This document shows positions 1 to 64,000 of a stretch of DNA of 64,000 nucleotides, in pieces. Within the stretch, counting starts at the first letter, position 1; each line of letters opens with the position of its first letter. Below the pieces are notes generated by a model. That model made no database searches and was not told the origin of the DNA. It was given only the letters and a program-made list of their open reading frames with translations. Source of the stretch: Phycisphaerae bacterium (lineage in GTDB: Bacteria; Planctomycetota; Phycisphaerae; Phycisphaerales; UBA1924); contig PAKY01000024.1 of assembly GCA_002706885.1 (NCBI GenBank), positions 1,774 through 65,773 on the forward strand, in the 5' to 3' direction. The position numbers were made by a program, and so were the translations under genes.

Positions 1-873
1 CAAGCTCTAAACGACGCCGGCGTCGGATTCGCCGATCTCGATGGCGTAGCGGTCTCACAGCGTCCGGGTCTGATCGGCTCACTCCTCGTCGGCGTCGCGA
101 CGGCCAAGTCGATCGCCTGGTCGATCGGCACGCCACTCATCGGCGTCGATCACATCCAGGCCCACCTCTACGCTGGCCTGCTCGATCGCGACGCGGACCT
201 TTCGACGCCGGCTCTCGGTCTCGTCGTGAGCGGCGGCCACACCGCGATCTACCGCGTCGATGGTCCGACCGACATGATCCGACTGGGCGCCACCATCGAC
301 GACGCTCTCGGTGAGGCGTACGACAAGGCCGCCGCGATCCTCGATCTTCCCTATCCGGGCGGCCCCGAGATCGACCGTCTCGCCGCGTCCGACGACGCCG
401 ATGAAACGGCGTTCGACCTTCCTGTCAGCCGCCTCGGCAAGGACTCGCTCGATTTCAGCTTCAGCGGCCTCAAGACCGCGATGCTCTACGCCGTACGAGG
501 AGTTCCGAGGCCCGCCAACCGCGGTGGGGGATTCCCGGACGACCACCCACCCATGACGCCCGATCGTGTCCGTAACGCGGCCGCGAGTTTCCAGGCGGCC
601 GCCGTTCGCGCGGTGCTGCTCAAGCTCGAAAGATCGCTCGAGGTGGTCGGTTGCGCCCGTTCGATCGTCGCGGGCGGGGGCGTGGTATCGAACAGCCGTC
701 TCCGCTCCGAGCTCTCGACATTCGCGGCGCGGCATCAGCTCGAGCTCATCATCCCGGAACCCCGTTTCTGCGTCGACAATGCAGCGATGATCGCGGGGCT
801 CGGCGCCGAGCGCCTGGCGCGGGGCGAGTTCGACGATCTCGAGATGACGCCACTCCCGACGACCGCGTGCTGA
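1..873 (+). CDS. tsaD: tRNA N6-adenosine threonylcarbamoyltransferase TsaD (Kae1/Gcp family), 5' end outside window
   Basis: Frame 1 is open from nt 1 (QALNDAGVGFADLDGVAVSQRPGLIGSLLVGVATAKSIAW..) and runs into listed ORF 226..873. Family motifs: LDLPYPGGPEIDRLA, FSFSGLKTA, VAGGGVVSNSRLRSEL. Confidence 0.93.
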   Translation, partial: QALNDAGVGFADLDGVAVSQRPGLIGSLLVGVATAKSIAWSIGTPLIGVDHIQAHLYAGLLDRDADLSTPALGLVVSGGHTAIYRVDGPTDMIRLGATIDDALGEAYDKAAAILDLPYPGGPEIDRLAASDDADETAFDLPVSRLGKDSLDFSFSGLKTAMLYAVRGVPRPANRGGGFPDDHPPMTPDRVRNAAASFQAAAVRAVLLKLERSLEVVGCARSIVAGGGVVSNSRLRSELSTFAARHQLELIIPEPRFCVDNAAMIAGLGAERLARGEFDDLEMTPLPTTAC

Positions 874-1442
874 TGGCGAAGCGAAACGCCGACAACACGC
901 CGTTCGACCCGATCTTTGATCGTCCCGCGACGCCCCGGCCGACGCACCCCGCGGCTCTGCCAGACGACGACCTCCGCGAGCAGTGCGACTGGACCCGATC
1001 CCGCGGCGGCGGACCGGGTGGTCAGCACCGAAACAAGGTCGAGACCACGGTCGAGATCATGCACAAGTCCACCGGCGTGCATGCGAAGGCAGGGGAGCGG
1101 CGTTCCGTCCGCGAGAACATGCGCGTCGCCATCAGTCGCCTGCGCCTCGCGCTCGCCGTCGAGCACCGGGTGGGCGTGCCCGCGGGCGAATGTCGAAGCG
1201 ATCTCTGGCGCTCGCGTACCCGCTCAGGCAAGATCAGCCTGAGCACCCGTCACCGCGACTTTCCCTCGATGCTTGCCGAGGCGATGGACGTCCTCGACGC
1301 CTGCGACTGGGACCCCAAGCTCGCCGCCACGCGTCTCTGTGTCACCCCGACCCAGATCGTCAAACTCCTCCGAGAGCACCCCGCGGCGCTCGCCAAGACG
1401 AACGCGGAGCGGGAGAGGCGGGGGGGAAGACCGCTCAAATAG
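873..1442 (+). CDS. class-I release factor (RF-1/GGQ) domain protein, peptidyl-tRNA hydrolase-like
   Basis: GGQ motif in SRGGGPGGQHRNKVETTVEIMHKSTGV. Start chosen at ATG 873 (MAKRNADN..), which overlaps the tsaD stop as TGATG. The upstream part of listed ORF 651.. lies inside tsaD. Confidence 0.8.
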   Translation: MAKRNADNTPFDPIFDRPATPRPTHPAALPDDDLREQCDWTRSRGGGPGGQHRNKVETTVEIMHKSTGVHAKAGERRSVRENMRVAISRLRLALAVEHRVGVPAGECRSDLWRSRTRSGKISLSTRHRDFPSMLAEAMDVLDACDWDPKLAATRLCVTPTQIVKLLREHPAALAKTNAERERRGGRPLK

Positions 1443-1461
1443 CCCGATCACAACACGTCAA

Positions 1462-1494
1462 ATGGCCAGATCCGGAGTGCCCGGATCTGGCCAT
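1462..1494. terminator. perfect 14-bp hairpin between convergent genes (putative bidirectional terminator)
   Basis: ATGGCCAGATCCGG-agtgc-CCGGATCTGGCCAT, between the stop at 1442 (+) and the stop at 1529 (-). No clear U-tract. Confidence 0.55.
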
Positions 1495-1528
1495 CTGGTG
1501 ATCTGCGATCTGGCGATCTTGACGACGC

Positions 1529-2257
1529 TTAGCGTCGACGACGCGCCGCCACGAGCCCGCCGAGGGCCAGCACGCCCGCGCCCGTCGGCGCCGGGACAAA
1601 GTACGTCACGCTCGCAACGCCGCCCGAGAGGCCGAACCCGGAGAGGGGCCCGCCGCCCGCGGCGATCGTCGTGATGCCACCGAACGTCCCGTCGAGGTAG
1701 TCCTCGACGAAGAAGTTGCCGGAGAACAGCACGCTCCCGGCGGGGCCCAGGAGCGTGAAGTCGGCGAGATACGCCCCGGCAAGGGCGTCGAACGGATCCG
1801 CGATGCCCGCGAAGTCCGGATCGAAGAACGTGTCGGCGTCCGTGTTCGGGCCACCGAACTCGAAGCCGATCTCCGTCACCGCCGAGCCGTCGTTGAACGT
1901 CAGGCCGGAGGGGAGAAGGTTGCCGAAGCTCGGCTCGATCCAAGAGATCGTGAGCGTGCGCGTTCCGTCGCCGTTATCGGTCACGAGCGACGAGATCTCG
2001 AGCGTCCCGACGGGCGAAGCGATGGTCTGCGTCCCGCCGATGCCGTGGTTCGTCGGGCCTGCGTAGAACGCGCCGTTCGAGTCGTTGAAGATCGTTACCG
2101 CCGTGTCGACCGTCTCGATCGCAACGACGCCCGCAGCACCGTGCGACGCCTCGGCGTTCAAGAACGTCTGGGTGATCGGCGAGGCCGAAAGGCTTGCGCC
2201 CGCGGTTGCCGCCGAGCCCGCGAGGGCCGCGAACATGCTGATAGCCGTCTTACACAT
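1529..2257 (-). CDS. secreted protein with PEP-CTERM-like C-terminal sorting tail
   Basis: Start ATG 2257 (MCKTAISMFAALAGSAATAGA signal peptide) preceded by GAGGAGAG. C-terminus is YFVPAPTGAGVLALGGLVAARRRR-stop. Confidence 0.8.
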   Translation of the reverse strand: MCKTAISMFAALAGSAATAGASLSASPITQTFLNAEASHGAAGVVAIETVDTAVTIFNDSNGAFYAGPTNHGIGGTQTIASPVGTLEISSLVTDNGDGTRTLTISWIEPSFGNLLPSGLTFNDGSAVTEIGFEFGGPNTDADTFFDPDFAGIADPFDALAGAYLADFTLLGPAGSVLFSGNFFVEDYLDGTFGGITTIAAGGGPLSGFGLSGGVASVTYFVPAPTGAGVLALGGLVAARRRR

Positions 2258-2431
2258 GGTCTCACTCTCCTCGATATCGATGGAAGTTGAGCGATCGTTG
2301 AATCGCCGATTGGCGCAACACCCGCGCACAACTACCACAATATAGGGGGAGGTTGGCACACCGGTTTCGGGCAATCCGCAGGTTCTGCGCGGATTCCACA
2401 CAGATCTTTGGGCCTGTAACGGATTTGGCGT

Positions 2432-3004
2432 TTAGTCGCCGTGCCGCGCCCGAAGCTTGGTGCTCATCCGGCAAATCAGGTGGGCACGCTCCACATCGTT
2501 CACCCAGTCTTGAAGCGTTGCGGCGACCTCGTCGTCCGGCACGGGCGCCCCGGGAAGCGGGCAGGACGCCCCGAGTTGCTTCGCGGCCATCGCCCGATAG
2601 CGGCTGAGCGTCCGATCGCCCACGATGAAGAGCTGATCGAAGTCCTCGTTCATCATCACCCCGACCGGCACCCGCTGCCCTTCGCAGATGAGCAGCTCGT
2701 TCGCCAGGTCGAGCCGTCGATCGCGGTCGACGACGCGGAGGCGGAACTTGCCCGGATTCGCTCGCTCGATGTGGGCGAGCATCGGCACCTGCTGCACACA
2801 GTCGCCGCACCACGTTCCGCTGAGAATGAGGCAGTTGACCTGCCGAGAAAAACCCGAGAGCAGCGTCCGCTGAGAATCTGTGAGCGACACCCGGCCGTCG
2901 AAGGCCTTCCACTTGTCCTGCTGATCGGGTTTCCCCGTCGAGACATACTGGTCAAAGGGCAGGGCGGACTCGAAGGCAGGACGAAGGATCTCAGGCGTCA
3001 GCAT
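2432..3004 (-). CDS. thioredoxin-fold family protein
   Basis: WCGDC redox motif in LILSGTWCGDCVQQVPMLA. High GC3, complete ORF. Confidence 0.78.
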   Translation of the reverse strand: MLTPEILRPAFESALPFDQYVSTGKPDQQDKWKAFDGRVSLTDSQRTLLSGFSRQVNCLILSGTWCGDCVQQVPMLAHIERANPGKFRLRVVDRDRRLDLANELLICEGQRVPVGVMMNEDFDQLFIVGDRTLSRYRAMAAKQLGASCPLPGAPVPDDEVAATLQDWVNDVERAHLICRMSTKLRARHGD

Positions 3005-3071
3005 GGGGTGGCTCCCGTTGAGTGGAGCGCGATGCTAGAGCCGTTTTCGGGATCCAGCGCCGGTGAAGCGG

Positions 3072-4376
3072 TCAGAGCGAGCACCCGGCATGCGCCGAGA
3101 GCAGACCGATGGTGTCCATCGGAGTCAGTTCACCGTCGCCGTCGAAGTCACCCGACGGATGTTCCGCTCGGACGGCTTGCGCGTGGGCGATGATGTCGAA
3201 CGCGTCGCGGTCGCCGTCGCGATCGACATCGGCGGCGCAGCACAGGTCCGCCTCCGCAGACACGCCCGCGACCACATCGCATGGCCCTGGATCGCCGAGC
3301 CCATTCAGCCGTTCGGCCGCGTCGACCATCAGCGATGTGAGCGACGCATTGAGCAGGTCCGAGTTCCAGATCTCCATGTATCCGATGCCTGCATCGAGAG
3401 CGAGATCGATCTCGGCCGCGATCCCCGCCGGACCGAATCGGTCGGGGCGCAACGTGAAGCTGTTCGCGACCTGAACTTCAGCGTGCGTCCGCACGGCGGA
3501 CGTCACAAGGACGTCGAAGCTCCCGGGGTAGACCTCGTACGCGTTCCGCTCCATCCACCAGGCGGCGAGAATGCCCATCCGCTCGCCGTAGGTTTCAGAC
3601 GCATAGCGGGCGACGTTCTCCTGCACATCGTCCGACCCGAGCACCGGGTGGACGTCGTGCGAGAGGGGGTGATTCGGAAAAGCGGTGGCGAACGCGTCAA
3701 CCACCGCCTCCCACGAGTCCGTGTAGAGCTCTGGCGTATACCCCGCCGCGAGCCAGTTTGCCTGATCGACGGGCGAGAACGGCAGTTGCATCTCAAACCC
3801 GTTTGCGCTCGCGTGCGTCATGTAGACGAGCGAGATCGTGTCCTCGGTCGCGAATCGCGCCCCGAGCGCCTCGATCAGCGTCGTCCATCGCTCGAGGTGT
3901 GTCTCGTCCCATGGAACGGGGATCGTGATCGTGTCCTCATTGCGCATGTAGGTGAACGTTTCGACGCCGACGCTCGGGAGCCAGACCGGCGCTTGCGGTC
4001 CGTTGACGACCGCCAGCGAAATCCGCTTCCCCGCGGCCTCGGCGAGCGCGATCTGATCATCAAGGCGGGAGAAGTCGATCACACCTGGGGATGGTTCGAC
4101 GTCGTTCCATCCGATCCGGACGAGGATCCCATCCACATGCTCCAGCGCCGCGACATCGGCGAGAACGGAGTCTCCGCTCGTCGCCCGAGTCGGCGGGCAG
4201 CTGCAGTAGAGACCGCGTGGCGGAGATATCGCTGCCTGTGCGCACGCAAGAGACGACGCGGCGCAGACAGCGATCAGAGGTGTCAAACTGGGCAATTTCA
4301 AAGCGAGCGCTCCTTCAACGGGGATAGAAACGCCTGTCCCGCCGCGAGATTGCATCTCCGCCGCATACAACGCCAT
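3072..4376 (-). CDS. secreted glycoside-hydrolase-like TIM-barrel protein with C-terminal calcium-type dockerin ending in GC
   Basis: Signal peptide LKLPSLTPLIAVCAASSLACAQA. Clan-A GH-like motif VRIGWNDVEPSPGVIDFSRLDDQIALAEAAGKRISLAV. C-terminus DVDRDGDRDAFDII...DFDGDGELTPMDTIGLLSAHAGCSL. Start could be ATG 4376 or 4355. The antisense ORF 3063..4472 is Arg-rich junk. Confidence 0.65.
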   Translation of the reverse strand: MALYAAEMQSRGGTGVSIPVEGALALKLPSLTPLIAVCAASSLACAQAAISPPRGLYCSCPPTRATSGDSVLADVAALEHVDGILVRIGWNDVEPSPGVIDFSRLDDQIALAEAAGKRISLAVVNGPQAPVWLPSVGVETFTYMRNEDTITIPVPWDETHLERWTTLIEALGARFATEDTISLVYMTHASANGFEMQLPFSPVDQANWLAAGYTPELYTDSWEAVVDAFATAFPNHPLSHDVHPVLGSDDVQENVARYASETYGERMGILAAWWMERNAYEVYPGSFDVLVTSAVRTHAEVQVANSFTLRPDRFGPAGIAAEIDLALDAGIGYMEIWNSDLLNASLTSLMVDAAERLNGLGDPGPCDVVAGVSAEADLCCAADVDRDGDRDAFDIIAHAQAVRAEHPSGDFDGDGELTPMDTIGLLSAHAGCSL

Positions 4377-4389
4377 CGAATGGGGCAAA

Positions 4390-5007
4390 CTACTGGCCTT
4401 GGCGGTCGACCTGGTGTTCACCCGACCCAATGCGCTTGGGCGTCCATTCGCCGCACTCGGTGCAGCGAATGAACGGCGCCGGATCCTGAGCGAGGTGGCT
4501 GAGGTCGTATGAGCACGAAAAGCACCGGGGCAGGTTGATTCGGCTCTCGAGTTCTCGCCTGTACGGCCCGTGCCAGAGCCATTCCGAGATGCCTAACGCG
4601 ATACCCAATGGGATGATCACGAAGATGATGACCAGCGATGCGATCTTCGCGATGCTTTCAGCATTCGCGTTCGATCCGGAAAGATGATCGATCGCGTCGA
4701 ACAGGTGTTGCATCGGCGCCGTGGGCGTCAGCGGCGTGAGCCCGGCCATCAGAGCCATCCAGATCGCGGACGTGACGACGATCAGAAGCCCACTGATCCA
4801 GTAGCGATCGGACATGTTGCCGCGGAGGTACCCCGCCCACGGCGCGACCGCCTTGGGGTCCAGCCCCGTCGCCTTCGCGAGCATCGCGCGATCGCGCCGC
4901 ATCGGCCGATCCTGGCGAAGCCCGCTGCGTGGAACGAGCACACGGATCGCTCTCGGTCGGAGGTCGCGGTCCGGCGGCGGTGGGATGTTTCCGTCAGCCG
5001 GATTCAA
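4390..5007 (-). CDS. membrane protein with C-terminal CxxC..CxxC zinc ribbon (paralog 1)
   Basis: Two hydrophobic helices (WISGLLIVVTSAIWMALMAGL; IASLVIIFVIIPLGIALGI), then CFSCSYDLSHL..IRCTECGEWTP. Start uncertain. Confidence 0.6.
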   Translation of the reverse strand: MNPADGNIPPPPDRDLRPRAIRVLVPRSGLRQDRPMRRDRAMLAKATGLDPKAVAPWAGYLRGNMSDRYWISGLLIVVTSAIWMALMAGLTPLTPTAPMQHLFDAIDHLSGSNANAESIAKIASLVIIFVIIPLGIALGISEWLWHGPYRRELESRINLPRCFSCSYDLSHLAQDPAPFIRCTECGEWTPKRIGSGEHQVDRQGQ

Positions 5008-5503
5008 TGGCCCCCCGAGGGTTCGGCGTCAGACCCCCGCACTCAGGACAGTGGATCGCGCTGTCGGGCGTGCGTGCGCCATGGTCGCAGTCGAAGCCGC
5101 ACCAGAAGCAGGCGGGCCGTTCGCAGCACCGTTTGATCTCCCGCTCGACGGCGCCGCCGAGCCATCGGTCATAGACGAGCGAGCGGAAGGGTGACCAACG
5201 GGCGCCCGCGAGGCAGAGGACGGCCAGGAGCGCGAACTGGAATGCGAGCACGACCATCAGGCCATGCCAGACAATCGCCAGGTTGACGAGCATGAACGTG
5301 CCGATCGTCGCATAGACCAACCACGAGCCCTTGTGAACTCGTCGCGCGACGCCGCCGACGAGTTCAACGGCGTCGGGATACGGCACGCCCGCCTCCGCCT
5401 TCGCGAGCTGCGTCCAACGCCACGGGAACGTGTGGACCGATCCCATGGGGCGGGTGGGATGACGGAAAACGGGCGAGTTGGATGACTGCCTAGTGACGCT
5501 CAT
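4994..5503 (-). CDS. membrane protein with C-terminal CxxC..CxxC zinc ribbon (paralog 2)
   Basis: Start ATG 5503 (MSVTRQSS..). TM helices (WLVYATIGTFMLVNLAIVW; MVVLAFQFALLAVLCLAG), then CFWCGFDCDHG..IHCPECGGLTP. Its 3' end overlaps the start of 4390..5007. Confidence 0.6.
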   Translation of the reverse strand: MSVTRQSSNSPVFRHPTRPMGSVHTFPWRWTQLAKAEAGVPYPDAVELVGGVARRVHKGSWLVYATIGTFMLVNLAIVWHGLMVVLAFQFALLAVLCLAGARWSPFRSLVYDRWLGGAVEREIKRCCERPACFWCGFDCDHGARTPDSAIHCPECGGLTPNPRGAIESG

Positions 5504-6572
5504 CGTCGTTCTGCGGGGCGAGAGGCGTTGGCGATCGCTTGAGGCCGTTGACCGTCGTGCCGCCCTGGATCTCCTGCGTGATGCGCGCGTTGAAGTCGAA
5601 CGGGAACGCCTGACGCACGGCGCTCGCCTCGTCGAGTCGCGCAATCTGCTCGTCGCTGAGTGAGACCTCCAGCGCCGCGAGGTTCGCGTCGAGCTGCTCG
5701 AGCGTGCGGGCGCCGATGATCGTGCTGGTCACGCCCGACCGCGATTGCACCCACGCGAGCGCGACCTGCGCCGGCGTGCACGCCGCCTGCTTCGACACGT
5801 CCACCAGAACGTCGATGATCCCGTAGGTCTTCTCATCGATGTTGTCGGTCCAACCGCTCTTCACGCGCCCCTCGTCCGGCTTCGAGTCGCGCGTGTACTT
5901 CCCGGTCAGCACGCCGCCTTTGAGCGGGCTCCAGGGCGTGACGCCCATGCCCATCTCACGGGCCATCGGGATCAGTTCGCCTTCGACCGTGCGTTCGCCG
6001 AGCGAGTACTCGATCTGGATCGCGGTGATCGGGGCCCAGCGGTTGGCGCGGGCGATCTCCTGCGAGCGGGCGCAGATCCACGCGGGGTGGTCGGAGAGTC
6101 CGACGTAGCGGACCTTCCCGCTGCGAACGAGTTGGTCGAAGGTGTGCAGCGTTTCCTCGATCGGCGTGTGCGGATCAAGAAAATGCGCCCAGAGCAGGTC
6201 GATGTAGTCGGTTTGGAGCCTTCGAAGCGAGTGATCGACGGCGTCGAGGATGTTCTTTCTGCCGCCGCCGCCCGCGTTCGGATCGCCGAGGAACATGTTC
6301 CCCGTGCACTTCGTCGCGATCACGACGCGGTCGCGTCGTGAGGCGTGCTTCCCAAGGTGATCACCGATGATCTTCTCGGAATGCCCCTTCGTGTACATGT
6401 TCGCGGTGTCGATGAAATTCCCGCCCCGCTCGATGTAGGTGTCGATGACCTTCTGCGACGTCTCGACGTCCGACCCCCATCCCCAATCGAGGCCGAAGGT
6501 CATCGCGCCGAGGCACATCGGGCTGACCCGGAGACCGGATCGGCCAAGACTGACGTAGTTCGTGAGGGGCAT
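5490..6572 (-). CDS. aldo/keto reductase family oxidoreductase
   Basis: Start ATG 6572 (MPLTNYVSLGRSGLRVSPMCLGAMTFG). AKR motifs: GGNFIDTANMY, VRYVGLSDHPAW, ALAWV..GVTSTIIGARTLEQL. Confidence 0.92.
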   Translation of the reverse strand: MPLTNYVSLGRSGLRVSPMCLGAMTFGLDWGWGSDVETSQKVIDTYIERGGNFIDTANMYTKGHSEKIIGDHLGKHASRRDRVVIATKCTGNMFLGDPNAGGGGRKNILDAVDHSLRRLQTDYIDLLWAHFLDPHTPIEETLHTFDQLVRSGKVRYVGLSDHPAWICARSQEIARANRWAPITAIQIEYSLGERTVEGELIPMAREMGMGVTPWSPLKGGVLTGKYTRDSKPDEGRVKSGWTDNIDEKTYGIIDVLVDVSKQAACTPAQVALAWVQSRSGVTSTIIGARTLEQLDANLAALEVSLSDEQIARLDEASAVRQAFPFDFNARITQEIQGGTTVNGLKRSPTPLAPQNDDERH

Positions 6573-6740
6573 GGAGCGGCTCCGTGGGTGCAAGGTGTGC
6601 GCGGACGGCGAATGCTCGAAGCGTACCCGACAGTTGTCGATCGGTGGCGTTGTTCACGGTTCGCTGGCTCGGTGTTCGCACTTTGGAAGATAAATTGAAA
6701 CTCACCGATCGGTGACGGGAGTTTCCTCGAAGATTTCCGT

Positions 6741-7154
6741 ATGAGCCATCAGACTCTCATCAGCGGCAAGCGTCTTCTTCGTGTCCGAGAGATTCCGCGC
6801 GACAAGCTCCGCGAACTCGCCATCGAGCACGCGACCGACGAACACGTCAGCCGGACGTCGCCCGACGGTCGCACGCCCGGAACCGCGGAGCACATCGCGG
6901 CGCTGCTCGTGATCGCGGTCGGCTTTCTGGCGCTGCTCGTCGGCGGCGCCGCGGCGATCGTGGTGCTTGGGGGAAGTCTCTGGGGGGTCGGTATGGCTCT
7001 CGCCTACGGACTCCTGCTGCTCGCCTTGACAGCGCCCGTGCTGCTCGCCGAGTTTGCACGGTTCGAAGAACACGCCCACGCTCGCCATCAGGCCCAACTC
7101 GCCGTCGCTCCGCCCCGTGGCACGGTGGACGGCGTCGAGCTCCGCGAGATCTGA
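6741..7154 (+). CDS. hypothetical small membrane protein
   Basis: High GC3 in this frame. Two predicted TM helices (IAALLVIAVGFLALLVGGAAAIVVLGG; GMALAYGLLLLALTAPVLLA). The competing antisense ORF 6702..7097 is Arg/Pro/Glu-rich. Confidence 0.55.
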   Translation: MSHQTLISGKRLLRVREIPRDKLRELAIEHATDEHVSRTSPDGRTPGTAEHIAALLVIAVGFLALLVGGAAAIVVLGGSLWGVGMALAYGLLLLALTAPVLLAEFARFEEHAHARHQAQLAVAPPRGTVDGVELREI

Positions 7155-7172
7155 CGCGGAGAAATCATCCGG

Positions 7173-9893
7173 TTATCGATCAGGCGTCGCCTCAAGCCCG
7201 GCGTCAGCCAACTCCGCGAGCTCGCGCAGGGCATCGAATGCCTGCATGGGGCTTAGCGTGTCGAGCTTGAGCTCTTTGAGCCGATCGACCGCCGGATGGG
7301 GAATGAACTCCGTAAACAGGCCGAGCTGAGGCTCGGACTTTTTCTTTCGCTTAGGCACCGCGGCCGTGTTCATCCGCTCGGCCGTCTGCACGCTCAGCGT
7401 CGCCATGATCTGCTCGGCCCGATCGGCGACCCCGGACGGCACGCCCGCGAGCCTCGCGACATGGACGCCGTATGAGCCCGCCGCGCTGCCGGGGCGGATC
7501 TGGTGGAGGAACACGATCTCGCCGTTCCATTCCTTCACGGCAACGTGCAGGTTGTGCACCGCCTCGGGCGATCGCTCCGCGAGATCTGTCAGTTCGTGGT
7601 AGTGCGTGGCGAAGAGCGTGCGCGGACCGCGGTCCCCGTTGCCGGCGAGCGCCTCTGCGATCGCCCACGCGAGCGACAACCCGTCGAGCGTGCTCGTGCC
7701 GCGCCCAATCTCGTCGAGCACGACGAGACTCCGGTCGGACGCGCCGTTGAGGATCGCGGCTGTCTCGGTCATCTCCACCATGAACGTCGACTGCCCGCGG
7801 TAGAGCGCGTCGTCAGCCCCGACGCGTGTGAAGATCCGGTCGCACGTGCCGATCGTCGCCGCTTCGGCCGGAATGTAGCTGCCGATCGACGCGAGCAGCG
7901 TGAGCAACGCGGTCTGGCGGATGTAGGTGCTCTTACCCGCCATGTTCGGACCGGTGATCAGCGCGAGTCGCGGTGACCCGTGGGCGCCGAGGCGCGTGTC
8001 GTTCGGGATGAACCGCTCTGTACCATGCTCATCGACAACGGGGTGTCGCCCCTGCTTGATGTCCAGCGCCGCGTCATCGGTGATCTCCGGCCTGACCCAC
8101 GCCCGCGCGAACGCCTTGTCCGCTAGGCCAAGCAATGCGTCGAGCTCCGCGATGGCGTCGGCGAGCGAACCGAGCGAGACGACACGTTCCGCGATCGCCT
8201 CGATCAGCTCGCGGTACAGCTCGTGCTCACGCGCCACCGCTCGGCTCTCGGCGGTCGTGATCTTGTCCTCGAACTCCTTCAGCTCGGGCGTGATGTACCG
8301 CTCGGCGTTCTTCAGCGTCTGCTTGCGGCTGAACACGTCCGGCGCCCGCTTCGCCTGCGCCGCGGGCAGCTCGATGTAATACCCGAAGACCTTGTTGAAC
8401 CCGACCTTCAGGCTCGGGAGGTCGTGCCGTTCGATGAGCTCCGCCTGGTAGCGGCTCAGCCACTCCCCCGCGTTGGTCTGAAGGCCCCTCGCCTCGTCGA
8501 GTTCCGCGTCGATCCCGTCGCGAAACAACCCGCCCGAGCGGAGGTGGGGGGGCGGCGCCTCGACGCAGGTCGAATCGATCCGATCCGCCAGCGGCGCCAG
8601 GTCGTCGCCGAGAGATTCGAGCCGATCATGTTGCGCCGCCAGCCCGCCGGTTCCAGCCGTGACCGCGGTCAACTCGGCGAGCTTCGTCAGCGTCCGACCA
8701 AGCCCAACGACGTCGCGCGGCGTTGGGCGACCGAGCGCGACGCGCGCCGCGATCCGCTCAATGTCCACCGTCCCCTCGAGCACATCGCCGATCTCGCCAG
8801 CGAGGCGTCGATCCTCAACGAGCGTCGCGACGACCCGCTGGCGGGCCAGAATCGCGTCGGCGGAGCGCAACGGTCTGCAGAGCCATCCTCGGATCAATCG
8901 CTTGCCCATGGGCGTTCGCATCAGGCGTCGCGGGCCGGTCGCCGCGTCGAGAAAGATCCCTCGGAGCGACCCCCGCAGTCCGTTCCCGCCCGGCTCGACG
9001 CGGAGCGTCGTGTCGACCTCCAGGGCCCGAAGGCTCACCGTGTCCAGCACACACACGTTCGACGCGTCCTCCCGGCGCGGTGGGCGGAGGTGCGCGAGCG
9101 TCGCGCGGAGACGCTGGAACTCGCTCCCGCTCGTCGCCCCGCTCTGCTGCTTGTCGATCGCCTGCGTCTCGCGGAGGTACCGCACGATCGCCGCCGCGCA
9201 TCCGATCGCGGGGTCGTCATCGGCGACACCGAACCCCCCGAGCGTCGCGACGGCGTAGTGACGCTTCAACTCCTCGAGCGCGTCGGTGTCGCGGAAGTGC
9301 CACGCCGGCCGCGCGGTCGTCGCGAGGTTGAGCTGCGCGACCGCGGGCGGGGCGTCGCCATCCCCATCGTCATCGGCGTAGAGGATCTCACGGACGCCCG
9401 AGCGAAGGAGTTCGTCGCCGACCGTATCCGCCCGCCCCGACCAGAGCGAGAAGGCGCCCGTGGAGAGGTCGGCGATGGCCGCGTGGGCGCCCCCGGCGTC
9501 GAACGCGACCGACGCCACGGCGCAGATCGCGTCGTCGTCGAGCAGCGACTCGTCGACGAGCGTCCCAGGACTGACGACCTGCGTGATCGCCCGATCGACG
9601 ACGCCCTTCGCGTCCTTCGGATCCTGGATCTGGTCGACGACCGCGATCCGGAACCCCGCGTCGACCGCCTTCTGGAGGTACCGATCCCGCTGGTGATGGG
9701 GCACCCCCGCGACCGCGATCCCGTTCCCACGGCTCGTGATCGCGAGCCCGAGAGCCGGAGCGACGGTCTCGGCGTCCTCGCCGAACAGCTCGTAGAAGTC
9801 CCCCATCCGAAAGAACAGCACGCACCCCGGCTGCTGGGCCTTGAAGGCCTTGAACTGCCGCATCGCGGGCGTGTCCCATGGGTCGGAGGGCAT
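7173..9893 (-). CDS. mutS: DNA mismatch repair protein MutS
   Basis: Start ATG 9893 (MPSDPWDTPAMRQFKAFKAQQPGCVLFFRMGDFYELF). Walker A ITGPNMAGKSTYIRQ. Also STFMVEMTE, LDEIGRGTST, FATHYHEL. Confidence 0.97.
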   Translation of the reverse strand: MPSDPWDTPAMRQFKAFKAQQPGCVLFFRMGDFYELFGEDAETVAPALGLAITSRGNGIAVAGVPHHQRDRYLQKAVDAGFRIAVVDQIQDPKDAKGVVDRAITQVVSPGTLVDESLLDDDAICAVASVAFDAGGAHAAIADLSTGAFSLWSGRADTVGDELLRSGVREILYADDDGDGDAPPAVAQLNLATTARPAWHFRDTDALEELKRHYAVATLGGFGVADDDPAIGCAAAIVRYLRETQAIDKQQSGATSGSEFQRLRATLAHLRPPRREDASNVCVLDTVSLRALEVDTTLRVEPGGNGLRGSLRGIFLDAATGPRRLMRTPMGKRLIRGWLCRPLRSADAILARQRVVATLVEDRRLAGEIGDVLEGTVDIERIAARVALGRPTPRDVVGLGRTLTKLAELTAVTAGTGGLAAQHDRLESLGDDLAPLADRIDSTCVEAPPPHLRSGGLFRDGIDAELDEARGLQTNAGEWLSRYQAELIERHDLPSLKVGFNKVFGYYIELPAAQAKRAPDVFSRKQTLKNAERYITPELKEFEDKITTAESRAVAREHELYRELIEAIAERVVSLGSLADAIAELDALLGLADKAFARAWVRPEITDDAALDIKQGRHPVVDEHGTERFIPNDTRLGAHGSPRLALITGPNMAGKSTYIRQTALLTLLASIGSYIPAEAATIGTCDRIFTRVGADDALYRGQSTFMVEMTETAAILNGASDRSLVVLDEIGRGTSTLDGLSLAWAIAEALAGNGDRGPRTLFATHYHELTDLAERSPEAVHNLHVAVKEWNGEIVFLHQIRPGSAAGSYGVHVARLAGVPSGVADRAEQIMATLSVQTAERMNTAAVPKRKKKSEPQLGLFTEFIPHPAVDRLKELKLDTLSPMQAFDALRELAELADAGLEATPDR

Positions 9894-9915
9894 GGGGGGA
9901 GGATAGAGGGCTAAG

Positions 9916-10021
9916 AAGCGAGGGAGCGACAGAGCGACGTGGCGACGGAGGGGGCCGAAAGGTCGACGTTGTGCGATTTCTAGGCCCTTCGTCGCTTCGT
10001 CGCTCTGTCGCTCCGTCGCTT
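9916..10021. repeat. about 106-nt imperfect inverted repeat (long stem-loop) built from 8-nt periodic units, in the mutS leader
   Basis: The arm AAGCGAGGGAGCGACAGAGCGACG (9916-9939) pairs with CGTCGCTCTGTCGCTCCGTCGCTT (9998-10021) at 23 of 24 positions. Inner pairs GCGACG/CGTCGC and GGGCC/GGCCC extend the stem. The right arm reads as TCGTCGCT TCGTCGCT CTGTCGCT CCGTCGCT. Confidence 0.75.
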
Positions 10022-10033
10022 CCCAAAAACCCA

Positions 10034-10059
10034 CACCCCGGCGTACGTTCGCCGGGGTG
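10034..10059 (-). terminator. rho-independent-type terminator of the flagellin-like gene
   Basis: CACCCCGGCG-tacgtt-CGCCGGGGTG. On the minus strand it is followed by GGGTTTTTGGG. It lies about 75 nt downstream of the stop at 10133. Confidence 0.6.
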
Positions 10060-10132
10060 GGGCGCGAAGGAAGGGATGCCTGACTCGGCCGCCGAGCCTC
10101 TCGGCCCGACGCCGGTCGCCTGTCGGCGGTGC

Positions 10133-10990
10133 TCAGCCCGAGAGCAGCTGGAGCGCCCGCCCTTGGTTCGTCTGCCCCGCGAGCGTGGCGAACGCGGCGG
10201 CGCGGTAGAGCGTCTCGCCGCGGTTTCGCTCGGCGGTGGCCTTCGCGAAGTCCGTGTCGCCGATCAGCGACCGCGCGGAGGCGGTCTGCACGATCTGCTC
10301 CTGCTTGCTGCGGAGCGTCGAGTGGATCGCGTTCCGCTGGAAAGCGCCGAGGCTTCCGCGCAGCGTCGCGACCTGTTCGCTCGCGTTCGACGCGACGGTC
10401 GCAGCGTCTCCCGGGCGGTCCCCGTCGACGGCCAACGCCCGGCCCGTCGCCAGGCTCGAGAAGCCGTGGTCGCCGTCCGCGAACGTCGTGTCGCCGAGCC
10501 TTGAGAGCGTCACGCGATCGATCGTCAGCGAGGCGTCGGCCGCGGTCGAGCCCGTGCGCGCGGTAACCTCGCCCGAGAACAGGCGCCGCCCGTTGAACGA
10601 GGTGGTCTGCGCCACGCGGTCGATCGATTGGGCGATCGAGTCGAGCTCGATCTGGTTCGCCGCCCGTTCCGCGTCGGACAACGCGCCCGTGTTCGCCGAC
10701 GCGATCGCGAGCGCGTGCGCCTCGGCTGTCAGACCCGAGACCTCGGCGAGCGCAGCGTCGGCGGTCGAGACGACAGCGTCGGCCCGTTCGAGCGAACGCG
10801 TCTCGGCCTCGAGCACAGCGAGCTGCTTATCGAGATTGACGACCGATATCAGATCCGCCGGCCCGTCGGCGCCGCGGTTGATCCTCTGCCCCGTCGCCAG
10901 CCGCTCGCTTGCGCGGAACGTCAAGGCCTGGGCTCGGTACAGGGCGTTGGTCGCCTGTTCCGTCGCGGCGTTGAATCGTGGCGTGACCAA
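10133..10990 (-). CDS. flagellin-family protein (FliC/FlgL-like)
   Basis: N-terminal block RLATGQRINRGADGPADL and SANTGALSDAERAANQIELDSIAQSIDRVAQTTSFNGRRLFSG. C-terminal block LRGSLGAFQRN..ARSLIGDTDFAKATAERNRGETLYRAAAFATLAGQTNQGRALQLL. Start taken as TTG 10990, 7 nt after GAGGGAG. The listed ORF extends to GTG 11047. Confidence 0.8.
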   Translation of the reverse strand: MVTPRFNAATEQATNALYRAQALTFRASERLATGQRINRGADGPADLISVVNLDKQLAVLEAETRSLERADAVVSTADAALAEVSGLTAEAHALAIASANTGALSDAERAANQIELDSIAQSIDRVAQTTSFNGRRLFSGEVTARTGSTAADASLTIDRVTLSRLGDTTFADGDHGFSSLATGRALAVDGDRPGDAATVASNASEQVATLRGSLGAFQRNAIHSTLRSKQEQIVQTASARSLIGDTDFAKATAERNRGETLYRAAAFATLAGQTNQGRALQLLSG

Positions 10991-11147
10991 GCGAGAGCTC
11001 CCTCGATCGGGTCGTCCGCGAAGCGGGCCAGTCCCGGCGCCGGACACCAGGTGAGGAGATGCGATTCGTCGCCTCCGCCCGCCAGCCGCCCGAGCCGACG
11101 AATCGGGTCTCGACCCCGCACGACCCGCACGACCCTCACTACCCTCT

Positions 11148-12260
11148 GTGACGATGGATACGGACGGAACCGAGAACGTGGGCGGCGCAGACGCGTCGGG
11201 GACGCCTTTGGATACGCCCGAAGCGGTGCAGGCCGCCGCGGAGCGGTTCCGTCAGGACTTTGCGGCGCTCCGCGAACAGATCGGACGGGCGGTCGTCGGC
11301 CAGCGGCAGATTGTCGACAGCGTCCTGATCTGCCTCTTCGCGGGCGGCCACGCTTTGCTCGAGGGTGTCCCCGGTATCGGGAAGACGCTGCTGATCCGCT
11401 CCCTTGCACAAGCCCTCCGCCTCGAGTTCGGGCGGATCCAGTTCACGCCCGATCTGATGCCTGCGGACATCGTGGGCACGACCGTGGTCGTCGAGGTCGA
11501 GGGCGAGCACGGGCGGACTAGCCGTGAGTTCCGCTTCCAGCCGGGGCCGGTGTTTCACCAGATGGTCCTCGCCGACGAAATCAACCGCGCGACGCCGAAG
11601 ACGCAGTCCGCGTTGCTCGAGGCCATGCAGGAACGGGCTGTCACAGCCCAGGGCGAGACCAGGCGCCTGCCCGATCCGTTCTTCGTGATGGCGACCCAGA
11701 ACCCGCTCGAGCAGGAGGGGACCTATCCCCTCCCCGAAGCCCAGCTCGACCGCTTCCTCTTCAAGCTGCTCGTCGGCTATGCCACACGGGAGGACATGCA
11801 CGAGATCCTCGCGCGCACGACATCGGGAACCGAAAGCCAGGTGAGCGCCGTGATCGACGGCGCCCGCATCATCGAACACCAGCGGCTCGTGCGACGCGTG
11901 GTCTCGGCGCCCCACGTGACCGACTACGCGGTCCGGCTGGTCCTCGCGACCCACCCGAAGGGGCGCGACAGCGACGGGCGGTTCTCGACGCCGATGGTCA
12001 ACCAATACGTCCGCGTCGGCGCCAGCCCCCGCGCAGCGCAGGCGCTCACGCTGGGTGGCAAGGTGCTCGCGTTGCTCGACGGTCGTGCGGCTCTGAGCAT
12101 TGACGACGTGAAGAAAGTGGCCCTCCCCGCGCTGCGACACAGGCTGATCATGAACTTCGAGGCTGAGGCGGAGGGCGTCTCAGCGGACGACGTGATCCGG
12201 AACATTGCCGAGACGTTGCCGCGGGAGGTGGGCTCGACCGCGACCGCGTCGAACGGATAA
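11148..12260 (+). CDS. MoxR-family AAA+ ATPase
   Basis: VVGQRQIVDSVLICLFAGGHALLEGVPGIGKTLLIRSLA, Walker B VLADEINRATPKTQSALLEAMQE, FFVMATQNPLEQEGTYPLPEAQLDRF. Confidence 0.93.
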   Translation: MTMDTDGTENVGGADASGTPLDTPEAVQAAAERFRQDFAALREQIGRAVVGQRQIVDSVLICLFAGGHALLEGVPGIGKTLLIRSLAQALRLEFGRIQFTPDLMPADIVGTTVVVEVEGEHGRTSREFRFQPGPVFHQMVLADEINRATPKTQSALLEAMQERAVTAQGETRRLPDPFFVMATQNPLEQEGTYPLPEAQLDRFLFKLLVGYATREDMHEILARTTSGTESQVSAVIDGARIIEHQRLVRRVVSAPHVTDYAVRLVLATHPKGRDSDGRFSTPMVNQYVRVGASPRAAQALTLGGKVLALLDGRAALSIDDVKKVALPALRHRLIMNFEAEAEGVSADDVIRNIAETLPREVGSTATASNG

Positions 12261-12377
12261 CCGCCGATTCGGAACCAAAGCGAACCGCGCGGCGGTCCGC
12301 AACGGACCGGAGTGACCCACCCCCACGGGCTCCGACAAAGGGCCTGAAGCCGATACACGCGCCAGACGAGGACGAGC

Positions 12378-14204
12378 GTGCCAACCGAGGTGAATCTGCA
12401 TCATCCATCGACGCTGTGGCGGGCGGCCTTGGCGCTATGCGCGACCGCCGCCGCCGCGACGGCCGACGTCCGCCCACGCGTTGATCGCGTGGACGTCGTC
12501 GAGGGCGAACCCGTCTTCATCGATGTCACGGTTGATGAGAAGACCGAGGCCGATGAGTCGGTCGAGGTCACGCTCCAGAATCGATCAGGAGATCAGCGTC
12601 GGATCGAGGGGCGACTGTTTCGATTCGAGCCAGAGAGAACACCCACGATCGGCCCTGAATCGTGGCTGAGGCCGATGGGCGTGGGCCGCCTGGTGGCGCC
12701 CGGACGGGGCGAGCGGAACGCCGCCGGCGTCGGCGCAGACTGGATACTCGTCCTCGACGACGTCGACGCTGAGGTGGCTCGGATCGAGGTAGACGGGCGA
12801 CGAGTGCAGACGAGGACCGTCGAATCCGCGGCCATCGCGGCAGAAGCCGCAGGCATCGATCTCAACGCGAGGGTCGAGCGAGCGGAGGACGGCCCATGGG
12901 TTAGCCCCCTTCCCTCCGCCTGGCGACGAGACGAGTCATTCCTTGAGCTTTTGCGACCCGCCGCCAAGTCGCCGACCACCTCGTGGCGCGTAGTGCTCGC
13001 GCTCGGCGGTCTCGCCCCGACGCCCGGCGATGGTCCTGCCCTCCGCCCGGTGCGGATCGATGCATTGGACGCCGACGCCGCGCCGACCGATGACGCGACC
13101 CGCTTCACCCGTGATCTCGGCGAGCTTTCGATCGCGCGATGGCAGGCCGCGCTCCTCCGGCTGTGGCGCGTCGATGTCACGCTGTCGGTTCGCGTCCGCT
13201 CGTCGCTCGCGGGAGCCGTGCAACTGCCTGAGGCCGACAGCTCCGACGCGACCCGTGTCGTTCCGCTCTGGCCCGCGGACGACGAGGACGCCGACCGTCT
13301 CCTTCAGGTGCTGCTCGACCCATCGCTGAGCGATCGCGACGTCCGGGAGATCGTCACGGCATGGCTCGACGTCATCCCGTCCGCCGCGGGGTGGGTGATC
13401 GATGACGCCGCCCGATCGGGCCCCGCGGTCGGCGTGACCCAGCGTGTGCCCGAGGCGGCGCTCGCGACCGCCGCAAGCGGCGCGACGCTCTCGGAGGCCG
13501 TCGCGCCCGTCGAGGGACGGTCTTCTCGCGTGCTACGCCCGGAGATCCGACGCGCATCAACGCGTGCTTCGCTCGAGCCGGTCTCGGTAAGCGTCGGACC
13601 GTGGGGCGGTTCGCGTGGATATGTCAGTGGCGCCGCTCCCGCGAGACCGCCCGGTCTCCGCCTCGGATTGCCCGAGCGAGATGACGACATGCGTTCGTGG
13701 TGGCGACGCGCCTCCAGCCCCGACCGCGCAGCCACCACTCCCACGACAAACCTTGCCGCGCGCATTGAACGCCGATCGATGCCCGACGGGCGCGGCAATC
13801 GACGCGGCGCCGAGGTCTGGGCGCTGACGATCGAGTGTCCTCGGGACGCCACCGTCCGCGCTGAGGACGACGGCGTTGAGATATGGCTCGGCCCCCGCGG
13901 CGCGAGTTCGCTCGCGTTCCGTGTGTCGTCGAACGGCGCCATCGAAGCGCTTGATGGGTTTGACGCGCGCGGCAGGCTGGCGGCCTACACCCCCGCGGCA
14001 CGGTCCGCCGGGTCGTGGCTGGTGGTCGTCGAACTCCCGGCGTGGGCCCTCGATGAGCCGGATCGCACACGGATCGGCCTCACGCGGACGACGGGCGGTC
14101 AGCGATACGCCTGGCCCCGTCCGATGCTCCCGTGGCAGGACGAGCCCGGTCGGGCCTGGATCGATCTCTCGCAGTGGGGCTCACTCGACGACAGCGGTCG
14201 GTAG
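12378..14204 (+). CDS. hypothetical secreted protein (608 aa)
   Basis: GTG start, signal peptide LWRAALALCATAAAATADV, good GC3. No motif I can name. The C-terminal about 130 aa (VWALTIECP..VEIWLGP..LAFRVSSNG..SWLVVVELPAWAL..RIGLTRTTGGQRYAWP) is faintly reminiscent of CBM9/DOMON-like beta-sandwiches. Confidence 0.7.
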   Translation: MPTEVNLHHPSTLWRAALALCATAAAATADVRPRVDRVDVVEGEPVFIDVTVDEKTEADESVEVTLQNRSGDQRRIEGRLFRFEPERTPTIGPESWLRPMGVGRLVAPGRGERNAAGVGADWILVLDDVDAEVARIEVDGRRVQTRTVESAAIAAEAAGIDLNARVERAEDGPWVSPLPSAWRRDESFLELLRPAAKSPTTSWRVVLALGGLAPTPGDGPALRPVRIDALDADAAPTDDATRFTRDLGELSIARWQAALLRLWRVDVTLSVRVRSSLAGAVQLPEADSSDATRVVPLWPADDEDADRLLQVLLDPSLSDRDVREIVTAWLDVIPSAAGWVIDDAARSGPAVGVTQRVPEAALATAASGATLSEAVAPVEGRSSRVLRPEIRRASTRASLEPVSVSVGPWGGSRGYVSGAAPARPPGLRLGLPERDDDMRSWWRRASSPDRAATTPTTNLAARIERRSMPDGRGNRRGAEVWALTIECPRDATVRAEDDGVEIWLGPRGASSLAFRVSSNGAIEALDGFDARGRLAAYTPAARSAGSWLVVVELPAWALDEPDRTRIGLTRTTGGQRYAWPRPMLPWQDEPGRAWIDLSQWGSLDDSGR

Positions 14205-14212
14205 CAGGGCGA

Positions 14213-16201
14213 TCACACGCGCATCAGCAGGCCATAGAGCAGCCAGTCAACGCTGAGCACCGCGATCGAGGCGAGCACGAACCACGACCAGAGCTCCCGG
14301 CGCGACGCTTCCATGCCGCTGACTTCCCCGTTCTCCGTCAGCGCCAGACTTCCGAAGATCGGTGTCTCGGCGATCCGAAGCGACGTCTCGCCCGAATCTG
14401 TGAGGTTGATCGGAACCGCGATGCGATCGTCGCCCGCTCGAAGTGTGTAGACGCCCACGCCGCTCGGAGCGTCAAACCGCGCCGTTCGCTCGCCGGCCAC
14501 CACCGAGATATCGCGGCCTCCGCTCGGGCCGTCGAGCGAGGTCGACGCTGACGTCCACGGCCGCCGGGCGTCAACGCTCACGACTCCGCCCGTGGTCCAT
14601 GCCACGCCCTCGGTCGGCCCGCGGCTCGAGGCGGTCAGCGTCTCAACGGCGCGAGCGAGGAAGATCGGGAAACCAACGTCGAGGGTCCAGTTGGTCGATC
14701 GGAGCGGGAAGCCCACGATGACACGAGGTGTCGCCCCGCCGGACGCGATGACCAGCGGACCCCGGGTCCCGCGCGCGACCACGCGCGGCGATCGAAGCCC
14801 CGTGATCGCTTCGGCCTCCGGAAGCGGGACCGAAGCCGCGACCAGCGCCTCTCCGAGCGAGACATCGCGAAGGAGCGGGTCGCGGCTGTTCCACGACAAG
14901 ACGGGCTCCGCGCCGCCGAAGACGACAACGTCGGACGGAGACGCCTCGTTAGTCCCCCGCAATCCGGGAAGCGTGGCGCCGAACGAGATCGAGGGGGCCG
15001 TCGGCATCGATGATGGCGTAACACCGTCGAAGATGACCAGGTCGTACGCACCGCTCGTCACCGCTCGCTCCGGTCCCTCGATCGCGACACGACCGAGGCG
15101 CAGGGCGTCGAGCACGTCGATGAGAAACGGATTCGGCGACACCACGCCATCCGCGTCCCGTTCGGCGATGACCAGAACGCTGGGGCGAATCGCCGAACCG
15201 ATGGAGATCGACGCCGAGTTGTCCGCGAGAAGAGCATCCTCGCGGCCAAGCGTCAGCGTGATGACGCCGCCGACCGTGTTCTCGAGCGAACCCGTCCACA
15301 CCGCCTCACCCGATCCGCTGTCGTCCGAAGCTGGGATCCGGACGCTGTGCACGCCGATCTCCCGACCGTCGACGCTCACCGTGAGGCGGGTCGCCGTTTC
15401 TCGGGTCGCGTTGCTTTCGACCCGCGCAAAGAGGCGAACGATCTCGGGCTGTTTGTAGTCGCGGGTCGCGGCGATCGCCGTGACGCCGACGTTCGTTCCC
15501 GCGATTCCACCGGGCGAGGGGATCACGCGGTGGATGACCCGCGCCCGAGGTGGCCTGGGCAGTGATTCACTGGCGTCGGCGCCGTCGGAGAAATAGCTGA
15601 GCGACGCCGACGGGGCGTCCGCGCCTTCGTCGCCGCCGTTCGCGAGCAGATCGCGGATCAACGCAAATGTTTCACTCGGATCACCGGGCTCGTCGGTCGG
15701 CTCGATCGACGCCACCGCCCGCTCCGCGTCTCGGCGTAACCCGACCGCTCGCGCCACGACCGTCGGCGCCGAAGCGGACGCGATGACCGTGTACCTCGGC
15801 GGATCGGACCGCGTCGCCGCCCTCCCGATCAACTCGATCGCCTCTTCTTTCGCCTGCTCGAGCCGCGAACGCCCGTTCTCACCGTCGGTGGCGGACATCG
15901 ACGCCGAAGTGTCGATCACGATGACCAGTTCGTCCCCCGGCGGCGCATCGATCGTGATCGCCGGCCGTCCGATCGCCGCCGCGATGAGCAGCACCGCAAG
16001 CAGATGCAGGAGCAGAAGCCACGAGGGGCGGATGATCCTGAACGGAACGTTGACCTGAAGGTCGCGGGTCGTCTGGTCCCAGAACATCACCGAGCTGACG
16101 CGCACCGGTCGTCGGCGGAGCTTCAGGAAGTAGAGCAGGGTGACCAGACCGGCCCCGCCGATCGCGGCGAACAGGCCCGCAATCGGCGCGAGGAAGGTCA
16201 T
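14213..16201 (-). CDS. BatA-like membrane protein: N-terminal double-TM domain + von Willebrand factor A domain
   Basis: N-terminus MTFLAPIAGLFAAIGGAGLVTLLYFLKLRRRPVRVSSVMFW.. (aerotolerance BatA_N-type). VWA MIDAS LVIVIDTSASMSATDG. C-terminal TM LWSWFVLASIAVLSVDWLLYGLL. Start overlaps the rlmE stop (ATGA). Confidence 0.85.
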   Translation of the reverse strand: MTFLAPIAGLFAAIGGAGLVTLLYFLKLRRRPVRVSSVMFWDQTTRDLQVNVPFRIIRPSWLLLLHLLAVLLIAAAIGRPAITIDAPPGDELVIVIDTSASMSATDGENGRSRLEQAKEEAIELIGRAATRSDPPRYTVIASASAPTVVARAVGLRRDAERAVASIEPTDEPGDPSETFALIRDLLANGGDEGADAPSASLSYFSDGADASESLPRPPRARVIHRVIPSPGGIAGTNVGVTAIAATRDYKQPEIVRLFARVESNATRETATRLTVSVDGREIGVHSVRIPASDDSGSGEAVWTGSLENTVGGVITLTLGREDALLADNSASISIGSAIRPSVLVIAERDADGVVSPNPFLIDVLDALRLGRVAIEGPERAVTSGAYDLVIFDGVTPSSMPTAPSISFGATLPGLRGTNEASPSDVVVFGGAEPVLSWNSRDPLLRDVSLGEALVAASVPLPEAEAITGLRSPRVVARGTRGPLVIASGGATPRVIVGFPLRSTNWTLDVGFPIFLARAVETLTASSRGPTEGVAWTTGGVVSVDARRPWTSASTSLDGPSGGRDISVVAGERTARFDAPSGVGVYTLRAGDDRIAVPINLTDSGETSLRIAETPIFGSLALTENGEVSGMEASRRELWSWFVLASIAVLSVDWLLYGLLMRV

Positions 16202-16863
16202 GACGACCAGCCCTCGACCGGCGCGGGCGGTCCGCCCCTCGGGCGCCGCAGATCGTCGCGGCGGTGTCGATCGCGACCAGGTCGGTAGCCGAGCCCGATG
16301 ATGAACGTCTCGACGCTCACATCGCGGCTCGCCTTGGGCTTCAGCACGCTCACGTCCGCGAAGCAGCCCTTACACCGCTTGATGAGGTCGGCCAGCGCCT
16401 CGCCGTCGAACACCTTCATCAAGATCCGTCCCCCGGGAGCGAGGAACTCATCCAGCCGATCGACGATCGTCTCACACAGCCGAACGCTCCGGAAGTGATC
16501 CCCGTGCCCGCTCGTGTTCGGAGCCATGTCGCTCAGGACCACGTCGAACCGTTCGTTCGGACCGGGCAGCAGTTCGTTGGCTCCGGTTTCGGTGAAGTCG
16601 CCGATGACGGTCCGGATCGACCGCGGCAGCCCGGGGGAAGTCGGCTTGAGATCGATCCCGACCACCAGCCCGTCCGGGCCCACACGCTCCGACGCGACCT
16701 GCAACCACGATCCGGGGGAGCAGCCGAGATCCAAGACCCAGTCGCCATCGCGGATCACGTGCCGCCGGTCGTCGAGTTCGATCAGCTTGTACGCCGAGCG
16801 GGCGAGGTAGCCCTCGCGTTTGGCCTGCTTGAAGTAGCGGTCGTGCAGTACGCGTTTCGCCAA
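16198..16863 (-). CDS. rlmE: 23S rRNA (uridine-2'-O)-methyltransferase RlmE/FtsJ
   Basis: YFKQAKREGYLARSAYKLIELDD, SAM motif VLDLGCSPGSWLQVA, VVLSDMAPNTSGH, LMKVFDGE. Confidence 0.92.
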   Translation of the reverse strand: MAKRVLHDRYFKQAKREGYLARSAYKLIELDDRRHVIRDGDWVLDLGCSPGSWLQVASERVGPDGLVVGIDLKPTSPGLPRSIRTVIGDFTETGANELLPGPNERFDVVLSDMAPNTSGHGDHFRSVRLCETIVDRLDEFLAPGGRILMKVFDGEALADLIKRCKGCFADVSVLKPKASRDVSVETFIIGLGYRPGRDRHRRDDLRRPRGGPPAPVEGWSS

Positions 16864-17114
16864 GTCTGTGCCCTCTGACGGAGCCTAGGAAGCGACGGCG
16901 CTGCTCGCTGGCCGCCGATGACGCCCCCCGACTTCGAGCGGTCCTCTTTCAGGGATCGTCTCGCGCCGCTCATCCGGATCGGGGAGGAGCTGGCCGAGAC
17001 CCGCAGCGGATCTTCCTCACGCGTCGAAGTGCGGCGGCGATCGGGTCGAAGTCGCAGCACGGTCGTGGGTTGATTCCCTCGCTGTTCCGCGACCGCTCTC
17101 AGAGGTTCTCTCGC

Positions 17115-19538
17115 ATGCGGATACAGGGCAAGCTGCTCGGCCTGATCGCGCCGCCTCTTCTGGGGCTTGTCGTCATCGCGATCTACGCCGTCGAGCAGTC
17201 GCGTCGGACCATGACCGAGCACGAGATGCAGTCCGCGGCATCGGCGAGCCGCATGCTTGCTTACGACATCGAGCGCGCCGTGGCCGGCCCGATCGAGGAG
17301 TGGCGGGCGATCTCACGGAGTTCGGCGGTCCAGGACGCGCTCCGCGCCGCGAACGAACGAGCGGCCGAGCCCGGATACGGCAAGCGTGTTCGGGAGATCG
17401 ATCTGCGCTGGAAGGACGACGGACCCTCTGACGCTCTTCGAGCCGAACTGTTCGAATCGTCGCTCGCCCACGACCTCGCGGCGCACGTCGAGTCGCGCCT
17501 CACCGAGAACGGCCTCGCTCGCTACGGTGAGGTGATCGTCACCAACGCGTATGGCGCAAGCATCGCCCAGTCTGGGATGACCAGCGACTACTACCAGGCG
17601 GACGAGACCTGGTGGACGCGTGCGGTCCGCGACGGCTTCTACGTGGGCGACCCAAAGGTCGACGAGAGCGCGGGCGTCTACTCGGTCGACCTCGTCACCC
17701 GGATCGACGACGACGCGGGTCAGCTCGCGGGTGTCGTAAAGGTCGTGCTGAGCCTCGGATCCATCATCGAGATCATCCACGATCGAAAGAACGTGCTCGG
17801 CAACGAAGCCGTGGTATCGATCGCGCTGCTCGACGCTGACGGATCGCTGATATTCGCCACCGACCCTCCCGGTCTACCGCCGAAGAGCCTCCACTTCGCC
17901 TGGTGGCTCGACGACAACACCTCGAGGTCATCCGGCGACGACAGCGAAGACGCGACCAAGCGGGGCGGCATGTTCGGATTCGCGCGGACCGCCGGGGATC
18001 ACTCGCAGACCAGATGGTCAACACTGGTGCTGTGGGACGAGCAGATCGCCTTCGCGGGAATCCGAGCCCTCCAGACCGAGATCTTGATCATCGCGGCAGG
18101 CCTCGCCGTTCTCGCGTCGGGCGTGGCGGTCTTCCTGGCGCAGAGCATGACACGACGCATCCGACGCCTCGCGAAGCACGCCGAGGCGCACAGCCGTGGC
18201 GAGCGGGGTTCCGTCGGCGTCGAGACGTCGACCGACGAGATCGGCGACCTGTCCCGATCGTTCGCCGGCATGGCAAACGCCGTCGATCTCAGCGAACGAC
18301 GCCTCCGCGACGAGCGGGCCGTGCTCGAAGCGGTTCTCTCGGCGATCCCCTTTCAGGTGTACTGGCGGAGCGCTGACCTCGTATTCACCGGCTGCAACCG
18401 TGCATTCGCCCAATGGATCGGCGTCGGCGAGCCGGATGACCTCATCGGCGAGGACATCGGCCGTCTCGTTCACCTTACAGGCGACCTCGAAGCCCTCTTC
18501 GCCGAGGACGCTCAGATCCTCGAGGAAGACGTCACGAAGATCCACGAAGAGTGCGAGATCGAGCTCGCCGACGGGTCCCACGCCACGCTCCACGTCTCCA
18601 AGCTCCCGCTCCGATACTCGGACGGCAGCATCTACGGCGTCCTCTGCGGCTTCATCGACATGACCGACCGGAAGGCGCTCGAGGACAGGCTCTACCAGTC
18701 GATGAAGCTCGAGTCGATCGGACAACTCGCCGCGGGCATCGCCCACGAGATCAACACCCCTGCCCAGTACGTCGGCGACAACACCCGGTTCCTCCAGCAG
18801 GAGTTCGCGGGCCTGACACGCGCTATCGAGACGTACCGCTCACTACTCGATACCGCCAGCGAGCCCAAGACCTGGCAGGAACGCAGCGACGAGATGCGAG
18901 CGATCCTCGACGAACTCGATATCGACTTCCTGATGGAGGAGATCCCCAACGCGATCGCGCACTCGATTGAGGGCATCGACCGCGTCGCGCACATCGTCAG
19001 CGCGATGAAGGACTTCTCGCACCCCGGCTCCGCTTCGACCGAACTCACCGACCTCAACTCCGCGATCCAGGCCACGGTGACCATCTGCAGCAACCGCTGG
19101 AAATACGTCGCAGACCTCGATCTCGCCCTCGATCCAGACCTGCCGCAGGTCAAGTGCATGCGGGGCGAGTTCAACCAGGTCGTCCTGAACCTCATCGTCA
19201 ACGCTGCCGACGCGATCGAAGAGCGGTTCGCCGGCAAGGCCGAGAAGGGGCGTATCGAGATCTCCACCAGGCTCGAAGGGGGAGAAGCGGTGATCGAGAT
19301 CGCCGACAACGGCGGCGGCATCCCGCCCTCGGCCCGCGCGAAGATCTTCGACCCGTTCTTCACCACCAAGGCCGTCGGCAAGGGAACCGGCCAAGGGCTC
19401 TCGATCAGCCGCGACGTCATCGTCAACAAGCACGGCGGATCGCTCGACTTCGAGGTCGAGCCCGATCACGGCACGACCTTCGTCATCCGACTCCCGCTCC
19501 GCGCAGCCGACCCCGACGCCGACACCATCGCCGCCTGA
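17115..19538 (+). CDS. sensor histidine kinase (periplasmic Cache-like, HAMP, PAS, HisKA, HATPase)
   Basis: Start ATG 17115 ([26 protein letters not shown]); the listed ORF starts at TTG 17070. [22 protein letters not shown]-box [17 protein letters not shown]-boxes [10 protein letters not shown] and [14 protein letters not shown]. No response regulator adjacent. Confidence 0.9.
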
Positions 19539-19546
19539 GCGTGCGG

Positions 19547-20305
19547 TCAGCTCGTCCGCCGACTCCGCAGGATCTCATCGCGCTCGACGACGCCGTCGCG
19601 CAGCCGCACAATCCGCTCGCAGCGATCCGCGACCGAATCGTCGTGGGTCACCATGATGATCGTCATGCCGTCCGCGTGGAGCTTCTCAAAGAGCTGAAGG
19701 ATCGCCTCGCCCGTGGTGCTGTCGAGGTTTCCCGTCGGCTCGTCAGCCATAAGGATGACCGGGTTCGTCACGAGCGCCCGCGCGATCGCGACACGCTGCT
19801 GCTGACCGCCCGAGAGCTCACGCGGACGGTGCCCGAGCCGGTCGCCAAGCCCGACCAGCGAGAGCGACTCGATCGACCGCTCCCGCCGTTCCGCGGGCTT
19901 GATGCCCTGGTAGAACAGCGGCGCCGCGACATTCTCCTCGACCGTCAACTGCGGGATCAGGTTGAACGCTTGGAACACGAACCCGATCCGCCGCCCCCGG
20001 AACCGGCTCAGATCCTCATCGCTCAGGTCGTTTGCCGGGGTCCCATCGAGGCGATACTCGCCCTCCGACGGCTTATCGAGGCATCCCAGGATGTTCATCA
20101 GCGTGCTCTTGCCCGAGCCCGATGAACCCATGATCGCGACGTACTCGCCACGCCGGATCGCGAGATCGAGGCCCCGAAGCGCCTCCACCATGACCGATCC
20201 GTCTGGCTTGTAATACGTCTTCCGAACCCCGCGAAGCTCAACAACGACTTCCGGACCCTCCGCGGTCGGGTTCGATGGGCTGGTGGTGGGAGCGAGCGAG
20301 GTCAT
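19547..20305 (-). CDS. ABC transporter ATP-binding protein (MacB/LolD/FtsE-like)
   Basis: Walker A GSSGSGKSTLMN, signature LSGGQQQRVAIARAL, Walker B ILMADEPTGNLD. No permease gene adjacent. Confidence 0.93.
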   Translation of the reverse strand: MTSLAPTTSPSNPTAEGPEVVVELRGVRKTYYKPDGSVMVEALRGLDLAIRRGEYVAIMGSSGSGKSTLMNILGCLDKPSEGEYRLDGTPANDLSDEDLSRFRGRRIGFVFQAFNLIPQLTVEENVAAPLFYQGIKPAERRERSIESLSLVGLGDRLGHRPRELSGGQQQRVAIARALVTNPVILMADEPTGNLDSTTGEAILQLFEKLHADGMTIIMVTHDDSVADRCERIVRLRDGVVERDEILRSRRTS

Positions 20306-20366
20306 GGTCTGTGCTGATACCGCCGAACGTCCCGCAGGCTGCGACGTATCGGACAGGGCGCCACGA

Positions 20367-20780
20367 TCAGGCGTCAGCGTCCGCGTCGTCGTACTCGGCG
20401 GGGTCCATCTCCGCCTCGCCCATGTCGCCCGGCTCCTCGATCTGAATGCTCGCGAGGGCCGTCATGGTGTCGGGGGCGAAGCGGAAGACCTTGTCGAGCC
20501 CCGTCACCATCATCACGCTCCAGACCTCGTCCGAGAGCGTGCAGAGCCGCAGACCGCGCTTCAGCTCGGTCAAGCGCTTGCTCAGGCGAAGGAGCTGGGC
20601 GATGTTCGAGCTGTTGATGTAGCTTACCGCCGAGAAATCGAGCACGAGGTGCGGCACGGGCTGCTCCTCGTCCTCCGCCGCGGCGTCGAGGCGATCGCAC
20701 AGCGTCGCAAGCTCCTCGGAGAGGCTCGGCTCGTCGCTGAGCTGCGCCAGCACAATGTTGTCCGCCCAGTCGATCGCCAT
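20367..20780 (-). CDS. STAS-domain protein (anti-sigma-factor antagonist-like)
   Basis: Start ATG 20780 (MAIDWADNIVLAQL). LVLDFSAVSYINSSNIAQLLRLSKRL..GLRLCTLSDEVWSVMMVTGLDKVF is typical SpoIIAA/RsbV-like. Confidence 0.8.
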   Translation of the reverse strand: MAIDWADNIVLAQLSDEPSLSEELATLCDRLDAAAEDEEQPVPHLVLDFSAVSYINSSNIAQLLRLSKRLTELKRGLRLCTLSDEVWSVMMVTGLDKVFRFAPDTMTALASIQIEEPGDMGEAEMDPAEYDDADADA

Positions 20781-20800
20781 AGGTGTCACAGATTAGCACA

Positions 20801-23587
<2,787 letters not shown>

Positions 23588-23683
23588 GCCTGTCTCCGCG
23601 TGTCTCTGAGCCTCGGAAGCGTCGGGAGCGCTGGGCTCCGCCCCCTCCGGCGCGTCGCGAATAGTAGGAAGCGCGACGCCTCT

Positions 23684-25669
23684 CTAACGCCGTCCGCCGC
23701 CGTTATCGAAGGCCTTCAGCGTCTCTGAAAGCGTCATCAGACCCAGCGCCGCCGCCTCGTTCGGCATCGATTGGTCCCACGGCGCCGCCCGCACCCCGTA
23801 ACGGGCCTTCGCGGGGCGACGGTACATGTACGACTCCGCCTCGCTCGCAGCGAGCTGGCCCAGAAACCGCGTCGCCATGAGCTGTTTGATGGTCAGTTCC
23901 CCGCGGCTCGGGTCGTCCCGCGGCGTGAGCGACGGATCGCCCAGCATCGAGGCCAATGCCGCAATCGGACGCAGCCCCTGACTCGTCGGCAGCGGATCCC
24001 GCCCCGTCAGCAACACGATCCCCCCGATCAGGTCCTCGTCCCGCGGATCGACGTCGTCGCTGCGAAGCTGGAACGTCAGCGCCCGATCGCGCATCTCACG
24101 CAGCGCAACCGCGGAGGGCAGGGTCTCGATCCCGCGATTCGCGGCGAGACGCTGCTCCGCCCAGAACAGAAACGGCATCTGCGAGACGAGCTTTGCGCCC
24201 CGCGACCCCTCAAACGCAGCACGCACCGCCCGCTCCGCGAAGGTCAGTTCGGCGTCGTCGTCAGCGTTGACGACCAACGCGAGCGCAAGCAGCCCTCGTG
24301 CCCCGACCGGGACGTCGTCGACAAACCCTTCCGCCGGATCGAACGCCTCCCGTGTCCGATCCACGCATCGCTCGAGGAGCGAATCGACGCTCTCTCGCCG
24401 TTCCTGCGGATCGACCAGCCCGATCGCCCAGGCCGTCGCCGCGGCGTCGATCGGCGTCTCGGCGGGGTCGTCCTCGGCCTCTTCGTCGATCTCCCCGAGC
24501 CCATCGACGATCCGCATCGCAAGCCGCTTGGCGCGGTCGCTAATCTCATCGCCGAGGTACGGCGCTTCCGATGCCATCAACAGCGCCGCCGCGACGAGCC
24601 CTTGCTCGAACGGCGGCGCAACCCGTGGATCGTGGCTGTCGAGGATCGGGTCGTAGTCGCCCCGGAGCCCGTACGGCTCGACGCCGGGCCACATCCGAGT
24701 CTCGATCTGGCTGATGATCCCGTTCGAGAGCGCCACCAACGCCGGGACGCCGCTGACGCTCGACAGCGACTCGATCGCCCCGCCTCGCGACAGGAACCTC
24801 GGCGGCCCGCCCGCCTCCCGCTGCGCGATGTGGGCCACCTCGAACTTGAACAACTCAACCGCCCGGAGCCGGAGCGTCGCGAGCGGTTCCAGCCCGGCCT
24901 TTGGATCGTCTGAGACCTGGCCCACCGACCGCGTCATCGCCTGACGGGCGCTCACCCCGTCGCGGAGCATCTGACCAGGCGTGACAGCCGAGACGAACCG
25001 CCCGAGCCGCGCGGCAAACCCCTCGTGCCCTGGATTCAGTGGGGGGGTGGGCAGGCGAAGCGGATCGGTCGGGTCGAGGATGAAGTCCGCGTCGAGCAGC
25101 GGCACAAACGCCCCGGAGACTTCGATCTCGATCGCGATCTCGTCCCGGAACGCCTGCAGCCTCGCCTCGTCAAGCGCGTCGCCGTGCCTCGGCGCGAAGC
25201 GTTCCGCTCGCTCCCACGCCTCGGCGAACGCCCGGCGCAGCGTGTCGTCCTCAGGCTTATTGGGCGTGGCGATGGCCGTTGAACTCGCCATCACCGAGCC
25301 AAGTCGCCTGAACGTGACCGACGCCACCGTCGCCGCAGGCAACTCCGCGTCATCGAGCTTCTCAACCTCCCCTGTGCGCACAGCCGCTTCGATCGCCTCG
25401 AACGCCGCGATCACCGCCGCCGGCGGCGGGGGCGCGATCAGCTCGGGTGTGGGCATCACGGGCACAGGAAGCTCGTCTTCCGGGATCTCCTGCCCCGCCC
25501 GCGCAACCGGCGCGACCGTCACCGCGATGAGGCCGAGCAACGCCGCGGTGATGCCCTGAAACAACACGCCTCGTTTGGCGCCCCCGCTAGCAGCCCGCAA
25601 ACGGCGTTTCGGGCCGGGGCGCCCGGGTTGAAGCTGTTCTGGCACAACTCGAGAACTGGAGGCGTTCAT
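23684..25669 (-). CDS. hypothetical secreted/membrane-anchored protein (661 aa)
   Basis: Start ATG 25669 (MNASS..), signal anchor GITAALLGLIAVTVAPVARAGQ, good GC3. The C-terminal half has helical-repeat character. No named motif. Confidence 0.7.
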   Translation of the reverse strand: MNASSSRVVPEQLQPGRPGPKRRLRAASGGAKRGVLFQGITAALLGLIAVTVAPVARAGQEIPEDELPVPVMPTPELIAPPPPAAVIAAFEAIEAAVRTGEVEKLDDAELPAATVASVTFRRLGSVMASSTAIATPNKPEDDTLRRAFAEAWERAERFAPRHGDALDEARLQAFRDEIAIEIEVSGAFVPLLDADFILDPTDPLRLPTPPLNPGHEGFAARLGRFVSAVTPGQMLRDGVSARQAMTRSVGQVSDDPKAGLEPLATLRLRAVELFKFEVAHIAQREAGGPPRFLSRGGAIESLSSVSGVPALVALSNGIISQIETRMWPGVEPYGLRGDYDPILDSHDPRVAPPFEQGLVAAALLMASEAPYLGDEISDRAKRLAMRIVDGLGEIDEEAEDDPAETPIDAAATAWAIGLVDPQERRESVDSLLERCVDRTREAFDPAEGFVDDVPVGARGLLALALVVNADDDAELTFAERAVRAAFEGSRGAKLVSQMPFLFWAEQRLAANRGIETLPSAVALREMRDRALTFQLRSDDVDPRDEDLIGGIVLLTGRDPLPTSQGLRPIAALASMLGDPSLTPRDDPSRGELTIKQLMATRFLGQLAASEAESYMYRRPAKARYGVRAAPWDQSMPNEAAALGLMTLSETLKAFDNGGGRR

Positions 25670-25991
25670 GTCCCACAAACCCCTGCTCGTGCTGACCGGC
25701 GTGCATCGACGCGTCGGCATCCTCTGTGTCCTCTGCTACATGGTCCTCTGCTAAGCGGAGGCGCGCCATGTTCGGGTTCACAGGTTATCGGGCCGCTCGA
25801 CGGCCCACATCGTCCGGCGCGCGCCGCGTTCGCGGGGTCCGTCGCCGTTCGCTCAGCCCCGCGAAGCCGTCCGCGCCATCGTCGCGTCGCGACCCGTCCG
25901 GACGGTCTTCGTCGACACGCGGGAACCGCTCACTGTTGAGGCGGTGACCTCGCCCGTCGTTCGTACGGGCTGATGCCGCGTCGAATACGAA

Positions 25992-26015
25992 AAGGGGGGC
26001 GTTTCCGCCCCCCTT
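25992..26015 (-). terminator. rho-independent terminator of rpsA
   Basis: AAGGGGGGCG-tttc-CGCCCCCCTT. On the minus strand the stem is followed by TTTTCG. It lies 15 nt downstream of the rpsA stop at 26030. Confidence 0.75.
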
Positions 26016-26029
26016 CGTTCAATTGACCA

Positions 26030-27793
26030 TCAGAACGAGATCTTGTCGGTGCCCATGGACCCGTGGTCGTCCATGCCGCCGCGCTTCGGCGCCTCGCCGC
26101 CACCGAAGTCGTAGCGGGAGCCCGAGTCCTGACCGCCGTCGCCCGCGCTGCCCGCGCCGCCCCACTGAGCGCGCTTGAGGCTCAGGCCGATCTTGCGGTC
26201 GTGGATGTCGACGCGAAGGATCTTCACGTCCACCTCGTCGCCGCTCTTGACCACGTCCTGCGGGTTCTCGACCTTGTGGTCGGCCAGCTCGGAGATGTGC
26301 AGCAGGCCCTCGAGGTCGTCCTCGAGCTCGACGAACACACCGAAGTTCGTGATCTTCGTGACATGACCGCGGACGACCATGCCGGGCTGGTAAGCGCCCG
26401 GGATCGCCTCGACCCACGGATCCTCGGTGAGCTGCTTCACGCCGAGGCTGATCCGCTGCTTGTCCTGGTCGACCTCGAGCACGACGCACCGGACGTTGTC
26501 GCCCTTCTGGTAGAGCTCGTTCGGGTGCGTGACCTTCTTGGTCCAGCTCATGTCCGAGATGTGGAGCAGGCCGTCGATTCCCGGCTCGATCTCGACGAAC
26601 GCGCCGTAGTTGGCCAGATTGCGGACCTCGCCCTCGATGACGGTGCCGACCGGGTACTTCTCGGTGACGAGTTCCCAGGGGTTCACCTCGGTCTGCTTCA
26701 TGCCGAGGCTGATCTCCTGCTTGTTCTTGTCGATCGAGAGGACGACGACGTCGACCTCCTGGCCCTGCTCGACCATCTCCGAAGGATGGTTGACGCGGCG
26801 CGTCCAGCTCATCTCGGAGATGTGCACCAGACCCTCGACGCCGTCCTCGAGCTTGACGAACACGCCGTAGGACATGATGTTGACCACCTCGCCCTTGACG
26901 CGGCTGCCCTCGGGGTACTTCGCCTCGATCGCCTCCCACGGGCTGTCCTCGAGCTGCTTGAGGCCGAGGGCGATCTTCTCCTTGTCCCGATCGATGTTCA
27001 GGACCTTCACCTCGACGCGCTGATCGATCCGGACCACCTCGCTCGGGTGGTTGACCCGGCCCCAGCTCATGTCCGTGATGTGCAGCAGGCCGTCGATGCC
27101 GCCCAGGTCCACGAACGCGCCGAAGTCGGCGATGTTCTTGACCGTGCCCGTGACGACGTCGCCTTCCTTGACCGTCTCCATCAGGCGACGCTTCGCCTCG
27201 TCACGCTCGTGCTCGATGAGCTTGCGACGGCTGATGACGATGTTCCGACGGTCGGTGTCGATCTTGAGGATCTCGGCGCGGATCTTCCGCCCGATGAAGT
27301 CGCCCACCTCGTGCGGGCGGCGGATGTCGACCTGGCTCGCAGGCAGGAACACGGGAACGCCGATGTCCACGAGCAGGCCGCCCTTGATCTTCCGCATCAC
27401 GGTGCCCTCGACGGGGTCACCCTCGCGGTTCGTGTCCACGATGCGCTGCCACGCGAGCTGGCGATCGGCCTTGCGCTTGGAGAGCTGGATCAGACCGCCC
27501 TCGCCCTCCATGTTCTCAAGGAGGACGTCGACGGTGTCGCCGACCTTCAGCTCCGCGATCTCGCCGAACTCTTCCTTGGGGATCAGGCCTTCGCTCTTCA
27601 GGCCGACCTCAACGACGACATCGTCGCCGCTGAAGACGATCACCCGGCCCTTGATCAGCTTGCCCGTCTGGAGGTCGGCGACCTGGTCACCGATCAGCGA
27701 CTCCATCGCCTCATCGCTCGCGCGATCGCCCAACAGGGCGTCGATGTCAGAGTCTGCGATTCCAAGCTCAGCAATCAGCGTCTCATCGATCAT
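26030..27793 (-). CDS. rpsA: 30S ribosomal protein S1
   Basis: Six S1 repeats, e.g. GTVKNIADFGAFVDLGGIDGLLHITDMSW, GEVVNIMSYGVFVKLEDGVEGLVHISEMSW, GEVRNLANYGAFVEIEPGIDGLLHISDMSW. Confidence 0.97.
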   Translation of the reverse strand: MIDETLIAELGIADSDIDALLGDRASDEAMESLIGDQVADLQTGKLIKGRVIVFSGDDVVVEVGLKSEGLIPKEEFGEIAELKVGDTVDVLLENMEGEGGLIQLSKRKADRQLAWQRIVDTNREGDPVEGTVMRKIKGGLLVDIGVPVFLPASQVDIRRPHEVGDFIGRKIRAEILKIDTDRRNIVISRRKLIEHERDEAKRRLMETVKEGDVVTGTVKNIADFGAFVDLGGIDGLLHITDMSWGRVNHPSEVVRIDQRVEVKVLNIDRDKEKIALGLKQLEDSPWEAIEAKYPEGSRVKGEVVNIMSYGVFVKLEDGVEGLVHISEMSWTRRVNHPSEMVEQGQEVDVVVLSIDKNKQEISLGMKQTEVNPWELVTEKYPVGTVIEGEVRNLANYGAFVEIEPGIDGLLHISDMSWTKKVTHPNELYQKGDNVRCVVLEVDQDKQRISLGVKQLTEDPWVEAIPGAYQPGMVVRGHVTKITNFGVFVELEDDLEGLLHISELADHKVENPQDVVKSGDEVDVKILRVDIHDRKIGLSLKRAQWGGAGSAGDGGQDSGSRYDFGGGEAPKRGGMDDHGSMGTDKISF

Positions 27794-28136
27794 CTACTCG
27801 GGTCCTTTCGTGACCACCGCTCCGCCACGCGCTCACGCAAGAGAATCGGGTCGGACACCACGCCCAGCGTTCACGCTGATCCGTGCTCGTTGCCAACCTC
27901 TGACGTGTTCGAGAAGCAAGAGAGGTTCGACCCATCGGGCCACCGATCCATCCTGCCGGTAAGGGATGGTCAGCGTCCGACGCGTCAGCGACGTTCCGGG
28001 TTGGCGCTCCACCTGCCGTCGGCCACCACCGACGCTGCGCCCGTTTCCCGGCCCCGCCGCCTGCCCCGCTCTTGGGGCGGCTCGCGACGTTGCTCTCGGC
28101 AGGGCTCTCGCGCCCTCGCCGACCGGCGGGTCAATG

Positions 28137-28511
28137 TTAGACCTTGTCGTCCCCTGACGAAAGCTCCACCAGCAACTTCGGGAGCTTGGCGTGAAACGCT
28201 CCGCGGGTCATCGTCGCCGCCCCACGACGCTCCGCCTCGGCCAGCAGGTCGGTCGAGACGTGCGGTCCCCACGCGATCGTCCGGACCCGCTCAGCGGCGC
28301 CCTCGCTCGCGAGCGCGTCCAGAAGCGACCACGCCGCCTCGGGCGCCTCAAGGTCCAGGAACAACGCCGCGACGTCCGAATCGCCCAGCCTCGCGCGGAG
28401 CATGTCCGCGTTCCTGGCAGGGCGGGCGTTGACGCCGAGCTCGTCGGCGGTCGATTTGATCTTCGTCGCCCAGATCAGATCGCTCGCGAGATACAGAATC
28501 GTGCGTCCCAT
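28137..28511 (-). CDS. hypothetical small protein (receiver-like alpha/beta pattern)
   Basis: Complete ORF with good GC3: MGRTILYLASDLIWATKIKS..VAALFLDLEAP... No conserved catalytic motif recognised. Confidence 0.6.
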   Translation of the reverse strand: MGRTILYLASDLIWATKIKSTADELGVNARPARNADMLRARLGDSDVAALFLDLEAPEAAWSLLDALASEGAAERVRTIAWGPHVSTDLLAEAERRGAATMTRGAFHAKLPKLLVELSSGDDKV

Positions 28512-28877
28512 TCAATCTCCCCGGGAAAGAGGGTGGTCGGAATTCCCGATCATTCGTATCTAATCAGTCGGGCGCCGCTTGTAAGCGCTTCCGGAGGACT
28601 GCTAGCATCTCCAAGCTGTGGCGCCACTGATCCGGGACCCGCCCGGGCAAACAGCGACGCCGACAATTCGGTATGTGCCATCGGGGCCGGGTTCCCGCGG
28701 TTTCCTGCCAACGGTTGGCGGTTTCCGCTCGACTCGGCCCGACATGCGGGCGACGATCCTTGATCGGACCCGCACGGATTCGAAGTGGAACGCCGTTCGG
28801 ACCATGACCGGCGTCCCGGGCAACCAAGCGGTCGCCGCCCAGGCGACCCCAGGCCTCCCTCGGAGGGTCTCTCGACC

Positions 28878-30296
28878 ATGTCCACCGTCACGCCCTCGAC
28901 CACCAAGGCATCGCAGTCCCCCGCGACGTCGGATTCCGCGCCGTCCGTCGCCGACGTCATGGAGCGGGATCCCGTCTTCGACGAACTGGGCTTCCCGACC
29001 GATCCGGACAACCTCTATCTCCAGGTCGTCGGGCAGATGCTCCGCGCCGCCGAGGTCATCGACCTCAAGCACCGCGTCCGCATCATCCTCGCCCAGCCCA
29101 AGAACGAGGTCATGGTGCACTTCCCCGTTCGCATGGACGACGGGCACCACAAGCTCTTCAAGGGCTACCGCGTCCAGCACAACAACGCCCTCGGCCCGTA
29201 CAAGGGTGGCATCCGATTCCACCAGGACGTCCACCTCGACGACGTCAAGGCGTTGTCGCTGCTCATGACCATGAAGACCGCGCTCGTCCGCGTGCCCTTC
29301 GGCGGCGGCAAGGGCGGCGTGAAGATCAACCCCCGTGAAGTCAGCCCCGCCGAGCTCGAGCGCGTGGCGCGCCGCTTCACCAGCGCCATCGCCCACATGA
29401 TCGGCCCCGACTACGACATCCCCGCGCCCGACGTCGGCACCAACGCCCAGATCATGGCGTGGATGGCCGATACCTACATGATGGGCATGGACTCCAATGC
29501 CCAGGACGGCCTCCGGATCGTCACGGGCAAGCCCGTCGAGTTCGGCGGCTCCGCGGGGCGTGAAAAGGCCACAGGCCAGGGCGTCGCCGACGTTCTCGCC
29601 GAGATGCTCCCGGGCATCGGCATCCCGCTGCAGGGCATGACCGTCGTGCTGCTCGGCTTCGGTAACGTGAATTCGTGGGCGGGCCGCATCCTCCAGGACA
29701 TGGGCGCCCGAATCGTCGCGGTCATGGACCACACCGGCGCCCTCCGCAACAGCGACGGCCTCGACTGCCGCGCGCTGGCCGAGTATTCGGAACGCCACGG
29801 CGGGATCCTCGGCTACGAGAAGGAGCCGACGCTCTCGGGCTCGGGCACGCGGAGCGAGCAGGGCGCAGAAGTTATCAGCGAGCAGGAGTTCTACTCCACC
29901 GCCTGCGACGTCTTCGTCCCGGGCGCCCTTGAGCAGATGATCAAGCCCAAGCAGGCCGCCCTGCTCAACTGCCGCGTCCTCGCCGAGGCCGCCAACGCCC
30001 CTTGCACGCCCGCGGGCGACCGCGTGCTTACCGAGAAGGGCATCGAGGTCATCCCCGCCATCCTCGCCAACTCGGGCGGCGTGACGGTGAGCTACTTCGA
30101 GTGGCTCCAGAACAAGAGCTCGGTCACCTGGGACGCCACCCACGTCGACCGTGAGCTGAACCGCCACATGTGCGTCGCCGCGCGTCGCACCCTCGCCGCG
30201 CGTCAGCGCTACGACTGCGACCTGCGCACCGCCGCGTTCGCCGCGGCGCTGGAGCAGATCGGCAAGGTCTACAAGCTCCGCGGCATCTTCCCGTAA
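28878..30296 (+). CDS. gdhA: NAD(P)-specific glutamate dehydrogenase
   Basis: GPYKGGIRFHQDVHLDDVKALSLLMTMKTALVRVPFGGGKGGV and Rossmann VVLLGFGNVNSWAG. Start ATG 28878; an alternative ATG is at 28959. Confidence 0.95.
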   Translation: MSTVTPSTTKASQSPATSDSAPSVADVMERDPVFDELGFPTDPDNLYLQVVGQMLRAAEVIDLKHRVRIILAQPKNEVMVHFPVRMDDGHHKLFKGYRVQHNNALGPYKGGIRFHQDVHLDDVKALSLLMTMKTALVRVPFGGGKGGVKINPREVSPAELERVARRFTSAIAHMIGPDYDIPAPDVGTNAQIMAWMADTYMMGMDSNAQDGLRIVTGKPVEFGGSAGREKATGQGVADVLAEMLPGIGIPLQGMTVVLLGFGNVNSWAGRILQDMGARIVAVMDHTGALRNSDGLDCRALAEYSERHGGILGYEKEPTLSGSGTRSEQGAEVISEQEFYSTACDVFVPGALEQMIKPKQAALLNCRVLAEAANAPCTPAGDRVLTEKGIEVIPAILANSGGVTVSYFEWLQNKSSVTWDATHVDRELNRHMCVAARRTLAARQRYDCDLRTAAFAAALEQIGKVYKLRGIFP

Positions 30297-30323
30297 GGGA
30301 AGCCACGGAGGCACGAAGGCACG

Positions 30324-30351
30324 AAGGGGGTCCGGTATCGGGCCCCCTTTT
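30324..30351 (+). terminator. rho-independent terminator of gdhA
   Basis: AAGGGGGTCC-ggtatc-GGGCCCCCTT followed by TTTTG, 28 nt after the stop at 30296. Confidence 0.65.
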
Positions 30352-30491
30352 GTATGCGCAAGCCCGAGCGCGATGTCGGACGTCGCTACGAAGCGATCAA
30401 ACACGGCCCACGCTCAGGCCCGCCGGTGCCCCTCCGGCGCGGCCGTACCAGAGCGAGTGTGCGACCGGAAGGTCGCTACGGAGCGCTAAAA

Positions 30492-31271
30492 TCAGGGATA
30501 GTCCTGGCGCGTGCCGCGGATAACCACGTCGCCGACGCAGACGCGCGCGGGGCGGGAGCAGGTGTAGACGAGCAGGTCGGCGATGTCCTCCGGCTCGAGG
30601 ACCGGGCCCATGCGGTCCATCACCTCGCCGAACCGACTCGGGTCGTATCCCGCGACGTGCTGGAACTCGCTCGTGACGATGCCCGGCTCGATGAGCGTCA
30701 CGCGGATGCCCTTCGGGGCGAGCTCGCGCCGCGTTGCTTCGGCGAGGCTGTTCACGGCGAACTTCGTCGCGCCGTACATCGAGCTGAACGGGCTGATGTG
30801 ACGGCCCACGGTCGAACCGATCACCACGATGTCCCTCGGACGCTGAGTCCAGTCGGCTCCGTCGAGGCGTTCGAGCTCCGCCGCCGCGATGCGGATGAGC
30901 TTCGACGCTCCGACGATATTCGTGCGGATCATCTCTTCCCACTCGCCCTCGTCGCTCGTCAGCACGCTCCCCGCGAGCCCGCGACCCGCGTTGACGACGA
31001 TGAGGTCCGCCCGCTTGTCGAAGTGGTCCGCCGCGGACTGGAGCATCATCTTGATGACCGTCTCGTCCGCGCAGTCGCCCGGCACACAGTGGGCCGTCTC
31101 GACGCCCATCTCCGTGTCGATCGATCGCTCGATCTTGCTGAGCACCTCCGCCCGCCGAGCATTGAGGATCATCTTCGACCCGGCCCGAGCGAACGCTCTG
31201 GCGCACGCCTCGCCGATGCCGGCGCTGGCGCCCGTGATGATGGCGACCCGGTCTTCGAGTGGTCTGGTCAT
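30492..31271 (-). CDS. short-chain dehydrogenase/reductase (SDR) family oxidoreductase
   Basis: Start ATG 31271 after GGGAGA. Cofactor motif ITGASAGIGEA, NNAG-like VVNAGRG, catalytic YGATKFAV. Confidence 0.92.
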   Translation of the reverse strand: MTRPLEDRVAIITGASAGIGEACARAFARAGSKMILNARRAEVLSKIERSIDTEMGVETAHCVPGDCADETVIKMMLQSAADHFDKRADLIVVNAGRGLAGSVLTSDEGEWEEMIRTNIVGASKLIRIAAAELERLDGADWTQRPRDIVVIGSTVGRHISPFSSMYGATKFAVNSLAEATRRELAPKGIRVTLIEPGIVTSEFQHVAGYDPSRFGEVMDRMGPVLEPEDIADLLVYTCSRPARVCVGDVVIRGTRQDYP

Positions 31272-31384
31272 GTCGCTCTCCCGCCTTGCTTCCAGGCAAG
31301 GCTGCGCCGAGACAAAGCATCGCCGCCACCCCATCGTGTCGGCGGTCGATCGTAACCCGATATTTCCGCGCCAATCATCCGGTC

Positions 31385-32290
31385 ATGATCGGCTCCCACC
31401 TCTCCATCGCTGGCTCGATGTCCAACGCCCTCCACGAGGCCGAATCGCTCGGTCTCGACACTGTGCAGGTCTTCACCAAGAGCCAGAAGCAATGGAAGGC
31501 AAAGCCGCTCGATCCGGGCGCCGTCAGCGAGTGGCGGAGCGAGGTCGATCGCCTCGGGTGGCAGGGACGCACCGTCACCCATGCGAGCTACCTCGTGAAC
31601 CTCGCGAGCCCCGACGACGAGCTCTGGGAGAAGTCGATTGGCCTGATGCGAGTGGAGATCGAACGCTGCGAGGAACTCGGCATTCCGTTCCTCGTCCACC
31701 ACCCCGGCGCCTACACCACCTCCGACGCCGAGACCGGCCTTCGCCGCATCGCCGACGCTTACAAGCGCGTCATGAAAGACACCGAGGGCTTCGCGACCGT
31801 GTGCTGCCTCGAGAACACCGTCGGCTCCGGGAGCAACCTCGGACGGACATTCGAGGAACTCGCCGAGCTCCGTTCGCTCATCATCGAACGAACGGGAGAA
31901 CCCGATCGCGTCGGGTTCTGCTTCGACACCTGCCACGCCCACGCGGGCGGCTACGACCTCGGTACGCGCGAGGGCGGCGAGGCCACGCTCAACGCCTTCG
32001 ACGAGCTCTGCGGCCTCGAGCATCTGCGCGTCCTGCACATGAACGACTCGCTCGCCGACTTCGACAGCCGCCGCGACCGACACGCCCACATCGGTGAGGG
32101 AACCATCGGACGCCCGCCGGGTCGGAAGTCGCAGGCTCTGAAGGCGAGCGGCTTCGCGGCGGTGATGAACCGCGCCGAACTCGCCGATCGCCCGAAGATC
32201 CTCGAAACGCCCAAGGGCGAGGACGAACGGGGCAACCCGCTCGACGCGAAGAACATACGACGCCTCCGCGCCTTGGTCGGCGCCTCCTGA
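31385..32290 (+). CDS. nfo: deoxyribonuclease IV (endonuclease IV)
   Basis: Start ATG 31385 (MIGSHLSIAGSM..LGLDTVQVFTKSQKQW). Also FLVHHPGAY, CLENTVG, FDTCHAHAGGYD, LHMNDS, DRHAHIGEG. Confidence 0.93.
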   Translation: MIGSHLSIAGSMSNALHEAESLGLDTVQVFTKSQKQWKAKPLDPGAVSEWRSEVDRLGWQGRTVTHASYLVNLASPDDELWEKSIGLMRVEIERCEELGIPFLVHHPGAYTTSDAETGLRRIADAYKRVMKDTEGFATVCCLENTVGSGSNLGRTFEELAELRSLIIERTGEPDRVGFCFDTCHAHAGGYDLGTREGGEATLNAFDELCGLEHLRVLHMNDSLADFDSRRDRHAHIGEGTIGRPPGRKSQALKASGFAAVMNRAELADRPKILETPKGEDERGNPLDAKNIRRLRALVGAS

Positions 32291-32361
32291 ATCGGGTATC
32301 GTGAACATTCGCCCGCTGGCCGCGAGACCGTTGTGGCGAACTTTCCGCGTCCGTACCGAGA

Positions 32362-33486
32362 ATGGACACTGAGGCCTCGAACGGGCGTCGGCCCGCCCCC
32401 GCGGGCGTCAGAGATGGGACCACCAGCTTGCGCGACCACCGGCACATCACCCCGCTCGCCCTCGTTCTCACGCTCTCATGCGGCCTGGCGCTCCCGGGCT
32501 GCTCGTTCGTCCCGAACGGCGACTCGAGCGGTGACACCGATGGCTACGCCGAGGGCCCGCCCCTCGAGTCGGAGCGGCGCGAACAGCGACGCCCCGGCAC
32601 GCGACAGGAACGCGCCGACGCCGCGATGGAGCGAGCCGCCGAGATGCGGACCGGCTCGCCCGAGGCCGCGCTCGCCGAGTTCGAGCGCGCCATCGAGCTC
32701 AACCCGACCATGACCGTCGCCTACCTCGGCGCGGGCGACATCTACCGCGAGCGAGGCGACTACGCCCTCGCCGAGAACCGTTACGGCGCCGCGGCGAGGC
32801 TCGAGCCCCGCAACTTCGACGCCCAGTACAACCACGGTCTCGTCCTTCAACTCCTCGACCGCGTCACCGAATCGATCCGAGCTTACCTCCGAGCGCTCTC
32901 GATCCGCGAGGACGACTTCAACGCCAACCTCAACCTCGCGACCGCATATCTCCAGCTCGGCGAGCCGACGCAGGCGCGCCCATTCGCCGAGCGTGCGGTG
33001 CGTCTCGACCCTAACAGCGGACCGGCCCGCGCCAACCTTGGTTCGGTCTACGCCGCGCTCGGTGAGCACGGCGTCGCCGTCATCGAATACCAGCAGGCCG
33101 CCGAGCGGATGAAGCTCACGCCCGAGCTCCTCCTCAACCTCGCCGACGCCCTCGGACAGACCGAACGCTACGAGGAAATGGCCGCCACGCTCGACCAGCT
33201 CATCCGCCTCGAGCCAAGCGCCGTCGCCTACGAACGCCTCGGCGCCGCCCGCTTCCGCCTCCGTCAGTACGACGCCGCGCTCGAAGCGTTCCAATCCGCG
33301 ACCGAGCTCGATCCCTCGCACTACCCAGCCTGGAACGGCGTCGGGGTGTGCCTCCTCAATCGCTTCGTCTGGTCGGGCAAGCAGGACCGCGACGCCCAGC
33401 GCGAAGCCGTCGGCGCTCTCCGCCGGAGCCTCCGCATTGAGCCGGGCCAGACCAAAATCGTCGAACTCGTCCGCCGCTACGGCTGA
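32362..33486 (+). CDS. TPR-repeat lipoprotein
   Basis: Lipobox LALPGCS. Multiple TPR units (AYLGAGDIYRERGDYALAENRYGAAARLEP, AQYNHGLVLQLL.., ANLGSVYAALGEHGVAVIEYQQA). Confidence 0.85.
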   Translation: MDTEASNGRRPAPAGVRDGTTSLRDHRHITPLALVLTLSCGLALPGCSFVPNGDSSGDTDGYAEGPPLESERREQRRPGTRQERADAAMERAAEMRTGSPEAALAEFERAIELNPTMTVAYLGAGDIYRERGDYALAENRYGAAARLEPRNFDAQYNHGLVLQLLDRVTESIRAYLRALSIREDDFNANLNLATAYLQLGEPTQARPFAERAVRLDPNSGPARANLGSVYAALGEHGVAVIEYQQAAERMKLTPELLLNLADALGQTERYEEMAATLDQLIRLEPSAVAYERLGAARFRLRQYDAALEAFQSATELDPSHYPAWNGVGVCLLNRFVWSGKQDRDAQREAVGALRRSLRIEPGQTKIVELVRRYG

Positions 33487-34913
33487 GCCGCGGCCTTCGC
33501 CCGCTCGAGCGTCTGCGCGAGCACCGGATCCGTCGTCGCGAGATCCGCAGGGTCCGTCTCGATCACGACGTCCGGCTCGATCCCGATGCCTTCCAGCGGA
33601 TGGCCCTCCGCATCGAGCGCGATCCAACTCGGAACGTACATCAGGATGCCGCCACCGACCCGCACAGGCTGCGGATTCCCGGATGACCCAGCCGTCCGCT
33701 CGCCGACGAGTTCCGCGCCCGCCGCTCGCATCATCAGGCAGAAGCCCTCACACGAACTCATCGTCGTCGGTCCGACGAGGACGTATACCCGCCGCGGTCG
33801 CGTCGCCGTCGTCTCGTGCGGCTCCAACACCGCGTCGAGCGGCTCCGAGATCTCGCCCGTCGCCGGATCGATATGCCGCCGCTTCGCGTACACGACCGGC
33901 GCCGTGACGAACGCCCCCGCAAAGCGCGCCGCCTCCGCTTCCGCCCCGCCTCCGTTCGGACGGACGTCGATGATCAGCGACCCCACATCCTCCAGCGACT
34001 CGAGCGCCGCGAGCGCAGCCTCGCCCGTGCTCGCCCCCCACACCGGGATGAGGATGTACCCAACGTCCGGCCCAATGTTCGCCGAGATCACCCCGCGCCC
34101 GTGCTGCTCAACCGCCGGCCCGACGACCGAGCCCACGGCGCGCCCCTCGAAGTTCGTCGTCAGATCGCGCCGCCGCTCCCGCCGCTCGCGCCAGTCGTTC
34201 GGCAGCGTCAACGACCTCGCCTTGACCCAGAGGTGGGGGTCCTCAGCAGGAGCCACCATCTCTGAAACGAGCGCAGCAAACCGCAGCGAACTGTCAACCT
34301 CACGAAGCTTCGGCTCGTACGCCGCGAGACGCGTTTTCCAGTCGATCCCGAGCCGATCGCGATAGCTGTACCGCCGAAGCAACGCGTCGCGCAGACGCTC
34401 GATCCCGATCTCCTTGACGTGCGTCGGCATCGGCCATTCGCGCGTCGAGAACACGAGCGGCATCGGGATCGCCGGCGCGCCGTCCGCGCCGCGGAAGTTG
34501 TCAAAGCGCGTCGAATTGATCGCGAGCTGATAGTCGCTGTCGGGACGGAGCCTGACAGGAAGCGCCGCCGTCCGGTCATCGATCCACGTCGGCTCGCCCG
34601 CAAGCTCCGGAAACAACTCGCCACCACCAACCCAAGAGTGTGATCCGACCGTCATCGGACGATCGAACGTCACCACGATCTGCGCGAGATCGATCGCGAC
34701 ACCGTCCTCCCCGTGCTCGGGCTCGGTCGACACCACCCGCGGTCGATCCGACGCCGGATTCGCCGCGTCCTCTGCAATCGCTTTCGCCTCTCCGTTGTCG
34801 GCGTCGTGCTCGCCCGGTCGAGGCGGTCCCGCTTCATCGGGGCTGGCGAAGGACATCAACGCGACGATCGAGATCGCGACGGCTTCGTGAAGAAACATGC
34901 CCCAGCATCCCAC
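33477..34913 (-). CDS. S41-family peptidase with N-terminal Ig-like (SbsA-type) domain
   Basis: LIIDVRPNGGGAEAEAARFAGAF and VYVLVGPTTMSSCEGFCLMM (S41 core). N-terminal VVSTEPEHGEDGV..IVVTFDRPM. Start GTG 34913 or ATG 34898. The 3' end overlaps the TPR gene by 10 nt (convergent). Confidence 0.8.
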   Translation of the reverse strand: MGCWGMFLHEAVAISIVALMSFASPDEAGPPRPGEHDADNGEAKAIAEDAANPASDRPRVVSTEPEHGEDGVAIDLAQIVVTFDRPMTVGSHSWVGGGELFPELAGEPTWIDDRTAALPVRLRPDSDYQLAINSTRFDNFRGADGAPAIPMPLVFSTREWPMPTHVKEIGIERLRDALLRRYSYRDRLGIDWKTRLAAYEPKLREVDSSLRFAALVSEMVAPAEDPHLWVKARSLTLPNDWRERRERRRDLTTNFEGRAVGSVVGPAVEQHGRGVISANIGPDVGYILIPVWGASTGEAALAALESLEDVGSLIIDVRPNGGGAEAEAARFAGAFVTAPVVYAKRRHIDPATGEISEPLDAVLEPHETTATRPRRVYVLVGPTTMSSCEGFCLMMRAAGAELVGERTAGSSGNPQPVRVGGGILMYVPSWIALDAEGHPLEGIGIEPDVVIETDPADLATTDPVLAQTLERAKAAAQP

Positions 34914-34975
34914 ACGGCGCTCGCCCTCGCAAGCCGGTACGGGTTACCCTGCCGCGTCGGACAGGAGATAGACCC

Positions 34976-36082
34976 ATGCGGATCGGTGTTCCCAAGGAAA
35001 TCAAGCGTGACGAGCACCGCGTGGGCCTCCGCCCCGTCGGCGTCGAAGTCCTCAAGGCCTCGGGCCACGACGTGATGATCGAGCGCGGCGCCGGCGTCGG
35101 ATCGGGACTCACCGATGAGCTCTATCAGGCCGCCGGAGCGACCATCATCGACGATCCCGACACGCTCTGGGCCCAGTCCGAGATGATCATCAAGGTCAAG
35201 GAGCCCCAGGCGATCGAGTACCCGCGCATGCGCTCGGGGCAGGTCGTCTTCACCTACTTCCACTTCGCCGCCGACCGCGAACTCACCCTCGCCGCGCTCG
35301 AGCGAGGCGTCACCGCTGTCGCCTACGAGACCCTCACCGCCCCCGGCCCCAACGGGACCGTCACCCTCCCTCTCCTCACCCCGATGAGCGAGATCGCGGG
35401 CCGCATGGCGACCCAGGAAGGCGCCAAGTACCTCGAGAAGCCCTTCGGCGGCGCGGGCGTCCTGCTCGGCGGCGTCCCGGGCGTCGAGCCCGGAAACGTC
35501 CTCGTCATCGGCGGCGGCGTCGTCGGCTACAACGCCGCGACCATCGCCTACGGCATGGGCGCCCACGTCGCCGTCATGGACATCGACATCGATCAGATGC
35601 GCCGCCTCGGCAGCGTCATGCCGCGTCAGCTCATCACCGTCTATTCCGACCCCGAAGCCGTGCGCGAGTACCTCGCTTGGGCCGATCTCGTCATCGGCGC
35701 GGTCCTCGTCGCGGGCGCGAAGGCCCCCCGTCTGATCACCCGCGAGCACCTCGCCCTCATGAAGCCAGGCTCCGTCATCGTCGACGTCGCCATCGACCAG
35801 GGTGGCTGCGCCGAGACCAGCCGCGTCACGACCCACACCGACCCCGTCTACGAGGTCGACGGCGTCATGCACTACTGCGTTGGCAACATGCCCGGCGCCG
35901 TCGCTCGCACCAGCACATGGGCCCTCACCAACGCCACGCTCCCCTGGGCCGAACGCATCGCCACCCGCGGCTGGGAAACGCTCGCGGACCGGGACGAGCA
36001 CTTCCGAGCCGCCGTCAACACGCACGCCGGCAAGCTCCTCAACGAGCCCGTCGCCCGCGCCCACGGCCTCAACGTCGGCTGA
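34976..36082 (+). CDS. ald: alanine dehydrogenase
   Basis: Start ATG 34976 after AGGAGA ([20 protein letters not shown]). Also [25 protein letters not shown]. Confidence 0.96.
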
Positions 36083-36086
36083 TTCC

Positions 36087-37430
36087 ATGCGCCGTGTGAT
36101 GCACATCGTCGGTCTTGCCCTCGCGGCGTTCATCGGCATCGCTTCCGCCGCCGCCCCCACGCCGCCCGACGTCGAGCCCACCCCGCGGTCCGACGCCGCC
36201 GAGACCGCCGACGCCGACCAACCCGCGGAGACTGTCGAGCGGCAGGACGCCGCGCGCCAGTCGCTCGAGGCCGTCCGCGGCCTGACCGACGCAGAGGTCG
36301 AGATCAAGGGCTCGACCGCAGTCCTGACCGGAACCGCCAACGATCCGGCCGTCGCCGAGCGCGCGGAAGAGATCGTGCGGTCCACCACGGGCGCCGCGTC
36401 CATCGACAACCGCATCGAACTCACCAACAACGTCGGCGAGCGCATCGAGGGCGCGACCGACCGCGTCGGCGACACTTTCGACCGCTGGATCGCCTACCTG
36501 CCCCTTCTCCCGATCGCGGGTGCTGTGCTTGCGATCTTCGTCGTGCTCGCGTGGGCGGTGGGGCTCTGGCGGTGGCCGTTCCGCCGGTTCGCCGCAAACG
36601 AGTTCCTCAGCGACATCGCCCGCCGGATGACCCAGGCCGCGATCGTCCTCGTCGGCCTCCTCCTCGCCCTCGAGATCCTCAACGCGATGGCCCTGGTCGG
36701 CGGCGTGCTCGGAGCCGCCGGTGTCGCGGGCATCGCCATCGGCTTCGCGTTCCGCGACCTCGTCGAGAACTACATCGCGAGCATCCTGCTCTCGATCCGC
36801 CAGCCCTTCCGCCCGCGCGACCACGTCGTTATCGACGGTCACGAGGGCCTCGTCACCGCGATGAACTCGCGCACGACCGTCCTCACCACCTTCGACGGCA
36901 ACGTCGTCCGCATCCCCAACGCCACGGTCTTCAAGACCACGCTCGTCAACTACAGCACCGACAGCCGCAGGCGATTCTCGTTCGAAGTCGGCGTCGGATA
37001 CGACGTCGACCTCGCGACCGCGCTCGAGGTCGGCGTCGAGACGCTCCGCGCCACCGACGGCGTGATGGCCGACCCCGCCCCCTTCGCGATCGTGACGAAG
37101 CTCGGCGATTCCAGCATCACCGTGCAGCTCTTCGCATGGGTCGACCAGTCGAAGAGCGACTTCGGCAAAGTCCGCAGCGTCGCGATGCAGCGCGTGAAGA
37201 GCGAGTTCGACACCCGCGACATCGACATGCCCGAGCCGATCTACACCGTCAAGCTCGCCCGCCCGTCGCGCGAATCCGCGGCAGGCGGCCCCGCCGCTGA
37301 ACCGGCGTCGAGCCCCGCGAGCGAACCGACGCAGGACGTCGCTCGCGACGACACGGCCGAGACGTTCGCCGACCTCGCCGAGGGCGCCTCGGGCGCCAAC
37401 CTCCTCGACGACGACGCCAAGCTCGAATAG
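36087..37430 (+). CDS. mechanosensitive ion channel (MscS family) with N-terminal BON domain
   Basis: Start ATG 36087 (MRRVMHIVGLALAAFIGIASA). BON VEIKGSTAVLTGTANDPAVAERAEEIV. MscS core RPRDHVVIDGHEGLVTAMNSRTTVLTTFDGNVVRIPNATVF. Confidence 0.88.
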   Translation: MRRVMHIVGLALAAFIGIASAAAPTPPDVEPTPRSDAAETADADQPAETVERQDAARQSLEAVRGLTDAEVEIKGSTAVLTGTANDPAVAERAEEIVRSTTGAASIDNRIELTNNVGERIEGATDRVGDTFDRWIAYLPLLPIAGAVLAIFVVLAWAVGLWRWPFRRFAANEFLSDIARRMTQAAIVLVGLLLALEILNAMALVGGVLGAAGVAGIAIGFAFRDLVENYIASILLSIRQPFRPRDHVVIDGHEGLVTAMNSRTTVLTTFDGNVVRIPNATVFKTTLVNYSTDSRRRFSFEVGVGYDVDLATALEVGVETLRATDGVMADPAPFAIVTKLGDSSITVQLFAWVDQSKSDFGKVRSVAMQRVKSEFDTRDIDMPEPIYTVKLARPSRESAAGGPAAEPASSPASEPTQDVARDDTAETFADLAEGASGANLLDDDAKLE

Positions 37431-37454
37431 ATCACCTCCGGCGCCAATGAAAAC

Positions 37455-37474
37455 CGCCCCGCGCGGGCGGGGCG
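37455..37474 (-). terminator. GC-rich hairpin, probable terminator of 37506..38264
   Basis: CGCCCCGC-gcgg-GCGGGGCG, flanked by an A4 run on the plus strand (U-tract for the minus transcript). Confidence 0.5.
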
Positions 37475-37505
37475 ATCGGAGAAGAGCAGGCTGTGCGATC
37501 GTCGA

Positions 37506-38264
37506 TCAGGCGCGGCGACGACGGGTGACGAGAAGGCCGAGACCCGCGCTGCCGAGAAGGGCCGAGGTCGGCGTCGGAACCACCGTCATCTGAAGGTTGT
37601 TGAAGTCGCCGAACGAACCCGCGATCGTCGAGCCGTCGGCGCTGTGCACCACGTAGTTCGTGATCGCGACCGCGTCCGAGTCGCCCACGAGATCCGAGAA
37701 CCGGACCCACGAGCCGTACACGTTCTCGAAGCTCGTCGCGAAGCCGTCGGTGTTCTCCTGCGTCCAGGAGAAGTCGATGCCGAAGCTCGTGTGCGCCGCA
37801 AGCACATCGCCCACATCGCAGGTCTGGATGCCGTCGTTCGTGCGCTCGCCGAGGCCCGAGTCCTGGTTGAAGTCGTCCTGCACCTCGAGCGTCGCGTCGT
37901 GATTGAACATCACGTTGCCCGTCACGGTCGAGTGCTGGTTGCCGCCGATGCCGTCGTTCGCGACGAAGAACAGCGAGAGGTCACCGCCGCCGTGATCGAC
38001 GAAGAACAGGTTGATCGCGTCGTTCACGAGCCGAGACGGGCTGAACGCCGAGCCGCCGCGATACTCGGCGCCGCCGAGGTTGTACTCGCTCACCGCGTTC
38101 GTCCCGGGGGCGCTGAACGCGGTGATGTACCCCTCAAGGTTGCCCTGCCCCTGGAAGCCGCTCCCGGGGTTCTGGGTGGTCGAATCGACCTGGATGCGGG
38201 TCGAGCCGGCAAACGCGGCGGCCGAAGCGGCGGCGATAGCGACGATGGCAGCGGTGGTCTTCAT
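37506..38264 (-). CDS. secreted protein with PEP-CTERM-like tail
   Basis: Start ATG 38264 after AGAGGAGAGAG (MKTTAAIVAIAAASAAAFAG). C-terminus TVVPTPTSALLGSAGLGLLVTRRRRA-stop. Confidence 0.82.
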   Translation of the reverse strand: MKTTAAIVAIAAASAAAFAGSTRIQVDSTTQNPGSGFQGQGNLEGYITAFSAPGTNAVSEYNLGGAEYRGGSAFSPSRLVNDAINLFFVDHGGGDLSLFFVANDGIGGNQHSTVTGNVMFNHDATLEVQDDFNQDSGLGERTNDGIQTCDVGDVLAAHTSFGIDFSWTQENTDGFATSFENVYGSWVRFSDLVGDSDAVAITNYVVHSADGSTIAGSFGDFNNLQMTVVPTPTSALLGSAGLGLLVTRRRRA

Positions 38265-38489
38265 GCTCTCTCTCCTCTGGTCTGCGGTTGTGGCCGGCGC
38301 CAAGACATGGGTCTGACACCGTGAGCGTCCCCGTCAAGGGAGCGATCGAAAGGTACTCCGAGAGCGGGGGGCGGCAACACAAGTCATTGCCGGTCATCAG
38401 GTTGAAGACCGTTTCGAGGTATTCGGACCCGCGCGACCCACCCCGGACGCCCATGCAGACCTCGCCGCGACCCCGACCTATCGTCGCGC

Positions 38490-38882
38490 ATGCCCGACCC
38501 CGCCCTTCTCGAATACTTCCCGACGCCGATCACCAGCCCCGACGCCGCGCCGATCGTCATTGAACACACGAGCGACGAGTTCACGAGCGTCTGCCCGAAG
38601 ACCGGTCACCCGGACTTTGGCTCGGTGACGCTCCGCTACCAGCCCGCCGCGGCCCCGGACGGGGTTTGTGTGGAACTCAAGAGCCTCAAGCTCTACTACC
38701 AGAGCTTCCGCAACGAGGGCATCTTCTATGAGGCCGTCACCCACGCCATCGCGGAAACCCTCAACGGCCAGATGAAGCCCGCCTGGCTCCAACTCATCAC
38801 CGACTGGAAGGGCCGCGGCGGCATCCGCAGCGTCATCCGCGCCGAGCACGGTGACGTGCCACAGGAGTGGCGAGGCCGCTGA
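38490..38882 (+). CDS. queF: NADPH-dependent 7-cyano-7-deazaguanine (preQ0) reductase
   Basis: EFTSVCPKTGHPDFGSVTLRYQP, ELKSLKLYYQSFRNEGIFYE (type-I QueF motifs). Confidence 0.93.
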   Translation: MPDPALLEYFPTPITSPDAAPIVIEHTSDEFTSVCPKTGHPDFGSVTLRYQPAAAPDGVCVELKSLKLYYQSFRNEGIFYEAVTHAIAETLNGQMKPAWLQLITDWKGRGGIRSVIRAEHGDVPQEWRGR

Positions 38883-39068
38883 AACCGCTGGAACGACCGA
38901 TAACCCGCGCCGGAACTCGATCGGGGCGTCCGCCGCACCTTTCTCTCAGACAACTTCAGAAACGGGGTGCATTCGCCGAGATCGGTGGCACCGTTCTCTC
39001 GCCGAGAACCGGTGTCGGCGGACGCTGTTGTGGTGCGTCCGTTGTGTGAGACGAATGGAGTTGAAGAG

Positions 39069-39728
39069 ATGAAGAAGATCCAGACCATCGCCCCCGTCCT
39101 CGCGATCATCGCGGCGTCGGGCGCGGCGAACGCCGGTCTCGTCCAGAGCGATAGCGATTCGCTGACCGTCAGCCACCTCGGCGGCGCGCCCCTCTCGCTC
39201 ACCCTCGACGCCTTCGACGACATGGGCGGGACCCTCATCCTCCAGAGCGCGTCGGTCACCCTCAGCTACACGCTGACCCTCGATCACATGGTCGAGCAGA
39301 TCGCCGGCTCCGTCCCCGCCGAGTCCGACTTCGACTTCAACTTCTCCATCGGCATCAGCAGCATCGACATCCCCCTCGGCCTGAGCGACACCGAGCTCTA
39401 CGAGGCCGACTACGTCCTCGCTCCGTTCGACGGCGCGATGGACTTCGACGGCGACTCGGGCGAGACGCGCACGTGGAACGACGGCAACAGCGTCGGCTCG
39501 ACCTACGTCAACGGCGACCTCGTTTTCTTCTCGAACGACCTCGACTTCCTCGTATCGGGCACGACGCTCGGTGTCTTCTCGAGCACCTACGGCGGACAGC
39601 TCGAAGGCTGGAACTTCTCGGTTACCGTCGACGCCACCGTCGAGTACTTCGCGACCGAAGTCCCGACCCCCGCGAGCGCCTCGCTGCTCGCCCTCGGCGG
39701 CCTCGTCGCGACCCGTCGCCGTCGCTGA
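39069..39728 (+). CDS. secreted protein with PEP-CTERM-like tail
   Basis: Start ATG 39069 (MKKIQTIAPVLAIIAASGAANAG). C-terminus TEVPTPASASLLALGGLVATRRRR-stop. Confidence 0.85.
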   Translation: MKKIQTIAPVLAIIAASGAANAGLVQSDSDSLTVSHLGGAPLSLTLDAFDDMGGTLILQSASVTLSYTLTLDHMVEQIAGSVPAESDFDFNFSIGISSIDIPLGLSDTELYEADYVLAPFDGAMDFDGDSGETRTWNDGNSVGSTYVNGDLVFFSNDLDFLVSGTTLGVFSSTYGGQLEGWNFSVTVDATVEYFATEVPTPASASLLALGGLVATRRRR

Positions 39729-39790
39729 CCGAATCGCCTCGGCGTTCGACGCTCGTCTCGATACAACAGACGAACAAGCAAACCATGCAA

Positions 39791-39822
39791 GGGCTCCGCG
39801 CACCGCGGAGCCCTTTCTCTTT
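39791..39822 (+). terminator. rho-independent terminator of 39069..39728
   Basis: GGGCTCCGCG-cac-CGCGGAGCCC followed by TTTCTCTTT. Confidence 0.7.
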
Positions 39823-40047
39823 GAGATCCGTGGCAGACGCGCGATCGCCGCGACCCAACGGCAAACCCGCCGACTTCCTCACGCGCTTTTCGCTGAAAAC
39901 AGCCGCTTTTTGTGGCAACATCTATGGAAGCCGTTACATTGACAACACGTTCGTAACACTTGTGCCGGATGAATCGGCGGGTCGACGAAGCGTTCAGTCG
40001 ACCGGCCATGTCAGCACACCCGCATCCAGAAGTGAGGGGGCTTTCTC

Positions 40048-40770
40048 ATGCGCTCGTTCGAGATCACCGCTATCGCTGCGTCCATGCTCGCCGGCTCGGT
40101 CGCCAACGCCCAGACGTTCAACTTCGACTTCGGTTTCCAGCCGACCGACCAGAACGGCGACTACGTCACGCAGGGCTGGAACAACATCGACTACTTCACC
40201 TCGTTCTACGTCGGCCTGATCGACGACCAGGGCGTCACCCACAACGGCATGGCCCTCGAGTGGACCGGCTTCTACGACTCCGGCTCGAGCACCCAGGGCT
40301 CCGACAACCCCTCGGGCGACGCCGCCTTCCTCCCCGTGACCGCCTCCGACGACTACCTCTTCGGCCACGATGACGGCTGGGCCGGCCGCGAGGGCGAGTC
40401 CTTCGTCGAGATCACCATCTTCGGCCTCGACACCTCGGGCGACGTCGTCTACGACTTCAGCTTCTTCGGTTCCCGCGGCGGCGTCGCGGGCGTCCGCTCG
40501 GCGCTCTACACCGCCATCGGCGCCAACAGCGGCTCCGACTCGCTCAACGCCAGCAGCAACGACACCGACCTCGCTTACGTCAACGGCATCTTCGCCAACG
40601 CCAATGGCGAGATCACCATCACCATCCAGAAGGACGTCACCAACGACAACGGCGACGGCTTCTTCTACATCAACGCCGCGACCCTGACGTCGCGCATCGT
40701 GCCCGCTCCGGGCGCCGCCGCTCTCCTCGCCTTTGCGGGCGTCGGTGTCGCGACCCGCCGCCGCCGTTGA
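40048..40770 (+). CDS. secreted protein with PEP-CTERM-like tail
   Basis: ATG 40048 after GAGGGGG. Signal peptide MRSFEITAIAASMLAGSVANA. C-terminus RIVPAPGAAALLAFAGVGVATRRRR-stop. Confidence 0.85.
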   Translation: MRSFEITAIAASMLAGSVANAQTFNFDFGFQPTDQNGDYVTQGWNNIDYFTSFYVGLIDDQGVTHNGMALEWTGFYDSGSSTQGSDNPSGDAAFLPVTASDDYLFGHDDGWAGREGESFVEITIFGLDTSGDVVYDFSFFGSRGGVAGVRSALYTAIGANSGSDSLNASSNDTDLAYVNGIFANANGEITITIQKDVTNDNGDGFFYINAATLTSRIVPAPGAAALLAFAGVGVATRRRR

Positions 40771-40807
40771 GACGCTCTACCTCACCTCCTGATTTAGAGG
40801 AACAATC

Positions 40808-41713
40808 ATGAAGCAGCACCTCTCCGCGGTCTGCGTCGCCGCGCTCGCCCTGGGCGCCGCGGCCGAGCCCAAGGACATCTTCTGGATCGGCAACAGCCAC
40901 ACCCGCTGGTCCGCCGCCACCGCCACCACGCCCAACGGCGGCAGCGTCCCGGGCGTCGCCGACCTCGTCGGCAAGCTCGCCGTCGCCGCTGGCTACGACG
41001 CTCCCAACCACTACTGGGACGTCATCAACGGTGAGTTCATCTCCAACCGCGTCGGCCGCGCAGCCTCGCTCGCGACCAACAGCGTCCCCGCGGGCGTCAC
41101 CATCGACACCCTCGTCCTCCAGGGGCACTCCACCGAGAGCCTCACCTGGCTCGGCGGCAACGCCGCAACCTTCGGCGCCAACACCGCCGCCATCGAGTCA
41201 GCGTTCCGCAACATGAACAACAGCGCGCTCGAGACCGTCCTCTACCAGACCTGGGCCCGCGAACGTGGCCACGGTGACTACCAGGCCAACGGCGGCCCCG
41301 TCCCCAGCATCCAGGCCTGGCACGACGCCAACCGCGCGAGCTACACCGACGCCGGCGCGGGCATCAACGCCAACGGCGGATCCGCCGAGGTCAGCCGCGT
41401 CGGCGACGCCTTCGCCCTCGCCGACTGGGACCAGCAGTACTACGTCGGCGACGACAACCACTTCAGCCGCGAAGGCGGCGTGCTCGCGAGCGTCGTCCTC
41501 TTCAACTCCATCTACAACGACGACGTCTCACGCCTCGACATCAACCTCAACGAGTTCGATGACGAGATCGAGATCACCCTCCGCCAGCTCGGCGTCTCCG
41601 CCGCCGAGTGGGAAGCCATCACCGCCCTCGCCACCCAGGCCGCCATCCCGGCGCCCGGCGTCGCGAGCGTCCTCGTTCTCGGCGGCGCCCTCGCCGCCCG
41701 TCGCCGTCGCTGA
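40808..41713 (+). CDS. secreted SGNH/DUF4886-like hydrolase-fold protein with PEP-CTERM-like tail
   Basis: ATG 40808 after AGAGGA. Signal peptide then DIFWIGNSHT (block I-like), LVLQGHS, VLYQTWARE, DDNHFSREGGVLAS (block V-like). C-terminus AIPAPGVASVLVLGGALAARRRR-stop. Only 37 nt after the previous gene. Confidence 0.82.
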   Translation: MKQHLSAVCVAALALGAAAEPKDIFWIGNSHTRWSAATATTPNGGSVPGVADLVGKLAVAAGYDAPNHYWDVINGEFISNRVGRAASLATNSVPAGVTIDTLVLQGHSTESLTWLGGNAATFGANTAAIESAFRNMNNSALETVLYQTWARERGHGDYQANGGPVPSIQAWHDANRASYTDAGAGINANGGSAEVSRVGDAFALADWDQQYYVGDDNHFSREGGVLASVVLFNSIYNDDVSRLDINLNEFDDEIEITLRQLGVSAAEWEAITALATQAAIPAPGVASVLVLGGALAARRRR

Positions 41714-41758
41714 GTTCCGCCGAGTCATCGACTCGACAACCCAACGAATACAGCCAAC

Positions 41759-41789
41759 AAAAAAAGCCCCGCGCGAAGCGGGGCTTTTT
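41759..41789. terminator. bidirectional rho-independent terminator
   Basis: AAAAAAA-GCCCCGC-gcgaa-GCGGGGC-TTTTT, between convergent genes ending at 41713 (+) and 41820 (-). Confidence 0.8.
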
Positions 41790-41819
41790 CATTGGTGAGA
41801 AGGCTTTGTTCGCGAGCGA

Positions 41820-42461
41820 TCAGGCCCGACGGCGACGGGTCGCCACCAGCCCGAGCCCAGCGCACGCCAGCGCCGCCCCCGACGGGAGCGGAACCGCGGC
41901 CGTGAAGCTGAAGTCGTTGATGCCGAACGTGCCGCCGCCGTTGCTCAGTTCGATGCTCGTGATCTGGAGCGACGGGTTCGAGAGCCCGAACGACTGGAAC
42001 GGGAACAGCAGCTCGATGCCGCTGCCAAACCCAGGCGCCGGAAGATCGAACGTCAGCGTGTCGCCGTTCCGCAGGCCAACCGCGAGGTGCAGCGTCTGGT
42101 CGCGACGACGCACGACCTCCAGCGACACGTCCGTCAGGTACGTCCCGGGCTCCGCGACATCGATCCGGATCGTCGACGTCACGGCGCCGAACCCGAGGCC
42201 CGCGGCCTGCAGGTCGCCGTCCCCATCGCCGAAGCCGCCGAAGCCGCCGAGGTCGCCCGCCACCGGCTGCTCGAGCGGGTGGTCGATGACATTGATCAGG
42301 TCGACCAGATCGCCGCTGAACAGCACGCCAAGCCCGGCGTACTGGTCGGTGATCTGTTCACCCGCGCCGACGAGGCCTTCGTCGAACGTGATGGTGGTGT
42401 TACCAGCCCACGCCGCGGCGGAGAGCCCGGCGAGAGCAACGAACGCGAGAGTCTTCTTCAC
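41820..42461 (-). CDS. secreted protein with PEP-CTERM-like tail
   Basis: GTG 42461, 7 nt after GGAGG (MKKTLAFVALAGLSAAAWA). C-terminus AAVPLPSGAALACAGLGLVATRRRRA-stop. Confidence 0.85.
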   Translation of the reverse strand: MKKTLAFVALAGLSAAAWAGNTTITFDEGLVGAGEQITDQYAGLGVLFSGDLVDLINVIDHPLEQPVAGDLGGFGGFGDGDGDLQAAGLGFGAVTSTIRIDVAEPGTYLTDVSLEVVRRRDQTLHLAVGLRNGDTLTFDLPAPGFGSGIELLFPFQSFGLSNPSLQITSIELSNGGGTFGINDFSFTAAVPLPSGAALACAGLGLVATRRRRA

Positions 42462-42575
42462 CTGTCAACCTCCAAGTATGGGCAAATGACCGGAGACAAG
42501 AATCTCGCCCTTGATCGCCGCCGTCAATGACCGCTCACGACGTTCGGAGACATTTATCAAGAATTCCACAAACTC

Positions 42576-43040
42576 ATGGCGTCGCGGAGGTTGGAGATCG
42601 GCCTATTTCAGGGTGAAGATCGCCATAGTTTCATTTCACCCGATTTTTATCGGCTCCGGCAATCCCCCCACGCCGCCGTAAGTCCAGCCGTCGCCAACAC
42701 CTTGACCAGCTTCAGCGACCCCGCCGTCCCGCAATCTATCGCTGCCGTCCGACACCAATGCCCCAACCTCCAACGCGCCGAGGCCCCGGGACCATCGATG
42801 CAACGCGAGCACAAGGTCATCGCCGCTTAGGCCGCCGACGTCGCCGCCATCACCCTCGCCATCTGCCCCGCCGCCATCGCTCTCGCCAACGCCGTCCTGC
42901 CCACTCTCGCCTATCCCGAAACCGCCTCTATCGCGAGGCTCAAGGACGACGCCAACGTCGCGTGGGACTTCGACGCCGAAACCCGAGCGCCGTTCTGGAA
43001 CGACCTCGAGCCGCCCGACGAGGCGCCTAAGGACGACTGA
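42576..43040 (+). pseudogene. coding-like small ORF interrupted by an in-frame TAG (42828-42830): possible pseudogene or recoded/mis-sequenced small secreted protein
   Basis: Listed ORF 42576..42830 stops at TAG. The same frame stays open to TGA 43038-43040 with about 88 percent G/C at codon position 3 and no ATG/GTG/TTG after the TAG. Read through from ATG 42798 it gives MQREHKVIAA*AADVAAITLAICPAAIALANAVLP.. (signal-anchor-like) followed by an acidic tail. Confidence 0.3.
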
Positions 43041-43083
43041 ACCCGCCGCCGCAACACGCTCCGCGGTGCGATACCCTCCCCCC

Positions 43084-44079
43084 ATGCAGACAAGAATGCT
43101 CATCGCCGACATGACCCCCTCGCAGCGCATCGACGGCCTCTTCGCCATCGCCAACAGCCAGCTCGGCCGCACACGCCAGGACAAGCCCTACCTCCGCTGC
43201 CTCATCAGCGACCGCTCGGGAGAGGCCCCGGCGCGTATGTGGTCATGCGACGAAGCCCTCTTCGCGTCTCTCCCCACCGACGGATTCGTCCGCATCGAGG
43301 GCGAGACCCAGGCCTACCAGGGCCAGCTCCAGATCATCATCCACACCATCGAGCCCTCCGAGCCCTCCGTCGAGGAGATGAAAGACCTCCTCCCCGTCAC
43401 CGAGCGCGACATCGAGGAGATGTGGACCGAGACCGTCCGACTCCTTGAGAGCTTCGAGCACCCCGCCATGCGAGCCCTCGGCGAGCTCTTCCTCGAAGAC
43501 GCCTACTTCGTCGAGGCCTTCAAGCGAGCCCCCGCCGCCAAGGCCCTCCACCACAGCCACCTCGGCGGCCTCCTCGAACACACCGTCACCCTCATGCAGA
43601 TCGCAGACCGCATCTGCCCGCTCTACCCCAAGATCAACCGCGACCTCGTCGTCATGGGCTGCTTCCTCCAGGACATCGGCAAGACCCGCGAGCTCCGCTA
43701 CGACCGCGCCTTCAGCTACACCGACCAGGGCGAGCTCATCGGCCACATCGTCGAAGGCACCCACATGCTCCGCGCCAAGACCGAGCAGCTCATGCGCGAG
43801 AAGGGCGTCCGCCTGCCCCCGGGCGCCGCGATGATCCTCGAGCACATCATCCTCAGCCACCACGGCCTCCCCGAGCACGGCGCCGCCAAGGTCCCCATGA
43901 GCCCCGAGGCCGTCCTCGTCAGCCACATCGACGCCCTCGACGCCAAGACCGTCATCGCCCTCGACGCCGCCCGCCCGACCAACGCCCCCGCGGCCGACCT
44001 CGGAGGCAACTTCACCGACCGCCAGTGGGCCCTCGGCGTCAAGCTCTACAAGCCCGACCCCCTCGCCGAAACGCGCTAG
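43084..44079 (+). CDS. OB-fold + HD-domain phosphohydrolase (YhaM-like 3'-5' exoribonuclease family)
   Basis: N-terminal OB (KPYLRCLISDRSGEAPARMW..VRIEGETQAYQGQLQIIIHTI). HD core HHSHLGGLLEHTV..FLQDIGK..LSHHG. Start ATG 43084 or the upstream alternative start at 43066. Confidence 0.88.
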   Translation: MQTRMLIADMTPSQRIDGLFAIANSQLGRTRQDKPYLRCLISDRSGEAPARMWSCDEALFASLPTDGFVRIEGETQAYQGQLQIIIHTIEPSEPSVEEMKDLLPVTERDIEEMWTETVRLLESFEHPAMRALGELFLEDAYFVEAFKRAPAAKALHHSHLGGLLEHTVTLMQIADRICPLYPKINRDLVVMGCFLQDIGKTRELRYDRAFSYTDQGELIGHIVEGTHMLRAKTEQLMREKGVRLPPGAAMILEHIILSHHGLPEHGAAKVPMSPEAVLVSHIDALDAKTVIALDAARPTNAPAADLGGNFTDRQWALGVKLYKPDPLAETR

Positions 44080-44171
44080 GCGCCGATCCGGCAATACCTC
44101 GCTTCCTCCCGCGTTGCTTCCCCGGTAGCCTGCGACGCCGACGGTGATCGTCTGCGCAGAGGAGTGTGAAG

Positions 44172-45386
44172 ATGACCATCGCCCGCCGAACGGCCGCAAG
44201 CCTCGCCGCCGCCGCCGCGCTCTGTGCGAACGCCCCCGCCGGCGAGCCACAGGTCACCATCGAAGGCCTCGAGAACGGCCAGGTGGTCTCGGGCCAGCTC
44301 CTCCTCCAGGGAACCGCCGCCGCCGCGACGCGCGTCGCCGTCTCGATCGACAACGGCCCCTTCACCCCCGCCGACGGCGTCCAGTCGTGGACCTTCCTCC
44401 TCGACGCATCCACGCTCGCGTTCGCCCACCACACCATCACCGTCCGCGCCCGCGAAGGCTTCGGCCCCTTCGCCGAGGTCGAACGGTCCATCATCGTCAA
44501 CGACCAATCGCCGCCGACGCCCGCCTGCGATTCAATCACACCAGGCGCCCTCGTCGCCCCCGACAACGCCGTCGCGCCGACGCGCCTCAACTTCCCCGCC
44601 GGCTCGCGCATCCACCTCGTCATCATCGGCCACAGCGAGAACCGCGGCTACGACGCCCCCCTCCGCGATCTCCTCACCGCCAACCCTCCGGGCGGTTACG
44701 ACTTCGACATCACCAACATCTGGATCGGCGGACACGAGACCTATCGATGGGGCGCCCCGGGCCAGCAGGGCTACGAAGCGGTGGGGGACGTCCTCGCCAC
44801 CATCAACGGCCCGACCCTCGCCCTCATCCTCACCTCCAACAACGTCACCTACCCCGCCTCCGAGCCGACATTCGACGACGCCAACCACGCCCGCTTCGTC
44901 GACGAGATGGAGCAACTCGCAGACCGCCTCCACGCCGACGGCGCAGGCGTCGATATGTGCTTCTTCTCCGCCCATCGCATGAAGCCCGACAACCTCATGC
45001 CGTCCTGGTACGAGAACCTCGCGGTCAACGACCTCCTTCGCCGCGCCGAGGCAATGAACAAGCCCTACATCAAGGCCGGCCCCGAACAGCATCAACTCCA
45101 CTGGTGCTGCTACCCCGACTGCTACGCCCCCGACCACTCGCACACCAACGCCGCGGGCGACGCGCTCATGGCCGAGGCCTGGTACCGCGTCCTCGACGCC
45201 GCGCTCGCGCCCTGCCCCGCCGACCTCGCCGAGCCGACGGGCAAACTCGACATCGCCGACGTCGTCGCCTTCCTCCAGTTCTTCGGCGTCATGGATCCCC
45301 GCGCCGACCTCGCCGCTCCCACGGGGGTGTTCGACGTCGCCGACGTCGTCGAATTCCTCCGCGCGTTCGGAGCCGGCTGCCCCTGA
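44172..45386 (+). CDS. secreted Ig-like + SGNH-like hydrolase-fold protein with GC-type dockerin-like C-terminal module
   Basis: ATG 44172, 7 nt after AGAGGAG. Signal peptide TIARRTAASLAAAAALCANAPAG. LVIIGHSE, DHSHTNAAGDALMAEAWY. Last 57 aa: CPADLAEPTGKLDIADVVAFLQFFGVMDPRADLAAPTGVFDVADVVEFLRAFGAGCP. Confidence 0.88.
   Translation: MTIARRTAASLAAAAALCANAPAGEPQVTIEGLENGQVVSGQLLLQGTAAAATRVAVSIDNGPFTPADGVQSWTFLLDASTLAFAHHTITVRAREGFGPFAEVERSIIVNDQSPPTPACDSITPGALVAPDNAVAPTRLNFPAGSRIHLVIIGHSENRGYDAPLRDLLTANPPGGYDFDITNIWIGGHETYRWGAPGQQGYEAVGDVLATINGPTLALILTSNNVTYPASEPTFDDANHARFVDEMEQLADRLHADGAGVDMCFFSAHRMKPDNLMPSWYENLAVNDLLRRAEAMNKPYIKAGPEQHQLHWCCYPDCYAPDHSHTNAAGDALMAEAWYRVLDAALAPCPADLAEPTGKLDIADVVAFLQFFGVMDPRADLAAPTGVFDVADVVEFLRAFGAGCP
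45213..45383 (+). repeat. GC-type dockerin-like module, copy 1 (coding repeat)
   Basis: 57 codons from the first Cys to the terminal GCP. Internally duplicated: DLAEPTGKLDIADVVAFLQFFG / DLAAPTGVFDVADVVEFLRAFG. Confidence 0.85.
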
Positions 45387-45529
45387 CCGGCATCGCGATC
45401 GATCCCTCATAAAATCCTGCGCGTGAGTCATCGCCGCGCGCCCGCGCTGTCTCCTAAGGACATCAACGATCGACGGGGAGCGGCCAGGGCGTCGCGCATC
45501 GCGGTCGAACAACACCCGGGAGACCCGAC

Positions 45530-47134
45530 ATGCTCGCGACGCGAACCGCGATCGCTGCGCTGTGCCTCTGCGCCGCCTCGCACGCCCACGCCCAGCCGAC
45601 CACGCGCCCCAACGCCATCATGACCCTCTCCTCCTCGGGCGTCCAGGCCAACAGCCTCAGCCTCAACGTCGCGATCAGCGCCGACGGACGTCACGTCTTC
45701 TACGCCAATCGCTCCACCAACCTCGTCATCCCCGCCACCGTCGGTCAGCAGATCTTCGCCCACGACCGCGACCCCGACGCCAACGGCGTCTTCGACGAAG
45801 GCAACGGCGTCACCACGCTCATGTCCCTCGGCGTCGACGGTCTCGAGGGCAACGGCTTCACGGGCGGCTTCAACGGTCAGGCGAGCATCGACTGCTCCGC
45901 CGACGGCCGCTTCGTCATCTGGCAGAGCCAATCCACCAACCTCATCCCCGCCGACGGGTCGGGCCGACCCAACTACGACGTGTTCATCCGCGATCGAGAC
46001 CCCGACGGCAACGGTGTCTTCGACGAAGGCAACGGCGTCAACGAACGGATCAACGAGCCCGTCGCGGGCGGCGAGCCGTCCTCCGGCGACAACGGCAACG
46101 ACCACATCGCGATCAGCGATGATGGCCGCTACGTCGCCTACAGCTCATCCTCGACCAACCTCGTCGCGCCATCGATCAACAGCGTGCGTCCGGGCATCTA
46201 CGTCCGCGATCGACTGACCCAGACCAACCTGCTCATCCAGGCGCCCGACATCAACTTCGGCTTCCGCTACCCCGACATCTCGGGCGACGGTGAATGGGTC
46301 GTCTACGCAGGTTTCTTCCTCACGGGCGGACAGCAGGTCGTCGTCAGGCCGCGAGCCGGCGGAGCCGCCGTCACCGTCAGCCGAAACGACAACGGCGACC
46401 CGGGCGACGCCAACTCGGGCACGAACCCCAACTCGCACGGGCCACGCATCAGCCGCGACGGCCGCTTCGTCGTCTTCGGCTCGTTCGCCAGCAACCTCGA
46501 CGTCGCTCGCCCCGCCGACCAACCCAATATGTACAAGCTCTTCATCCACGACCGCGACGCCGACGGCAACGGCGTCTTCGACGAGCCCGGAGGCTTTACC
46601 ACCCGCCGCATGGACGTCGGTCCGGGCGGCGTCGGCGGCAGCGCCTTCCCCGCCGATCCGGAGATCTCCGCCGACGGCGCCCGCGTCGTCTTCTCGTCCT
46701 CCGCCGACAACCTCGTCCCTGGCGACGCCCTCCCGGGCTTCCAGGGACGCGACATCTTCCTCTACGAACGAGCGACTGCGGCGCTCTCGATCGTCAGCCG
46801 CAACGACGCGGGCACGCAGGCCACCGCCCAGAGCTTCGATCCCAAGATTGCAGCCGACGGCGCCAGCTTCATCTTCAGGTCCGCCGCCAACAACCTCGTC
46901 GCGAACGACAGCAACTTCGGCGAGGACGTCTTCGCCCGCGATCTCCCCCCGACCGGGTGCTCCGCGGCCGATCTCGCCGCGCCGTTCGGGGCCCTCGATA
47001 TCGCCGACGTCGTCGGCTTCCTGAGCTTCTTCGGAGCGATGGACCCCCGCGCCGACCTCGCCGCCCCCGCCGGAACGTTCGATATTGCCGACGTCGTGAC
47101 CTTCCTGAGCCTCTTCGGCGCGGGCTGCCCATAA
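45530..47134 (+). CDS. secreted PD40/TolB-like beta-propeller repeat protein with GC-type dockerin-like module
   Basis: Signal peptide MLATRTAIAALCLCAASHAHA. Repeated ISADGRHVFYANRSTNLV / SADGRFVIWQSQSTNLI / SDDGRYVAYSSSSTNLV / SRDGRFVVFGSFASNL / SADGARVVFSSSADNLV. Tail CSAADLAAPFGALDIADVVGFLSFFGAMDPRADLAAPAGTFDIADVVTFLSLFGAGCP. Confidence 0.9.
   Translation: MLATRTAIAALCLCAASHAHAQPTTRPNAIMTLSSSGVQANSLSLNVAISADGRHVFYANRSTNLVIPATVGQQIFAHDRDPDANGVFDEGNGVTTLMSLGVDGLEGNGFTGGFNGQASIDCSADGRFVIWQSQSTNLIPADGSGRPNYDVFIRDRDPDGNGVFDEGNGVNERINEPVAGGEPSSGDNGNDHIAISDDGRYVAYSSSSTNLVAPSINSVRPGIYVRDRLTQTNLLIQAPDINFGFRYPDISGDGEWVVYAGFFLTGGQQVVVRPRAGGAAVTVSRNDNGDPGDANSGTNPNSHGPRISRDGRFVVFGSFASNLDVARPADQPNMYKLFIHDRDADGNGVFDEPGGFTTRRMDVGPGGVGGSAFPADPEISADGARVVFSSSADNLVPGDALPGFQGRDIFLYERATAALSIVSRNDAGTQATAQSFDPKIAADGASFIFRSAANNLVANDSNFGEDVFARDLPPTGCSAADLAAPFGALDIADVVGFLSFFGAMDPRADLAAPAGTFDIADVVTFLSLFGAGCP
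46958..47131 (+). repeat. GC-type dockerin-like module, copy 2
   Basis: 58 codons, TGC at 46958 to the terminal GCP. By eye it shares most nucleotides with copy 3. Confidence 0.85.
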
Positions 47135-47210
47135 CCGCCGCCCGATTTCGCCTTGGGAAGCCAACGCCGATCCGCTACGTTGGGCGCTCCTCGAAGGGAA
47201 GGAGCCCACG

Positions 47211-48203
47211 ATGTCGAGCCGTCGGTACATCCTCGCTCTAGCCGCCGGCTTCCTTGTGACGGCCGACGCCTCGACGACGTTCGCCGGACCGTTCGTCATC
47301 GAGTCCGAGGGGAAGTACCGCGTCGAGATCGCCGACGGCGATATCTACGCCGAAGCCACCTCAAACGTCCGCAGGAGCCAGGACTTCAGCGACGGCGACT
47401 TCTTCGGAGCGTCCGTTTTCGACGCCCCGGTCTTCCAGGACCTCGCCTCGATCGTTGACCGAGGCGACACCGCCTCCGCGTCCCTCGCCAGCGTCCTGCT
47501 AGAGATCGACCCGACGCAGGCGAAGATCTCCTTCGCGACTGACGCAGCGGCCGCGGTGTCGGAAGCCTTCGACAATTCAGCCATAGCGCAGGTCGCGATC
47601 GCCCTGCAGTTCACCGTTGAGACACTCGACAAGTCGTCCACCGCGACCGGCCCCTCGCTCTACATCCCCTACGCGGTCGCCGCGACCGAAAACGATCCCG
47701 AGCTGTTCACCGTCGAAGGCGCCTCTGCCTCGTTCGCCCTCTTCGGTCCGGGCATCGTGCAGGGAGTCTCTGTCGACGGCGACACGACGCCGCCTCACAC
47801 GCCCGCCGTGCTCGTCTACGAGAACCTCGCCGATGGCCTGTACGAGATCACGGTCTCGAGCGAAATCGGATTCAACGAACTCCAGGACGACGAGACCTTC
47901 GTCTACGCCGCCGCCGCGATCGTCCAACTCTGCTTCTTCGACGCCCCGCTCGATCCGATGGACCCCGAGTTCCCGCAGCCGCCGCCGCCACCGACGCTGC
48001 GCGACCCGCTCAACCAGGGCGGCCCCTGCTCCGACGCCGATCTCGCCAAGCCCTTCGGCGCCCTCGACATCGCCGACGTCGTCGCCTTCCTGAACCTCTT
48101 TGGCGCGATGGACCCCGCCGCCGATCTCGCCGCGCCATTCGGAACCTTTGACATCGCCGACGTCGTCACGTTCCTCAATCTCTTCGGCGCCGCCTGCCCC
48201 TGA
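47211..48203 (+). CDS. secreted protein of unknown fold with GC-type dockerin-like module
   Basis: ATG 47211 after GGAAGGAG. Signal peptide MSSRRYILALAAGFLVTADA. Pro-rich linker PEFPQPPPPPTL. Tail CSDADLAKPFGALDIADVVAFLNLFGAMDPAADLAAPFGTFDIADVVTFLNLFGAACP. Confidence 0.85.
   Translation: MSSRRYILALAAGFLVTADASTTFAGPFVIESEGKYRVEIADGDIYAEATSNVRRSQDFSDGDFFGASVFDAPVFQDLASIVDRGDTASASLASVLLEIDPTQAKISFATDAAAAVSEAFDNSAIAQVAIALQFTVETLDKSSTATGPSLYIPYAVAATENDPELFTVEGASASFALFGPGIVQGVSVDGDTTPPHTPAVLVYENLADGLYEITVSSEIGFNELQDDETFVYAAAAIVQLCFFDAPLDPMDPEFPQPPPPPTLRDPLNQGGPCSDADLAKPFGALDIADVVAFLNLFGAMDPAADLAAPFGTFDIADVVTFLNLFGAACP
48027..48200 (+). repeat. GC-type dockerin-like module, copy 3
   Basis: 58 codons, TGC at 48027 to the terminal ACP. 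Confidence 0.85.
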
Positions 48204-48753
48204 CGACTCGGGCTTGATCGCTCCCCAACTCAGGCGATTTTGAGGGGTATCGCAACCGCTGTGCGCAACATGCGCGACATGCGCATTCTTTTCGACGCGC
48301 CGCCTCGATTTGCCCGTACATTCACTCCGTCCCGCCCAAGCAACGCCGCTGACCCCGGCGATGGCGCCGCCCACGGAGAGAGTGACCGTGACAATCCAGA
48401 CGCTCTTGAGGACAGCGGCGATCGCCGCCGCAATCTGTGTCTTTGCGCCGATTTCCGCCAGCGGAGGCGTTCCGCGATGGACGCAACGAGATGACCGACC
48501 TCACAACAAGCTTGCAAGAGAGTTTGGCCTCGAACCTCTGAAGTTTCGAGGATCAGATCGGGAGAGGTTCTCGTACAATCGACCGAAGACTCGCTCCACG
48601 GTCGCCAGGCCAAAGTGGAGGGAGCCGACCGCCGCCGGGCACGGGGAGCCCGGCCCGTCTCGCCCTGGGACGGAGCGGCGCCACACGGCGCGGACGGTCG
48701 CCACAAGAACGGTCGATGCACGCAAGCATCACCGAAGAAAGCAGGACTCCGCC

Positions 48754-51150
48754 ATGCTCGCGATGCCCGCCACGTCACGCCAGGCCCTCGTTCCGGTCGC
48801 GTCGGTCTGCTGCGCCGTCGCCGCCGCATCCGGTCAGCCCTGCGCCGCGCCGATCTTCAGCGGCCAGATCGTCTCAACAGGCGATCAGCCGATCGCGACA
48901 GCTCAGGGCGACCTCAACGCCGACGGCCTGCCCGACCTCGTCGTCACGAACTTCGGATCGGGCGACGTCTCGGTCTGGCTCAACGCCGGCTTCGGCCAGT
49001 ACCCGCTGGGCGTCCGCTACCCCGTCGGCCAGTCGCCCCAGGGCGTCGCCATCGGCGACGTCAACGCCGACGGCGCCCCGGACCTCGTTGTCGCGAACCA
49101 GAGCGACGACACCATCAGCGTTCTCATCAACGACGGCGCCGCCTCGTTCGCCGAGGCGACATCGTTCGTCGCGGGCGACGGCGCCACGGCGGTCGCGCTT
49201 GCCGATGTCGATGGCGACGCCGACCTCGACGCGATCGTCGCGAACTACGTTGACGACACCGTGAGCGTCCTGCTCAACGACGGATCGGGTCTCTTCGGCG
49301 CCCCGACCGACACGGCCGTCGGCGCCCGACCGATCTCGATCGTCACGGGAGACCTCGACGCCGACGGCGACATCGACGCGGTCACCGCCAATGAAGCCAG
49401 CGGGGATGTCAGCGTGCTGCTCAACGACGGCGCGGGGGTCATGACCCTCGGCTCGACGGTCGCGGTCGGCCCGGGCCCGACATCCGCCACGCTCGCCGAC
49501 CTCGACGGCAACGGCTCGCTCGATCTCGCGGTGGCGAACTTTCAATCGGGCGGCGTGACCGTTCTGTCCAACAACGGCGGCGGCGCCTTCGGCGCCCCGA
49601 CGACTCTGGCGACGGACGCTTCGGCTTCGAGCGTGGTCGCCGCCGATCTCAACGGCGACGGCGCCGCGGACCTGATCGCGACCGACTTCGCGACCGCCGA
49701 GGCGATCGTTCTCCTGAACGATGGATCGGGTGGGTTCCAGGCGCCGTCTTCCTATTCGACCGGCGACGGCGCCGTGGGTCTATCGGTCGCTGACATCGAT
49801 GGCGATAGGGATGTGGATGTCGGGTTCGCCACGTTGACGAGGAAGCGCGCGGGTTTCCTCCGCGGAGACGGGACCGGATCGCTCGCTGAGCAGCGCGTCA
49901 TCGACGTCGACACAAGACTCACCGGCGTGGTCATCGCGGACTTCGATGATGATGGCTGGCCAGACGTGGCGGCCACGGCGAGGGATGATGGCGACGTGCG
50001 GCTGCTGCGGTCGATGGCAGGGGTCCTGGATCCGGTCGGCGTCGTCGGCGCCTTCTCGTCGCCGTTCAGACGGCTCCGCGCGGTCGATCTGAACGGCGAT
50101 GGCGCGACAGATCTGCTCTCCGCTGACGACCGTTTCGTCGACGGGCCGGTTGAGTTGCTCGTCAATGACGGTTCCGGCGGGTTCAAGGCCGCGGAGCCAA
50201 TTCTCGGTGATCTCGAGGTTGAGGAGTTCGATCTTGTCGACCTCGACGATGATGGCGACCTTGACTTCGTCGTCTACGCTGGTGACCGCCTCTACAGCTT
50301 TGAGAACGGGGACGACGGCGCCTTCGTTGAGCGTGAACTGACCGAGGTCTTGCCGCTGTCAAGTGCCTCCGTCGGCGGCATCCGCGTGGTCGATCTGGAC
50401 AACGACGGTCATCGCGATATTCTGGTCGGGTCGGTGAACAGCGTGCATGCTCTCTTTGCGGACGGGGCCGGTTCGTTTCTTCCGCTGGCCACGTTGTTCG
50501 AGGACGTCAGCGTGCCGTCGATCGATGTGGGAGATGTCGATGGCGACGGCGATCTGGACCTCGTCCGGACAGCCTGGAAGCAGCAGCGTCCGTTCCCGTT
50601 GCCGAACTCGATACCGGCCGGCGTCTATCTCCATCGAAACAACGGCTCCGGTCAGTTCGAGCCGGCTGAATATGTGGCTCCCTTCGAACACCCCGAGGAG
50701 ATCGAGCTGCGTGACCTCGATCGTGACGGCGACCTCGACATCGTGGTCGGCGCGACCTTCCTCTTTGAGGGTGACAACGGGGGCTTCGTCGCGACGCTTG
50801 TCAACGACGGCGGCGGTCAGTTTGGACTGACGAGTCAGGTGAACGCGCAGATTCTCTCGCTCAATTTCGCGATCGGTGATCTGAACGTCGATGGACGGCT
50901 CGACATGGTCGTGACGTCGAGCCAGTTTCCGAAGGCGTTCGTATCGACTGGCCTCTGTGTTGACGTGCCGCCGTGCTCGGCGGCGGACCTCGCCGTTCCG
51001 CTGGGCACGCTTGACATCGCGGACGTTGTCGGGTTCCTCCAGCTCTTCGGCGATCAGGATGCTTCGGCGGATTTGGGGGCGCCGGTGGGGGTGTTTGATA
51101 TTGCGGACGTGATTGCGTTCCTGCAGGTGTTTGGCGCGGGGTGTCCCTGA
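48754..51150 (+). CDS. secreted FG-GAP/VCBS-repeat (integrin-alpha-like) protein with GC-type dockerin-like module
   Basis: More than 10 repeats of the type GDLNADGLPDLVVTNFGSGDVSVWLN / GDVNADGAPDLVVANQSDDTISVLIN. Tail CSAADLAVPLGTLDIADVVGFLQLFGDQDASADLGAPVGVFDIADVIAFLQVFGAGCP. Start set at ATG 48754 (MLAMPATSRQALVPVASVCCAVAAASG). The frame is open back to 48310 (see findings). Confidence 0.85.
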   Translation: MLAMPATSRQALVPVASVCCAVAAASGQPCAAPIFSGQIVSTGDQPIATAQGDLNADGLPDLVVTNFGSGDVSVWLNAGFGQYPLGVRYPVGQSPQGVAIGDVNADGAPDLVVANQSDDTISVLINDGAASFAEATSFVAGDGATAVALADVDGDADLDAIVANYVDDTVSVLLNDGSGLFGAPTDTAVGARPISIVTGDLDADGDIDAVTANEASGDVSVLLNDGAGVMTLGSTVAVGPGPTSATLADLDGNGSLDLAVANFQSGGVTVLSNNGGGAFGAPTTLATDASASSVVAADLNGDGAADLIATDFATAEAIVLLNDGSGGFQAPSSYSTGDGAVGLSVADIDGDRDVDVGFATLTRKRAGFLRGDGTGSLAEQRVIDVDTRLTGVVIADFDDDGWPDVAATARDDGDVRLLRSMAGVLDPVGVVGAFSSPFRRLRAVDLNGDGATDLLSADDRFVDGPVELLVNDGSGGFKAAEPILGDLEVEEFDLVDLDDDGDLDFVVYAGDRLYSFENGDDGAFVERELTEVLPLSSASVGGIRVVDLDNDGHRDILVGSVNSVHALFADGAGSFLPLATLFEDVSVPSIDVGDVDGDGDLDLVRTAWKQQRPFPLPNSIPAGVYLHRNNGSGQFEPAEYVAPFEHPEEIELRDLDRDGDLDIVVGATFLFEGDNGGFVATLVNDGGGQFGLTSQVNAQILSLNFAIGDLNVDGRLDMVVTSSQFPKAFVSTGLCVDVPPCSAADLAVPLGTLDIADVVGFLQLFGDQDASADLGAPVGVFDIADVIAFLQVFGAGCP
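50974..51147 (+). repeat. GC-type dockerin-like module, copy 4
   Basis: 58 codons, TGC at 50974 to the terminal GCP. Confidence 0.85.
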
Positions 51151-51246
51151 GTGGTGTCGCTCTGGGGTCTGCCTGCATCCGGTCCTCCACATGGGGCGGC
51201 GGATGGGCGCTTTCGTCCGTCGCCCTCTTTCTCCCTACGCTTGGGC

Positions 51247-51951
51247 ATGTCCGAGGAAATGACCATCCGCGTCAACTTCTCGCGGCCCATGCCGATCTTC
51301 CCGCTGAGCGGGGTGGTTCTTCTTCCACAACAGGTTCTTCCGCTGCACATCTTCGAAGAGCGGTACCGCCAGATGACGCGGATCGCGTTGGATAGCGCGG
51401 GGCAGATCGCGATGGCGGTGATGAAGCCCGGCGCGGAGTCGGACGACCCGACGCTGCCGCCGATCATGCCCGCGGTGTGCGTGGGTCAGATCGAGCAGCA
51501 CGAGTCGCGTCCGGACGGGACGTACAACGTGCTCTTGCGCGGGGTGTGCCGTGCGAAGGTTCTGGAGGAGTTTCGTCCCGACGGCGAGCGGCTGTACCGC
51601 GAAGCGATGCTCCAGCCGCTCGGGGTGGAGAGCACGCCCGGGGAGCCGGCGGAGCGGCTGCGGTCTTGGATCGAGGACGTTCTGGGGGACGGGCCGCTGA
51701 GTCACCTGACGGTCGCCGAGCACGTCCGGGAGCTGGTGGCGAACGACGAGATGCCGACGGGGGCGGTGCTCGAACTCGTGTCGTTCGCGGTGCTGAGCGA
51801 CGCGTCGATCCGGTACAGGCTGCTTTCGGAGGGGGACGCCGATACGAGGGCGAGCATCCTGCGGGGCGGTCTGGAGGATCTGGGCGAGATGATCGAGCGG
51901 GCGCTGCTCCAGCGTCCGGACGAGTGGCCGAAGGGCTGTAGCTGGAACTGA
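51247..51951 (+). CDS. LON N-terminal (substrate-binding) domain protein
   Basis: MPIFPLSGVVLLPQQVLPLHIFEERYRQM is the typical Lon N-domain start. No ATPase or protease part. Confidence 0.85.
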   Translation: MSEEMTIRVNFSRPMPIFPLSGVVLLPQQVLPLHIFEERYRQMTRIALDSAGQIAMAVMKPGAESDDPTLPPIMPAVCVGQIEQHESRPDGTYNVLLRGVCRAKVLEEFRPDGERLYREAMLQPLGVESTPGEPAERLRSWIEDVLGDGPLSHLTVAEHVRELVANDEMPTGAVLELVSFAVLSDASIRYRLLSEGDADTRASILRGGLEDLGEMIERALLQRPDEWPKGCSWN

Positions 51952-52179
51952 GACGCCGCCGATGGTGGGTGGGCTCGTTCGGTGGCGGGATCCGGGGCCG
52001 TGAGCGCGGCTGCGGTGCATCCGTGACGCTCCGAGCCGGTGTACGCTTCATGGGCGGGCTTTCCGCGGAACGGAAGGCGGCGGCCCGGCGTCCAGCGAGG
52101 TTCGAGACTCGCGGAGGCCTGGAACAATTCATGCTCGGGCGGTGTTCAGTCACGTGTGAACCGCCCGAAGGAGGCCACG

Positions 52180-52668
52180 ATGTCACAGGTCGCTCTCAGC
52201 AAGGTCAGCGCTCCCACCCGTCGCACGAAGCGACTCGGCGCGTTTCGCGCCCTGACGCTGAGCATGGCGACCGGTGGCTTGATCCTCGGTGGTTGCAGCA
52301 ACGCGGGCGAGGGCGCGGTGAGCGGCACGCTGCTCGGCGCGGGCTCGGGCGCGGCGATCGGTTCGTTGACCGGATCTGCTGGCAAGGGCGCGATCATCGG
52401 CGCCATCGCGGGCGGCCTCGGCGGCGCAATCCTGGGTGACCAGAACCAGCGGAAGGACAGCCGGGCGCGTCAGACGCGTTACAACGACCGCTCGCGTGAC
52501 TACGAGTACCGCGAGTATCGGGAGTACCGCGACGACCGTCCGTACAGCCAGCCGCAGCCGGAGTACTACGAGCGGAGCGACAGCCACTACGAGCGTCGCG
52601 ACGACGGGTACTACGAGCGGACGTACGAGCGCGAGGTTGAGCGTCGGTACGAGCCCGACTGCCGCTGA
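52180..52668 (+). CDS. glycine-zipper lipoprotein with Arg/Tyr/Glu-rich low-complexity tail
   Basis: ATG 52180 after GGAGG. Lipobox LILGGCS. Gly-zipper GTLLGAGSGAAIGSLTGSAGKGAIIGAIAGGLGGAILG. Tail RDYEYREYREYRDDRPY..EYYERSDSHYERRDDGYYERTYEREVERRYE. Confidence 0.75.
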   Translation: MSQVALSKVSAPTRRTKRLGAFRALTLSMATGGLILGGCSNAGEGAVSGTLLGAGSGAAIGSLTGSAGKGAIIGAIAGGLGGAILGDQNQRKDSRARQTRYNDRSRDYEYREYREYRDDRPYSQPQPEYYERSDSHYERRDDGYYERTYEREVERRYEPDCR

Positions 52669-52687
52669 GTGATCGCCGTCGCGGCGT

Positions 52688-53431
52688 TCAGAACGACCAC
52701 TTGTTGTCGAACGGATCGGGCCGCCTGATGTCGTCGGGCGGCTCGCTTTGTGACGCCTCGAGCGCGGCGGCCTCGAGGGCCTGATGCAGCTTCTCGTGGT
52801 CGGGGCAGGCTTCGAGCTTTTCGACGAGTTCTTCGACGCGCCACCAGGGGTGGAGGTCGGCGGCTACGGACGCGATCGCGGCGTCGCCGAGCGCTTCTGC
52901 GGCGTCTTCAAACCACTCGAGCGTCGGGGGCGGGTCGCCCATGTAGCGGTCGCGGGAGACGCGGATCGGGTCGCGCTCGAGTTCGACGGGCGGATCGACC
53001 TGCGTGCGGACGACGACGCGTCCGACGCCGACGACGGGCCAGCGTCCCTTGAGCGTGAGCGGTTCGCGAGTGAGGACGAAGGCGGGGGTCTTGGTGCGTT
53101 CGCCCGCGAGTCGGAGGGAGCGGGCGTCGGCGCCGATCATGGGCGGCTGGAGGAGGTAGCAGCCCGGCTCGAGTCGGGAGGGGATCTCCTCGGGTGAACT
53201 GACGACTCGGATGACGCGGGTATCGGTCGCGAGTTGTCTGATCTGGCGTCGGCCTTCCTGGAGGGGGAGGCAGATGCGGGAGAGGCGTTCGAAGTCATGG
53301 GCCTGGAGCGCGCGGAGCATCGCCCGCGTGCAGAGTGACACGGCGTCGAAGTAGCGCGTTTCGACGAGGGCCACGCTTGCGTGGTCCATCATCTCGTCGA
53401 TCTGCGCGATCGCCCGCTCCGTCCCGTCCAC
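52688..53431 (-). CDS. hypothetical protein
   Basis: GTG 53431 after GGGGAGGGG, good GC3, no recognisable motif. Last gene of the minus-strand run 55660->52688. Confidence 0.65.
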   Translation of the reverse strand: MDGTERAIAQIDEMMDHASVALVETRYFDAVSLCTRAMLRALQAHDFERLSRICLPLQEGRRQIRQLATDTRVIRVVSSPEEIPSRLEPGCYLLQPPMIGADARSLRLAGERTKTPAFVLTREPLTLKGRWPVVGVGRVVVRTQVDPPVELERDPIRVSRDRYMGDPPPTLEWFEDAAEALGDAAIASVAADLHPWWRVEELVEKLEACPDHEKLHQALEAAALEASQSEPPDDIRRPDPFDNKWSF

Positions 53432-53464
53432 GGCCCCTCCCCGTGCAAACGCCCTCGCCCTCGG

Positions 53465-54109
53465 TCACGATCCCGCGCCGCCCGACCCTGTCTGGCCCGT
53501 TCGGGCACGATCGGCCATGGCGTTGAGCAGCGCCTTCCAGGCCTCGACCTCGTCGTCCATATCGAAGCCGAAGAGATCGCTGACCGCGGCCCAATCGTTG
53601 GACTGGATCGCGGTCGCGGCTTCGACGAGTCGCTTCTGTAGCGAGACGATGCAGCTCCCGCCGTCCCGACCCTTGCCGTCTACGTCGAAGGCGACGGAGG
53701 CGGGGTCGAGGCCGAGGAGCATGCCCGACTTGCTGACCACGTCGCCGACGACCTGCCAGGTCGAGAGGGCGCCGTGGAGGAGTTGGCGGGCGGTGTCCTG
53801 GTCGCCACGGTCCAGGGCGGCGGCGGCTTCGCGCTGGCGGGCGGCGGCCTCGTCGAGGGCGTCGGCGGCGTCGCGGAGGGTGACCTCGATGAGGGCGACC
53901 TTGTCGGTCGAGACGAAGCGGATCTCCTCGAAGCCGCCCGCGTCGGCGGGGGGGGCGTCGAGGGTGTCGTTGGAGAGCGGCTCGCCGTCGCCGACGGCCT
54001 CGATGACGATGCGGTGCTCGCGTTCGGCTTCCTGACGGGCGGTCTGGAGGGCGCAGCGGACGCTTTGCTCCTCGAGTGTGAGCGGCCTGTTATCCAGCAA
54101 CGCGCGCAT
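53465..54109 (-). CDS. hypothetical acidic protein
   Basis: ATG 54109 overlaps the upstream gene's end by 20 nt. Good GC3, no recognisable motif. Confidence 0.65.
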   Translation of the reverse strand: MRALLDNRPLTLEEQSVRCALQTARQEAEREHRIVIEAVGDGEPLSNDTLDAPPADAGGFEEIRFVSTDKVALIEVTLRDAADALDEAAARQREAAAALDRGDQDTARQLLHGALSTWQVVGDVVSKSGMLLGLDPASVAFDVDGKGRDGGSCIVSLQKRLVEAATAIQSNDWAAVSDLFGFDMDDEVEAWKALLNAMADRARTGQTGSGGAGS

Positions 54110-54782
54110 GTGTCGCTCCTTCCGGTCCGAGGGCGGGCTCGTCGTCGGACGGTGATGGAATCGGGGCGGGGTTGGCGGCCGCCTGCCTTGCCTGCCTGCG
54201 GCGCTGCTTGCGGATGAGGCGGAGGTTGCGGGCGTAGATGACGATGCCCGTGGACTGTCCGAGGACGCCGACGATGTCGACGCGCCAGACGAAGTAGGTG
54301 AAGAGGCTGACGCCGCCGATGAGGCTGAGCCACCAGAAGGCTTCGGGGACGATCGACTCGCCGCGCTTCTCGCTCATGATCCACTGGGCGAGCATGCGGC
54401 CGAAGAAGGCGGCCTGGCCGAGGAGGCCGACGGCGACCCAGATGAAGTTGAACCAGCTCGTGATGTTGAAGAAGCCGAGGAGGGTTCTTTCGATGGCGGG
54501 CAGCGAGCGCCAAGCTTCCATGCGTTCGGTGATGACGGCGTCGAACTCGGCGCCGCTGATCCAGCCGAGTTCGCGGAGGTCGGCGCTGCCTTCGAAGTGG
54601 TATTCGGCGCCTGCGCCGTCGGTTCCCGGGCGTTGCTCGACCATGACGTTGCGGGAGCCGAGGACCATCTCGAAGCGGTAGGCGTCGGGGTCGATCGGCG
54701 CCTGCTTCGCCTGCGCCTGTAGGACGAGCCACACGCCCACGAAGAGGAGGGCGACCATTGCCAGGACTGGTCCGGGCTTCAA
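54090..54782 (-). CDS. membrane protein with lipid-A-disaccharide-synthase N-terminal (LAB_N) domain
   Basis: VGLLGQAAFFGRMLAQWIMSEKRGESIVPEAFWWLSLIGGVSLFTYFVWRVDIVGVLGQSTGIVIYARNL matches the LAB_N pattern from memory. TTG 54782 overlaps the GT2 stop; an alternative ATG is at 54758. Confidence 0.75.
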   Translation of the reverse strand: MKPGPVLAMVALLFVGVWLVLQAQAKQAPIDPDAYRFEMVLGSRNVMVEQRPGTDGAGAEYHFEGSADLRELGWISGAEFDAVITERMEAWRSLPAIERTLLGFFNITSWFNFIWVAVGLLGQAAFFGRMLAQWIMSEKRGESIVPEAFWWLSLIGGVSLFTYFVWRVDIVGVLGQSTGIVIYARNLRLIRKQRRRQARQAAANPAPIPSPSDDEPALGPEGATHARVAG

Positions 54783-55660
54783 CCGGCGGCCTCCGCGTAG
54801 GTCGGTTCGGGGCGGGCGTCGGGGCGCGTCGCGGGGGTCGTCGTGGCCAGCGGGCGGGCGACTTCCTCGGCGGTCACCGGGCGGCGGCGTTTGCCCATCC
54901 AGCGTGCGGCGAAGCAGTCAATGAGGCCCGGGAGGGCGCGCTTCATGACGCCTGCGCCGTACTTGGTCTCTCCGGAGTGGCGGTGGTGGTGGGCGACGGG
55001 GAGTTCGACGACGGTGTAGCCGAGCTGGCGGGCCGTGATGGGGATGAAGCGGTGCATGCCCTTGAACTCGAGGGGGAGGGCGAGGGCGATTTCGCGCTTC
55101 ATGACGCGGAGGGAGCAGCCGGTGTCGCGGATGGTGTCGCCGAGGAGCGTGCGGCGGAAGAGGCGGCCGACGATGGAGCCGATCTGGCGGATCTTGGCGT
55201 CGCCCTGGGTGCGGGCGGCGGAGCGGTCGCCCTGGACGAAGTCGGCGCCCGTGCGTTCGAGCTCGGTGAGGAGGCGGGGGAGGTCGGCGGGGTCATTCTG
55301 GAGGTCGGCGTCGAGGCTGGCGATGAGGCGGCCTCGGGCGGCGCGGAAGCCAGCGTGGAAGGCGGCGGACTGGCCGTTGCCCGAACCCGCAGGGGTCTTT
55401 GTCATCGCGACGCAGCGGAACCAGGGGTGGGTCTCGGCGAGGGCCTTGGCGCGGTCGCGGGTGGCGTCGGTGGAGCCGTCATCGACGAGGAGGAACTCCC
55501 ACTGGCCGCCCGGGAGATCGGCGAGGGCGGCGTGGACGCTGGTCGCGAGCGGTTCGACGTTGTCCTGCTCGTTGTGAGCGGGCGCAACGACGGTGAGCAT
55601 GATCGATTCGTCGTCGATTCGGTGATCTGCGCACGCTCGGGCGGCGGTGGGGTCCCCCAT
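54779..55660 (-). CDS. family-2 glycosyltransferase (polyprenyl-phosphate sugar transferase-like)
   Basis: LTVVAPAHNEQDNV, LLVDDGSTDATRD, LDADLQNDP, DTGCSLRVMKRE. Start ATG 55660 (or the internal MLTVV). Confidence 0.9.
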   Translation of the reverse strand: MGDPTAARACADHRIDDESIMLTVVAPAHNEQDNVEPLATSVHAALADLPGGQWEFLLVDDGSTDATRDRAKALAETHPWFRCVAMTKTPAGSGNGQSAAFHAGFRAARGRLIASLDADLQNDPADLPRLLTELERTGADFVQGDRSAARTQGDAKIRQIGSIVGRLFRRTLLGDTIRDTGCSLRVMKREIALALPLEFKGMHRFIPITARQLGYTVVELPVAHHHRHSGETKYGAGVMKRALPGLIDCFAARWMGKRRRPVTAEEVARPLATTTPATRPDARPEPTYAEAAG

Positions 55661-55812
55661 ATGACACGAGTCTAGCCGTCCACGGGCGGGAATCGGTGGA
55701 ATCGGGGGTGTTCGCAGGGCTTGCGGCGGCGTCGGGCGGGCGGGGTGGACGGCGCGGTACCGAGGGTCGAATGATTCCAAACGCGCGATCTTCAGGACAA
55801 AGGAGCTACGCC

Positions 55813-56217
55813 ATGCACCTCAAGCACTCTGATCATGACCACGGCCCACCGACGGTGCCGGTGAAATTCATCCTCGAATCGCCCGAGGACGTGAACGAGG
55901 ACGGGTCGGACAAGGCCGAGCACGAGCTGATGGCGGCGAAGGGTGAGCACCTGCTCGAGGTGGCCGTGGAGCACGGGATCAACATCGAGCACGCGTGCGG
56001 GGGTGTGTGCGCGTGTTCGACGTGCCATGTCTACATCGATGAGGGGATGGACAGCCTGAGCGAGCCGACCGAGGACGAGGACGACCGCGTCGAGGAGGCG
56101 CCCGGGCTGGAGCGGAACAGCAGGCTGAGCTGCCAGTGCGACGTGATCGGGGACGGGCCGATCGTGGTTCGGGTGCCGGCGTGGAATCGGAACGCGATCA
56201 AGGAAGTGCCGCACTGA
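55813..56217 (+). CDS. 2Fe-2S ferredoxin (adrenodoxin/Fdx type)
   Basis: ATG 55813 after AGGAG. Cys ligand pattern ACGGVCACSTCHVYI ... SRLSCQ. Confidence 0.9.
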   Translation: MHLKHSDHDHGPPTVPVKFILESPEDVNEDGSDKAEHELMAAKGEHLLEVAVEHGINIEHACGGVCACSTCHVYIDEGMDSLSEPTEDEDDRVEEAPGLERNSRLSCQCDVIGDGPIVVRVPAWNRNAIKEVPH

Positions 56218-57676
56218 GGTTGCGGGTGGTCGAGCGGCGGATCTGATCGATCACGCGGGGTCGGAGGCTGGCGGCGATCGGCGGCCAGCGGGTGTCGCTC
56301 GCGAGCGGCGCGGTGACGACGTCGCGGTTGATGGCGATTCTGATGACGTCGAGGAGCCTGTTGGCGGCGTCGACCTCGTTCTCGGGGCTGACGGCGGCGG
56401 CGTTCGCGTTGGTGAGTTCGACGAGGAAGCCGCCTGCGTCGAAGGCTTCGGCGACGAGAGTCACGGTCTGGGCGTAGAGGTCCTCCGAGCGGCGGCCGTT
56501 GATCCACGAGAGATTGGGCTGCGCCTCGGCGAGTTGTCGAGCGGTGGGGGTCGATACGGACGCTGGCGGGGCTTCGGGGCTCGCGATCGCGTCGGCGAGG
56601 GGCGCGGCCATCGCGAGGGCGCCGGCTTTGGAGAGCAGCGTTGCGGCGTCTCGGCGGACGTCGAGGGCGTGGTCGATGTCGGCGTTGGCGTTGGCGAGGA
56701 GCGAGCCGATGTCGGGCTGACGGAGCGTCGCGAGCACGTCGTTGGCGGCGGCCTTGCCTGTGAGGACCCAGGCGACCTGGATGCAGTGCAGGTAGCCGCG
56801 ATTGTTGCGCATGCGAGCGAGGCTGATGAGGGTTCCGTCGAGGTTCGCCGCTCGTTCGAAGTCGGCGACGGCGGCGGCTCGGAGTTCGACGGCGCGGCGG
56901 ATGTCGTAGGCGTCGGCGTCGGTCGATTCCGCGAGTTCTCTCGCCTCGTAGAGCGAGCAGACGCCCCGTCCGTTGAGGGCGAGGCCGAGGTACGAGCCTT
57001 CGGGCATGAGCTGGATGGCGCATTCGAAGTCGGACTGGGCGGAGCGTCGCACGTCGCCTTGGCGGGCGGCGGTGTCGGTCATGAGGATCATGGTGGCGCC
57101 TCGGAGGGCGCGGAGGGCGGCGTGGGTGCGGCCTTCGACCTTGCAGGCGTCGCTCGAGATGCATTGGTCGAGCAGTTCGTGCGCCTCTGCGAACGCGCCG
57201 TCGGCGACGAGGTTGAGCGCGTCGATGAGGGTTGTCATCGCGGTGTAGTGCGATTCGCGGGTCTGCGACTCGGCGAGGGCGTTGATCTGGTCGAGGCGTT
57301 CTCTTGATTGCCTGGCGAAGACCCTGAACCGCTCGCTCGGGTTGTTGAAGCGGAAGGCGCGGAGTGACTCGTAGACCCGGTCTTCAAGGTCGGCGAGCAG
57401 GACGTCGGCAACGGGCTTGAGCGTCGTCTCGAGTTGCTTGAGCTCCTTGTACTCGGTTCGGGAGAGTTCGGGCGGAGAGAAGAAGCCGAGGCCGAACGCG
57501 GTTCCAACGGCGGCGATGACAACAGTGAGTTGGATGCCGAAGACCCACTTGAGATGGTCGGTCTGCGACTGGGCGGTGGCGACGCTCGCGGTGAGACGGC
57601 GGACCTCGTCCTCGAGGCGGTCGGTCGTGCTTGGCTTCAGGGGCTTGGTTTCGAGCTCGTGTTGGGTTGTGGTCAT
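56198..57676 (-). CDS. hypothetical membrane-anchored protein (coiled-coil, 1 TM, helical-repeat C-terminal region)
   Basis: ATG 57676, 5 nt after GGGAGG. TM VFGIQLTVVIAAVGTAFGLGFF. No named motif. The 3' end overlaps the ferredoxin gene by 20 nt (convergent). Confidence 0.68.
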   Translation of the reverse strand: MTTTQHELETKPLKPSTTDRLEDEVRRLTASVATAQSQTDHLKWVFGIQLTVVIAAVGTAFGLGFFSPPELSRTEYKELKQLETTLKPVADVLLADLEDRVYESLRAFRFNNPSERFRVFARQSRERLDQINALAESQTRESHYTAMTTLIDALNLVADGAFAEAHELLDQCISSDACKVEGRTHAALRALRGATMILMTDTAARQGDVRRSAQSDFECAIQLMPEGSYLGLALNGRGVCSLYEARELAESTDADAYDIRRAVELRAAAVADFERAANLDGTLISLARMRNNRGYLHCIQVAWVLTGKAAANDVLATLRQPDIGSLLANANADIDHALDVRRDAATLLSKAGALAMAAPLADAIASPEAPPASVSTPTARQLAEAQPNLSWINGRRSEDLYAQTVTLVAEAFDAGGFLVELTNANAAAVSPENEVDAANRLLDVIRIAINRDVVTAPLASDTRWPPIAASLRPRVIDQIRRSTTRNLSAALP

Positions 57677-57776
57677 TTGTGCCTCCCGCTGTCAGCCGAG
57701 GGGCGGCGCGGCGGGGGCGCAGGAATCTTCGACATCGGCCCAAAATGACGCCGGAGGCGGGTAGGGTCGACGTTGG

Positions 57777-59132
57777 TTACGCCGCGACGCGGCCCTTGGC
57801 GGGCTGGACGCGTGGGGCGATGACGACGGCGGTGACGTCGTCGGCCTGGTGGAGCGAGCCGATCTGGGTGTCGAGCTTGGCCTGCATGGCGGTGACGGCG
57901 TGGGCGAGGCCTTCACGGTCGTCGGCGGCGAGGGCGAGGTTGGCGAGTTCGGTCTCGTGGCGGCGGGAGGCGAGGGAGACGTCGAAGGCGCCCGGGCCTT
58001 CGCTCGGGGAGGCGACCTCGAAGCCGTCGGAGAAGAACACGGCGCGGGAGCCGTCGGAGAGGTCGACGGTGACTTCGTTGAAGAGTCCGTCGGGGAAGAC
58101 GCCGAGAAGGGGGCCGTCGCTGGTGGGGCGAGAGACGTCGCCGTTGGGGGCGACGATGAGCGGGGCGGGGTGACCCGCGGTGGCCATGCGCATCTGCATG
58201 GTTCTGGTGTTCAGGACGCCGTAGACGGCGGTCGCGAAGCGGCTTTGACCCTGGGCGCGGCCGCAGTAGGCGTGGTTGAGGCGGGCGAGGGCTTCGCTCG
58301 GCGGGACGACGCGGGCGGCGCCTGCGAAGCCGTCGATCTTGGGGAGCGAGCGGCTGATGAAGAGGGTGAGCATGCCCGCGGGGACGCCGTGGCCGACGGC
58401 ATCGGCGAGGAAGATGCCGATGTGGTGCTCGTCGAGCTGTTCGATGTCGAAGATGTCGCCGCTGACGTAGGTAGCGGGTCGGTAGATGACGCCGAAATCG
58501 ACGTCGGGGGTGTAGGGGGCGGCGCAGCGGACGAACTCGTGCTGGAGGGTCGCTGCCTTGTGGAGCTCGATGTGGACGCGGTCGAGCTCGTCGTGGATCT
58601 GCTGCTGGCTGAGCTGGCCGAGGCGGAGCTCAGAGGCGAGGCGCTCGAGGGCGGGCTGGCGGAGCATGAGGGCGCCGAGGGCGGAGGAGAGGTGCCCCGG
58701 TGAGACCTTGTCGGACTCGACGAGGACGCCGTGGTGCTGGAGGACGCCGCGGGCGAGGCGGGCGTGTTCGACGGGTTCGCGGTCGGTGATGACGACGACG
58801 GCGGGGGTAATGGTTCGGTCGAGGTGGTCGGCGATCTGGTAGAGGTGGGTGGAGGGGTAGCCCGGGCCGACGATGATCAGGACGGCGTCGGCGACGGGGT
58901 CGAGGACGCCAGCGGCGAGCGAATCGCGGGCGCCGAGGCCGCGATCGTGGGGCTTGGTCTCGTCGAGCATCGATCGGAGCTCATAGAGCCCGACGCGTTG
59001 TACCTTGGGTGTTTCGAGGTGGTCGGGCCAGTAGCGGAGGGTGGGGGTGATCCAGCGCTCTTCCGCGTTCCGGACGGACATGTCGGTGGCGATGATCAGG
59101 CGTCGGTCGCCGAGCCGTTTGACATGTTCCAC
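57777..59132 (-). CDS. PP2C-family (SpoIIE/RsbU-like) serine phosphatase with non-canonical N-terminal domain
   Basis: GTG 59132 after GGGAGA. PP2C core VSGDIFDIEQLDEHHIGIFLADAVGHGVPAGMLT .. VFFSDGF. The N-terminal about 150 aa has a receiver-like alpha/beta rhythm, but I cannot place a phospho-acceptor Asp. Confidence 0.88.
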   Translation of the reverse strand: MEHVKRLGDRRLIIATDMSVRNAEERWITPTLRYWPDHLETPKVQRVGLYELRSMLDETKPHDRGLGARDSLAAGVLDPVADAVLIIVGPGYPSTHLYQIADHLDRTITPAVVVITDREPVEHARLARGVLQHHGVLVESDKVSPGHLSSALGALMLRQPALERLASELRLGQLSQQQIHDELDRVHIELHKAATLQHEFVRCAAPYTPDVDFGVIYRPATYVSGDIFDIEQLDEHHIGIFLADAVGHGVPAGMLTLFISRSLPKIDGFAGAARVVPPSEALARLNHAYCGRAQGQSRFATAVYGVLNTRTMQMRMATAGHPAPLIVAPNGDVSRPTSDGPLLGVFPDGLFNEVTVDLSDGSRAVFFSDGFEVASPSEGPGAFDVSLASRRHETELANLALAADDREGLAHAVTAMQAKLDTQIGSLHQADDVTAVVIAPRVQPAKGRVAA

Positions 59133-59173
59133 CGTGATCTCCCGCGGACGGCACGCCCCGCGGCACTATCGGA

Positions 59174-59692
59174 TCACTTTGCGAGGGCCTTCAGGCGTTC
59201 ATGGTCGAGCTTGATCTCCTGGCCCTCCTGAACGTCGAGGTCTTCCAGCCTGCCACCCTTGAGTTCGATGACGTACTTCGCGGCGAACTTGCTGCCGTAG
59301 CGGGTGAGGCGTCGCTGGTAGGCAGCTTCGGCTTCGCCATCCTGCTTGAGCTCTACCTTCATCTGGTGGGTCGCCGTTACACGCCCCGTGGGGTCGAGAT
59401 AGATGATGTCGATGGGGGCGAGGCAGTTGTGCATCCAGAAGGATCGCTTATCAACGTCCGGAAACACGAAGAGCATGCCCTGGTCGGCGGGGATGTTCTC
59501 GCGGCCCTTGAGCCCTTCCTCGCGTGAGGGGTGGTCGATGGCGAGTTCGAGGTCGAAGGACTCGCCGTTGATCCGGACGCGTTCGAAGCCGGGCGGCGGG
59601 GGGTCCTGGGTTTCGCAGCCGGCGGTGAGGGACGCGAACGCGAGCATGGCCGCGAGGGCGAATGCGGCGGGGAGTTTCAAGAGAGCAGCCAA
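59174..59692 (-). CDS. DUF192-family lipoprotein
   Basis: Lipobox SLTAGC. GMLFVFPDVDKRSFWMHNCLAPIDIIYLD is typical of DUF192/COG1430. Confidence 0.85.
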   Translation of the reverse strand: MAALLKLPAAFALAAMLAFASLTAGCETQDPPPPGFERVRINGESFDLELAIDHPSREEGLKGRENIPADQGMLFVFPDVDKRSFWMHNCLAPIDIIYLDPTGRVTATHQMKVELKQDGEAEAAYQRRLTRYGSKFAAKYVIELKGGRLEDLDVQEGQEIKLDHERLKALAK

Positions 59693-60663
59693 AGGTCATC
59701 CTCCTTGGTGAACGTGACATCGTTGGCGGGGAGGGCGGTCAGGGAAAACGCCTGGCGGAATGCTTCGGCGTTCATGGGCTCGCGATGGTCGGTCAGGCCT
59801 GACCATCTTGCGAGGAGGCCGATGATGCGCTCGGGCGGGACGCCGCGATCGCGGTAGTGGCTGAGGCGGGTGTCGCCGTGGCGTTTGGCGAGGCGTCGGC
59901 CGTCTTCGCCACGGACGAGGGGGAGGTGGGTGTAGCGGGGGCGGTCGGTGATGCTGAGGGCGTCGTAGAGGAGGGTTTGCCTGGCGGCGGAATCGAGGAG
60001 GTCGGATCCGCGGACGACTTCGTTGACGCCCTGGCGCGCATCGTCGACGACGACGGCGAGTTGGTAGGCGGGTTGGGCTCGCTTCGTCCAGATGACGAAG
60101 TCGCCGACGGATTGAGCGGGTGTGATGACGCGCGGTCCGAGGAACGCGTCGTCGATGGTGATTGCGCGGTCGGGGACGACGAGTCGCCAGTTGGTGTCGG
60201 CGTCGTCGAAGGTCGTGGGGCGGTCGTCGGGGCGGAGCGAGGCGGGGTAGGGCGTCTCGTGCGGATCGCCTTCGTTGGGGGCGCTGGCGACCTGTTCGAT
60301 CTCGGCGCGTGTGAGTGAGCAGGGGTAGACGAGGCGGCGCGCGGCGAGCGCTGACATGGCATCGCGGTAGGGGTCGAGGTGGTGGGACTGGGTGAGGATG
60401 TCGTCGTCCCAGTCGAGGCCGAGCCATTCGAGGTCTTGGATGGCGTCGCGTTCGGCGCCCGGTTTGACGCGGGGCGTGTCGAGGTCCTCGATGCGCATCC
60501 GGATTGTCCATGAGGCGTTGCGCGCGATGGCCCAGTTGATGAGGAAGGTGCGCGCGTTGCCGAGGTGGAGGGCGCCCGTGGGGGAGGGGGCGAGGCGGGT
60601 GGTCCGCTGATCGTGCGTGTGCGCGTCGGGGGTTGGCACGGCCCAGATTAAGCGGTTGGCCAT
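59677..60663 (-). CDS. gluQ: glutamyl-Q tRNA(Asp) synthetase (GluQRS, truncated GluRS paralog)
   Basis: Start ATG 60663 (MANRLIW..). RLAPSPTGALHLGNARTFLINW (HIGH region), YQLAVVVDDARQGVNEVVRGSDLL, RRLAKRHGD. The listed ORF extends to 61296 but is antisense to the PCD gene there. Confidence 0.9.
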   Translation of the reverse strand: MANRLIWAVPTPDAHTHDQRTTRLAPSPTGALHLGNARTFLINWAIARNASWTIRMRIEDLDTPRVKPGAERDAIQDLEWLGLDWDDDILTQSHHLDPYRDAMSALAARRLVYPCSLTRAEIEQVASAPNEGDPHETPYPASLRPDDRPTTFDDADTNWRLVVPDRAITIDDAFLGPRVITPAQSVGDFVIWTKRAQPAYQLAVVVDDARQGVNEVVRGSDLLDSAARQTLLYDALSITDRPRYTHLPLVRGEDGRRLAKRHGDTRLSHYRDRGVPPERIIGLLARWSGLTDHREPMNAEAFRQAFSLTALPANDVTFTKEDDLWLLS

Positions 60664-60759
60664 CGTTGCGTCGGTCGCCCCGTGACGGGTAAGCTCTCGG
60701 TTTGATCGTGTGGTCGGCAGGGCCGCGGTCGCGCTTGGAGCGCGGCGGGTCGTCGGCGG

Positions 60760-61056
60760 ATGGGGCGTGAGGCCATGCAGAAGATGAGCGAGGGAGAGAT
60801 CGCCGAGTCGCTTGCGACGCTCGACAAGTGGGCGGAGGTCGGCGGCGAGATCCAGCGCACGTACCAGTTCGACGACTTCAAGGGCTCGATCGCGTTCGTG
60901 AACAAGGTCGCGGAGGCGGCGGAAGAGGCGCAGCACCACCCGGATATCATGATCCGGTTCAACAAGGTGACGCTGACGTTGAGCACGCACGACGCGGGCG
61001 GGATCACGGCGAAGGACTTCGATTTCGCGAAGACCGCCGACTCTTACAAGAACTGA
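60760..61056 (+). CDS. pterin-4-alpha-carbinolamine dehydratase
   Basis: IQRTYQFDDFKGSIAFVNKVAEAAEEAQHHPDIMIRFNKVTLTLSTHDAGGIT. Alternative start ATG 60775. Confidence 0.9.
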   Translation: MGREAMQKMSEGEIAESLATLDKWAEVGGEIQRTYQFDDFKGSIAFVNKVAEAAEEAQHHPDIMIRFNKVTLTLSTHDAGGITAKDFDFAKTADSYKN

Positions 61057-61110
61057 TCCGACAGTTTTACTCGACGGTGACCTGACCGCGGCGATGGCCG
61101 CGATGGAGCG

Positions 61111-61665
61111 ATGACGATGCGAACGATCCTGATGGCCGCGGCTGTAGGCGCCGCGACGCTTGTTTCCGGTTGTGCTTCGAACCGTCCCGCTCCGACCGAG
61201 CACGAGGTCGCGGCGCTCGGCGCGTCGGCGGAGGTCGCGTTCGACGATCTCGAGAAGCAGTTCCCGTGGGTCCGGCGTCGGGCGCGCGAGGCGCACGCGT
61301 ACGCGATCTTTCCGAACGTGACCAAGGGCGCGGCGGGGATCGGCGGGGCGGCGGGTGACGGGCTGGTCTATCGGCGTGGCGACCTGATCGGCACGGTGCG
61401 GATGTCGCAGGTGAGCGTGGGCGCGCAGATCGGCGGGTCGTCGTTCCGCGAGCTGATCCTGTTCGAGGATGAGCGGGCGCTTCGGCGGCTGATCGTCGGC
61501 GAGATGGAAGCGTCGGCGAACGCGAGCGCGGTCGCGGGCGACAACGGCGCGGCGGCGGCGAACGACTACAACGACGGCGTCGCGGTCTACGTTGTCGCGG
61601 TGGGGGGTCTGTTGCTCGACGCTTCGATCGGCACGCAGGACTTCGATTTCGACTATCTGGATTGA
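61111..61665 (+). CDS. SYLF (Ysc84/DUF500)-domain lipoprotein
   Basis: Lipobox TLVSGCAS. AYAIFPNVTKGAAGIGGAAGDGLVY..VSVGAQIGGSSFRELILFED. Confidence 0.8.
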   Translation: MTMRTILMAAAVGAATLVSGCASNRPAPTEHEVAALGASAEVAFDDLEKQFPWVRRRAREAHAYAIFPNVTKGAAGIGGAAGDGLVYRRGDLIGTVRMSQVSVGAQIGGSSFRELILFEDERALRRLIVGEMEASANASAVAGDNGAAAANDYNDGVAVYVVAVGGLLLDASIGTQDFDFDYLD

Positions 61666-61684
61666 TCGGCTGATCGAAGAAAAA

Positions 61685-61708
61685 CGCCGGGTCCGCGGGG
61701 ACCCGGCG
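61685..61708. terminator. bidirectional terminator hairpin
   Basis: CGCCGGGTCC-gcgg-GGACCCGGCG, flanked by GAAGAAAAA on the left and a T-rich run (TCCTCGTTCTTC) on the right. It lies between convergent stops at 61665 and 61739. Confidence 0.65.
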
Positions 61709-61738
61709 TCCTCGTTCTTCTACCTCTGCGTGAGCGTC

Positions 61739-64000
61739 TCAGGACGGGCAACCGATGCCGAAGAGTCGCAGGAACTCGACGACATCGGCGATGTCGTACG
61801 CGCCGAATGGCGCGGCGAGGTCGGCGGCTTCGTCCATGGCTCCGAACGCCTGAAGGAAGGTGACGACGTCGGAGATGTCGAGTTCGCCGAATGGCTCGGC
61901 GAGGTCGGCGTCGTTGCAGGAGCCGCCGACGAGGGTGACGGTAAGTGTGGAGCCAACTTCGAAGACGTCGACGATCTCAAAGACTTCTTCGGCGGCGAGA
62001 TCGAAGTTGAGCGGTGATCCATCGGCGAGCATTCCGGTGAGGACGCCGGTTCGGCGCGTGATGGTGAAGGGCTCGCCGGGCGTGAGACCCTCGATCGGCG
62101 CGCCGTTGATGAAGAACGACTCGCCGAGGATGTTGACGGCCGAGCCGGACGCCGCGTAGACGTTTCCAGAGAACACGCCGCCCGAGATGTTGATCTCCGA
62201 CCCGTCCCGGGCGATGAAGTTGACCAGGGCGCCGCCGGAGATATCGAGAACGGCGCCTGCTCGTGCCTCGAGGTCGTAGCCGACCTCGCCGGCGGCGATG
62301 CTTACTTTGGATTCCGCAAGAGCGAGGAGCTGTTCAGCGATGGCGCCGCCGGAGATATTGACGGTGGCGGCTCCGAACGCTCTGAAGCTTCGGGCGACCG
62401 CTCCGCTCGCGATGTTCACCACACTTCCTGCGTAGGCGGCGGACGCTTCTCCGATCGTTCCGCCATCGAGCGTGAATTCGCTTCCGCTGTAGACCTCGAG
62501 GCGGTCGGCGGCTGCGCCTCCGGTCATCGTGACTTGCGAGCCGGCGAACTTGGCGAGCGTTCCCACTGATCCGCCGTTGATGTCGAGCGTCGCATCGAGG
62601 GCTCGGAAATAGTCGGGCAGCGATCCATCGCCCGAGAGGGTGAGCGACTGGCCCGGGCGGAGCTGCTCGGGTCCGGCTCCGTTCTGGACGCTGATGGGGG
62701 TGGGATCGGCTGGGGGGATCGTCGTTGGCGTGATCGAGATCGCGGCGGGTCCGGGGGCGGTTTCCGCCGTGGTTCCCGGTTCGAGGAACTGGCGTCCGAT
62801 GATGATGACCGTGCCGTCGGCGAGCGTAGCGGCGAGCGTATCTCCGACTTCGAGCGATGTGGGGAGCGTCACGGCCGGCGAGCCGTTCAGACGGAATTCG
62901 GCGCCCTCAATCGTGAGCAGGCTGTCGTCCTGCCACGTCAGCCGTTCGCCGATGAGGCCGCCTGTGAGGTTGATGGTGGCGTCTTCGAAGGCGCTGACCG
63001 CAAGAACCTGTCCTGAGGCGATCGAGAGTTCGCTGTCGTCGCGGACGGCGGCGTTTGCGATGGCCGTCTCGCCCGAGACCGTCATAACGGCGTTGTCGTA
63101 GGCCCCGACGCGGTCACCGACGGCATCGCCCGATAGATCGACCTCGCTTCCGTCGAAGGCGTCGATGGACTCGAACTCGCCGCCCGAAACGCTGACCACG
63201 CTGTTCATGGCGTCGAGATCATCGCCTACGAAACCGCCTTCGATGTTCAGCGCTGCTCCTAGCGCAACGAAGTAGGACGGAAGGGCGCCGCCATCGGTGA
63301 GGGTCAGGGTCTGACCGGGACGGAGGCCCGACGGTCCGATGCCGGTGGCCACGGTCATCGGCTCTGGGTCGGCGGTGTCGAGAGGCGCCGAGACAAGCGT
63401 TGTCGTACCCGAGGCGAATGAGTCGGAGATCACACCGGAGAAGACGTCGGCGGGAACCTCGGCGAACAGGAACACGTCGCCGTTCGCGAGCGTGCCCGCG
63501 AGGGCGTCGCCCGGTTGGAGACCACCGTCGGGGAGCGAACTCACAGGTGAGCCGTTGAGGGTGAATTCACCGCCCACGATCGACAGCGAGCTTCCGCTGA
63601 GCGCGCGGAAGCGCTCTCCGAATGCGCCGCCGGTCATCGAGACGGCGCTTCCACCCTGGAGGTCCGAGTTTCGTCCGATGATTCCACCGGAGATCGCGAC
63701 CGTGCTTCCGTTCATCGCGACGAAGTTGCTGGTCAGAAGGCCGCCCGAGATGTTCACCGTGCTGCCCGAGCGAGCTTCGAAGCGGAACGCGAAATTTCCA
63801 CCGAAGATGTCGGTGGTTCCGCCGTAGATGCGGGTGTTGTCGCCGAAGGAACCATCGAAGATGCTGACCTGGCTGTTGACGTGTGCCGCGAACTCGTGAT
63901 CGACGGTTCCCGACAAGAAGTTCAGGTCGACACCCGGTCCCGCGTCGAAGGAGCGATCGATGAGGCCGCCGTCGACGTTGATGACGACGTTCGACACGGC
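61739..64000 (-). CDS. large secreted beta-helix-type repeat protein with GC-type dockerin-like module (N-terminus outside window)
   Basis: The frame is open to the window edge. It contains dozens of (I/V)SGG..-type rungs and three larger units each ending F(T/R/F)(L/I)NG(S/A)P..L(A/T)G(T/M)LA(N/D)G. Tail CNDADLAEPFGELDISDVVTFLQAFGAMDEAADLAAPFGAYDIADVVEFLRLFGIGCPS. Confidence 0.85.
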   Translation of the reverse strand, partial: AVSNVVINVDGGLIDRSFDAGPGVDLNFLSGTVDHEFAAHVNSQVSIFDGSFGDNTRIYGGTTDIFGGNFAFRFEARSGSTVNISGGLLTSNFVAMNGSTVAISGGIIGRNSDLQGGSAVSMTGGAFGERFRALSGSSLSIVGGEFTLNGSPVSSLPDGGLQPGDALAGTLANGDVFLFAEVPADVFSGVISDSFASGTTTLVSAPLDTADPEPMTVATGIGPSGLRPGQTLTLTDGGALPSYFVALGAALNIEGGFVGDDLDAMNSVVSVSGGEFESIDAFDGSEVDLSGDAVGDRVGAYDNAVMTVSGETAIANAAVRDDSELSIASGQVLAVSAFEDATINLTGGLIGERLTWQDDSLLTIEGAEFRLNGSPAVTLPTSLEVGDTLAATLADGTVIIIGRQFLEPGTTAETAPGPAAISITPTTIPPADPTPISVQNGAGPEQLRPGQSLTLSGDGSLPDYFRALDATLDINGGSVGTLAKFAGSQVTMTGGAAADRLEVYSGSEFTLDGGTIGEASAAYAGSVVNIASGAVARSFRAFGAATVNISGGAIAEQLLALAESKVSIAAGEVGYDLEARAGAVLDISGGALVNFIARDGSEINISGGVFSGNVYAASGSAVNILGESFFINGAPIEGLTPGEPFTITRRTGVLTGMLADGSPLNFDLAAEEVFEIVDVFEVGSTLTVTLVGGSCNDADLAEPFGELDISDVVTFLQAFGAMDEAADLAAPFGAYDIADVVEFLRLFGIGCPS
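61742..61918 (-). repeat. GC-type dockerin-like module, copy 5 (inverted orientation)
   Basis: 59 codons, CNDADLAEPFGELDISDVV...FGIGCPS. Confidence 0.85.

What the first reader, a model, noticed from the sequence alone, without database searches (positions are those of the whole stretch)
44172..51150. Four tandem secreted proteins (plus a fifth 10 kb away) share a Cys-bracketed, internally duplicated C-terminal module: a GC-type dockerin-like display set with no partner in sight
Seen: genes 44172-45386, 45530-47134, 47211-48203 and 48754-51150 are co-directional, and each has a signal peptide. Their passengers differ: Ig-like plus SGNH-like hydrolase fold; PD40/TolB-like propeller; an unknown beta-rich domain; and more than 10 FG-GAP/VCBS repeats. 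All four end in the same 57-58 aa: C-x(2,3)-DLAxPxGxxDIADVVxFLxxFG-xxDxx-ADLAAPxGxFDIADVVxFLxxFGAGCP-stop. The module is two copies of a unit of about 27 aa. Cys is the first and the penultimate residue. The copies are also similar at nucleotide level (dispersed repeats of about 175 nt at 45213, 46958, 48027 and 50974, and inverted at 61742). Knowledge: position, size and two-fold duplication mimic type-I dockerins. From memory, NCBI family models call such tails 'GC-type dockerin domain', and I know of no experimentally defined receptor. Inference: this is a modular surface-display system that docks heterogeneous enzymes and binders onto an unidentified cohesin-like or envelope receptor. The terminal Cys pair may clamp the module by a disulfide.
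Basis: partly seen in the sequence, partly recalled or inferred. Interest (0 to 1): 0.7.

Follow-up and report, generated by a model that had tools for sequence, protein, structure and literature searches.

The report
Dockerin-like tails on secreted planctomycete proteins
Five secreted proteins of a marine Phycisphaerae bacterium end in the same small, two-repeat, cysteine-bracketed tail; this tail belongs to an already catalogued family (NCBIfam "GC-type dockerin"), looks like a modified dockerin that has lost two of its calcium-binding residues per repeat, and probably docks the proteins onto a still unknown receptor.

Summary
Exactly five modules of 57-59 aa occur in the window. Each is at the C-terminus of a protein with a signal peptide, and the passengers are unrelated to each other. 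All five pass the curated NCBIfam model NF041540 (GC-type dockerin domain), so the family is already catalogued. It has no experimental or published characterisation that I could find.

The family is large: 11,279 cluster representatives. In the genome scan it occurs only in Phycisphaerales/Planctomycetota. It is strictly C-terminal (209 of 209 modules end within 5 aa of the stop) and usually ends in Gly-Cys-Pro.

The window's tails give no direct match to Pfam Dockerin_1 or to solved dockerins. Sister members of the same family have canonical D-x-N-x-D-G loops, and these do connect to Dockerin_1 and EF-hand. The window's type is therefore a derived dockerin: calcium-ligand positions 3 and 5 are Ala and Pro, and the loop has one extra residue.

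The residues that differ between genomes but are nearly fixed within a genome lie at loop positions 9-11 and the first helix turn. They are mirrored in both repeats. Positions 10 and 11 are the cohesin-specificity positions of classical dockerins. This supports docking to a genome-specific receptor.

No receptor, cohesin or conserved neighbour was found. Verdict: new members of a known kind, of moderate interest.

The parts
44172..45386 (+). Gene 1 (404 aa; GenBank MAY73778 starts at GTG 44166): signal peptide, Ig-like domain, possible SGNH/GDSL-like part, C-terminal module
   Evidence: ORF. Big_7 23.5 bits and GDSL E=0.09. Signal-peptide heuristic. GenBank name 'hypothetical protein'.
45213..45383 (+). 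Module 1 (57 aa): CPADLAEPTGKLDIADVVAFLQFFGVMDPRADLAAPTGVFDVADVVEFLRAFGAGCP
   Evidence: NF041540 47.8 bits (cut-off 29). AF2 pLDDT 94.4 with loop, helix 14-25, short helix 27-30, loop, helix 42-53.
45530..47134 (+). Gene 2 (534 aa): signal peptide, weakly PD40/beta-propeller-like passenger, C-terminal module
   Evidence: Exact protein found on a TARA Oceans contig. MAY73779.
46958..47131 (+). Module 2 (58 aa)
   Evidence: NF041540 40.2 bits. Local HMM E=4e-35.
47211..48203 (+). Gene 3 (330 aa): signal peptide, passenger with no family match, Pro-rich linker, C-terminal module
   Evidence: MAY73780.
48027..48200 (+). Module 3 (58 aa)
   Evidence: NF041540 42.3 bits.
48754..51150 (+). Gene 4 (798 aa from ATG 48754): signal peptide, 12 FG-GAP/VCBS-type repeats, C-terminal module
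   Evidence: FG-GAP_3 238.8 bits in 12 stretches. Signal peptide only at this start.
50974..51147 (+). Module 4 (58 aa). Its repeat 2 loop reads DLGAP.
   Evidence: NF041540 38.9 bits.
61739..64000 (-). Gene 5, cut by the window end (856 aa in full): signal peptide outside the window, Gly/Ser-rich repetitive passenger with no family match, C-terminal module
   Evidence: No upstream stop at the window edge. Full length and N-terminus from L117. MAY73794.
61742..61918 (-). Module 5 (59 aa, ends CPS)
   Evidence: NF041540 37.1 bits.

Best explanation
The five tails are members of the Phycisphaerales-specific 'GC-type dockerin' family. This is a derived dockerin, i.e. a pair of EF-hand-like loop-helix repeats.

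Proposed mechanism:
1. Each protein is exported by its Sec signal peptide.
2. The tail folds into a small two-helix module.
3. A disulfide between the Cys three to four residues before the first loop Asp and the Cys of the terminal Gly-Cys-Pro closes the module. This would be a covalent version of the dockerin 'intramolecular clasp'.
4. The module docks the passenger non-covalently onto a common receptor that is specific to each genome, on or near the cell envelope. It uses either of two symmetric faces (dual binding mode). Unrelated binders and enzymes are thereby displayed together.

In the window's type the calcium-ligand positions 3 and 5 are replaced by Ala and Pro, with one extra residue (Phe). 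Folding is probably less dependent on calcium, or independent of it.

Shown here: family membership, strictly C-terminal position, secreted carriers, transitive homology to dockerins, loss of two ligand side chains per repeat, and genome-specific residues mirrored in both repeats at positions that include the recognition positions.

Inferred: the disulfide, the docking itself, the nature and location of the receptor, and calcium independence.
For: Family membership: NF041540 scores 37-48 bits against a cut-off of 29 for all five tails.

Position and carriers:
- 211 modules in 932 kb of the window plus related loci, one per ORF. 198 of 209 end at the stop codon, and all end within 5 aa of it.
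- 11,279 cluster representatives match. Nearly all of the best 150 match up to their last residue.
- Carriers have signal peptides (56 of 83 by a strict rule, about 69 of 83 when h-regions without Lys/Arg are counted by eye) and extracytoplasmic passengers: FG-GAP, LVIVD, LTD, reprolysin/matrixin, CBM6/35, PA14.

Homology to dockerins:
- 28 of 211 modules have a canonical D-x-[ND]-x-[ND]-G loop in repeat 1, 12 in repeat 2 and 4 in both. These loops are always one residue shorter.
- Such members pass NF041540 at 31-64 bits. One also passes Pfam Dockerin_1 (30.2 against 22.9) and EF-hand_1.
- hhalign gives 99.5% probability (E 2e-22) between the A..P type and the canonical type. It gives 72% (E 3e-5) between the canonical type and the CelS/CelD dockerins, across both repeats.
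- The best PDB hits of the canonical type are dockerins 2y3n_B and 5lxv_B.

Fold: the AF2 model has pLDDT 94 and a loop-helix, short helix, loop-helix layout.

Evidence for a common receptor:
- Modules within a genome are 69.8% identical, against 57.1% between genomes. None of 1000 label permutations reaches this difference.
- The genome-specific columns are nearly fixed within a genome (H<=0.26 bit). They are loop positions 9-11 and their mirror in repeat 2. The first helix turn and the helix end are also genome-specific but less tightly fixed.
- Other variable columns stay variable within genomes (H 1.7-2.0 bit).
- Repeats 1 and 2 carry the same residue at these sites in 95% of modules.
- Positions 10 and 11 of each repeat are the established cohesin-specificity determinants, and sequence symmetry underlies dual binding (PMC8063739).

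Selection on the peptide rather than gene conversion: third codon positions are 33-68% identical.

Clasp: both Cys are present in 195 of 211 modules, and 207 of 211 have no internal Cys. Their positions match the dockerin clasp positions (PMC3821032).
Against: - No cohesin or other candidate receptor is present in the 64-kb window.
- None is a recurrent neighbour in about 110 related loci.
- The window's own tails fail every direct dockerin test: Pfam at E<=10, PDB HMM search, hhalign at 0.3%, and Foldseek (best dockerin E=9.7, TM 0.33).
- Two of the calcium-ligand side chains are missing in each repeat, so the classical calcium-dependent mechanism may not apply.
- Similarity within a genome could partly reflect shared ancestry of paralogues.
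- The near-invariant Gly-Cys-Pro directly before the stop codon (180 of 209 end in exactly CP) is stricter than in classical dockerins. It could point to recognition of the free C-terminus by an enzyme.
- The model coordinates could not be inspected, so the Cys-Cys distance is unverified.
Confidence: 0.55

Rival explanations
1. The tail is a C-terminal sorting or processing signal. A dedicated enzyme or transporter recognises the tail or its free Gly-Cys-Pro end. It moves the protein across or onto the outer membrane and may cleave the tail or modify the terminal Cys. This would be analogous in logic to PEP-CTERM/exosortase, LPXTG/sortase or T9SS C-terminal domains.
For: - The position is strictly terminal: all modules end within 5 aa of the stop, and 180 of 209 end in exactly C-P-stop.
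- G56 and C57 are almost invariant.
- The same genomes use another C-terminal tag, PEP-CTERM-like, on neighbouring genes.
- The NCBIfam product name calls the proteins 'anchored'.
Against: - The tail has no transmembrane stretch and no basic cluster (sequence).
- It is predicted to be a well-folded helical domain (pLDDT 94).
- It is homologous to a known protein-protein docking module.
- No candidate processing enzyme is a conserved neighbour.
- Surface residues vary by genome while the termini do not. This fits a binding face better than a universal signal.
Confidence: 0.15
2. The module binds a non-protein envelope component directly: the outer-membrane lipid or LPS surface, peptidoglycan or a capsular glycan. 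It would do so through its unusually aromatic helices, and no protein receptor would exist.
For: - The consensus is rich in exposed-type aromatic residues for a domain of 57 aa (F/Y at columns 15, 16, 21, 25 and their mirrors).
- No cohesin was found nearby.
- Glycosyltransferase and lipid-A-related genes lie downstream of the gene array (LAB_N, Glycos_transf_2). These are ordinary housekeeping genes.
Against: - Signature residues that are fixed within a genome, differ between genomes and are mirrored in both repeats, at positions that include the cohesin-recognition positions (PMC8063739), fit a co-evolving protein partner better than a generic lipid or glycan.
- Relatives of this fold are known as protein-docking modules.
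Confidence: 0.15
3. The module is a calcium-dependent folding or stability domain, or a self-association domain, with no docking role. It would be an EF-hand pair that buffers or senses calcium, or that oligomerises the passengers.
For: - It is homologous to EF-hand and dockerin loops.
- The Asp residues at loop positions 1 and 12 are invariant in both repeats, with entropy 0.
Against: - Ligand positions 3 and 5 are lost in 152 of 211 modules for repeat 1 and 188 of 211 for repeat 2.
- The module is attached to more than 11,000 unrelated secreted passengers, always at the extreme C-terminus. This is the pattern of a targeting or docking tag, not of a sensor.
Confidence: 0.07

Closest known systems
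NCBIfam NF041540, 'GC-type dockerin domain-anchored protein' (dockerin_GC)
   Same: All five tails pass the curated cut-off. Like the relatives that sources already label with this name, they are C-terminal, come from Phycisphaerae/Planctomycetota and end in Gly-Cys.
   Different: Nothing defining differs. The window's tails score lower (37-48 bits) than canonical-loop members (up to 64 bits). They are a local sub-type, with D-I-A-D-V-V before and in the helix and F-G at its end. Most other genomes have N-F-F-D and Y/F-N. GenBank still calls the five proteins 'hypothetical'.
Classical type I dockerins of cellulosomes (Pfam PF00404; e.g. C. thermocellum CelS 1DAQ/2MTE, Xyn10B 1OHZ)
   Same: - Two tandem loop-helix repeats of about 25 aa at the C-terminus of secreted proteins.
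- Asp at loop positions 1 and 12.
- Sequence symmetry between the repeats.
- Genome- or species-specific residues at positions 10 and 11.
[quoted passage not shown]
- Homology through canonical-loop family members.
   Different: - No direct sequence or fold match.
- Positions 3 and 5 are Ala and Pro, with one extra residue.
- The clasp would be a Cys-Cys bond.
- The module ends exactly at the C-terminus.
- The hosts are Planctomycetota (a marine one for this window, by its TARA Oceans source) rather than cellulolytic Firmicutes.
- The passengers are FG-GAP, LVIVD, LTD and metalloprotease domains rather than mainly glycoside hydrolases.
- No cohesin partner is identified.
The hypothetical 'planctosome' of freshwater Phycisphaerae (Nemodlikiaceae), Andrei et al. 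2019, PMC6461901
   Same: - Same class of bacteria.
- It proposes non-cellulosomal cohesin-dockerin assembly of secreted peptidases.
- It uses the same cast of passenger domains that I find on GC-type modules: LTD, proprotein-convertase P domain, M12B reprolysin-like.
   Different: - That model is in silico and was built on cohesin and dockerin modules recognised as such.
- I could not test whether its dockerins are of the GC type.
- I could not test whether marine Phycisphaerales that carry the A..P-type module have cohesins.
PEP-CTERM/exosortase sorting signals
   Same: It is a C-terminal tag shared by many unrelated secreted proteins of one genome. Both tag classes occur side by side in this window and in related loci.
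   Different: PEP-CTERM is a short motif followed by a transmembrane helix and an Arg cluster, and it is cleaved by exosortase. The GC-type module is a folded, soluble, helical domain of 57 aa with no transmembrane helix.

Membership tests
NCBIfam NF041540 (GC-type dockerin domain) | HMM score at or above the curated cut-off (29 bits) | tested here: met
   The scores are 47.8, 40.2, 42.3, 38.9 and 37.1 bits. The negative control, the CelS dockerin, does not hit the model.
NCBIfam NF041540 (GC-type dockerin domain) | Domain lies at the extreme C-terminus and ends in Gly-Cys(-Pro) | tested here: met
   All five end in GCP or GCPS. Family-wide, 198 of 209 modules end at the stop codon. G56 is present in 199 of 211 and C57 in 201 of 211.
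NCBIfam NF041540 (GC-type dockerin domain) | Taxonomic range Phycisphaerae/Planctomycetota | tested here: met
   The source is a Phycisphaerae MAG. All 114 or more genomic pattern matches are in Phycisphaerales, Phycisphaeraceae or Planctomycetota MAGs.
Classical dockerin (Pfam PF00404 Dockerin_1) | Pfam HMM score at or above the gathering cut-off (22.9 bits) | tested here: not met
   The five tails give no PF00404 hit even at E<=10. A canonical-loop member of the same NCBIfam family does pass, at 30.2 bits.
Classical dockerin (Pfam PF00404 Dockerin_1) | Two tandem loop-helix (F-hand) repeats | tested here: met
   Internal duplication is visible in the alignment. AF2 gives loop, helix 14-25, then loop, helix 42-53.
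Classical dockerin (Pfam PF00404 Dockerin_1) | Calcium ligands at loop positions 1, 3, 5 and 12 (Asp/Asn), as in PMC8063739 | tested here: not met
   Positions 1 and 12 are Asp. Positions 3 and 5 are Ala (Gly in gene 4, repeat 2) and Pro, with one extra residue.
Classical dockerin (Pfam PF00404 Dockerin_1) | Three-dimensional fold superimposable on solved dockerins | tested here: inconclusive
   In Foldseek against the PDB, the only dockerin match is 4uyp_B at E=9.7 with TM 0.33/0.29. The domain is very small, and the model coordinates could not be inspected.
Classical dockerin (Pfam PF00404 Dockerin_1) | Homology detectable by profile comparison | tested here: inconclusive
   The direct comparison gives 0.3% probability. 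The transitive route gives 99.5% to canonical-loop members, and 72% (E 3e-5) from these to the CelS/CelD dockerins. The best PDB hits of the canonical-loop members are dockerins.
Classical dockerin (Pfam PF00404 Dockerin_1) | Symmetric specificity residues at positions 10 and 11 of both repeats (dual binding mode) | tested here: met
   Columns 15/16 and 43/44 are genome-specific, nearly fixed within genomes, and identical between the two repeats in 95% of modules.
Classical dockerin (Pfam PF00404 Dockerin_1) | Binds a cohesin module | not testable with these tools
   No cohesin is present in the window or among recurrent neighbours. Whole genomes could not be scanned.
Exosortase-type (PEP-CTERM) or other cleaved C-terminal sorting signals | Short motif followed by a transmembrane helix and a basic cluster at the C-terminus | tested here: not met
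   The module has no hydrophobic transmembrane stretch and no Arg cluster. The six neighbouring PEP-CTERM-like tails, by contrast, show [VI]PxP, a hydrophobic helix and RRRR.
T9SS C-terminal domain | Beta-sandwich C-terminal domain of about 70-100 aa | tested here: not met
   The predicted structure is helical and 57 aa long. The NF052323 hit on gene 4 lies in the FG-GAP region and scores far below its cut-off (33 against 600 bits).

The most novel reading that the evidence does not exclude
The A..P-loop GC-type modules are calcium-independent dockerins closed by a disulfide. In dual mode they bind a receptor that is specific to each lineage and is not a recognisable cohesin. The receptor could, for example, be one of the exosortase-anchored PEP-CTERM-like proteins encoded next to them. 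Together they would build an outer-membrane display complex (a 'planctosome') in marine Phycisphaerales, and this complex would organise thousands of different binders and peptidases.
Probability: 0.2. Interest if true: 0.7.

Novelty: new member of a known kind. Interest (0 to 1): 0.4.

Why it matters
Dockerins outside cellulosomes are widespread, but their partners are mostly unknown. This family is very large: 11,279 clusters at 50% identity. It is confined to one order of Planctomycetota, it tags a large and diverse set of secreted proteins, and in the genome scan it was found only in uncultured bacteria (MAGs).

If the tails dock onto a common receptor, they define how these bacteria arrange binders, peptidases and carbohydrate-binding proteins on their surface. 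This bears on particle attachment and polymer degradation in the ocean.

The natural series within one family is also useful. It runs from canonical calcium loops, through hybrids, to the Ala/Pro loops, all within the same Cys-bracketed frame. It offers a ready-made test of how an EF-hand or dockerin loop can lose its calcium ligands and still keep its fold.

The signature positions found here (loop positions 9-11 and the first helix turn, in both repeats) give concrete residues to mutate, and a co-variation handle for finding the receptor.

Tried and rejected
1. DNA repeat or gene conversion as the cause of the tail similarity. Rejected: third codon positions are 33-68% identical against 75-93% at positions 1 and 2, and the boundary at the first Cys is sharp.

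2. Direct dockerin membership of the window tails. No support from Pfam at E<=10, PDB HMM searches (only chance DARPin or forkhead hits), hhalign against CelS/CelD or Foldseek.

3. The search for related loci with alignments A2 and A1. The first had no usable conserved stretch. The second gave 235 pattern matches, none confirmed. A back-translated DPAADLAAPFG DNA pattern worked instead.

4. A 43-member 'recurrent neighbour' cluster in 35 loci. Rejected as an artefact of long antisense ORFs in high-GC genes: 36 of 43 are more than half covered by another ORF, nearly all of these a module-bearing ORF on the opposite strand.

5. PEP-CTERM-like neighbours as cohesin-like receptors. Could not be tested. 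They have no informative family hits. The chosen one (41820-42461) has no homologue other than itself, so no alignment-based model was possible.

6. Cohesin among secreted, module-less neighbours in related loci. None appears among recurrent families. Only 25 of 63 families were listed, so a single hit could be hidden.

7. Modelling a module with two canonical loops. The only proteins permitted for modelling are hybrids, so this was not pursued.

8. Several exact look-ups failed because of start-codon choice before 61117-61665 worked.

9. Weak hits were dismissed as chance or as repeat cross-matches: Ca_tandemer, T9SS M6-like and SaoC, and HSV_VP16_C.

Full report
**1. Observation**

The region holds four co-directional ORFs: 44172-45386, 45530-47134, 47211-48203 and 48754-51150. 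A fifth lies on the other strand, from 61739 to the window end. A profile built from the five tails was searched against all six reading frames. It finds exactly five modules, all at C-termini, with E-values of 1e-34 to 1e-36. Nothing else scores better than E=3.

The tails are 57-59 aa long and 70-77% identical to that of the first gene. 34 columns are invariant, including a Cys at the first position and a Cys in the terminal G-C-P. Gene 5 ends in C-P-S.

Gene 5 has no stop codon upstream at the window edge. On a longer TARA Oceans contig it is 856 aa long and begins with a clear signal peptide. Genes 1-4 also have signal peptides by a simple hydrophobicity rule. Three of four cytoplasmic control proteins fail that rule on hydrophobicity alone; the fourth fails only on acidic residues.

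The nucleotide similarity of the tails is 62-83%. It comes from selection on the peptide. Third codon positions are only 33-68% identical, against 75-93% at positions 1 and 2. Between a quarter and over half of the identical residues use different codons. Similarity ends abruptly at the first Cys.

**2. Source and surroundings**

The window comes from a marine Phycisphaerae MAG. The same proteins occur on TARA Oceans contigs. In GenBank they are MAY73778-81 and MAY73794, all named 'hypothetical protein'.

The rest of the window is ordinary chromosome. It encodes MutS, GyrA, ribosomal protein S1, glutamate dehydrogenase, MoxR/BatA, a histidine kinase, an S41 peptidase, an HD-domain protein, a Lon substrate-binding-domain protein, LAB_N, a family 2 glycosyltransferase, a ferredoxin, a SpoIIE phosphatase and GluQ-tRNA synthetase. 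There is no cohesin and no exosortase.

Directly upstream of the gene array, at 37.5-42.5 kb, lie five small secreted proteins with unrelated bodies. A sixth lies at 1529-2401. All six end in [VI]P-x-P, a hydrophobic helix and RRRR. This is a PEP-CTERM-like tag, although it scores below the thresholds of the curated models.

**3. What the module is**

All five tails pass the curated NCBIfam model NF041540, 'GC-type dockerin domain-anchored protein', at 37-48 bits against a cut-off of 29. The family is therefore already catalogued. No paper in the library uses its name.

An exhaustive profile search finds 11,279 cluster representatives at E<=1e-3, of which 3,502 reach E<=1e-10. Nearly all of the best 150 match up to their last residue.

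A back-translated core motif, DPAADLAAPFG, was scanned across one genome per species. It hit at least 114 loci. All of them are in Phycisphaerales, Phycisphaeraceae or Planctomycetota MAGs, with many loci per genome.

The window plus these loci total 932 kb and contain 211 modules. There is never more than one per ORF. 198 of 209 end exactly at the stop codon, and all end within 5 aa of it. 53 of 116 records carry two to five modules.

Rare exceptions have three repeats but are still terminal (P0063, P0064). One has 23 extra residues after the Gly-Cys (P0192).

The carrier proteins are heterogeneous and of extracytoplasmic type. Their domains include FG-GAP, LVIVD, lamin-tail, reprolysin and matrixin metalloproteases, proprotein-convertase P domain, CBM6/35, PA14 and Ig. 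Most have signal peptides, and those without look like truncated gene calls.

**4. Relation to dockerins**

Every direct test on the window's tails failed:
- Pfam Dockerin_1 gives no hit even at E<=10.
- HMM searches of PDB sequences give only chance hits.
- Profile-profile comparison with the C. thermocellum CelS and CelD dockerins gives 0.3% probability. The two dockerin sequences were verified against the PDB.
- Foldseek with a confident AF2 model gives only one dockerin match, at E=9.7 and TM 0.33. The model has pLDDT 94.4 and the layout loop, helix 14-25, short helix, loop, helix 42-53.

The family itself, however, contains a natural series. Within the same frame (Cys ... N-F-F-D, helix ... 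N-A-G-C-P-stop), 28 of 211 modules have a canonical D-x-[ND]-x-[ND]-G loop in repeat 1. Twelve have it in repeat 2 and four in both. The canonical loop is always exactly one residue shorter than the A-D-L-A-A-P-F-G loop.

These canonical-loop members link the two families:
- They pass NF041540 at 31-64 bits.
- One also passes Pfam Dockerin_1 (30.2 bits against 22.9) across both repeats, and EF-hand_1.
- hhalign links the A..P type to the canonical type at 99.5% probability (E 2e-22) over the whole module.
- hhalign links the canonical type to CelS/CelD at 72% (E 3e-5) across both repeats.
- Their best PDB hits are dockerins (2y3n_B and 5lxv_B), followed by EF-hand proteins.

The window's tails are therefore homologous to dockerins, but derived. 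I numbered the loop as in classical dockerins, where calcium is bound by positions 1, 3, 5, 7 (backbone) and 12 (PMC8063739). The modules keep Asp at positions 1 and 12; both are invariant, with entropy 0. They keep Asn or Asp at position 9. They have Ala at position 3, Pro at position 5 and an inserted Phe.

**5. Evidence on function**

Modules within one genome are more alike (69.8% identity) than modules from different genomes (57.1%). None of 1000 label permutations reaches this difference, and the passengers are unrelated.

Column by column, the genome-specific positions are columns 14-16 (loop positions 9-11), 18-19 (first helix turn) and 26. Their exact mirrors in repeat 2 are columns 42-44, 47 and 54. 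Columns 14-16 and 42-44 are nearly fixed within a genome (H<=0.26 bit).

Other variable columns (3, 8, 12, 23, 40, 51) remain variable within genomes (H 1.7-2.0 bit). The pattern is therefore not simply recent duplication. The two repeats carry the same residue at columns 14/42, 15/43 and 16/44 in 95% of modules.

In classical dockerins, positions 10 and 11 of each repeat are the established cohesin-specificity determinants. Sequence symmetry between the repeats is the basis of the dual binding mode (PMC8063739). The GC-type signature therefore falls on the homologous recognition sites. The window's own signature is D-I-A-D-V-V in both repeats, whereas most other genomes have N-F-F-D.

Both Cys are present in 195 of 211 modules. 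Most exceptions are hits cut by a locus end. 207 of 211 modules have no internal Cys.

The first Cys lies three to four residues before the first loop Asp, and the second lies at the C-terminus before a Pro. These are the positions where classical dockerins form a non-covalent 'intramolecular clasp' that stabilises the fold and the binding site (PMC3821032). A disulfide clasp is thus a well-founded inference, but it is not shown.

**6. The receptor**

No receptor was found:
- An apparent recurrent neighbour family turned out to be antisense ORFs.
- Among 57 secreted, module-less neighbours in related loci, no cohesin recurs. The most frequent family is PEP-CTERM, in 5 of 57.
- The PEP-CTERM-like neighbour that I tried to model has no homologues.

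A cohesin/dockerin 'planctosome' has been proposed in silico for freshwater Phycisphaerae. It involves LTD, P-domain and reprolysin-type proteins (PMC6461901), and the same domains occur among GC-type carriers.

**7. Conclusion**

The best-supported reading (confidence about 0.55) is a derived dockerin, probably closed by a disulfide. It would dock many unrelated secreted proteins onto a common receptor that is specific to each genome, through two symmetric faces.

The rivals are:
- a cleaved or enzyme-recognised sorting signal (0.15), favoured by the strict G-C-P-stop ending;
- direct binding to a lipid or glycan of the envelope (0.15);
- a calcium, stability or oligomerisation domain (0.07).

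The five window proteins are new, so far unannotated members of a catalogued family whose function has not been studied. The added value here is threefold: the demonstration of how the family relates to dockerins, the loss of two calcium ligands per repeat, and the map of likely recognition residues.

Noticed in passing
window 37506-38303(-), 38946-39728(+), 40048-40770(+), 40808-41713(+), 41820-42461(-), and 1529-2401(-): Six small secreted proteins with unrelated bodies end in [VI]P-x-P, a hydrophobic helix and RRRR(A)-stop. This is a PEP-CTERM-like (exosortase-type) tag in which PxP replaces PEP. It scores below the thresholds of the curated models. Five of the six sit directly upstream of the dockerin-tail array, so two different C-terminal tag systems lie side by side. 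The protein at 38946-39728 also passes the 'choice-of-anchor E' domain model. No exosortase gene is present in the window.
   Followed up: partly
related loci L003-L116: PEP-CTERM is also the most frequent family among secreted, module-less neighbours of GC-type dockerin genes in other Phycisphaerales genomes. It occurs in 5 of 57 by Pfam, and 14 tails match the pattern in 838 kb.
   Followed up: partly
window 48310-48753 (upstream of gene 4): GenBank annotates gene 4 as 929 aa and ENA as 798 aa. Only the ATG at 48754 gives a signal peptide, and the upstream extension is rich in Arg, Pro and Thr. The GenBank start is probably too far upstream.
   Followed up: partly
whole window; sign change near 50-52 kb: GC skew follows the coding strand. 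It is about -0.1 to -0.23 where genes are on the + strand (roughly 26-50 kb) and +0.1 to +0.25 where they are on the - strand (52-62 kb). The flip marks convergent gene orientation rather than a replication landmark.
   Followed up: no
related loci, e.g. L027 2870-4612(-): In these high-GC genomes the antisense frame of long genes gives ORFs of 150-580 aa with high GC3. These cluster into a spurious 'family' of 43 members in 35 loci, which is a trap for neighbourhood analyses.
   Followed up: yes
database proteins P0063, P0064, P0192: Rare variants of the module exist. Two proteins have three repeats instead of two and are still C-terminal. One protein has 23 extra residues after the Gly-Cys.
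   Followed up: partly
window 52180-52668(+): A 162-aa protein has a Gly-rich (glycine-zipper-like) segment followed by a highly charged Tyr/Glu/Arg-rich repetitive tail (...YEYREYREYRDDRPYSQPQPEYYERSDSHYERRDDGYYERTYEREVERRYE...). It has no Pfam hit on record.
   Followed up: no
L117 13340-14176(-), just beyond the window end: An HNH endonuclease gene lies immediately next to the start of gene 5 on the longer TARA contig.
   Followed up: no
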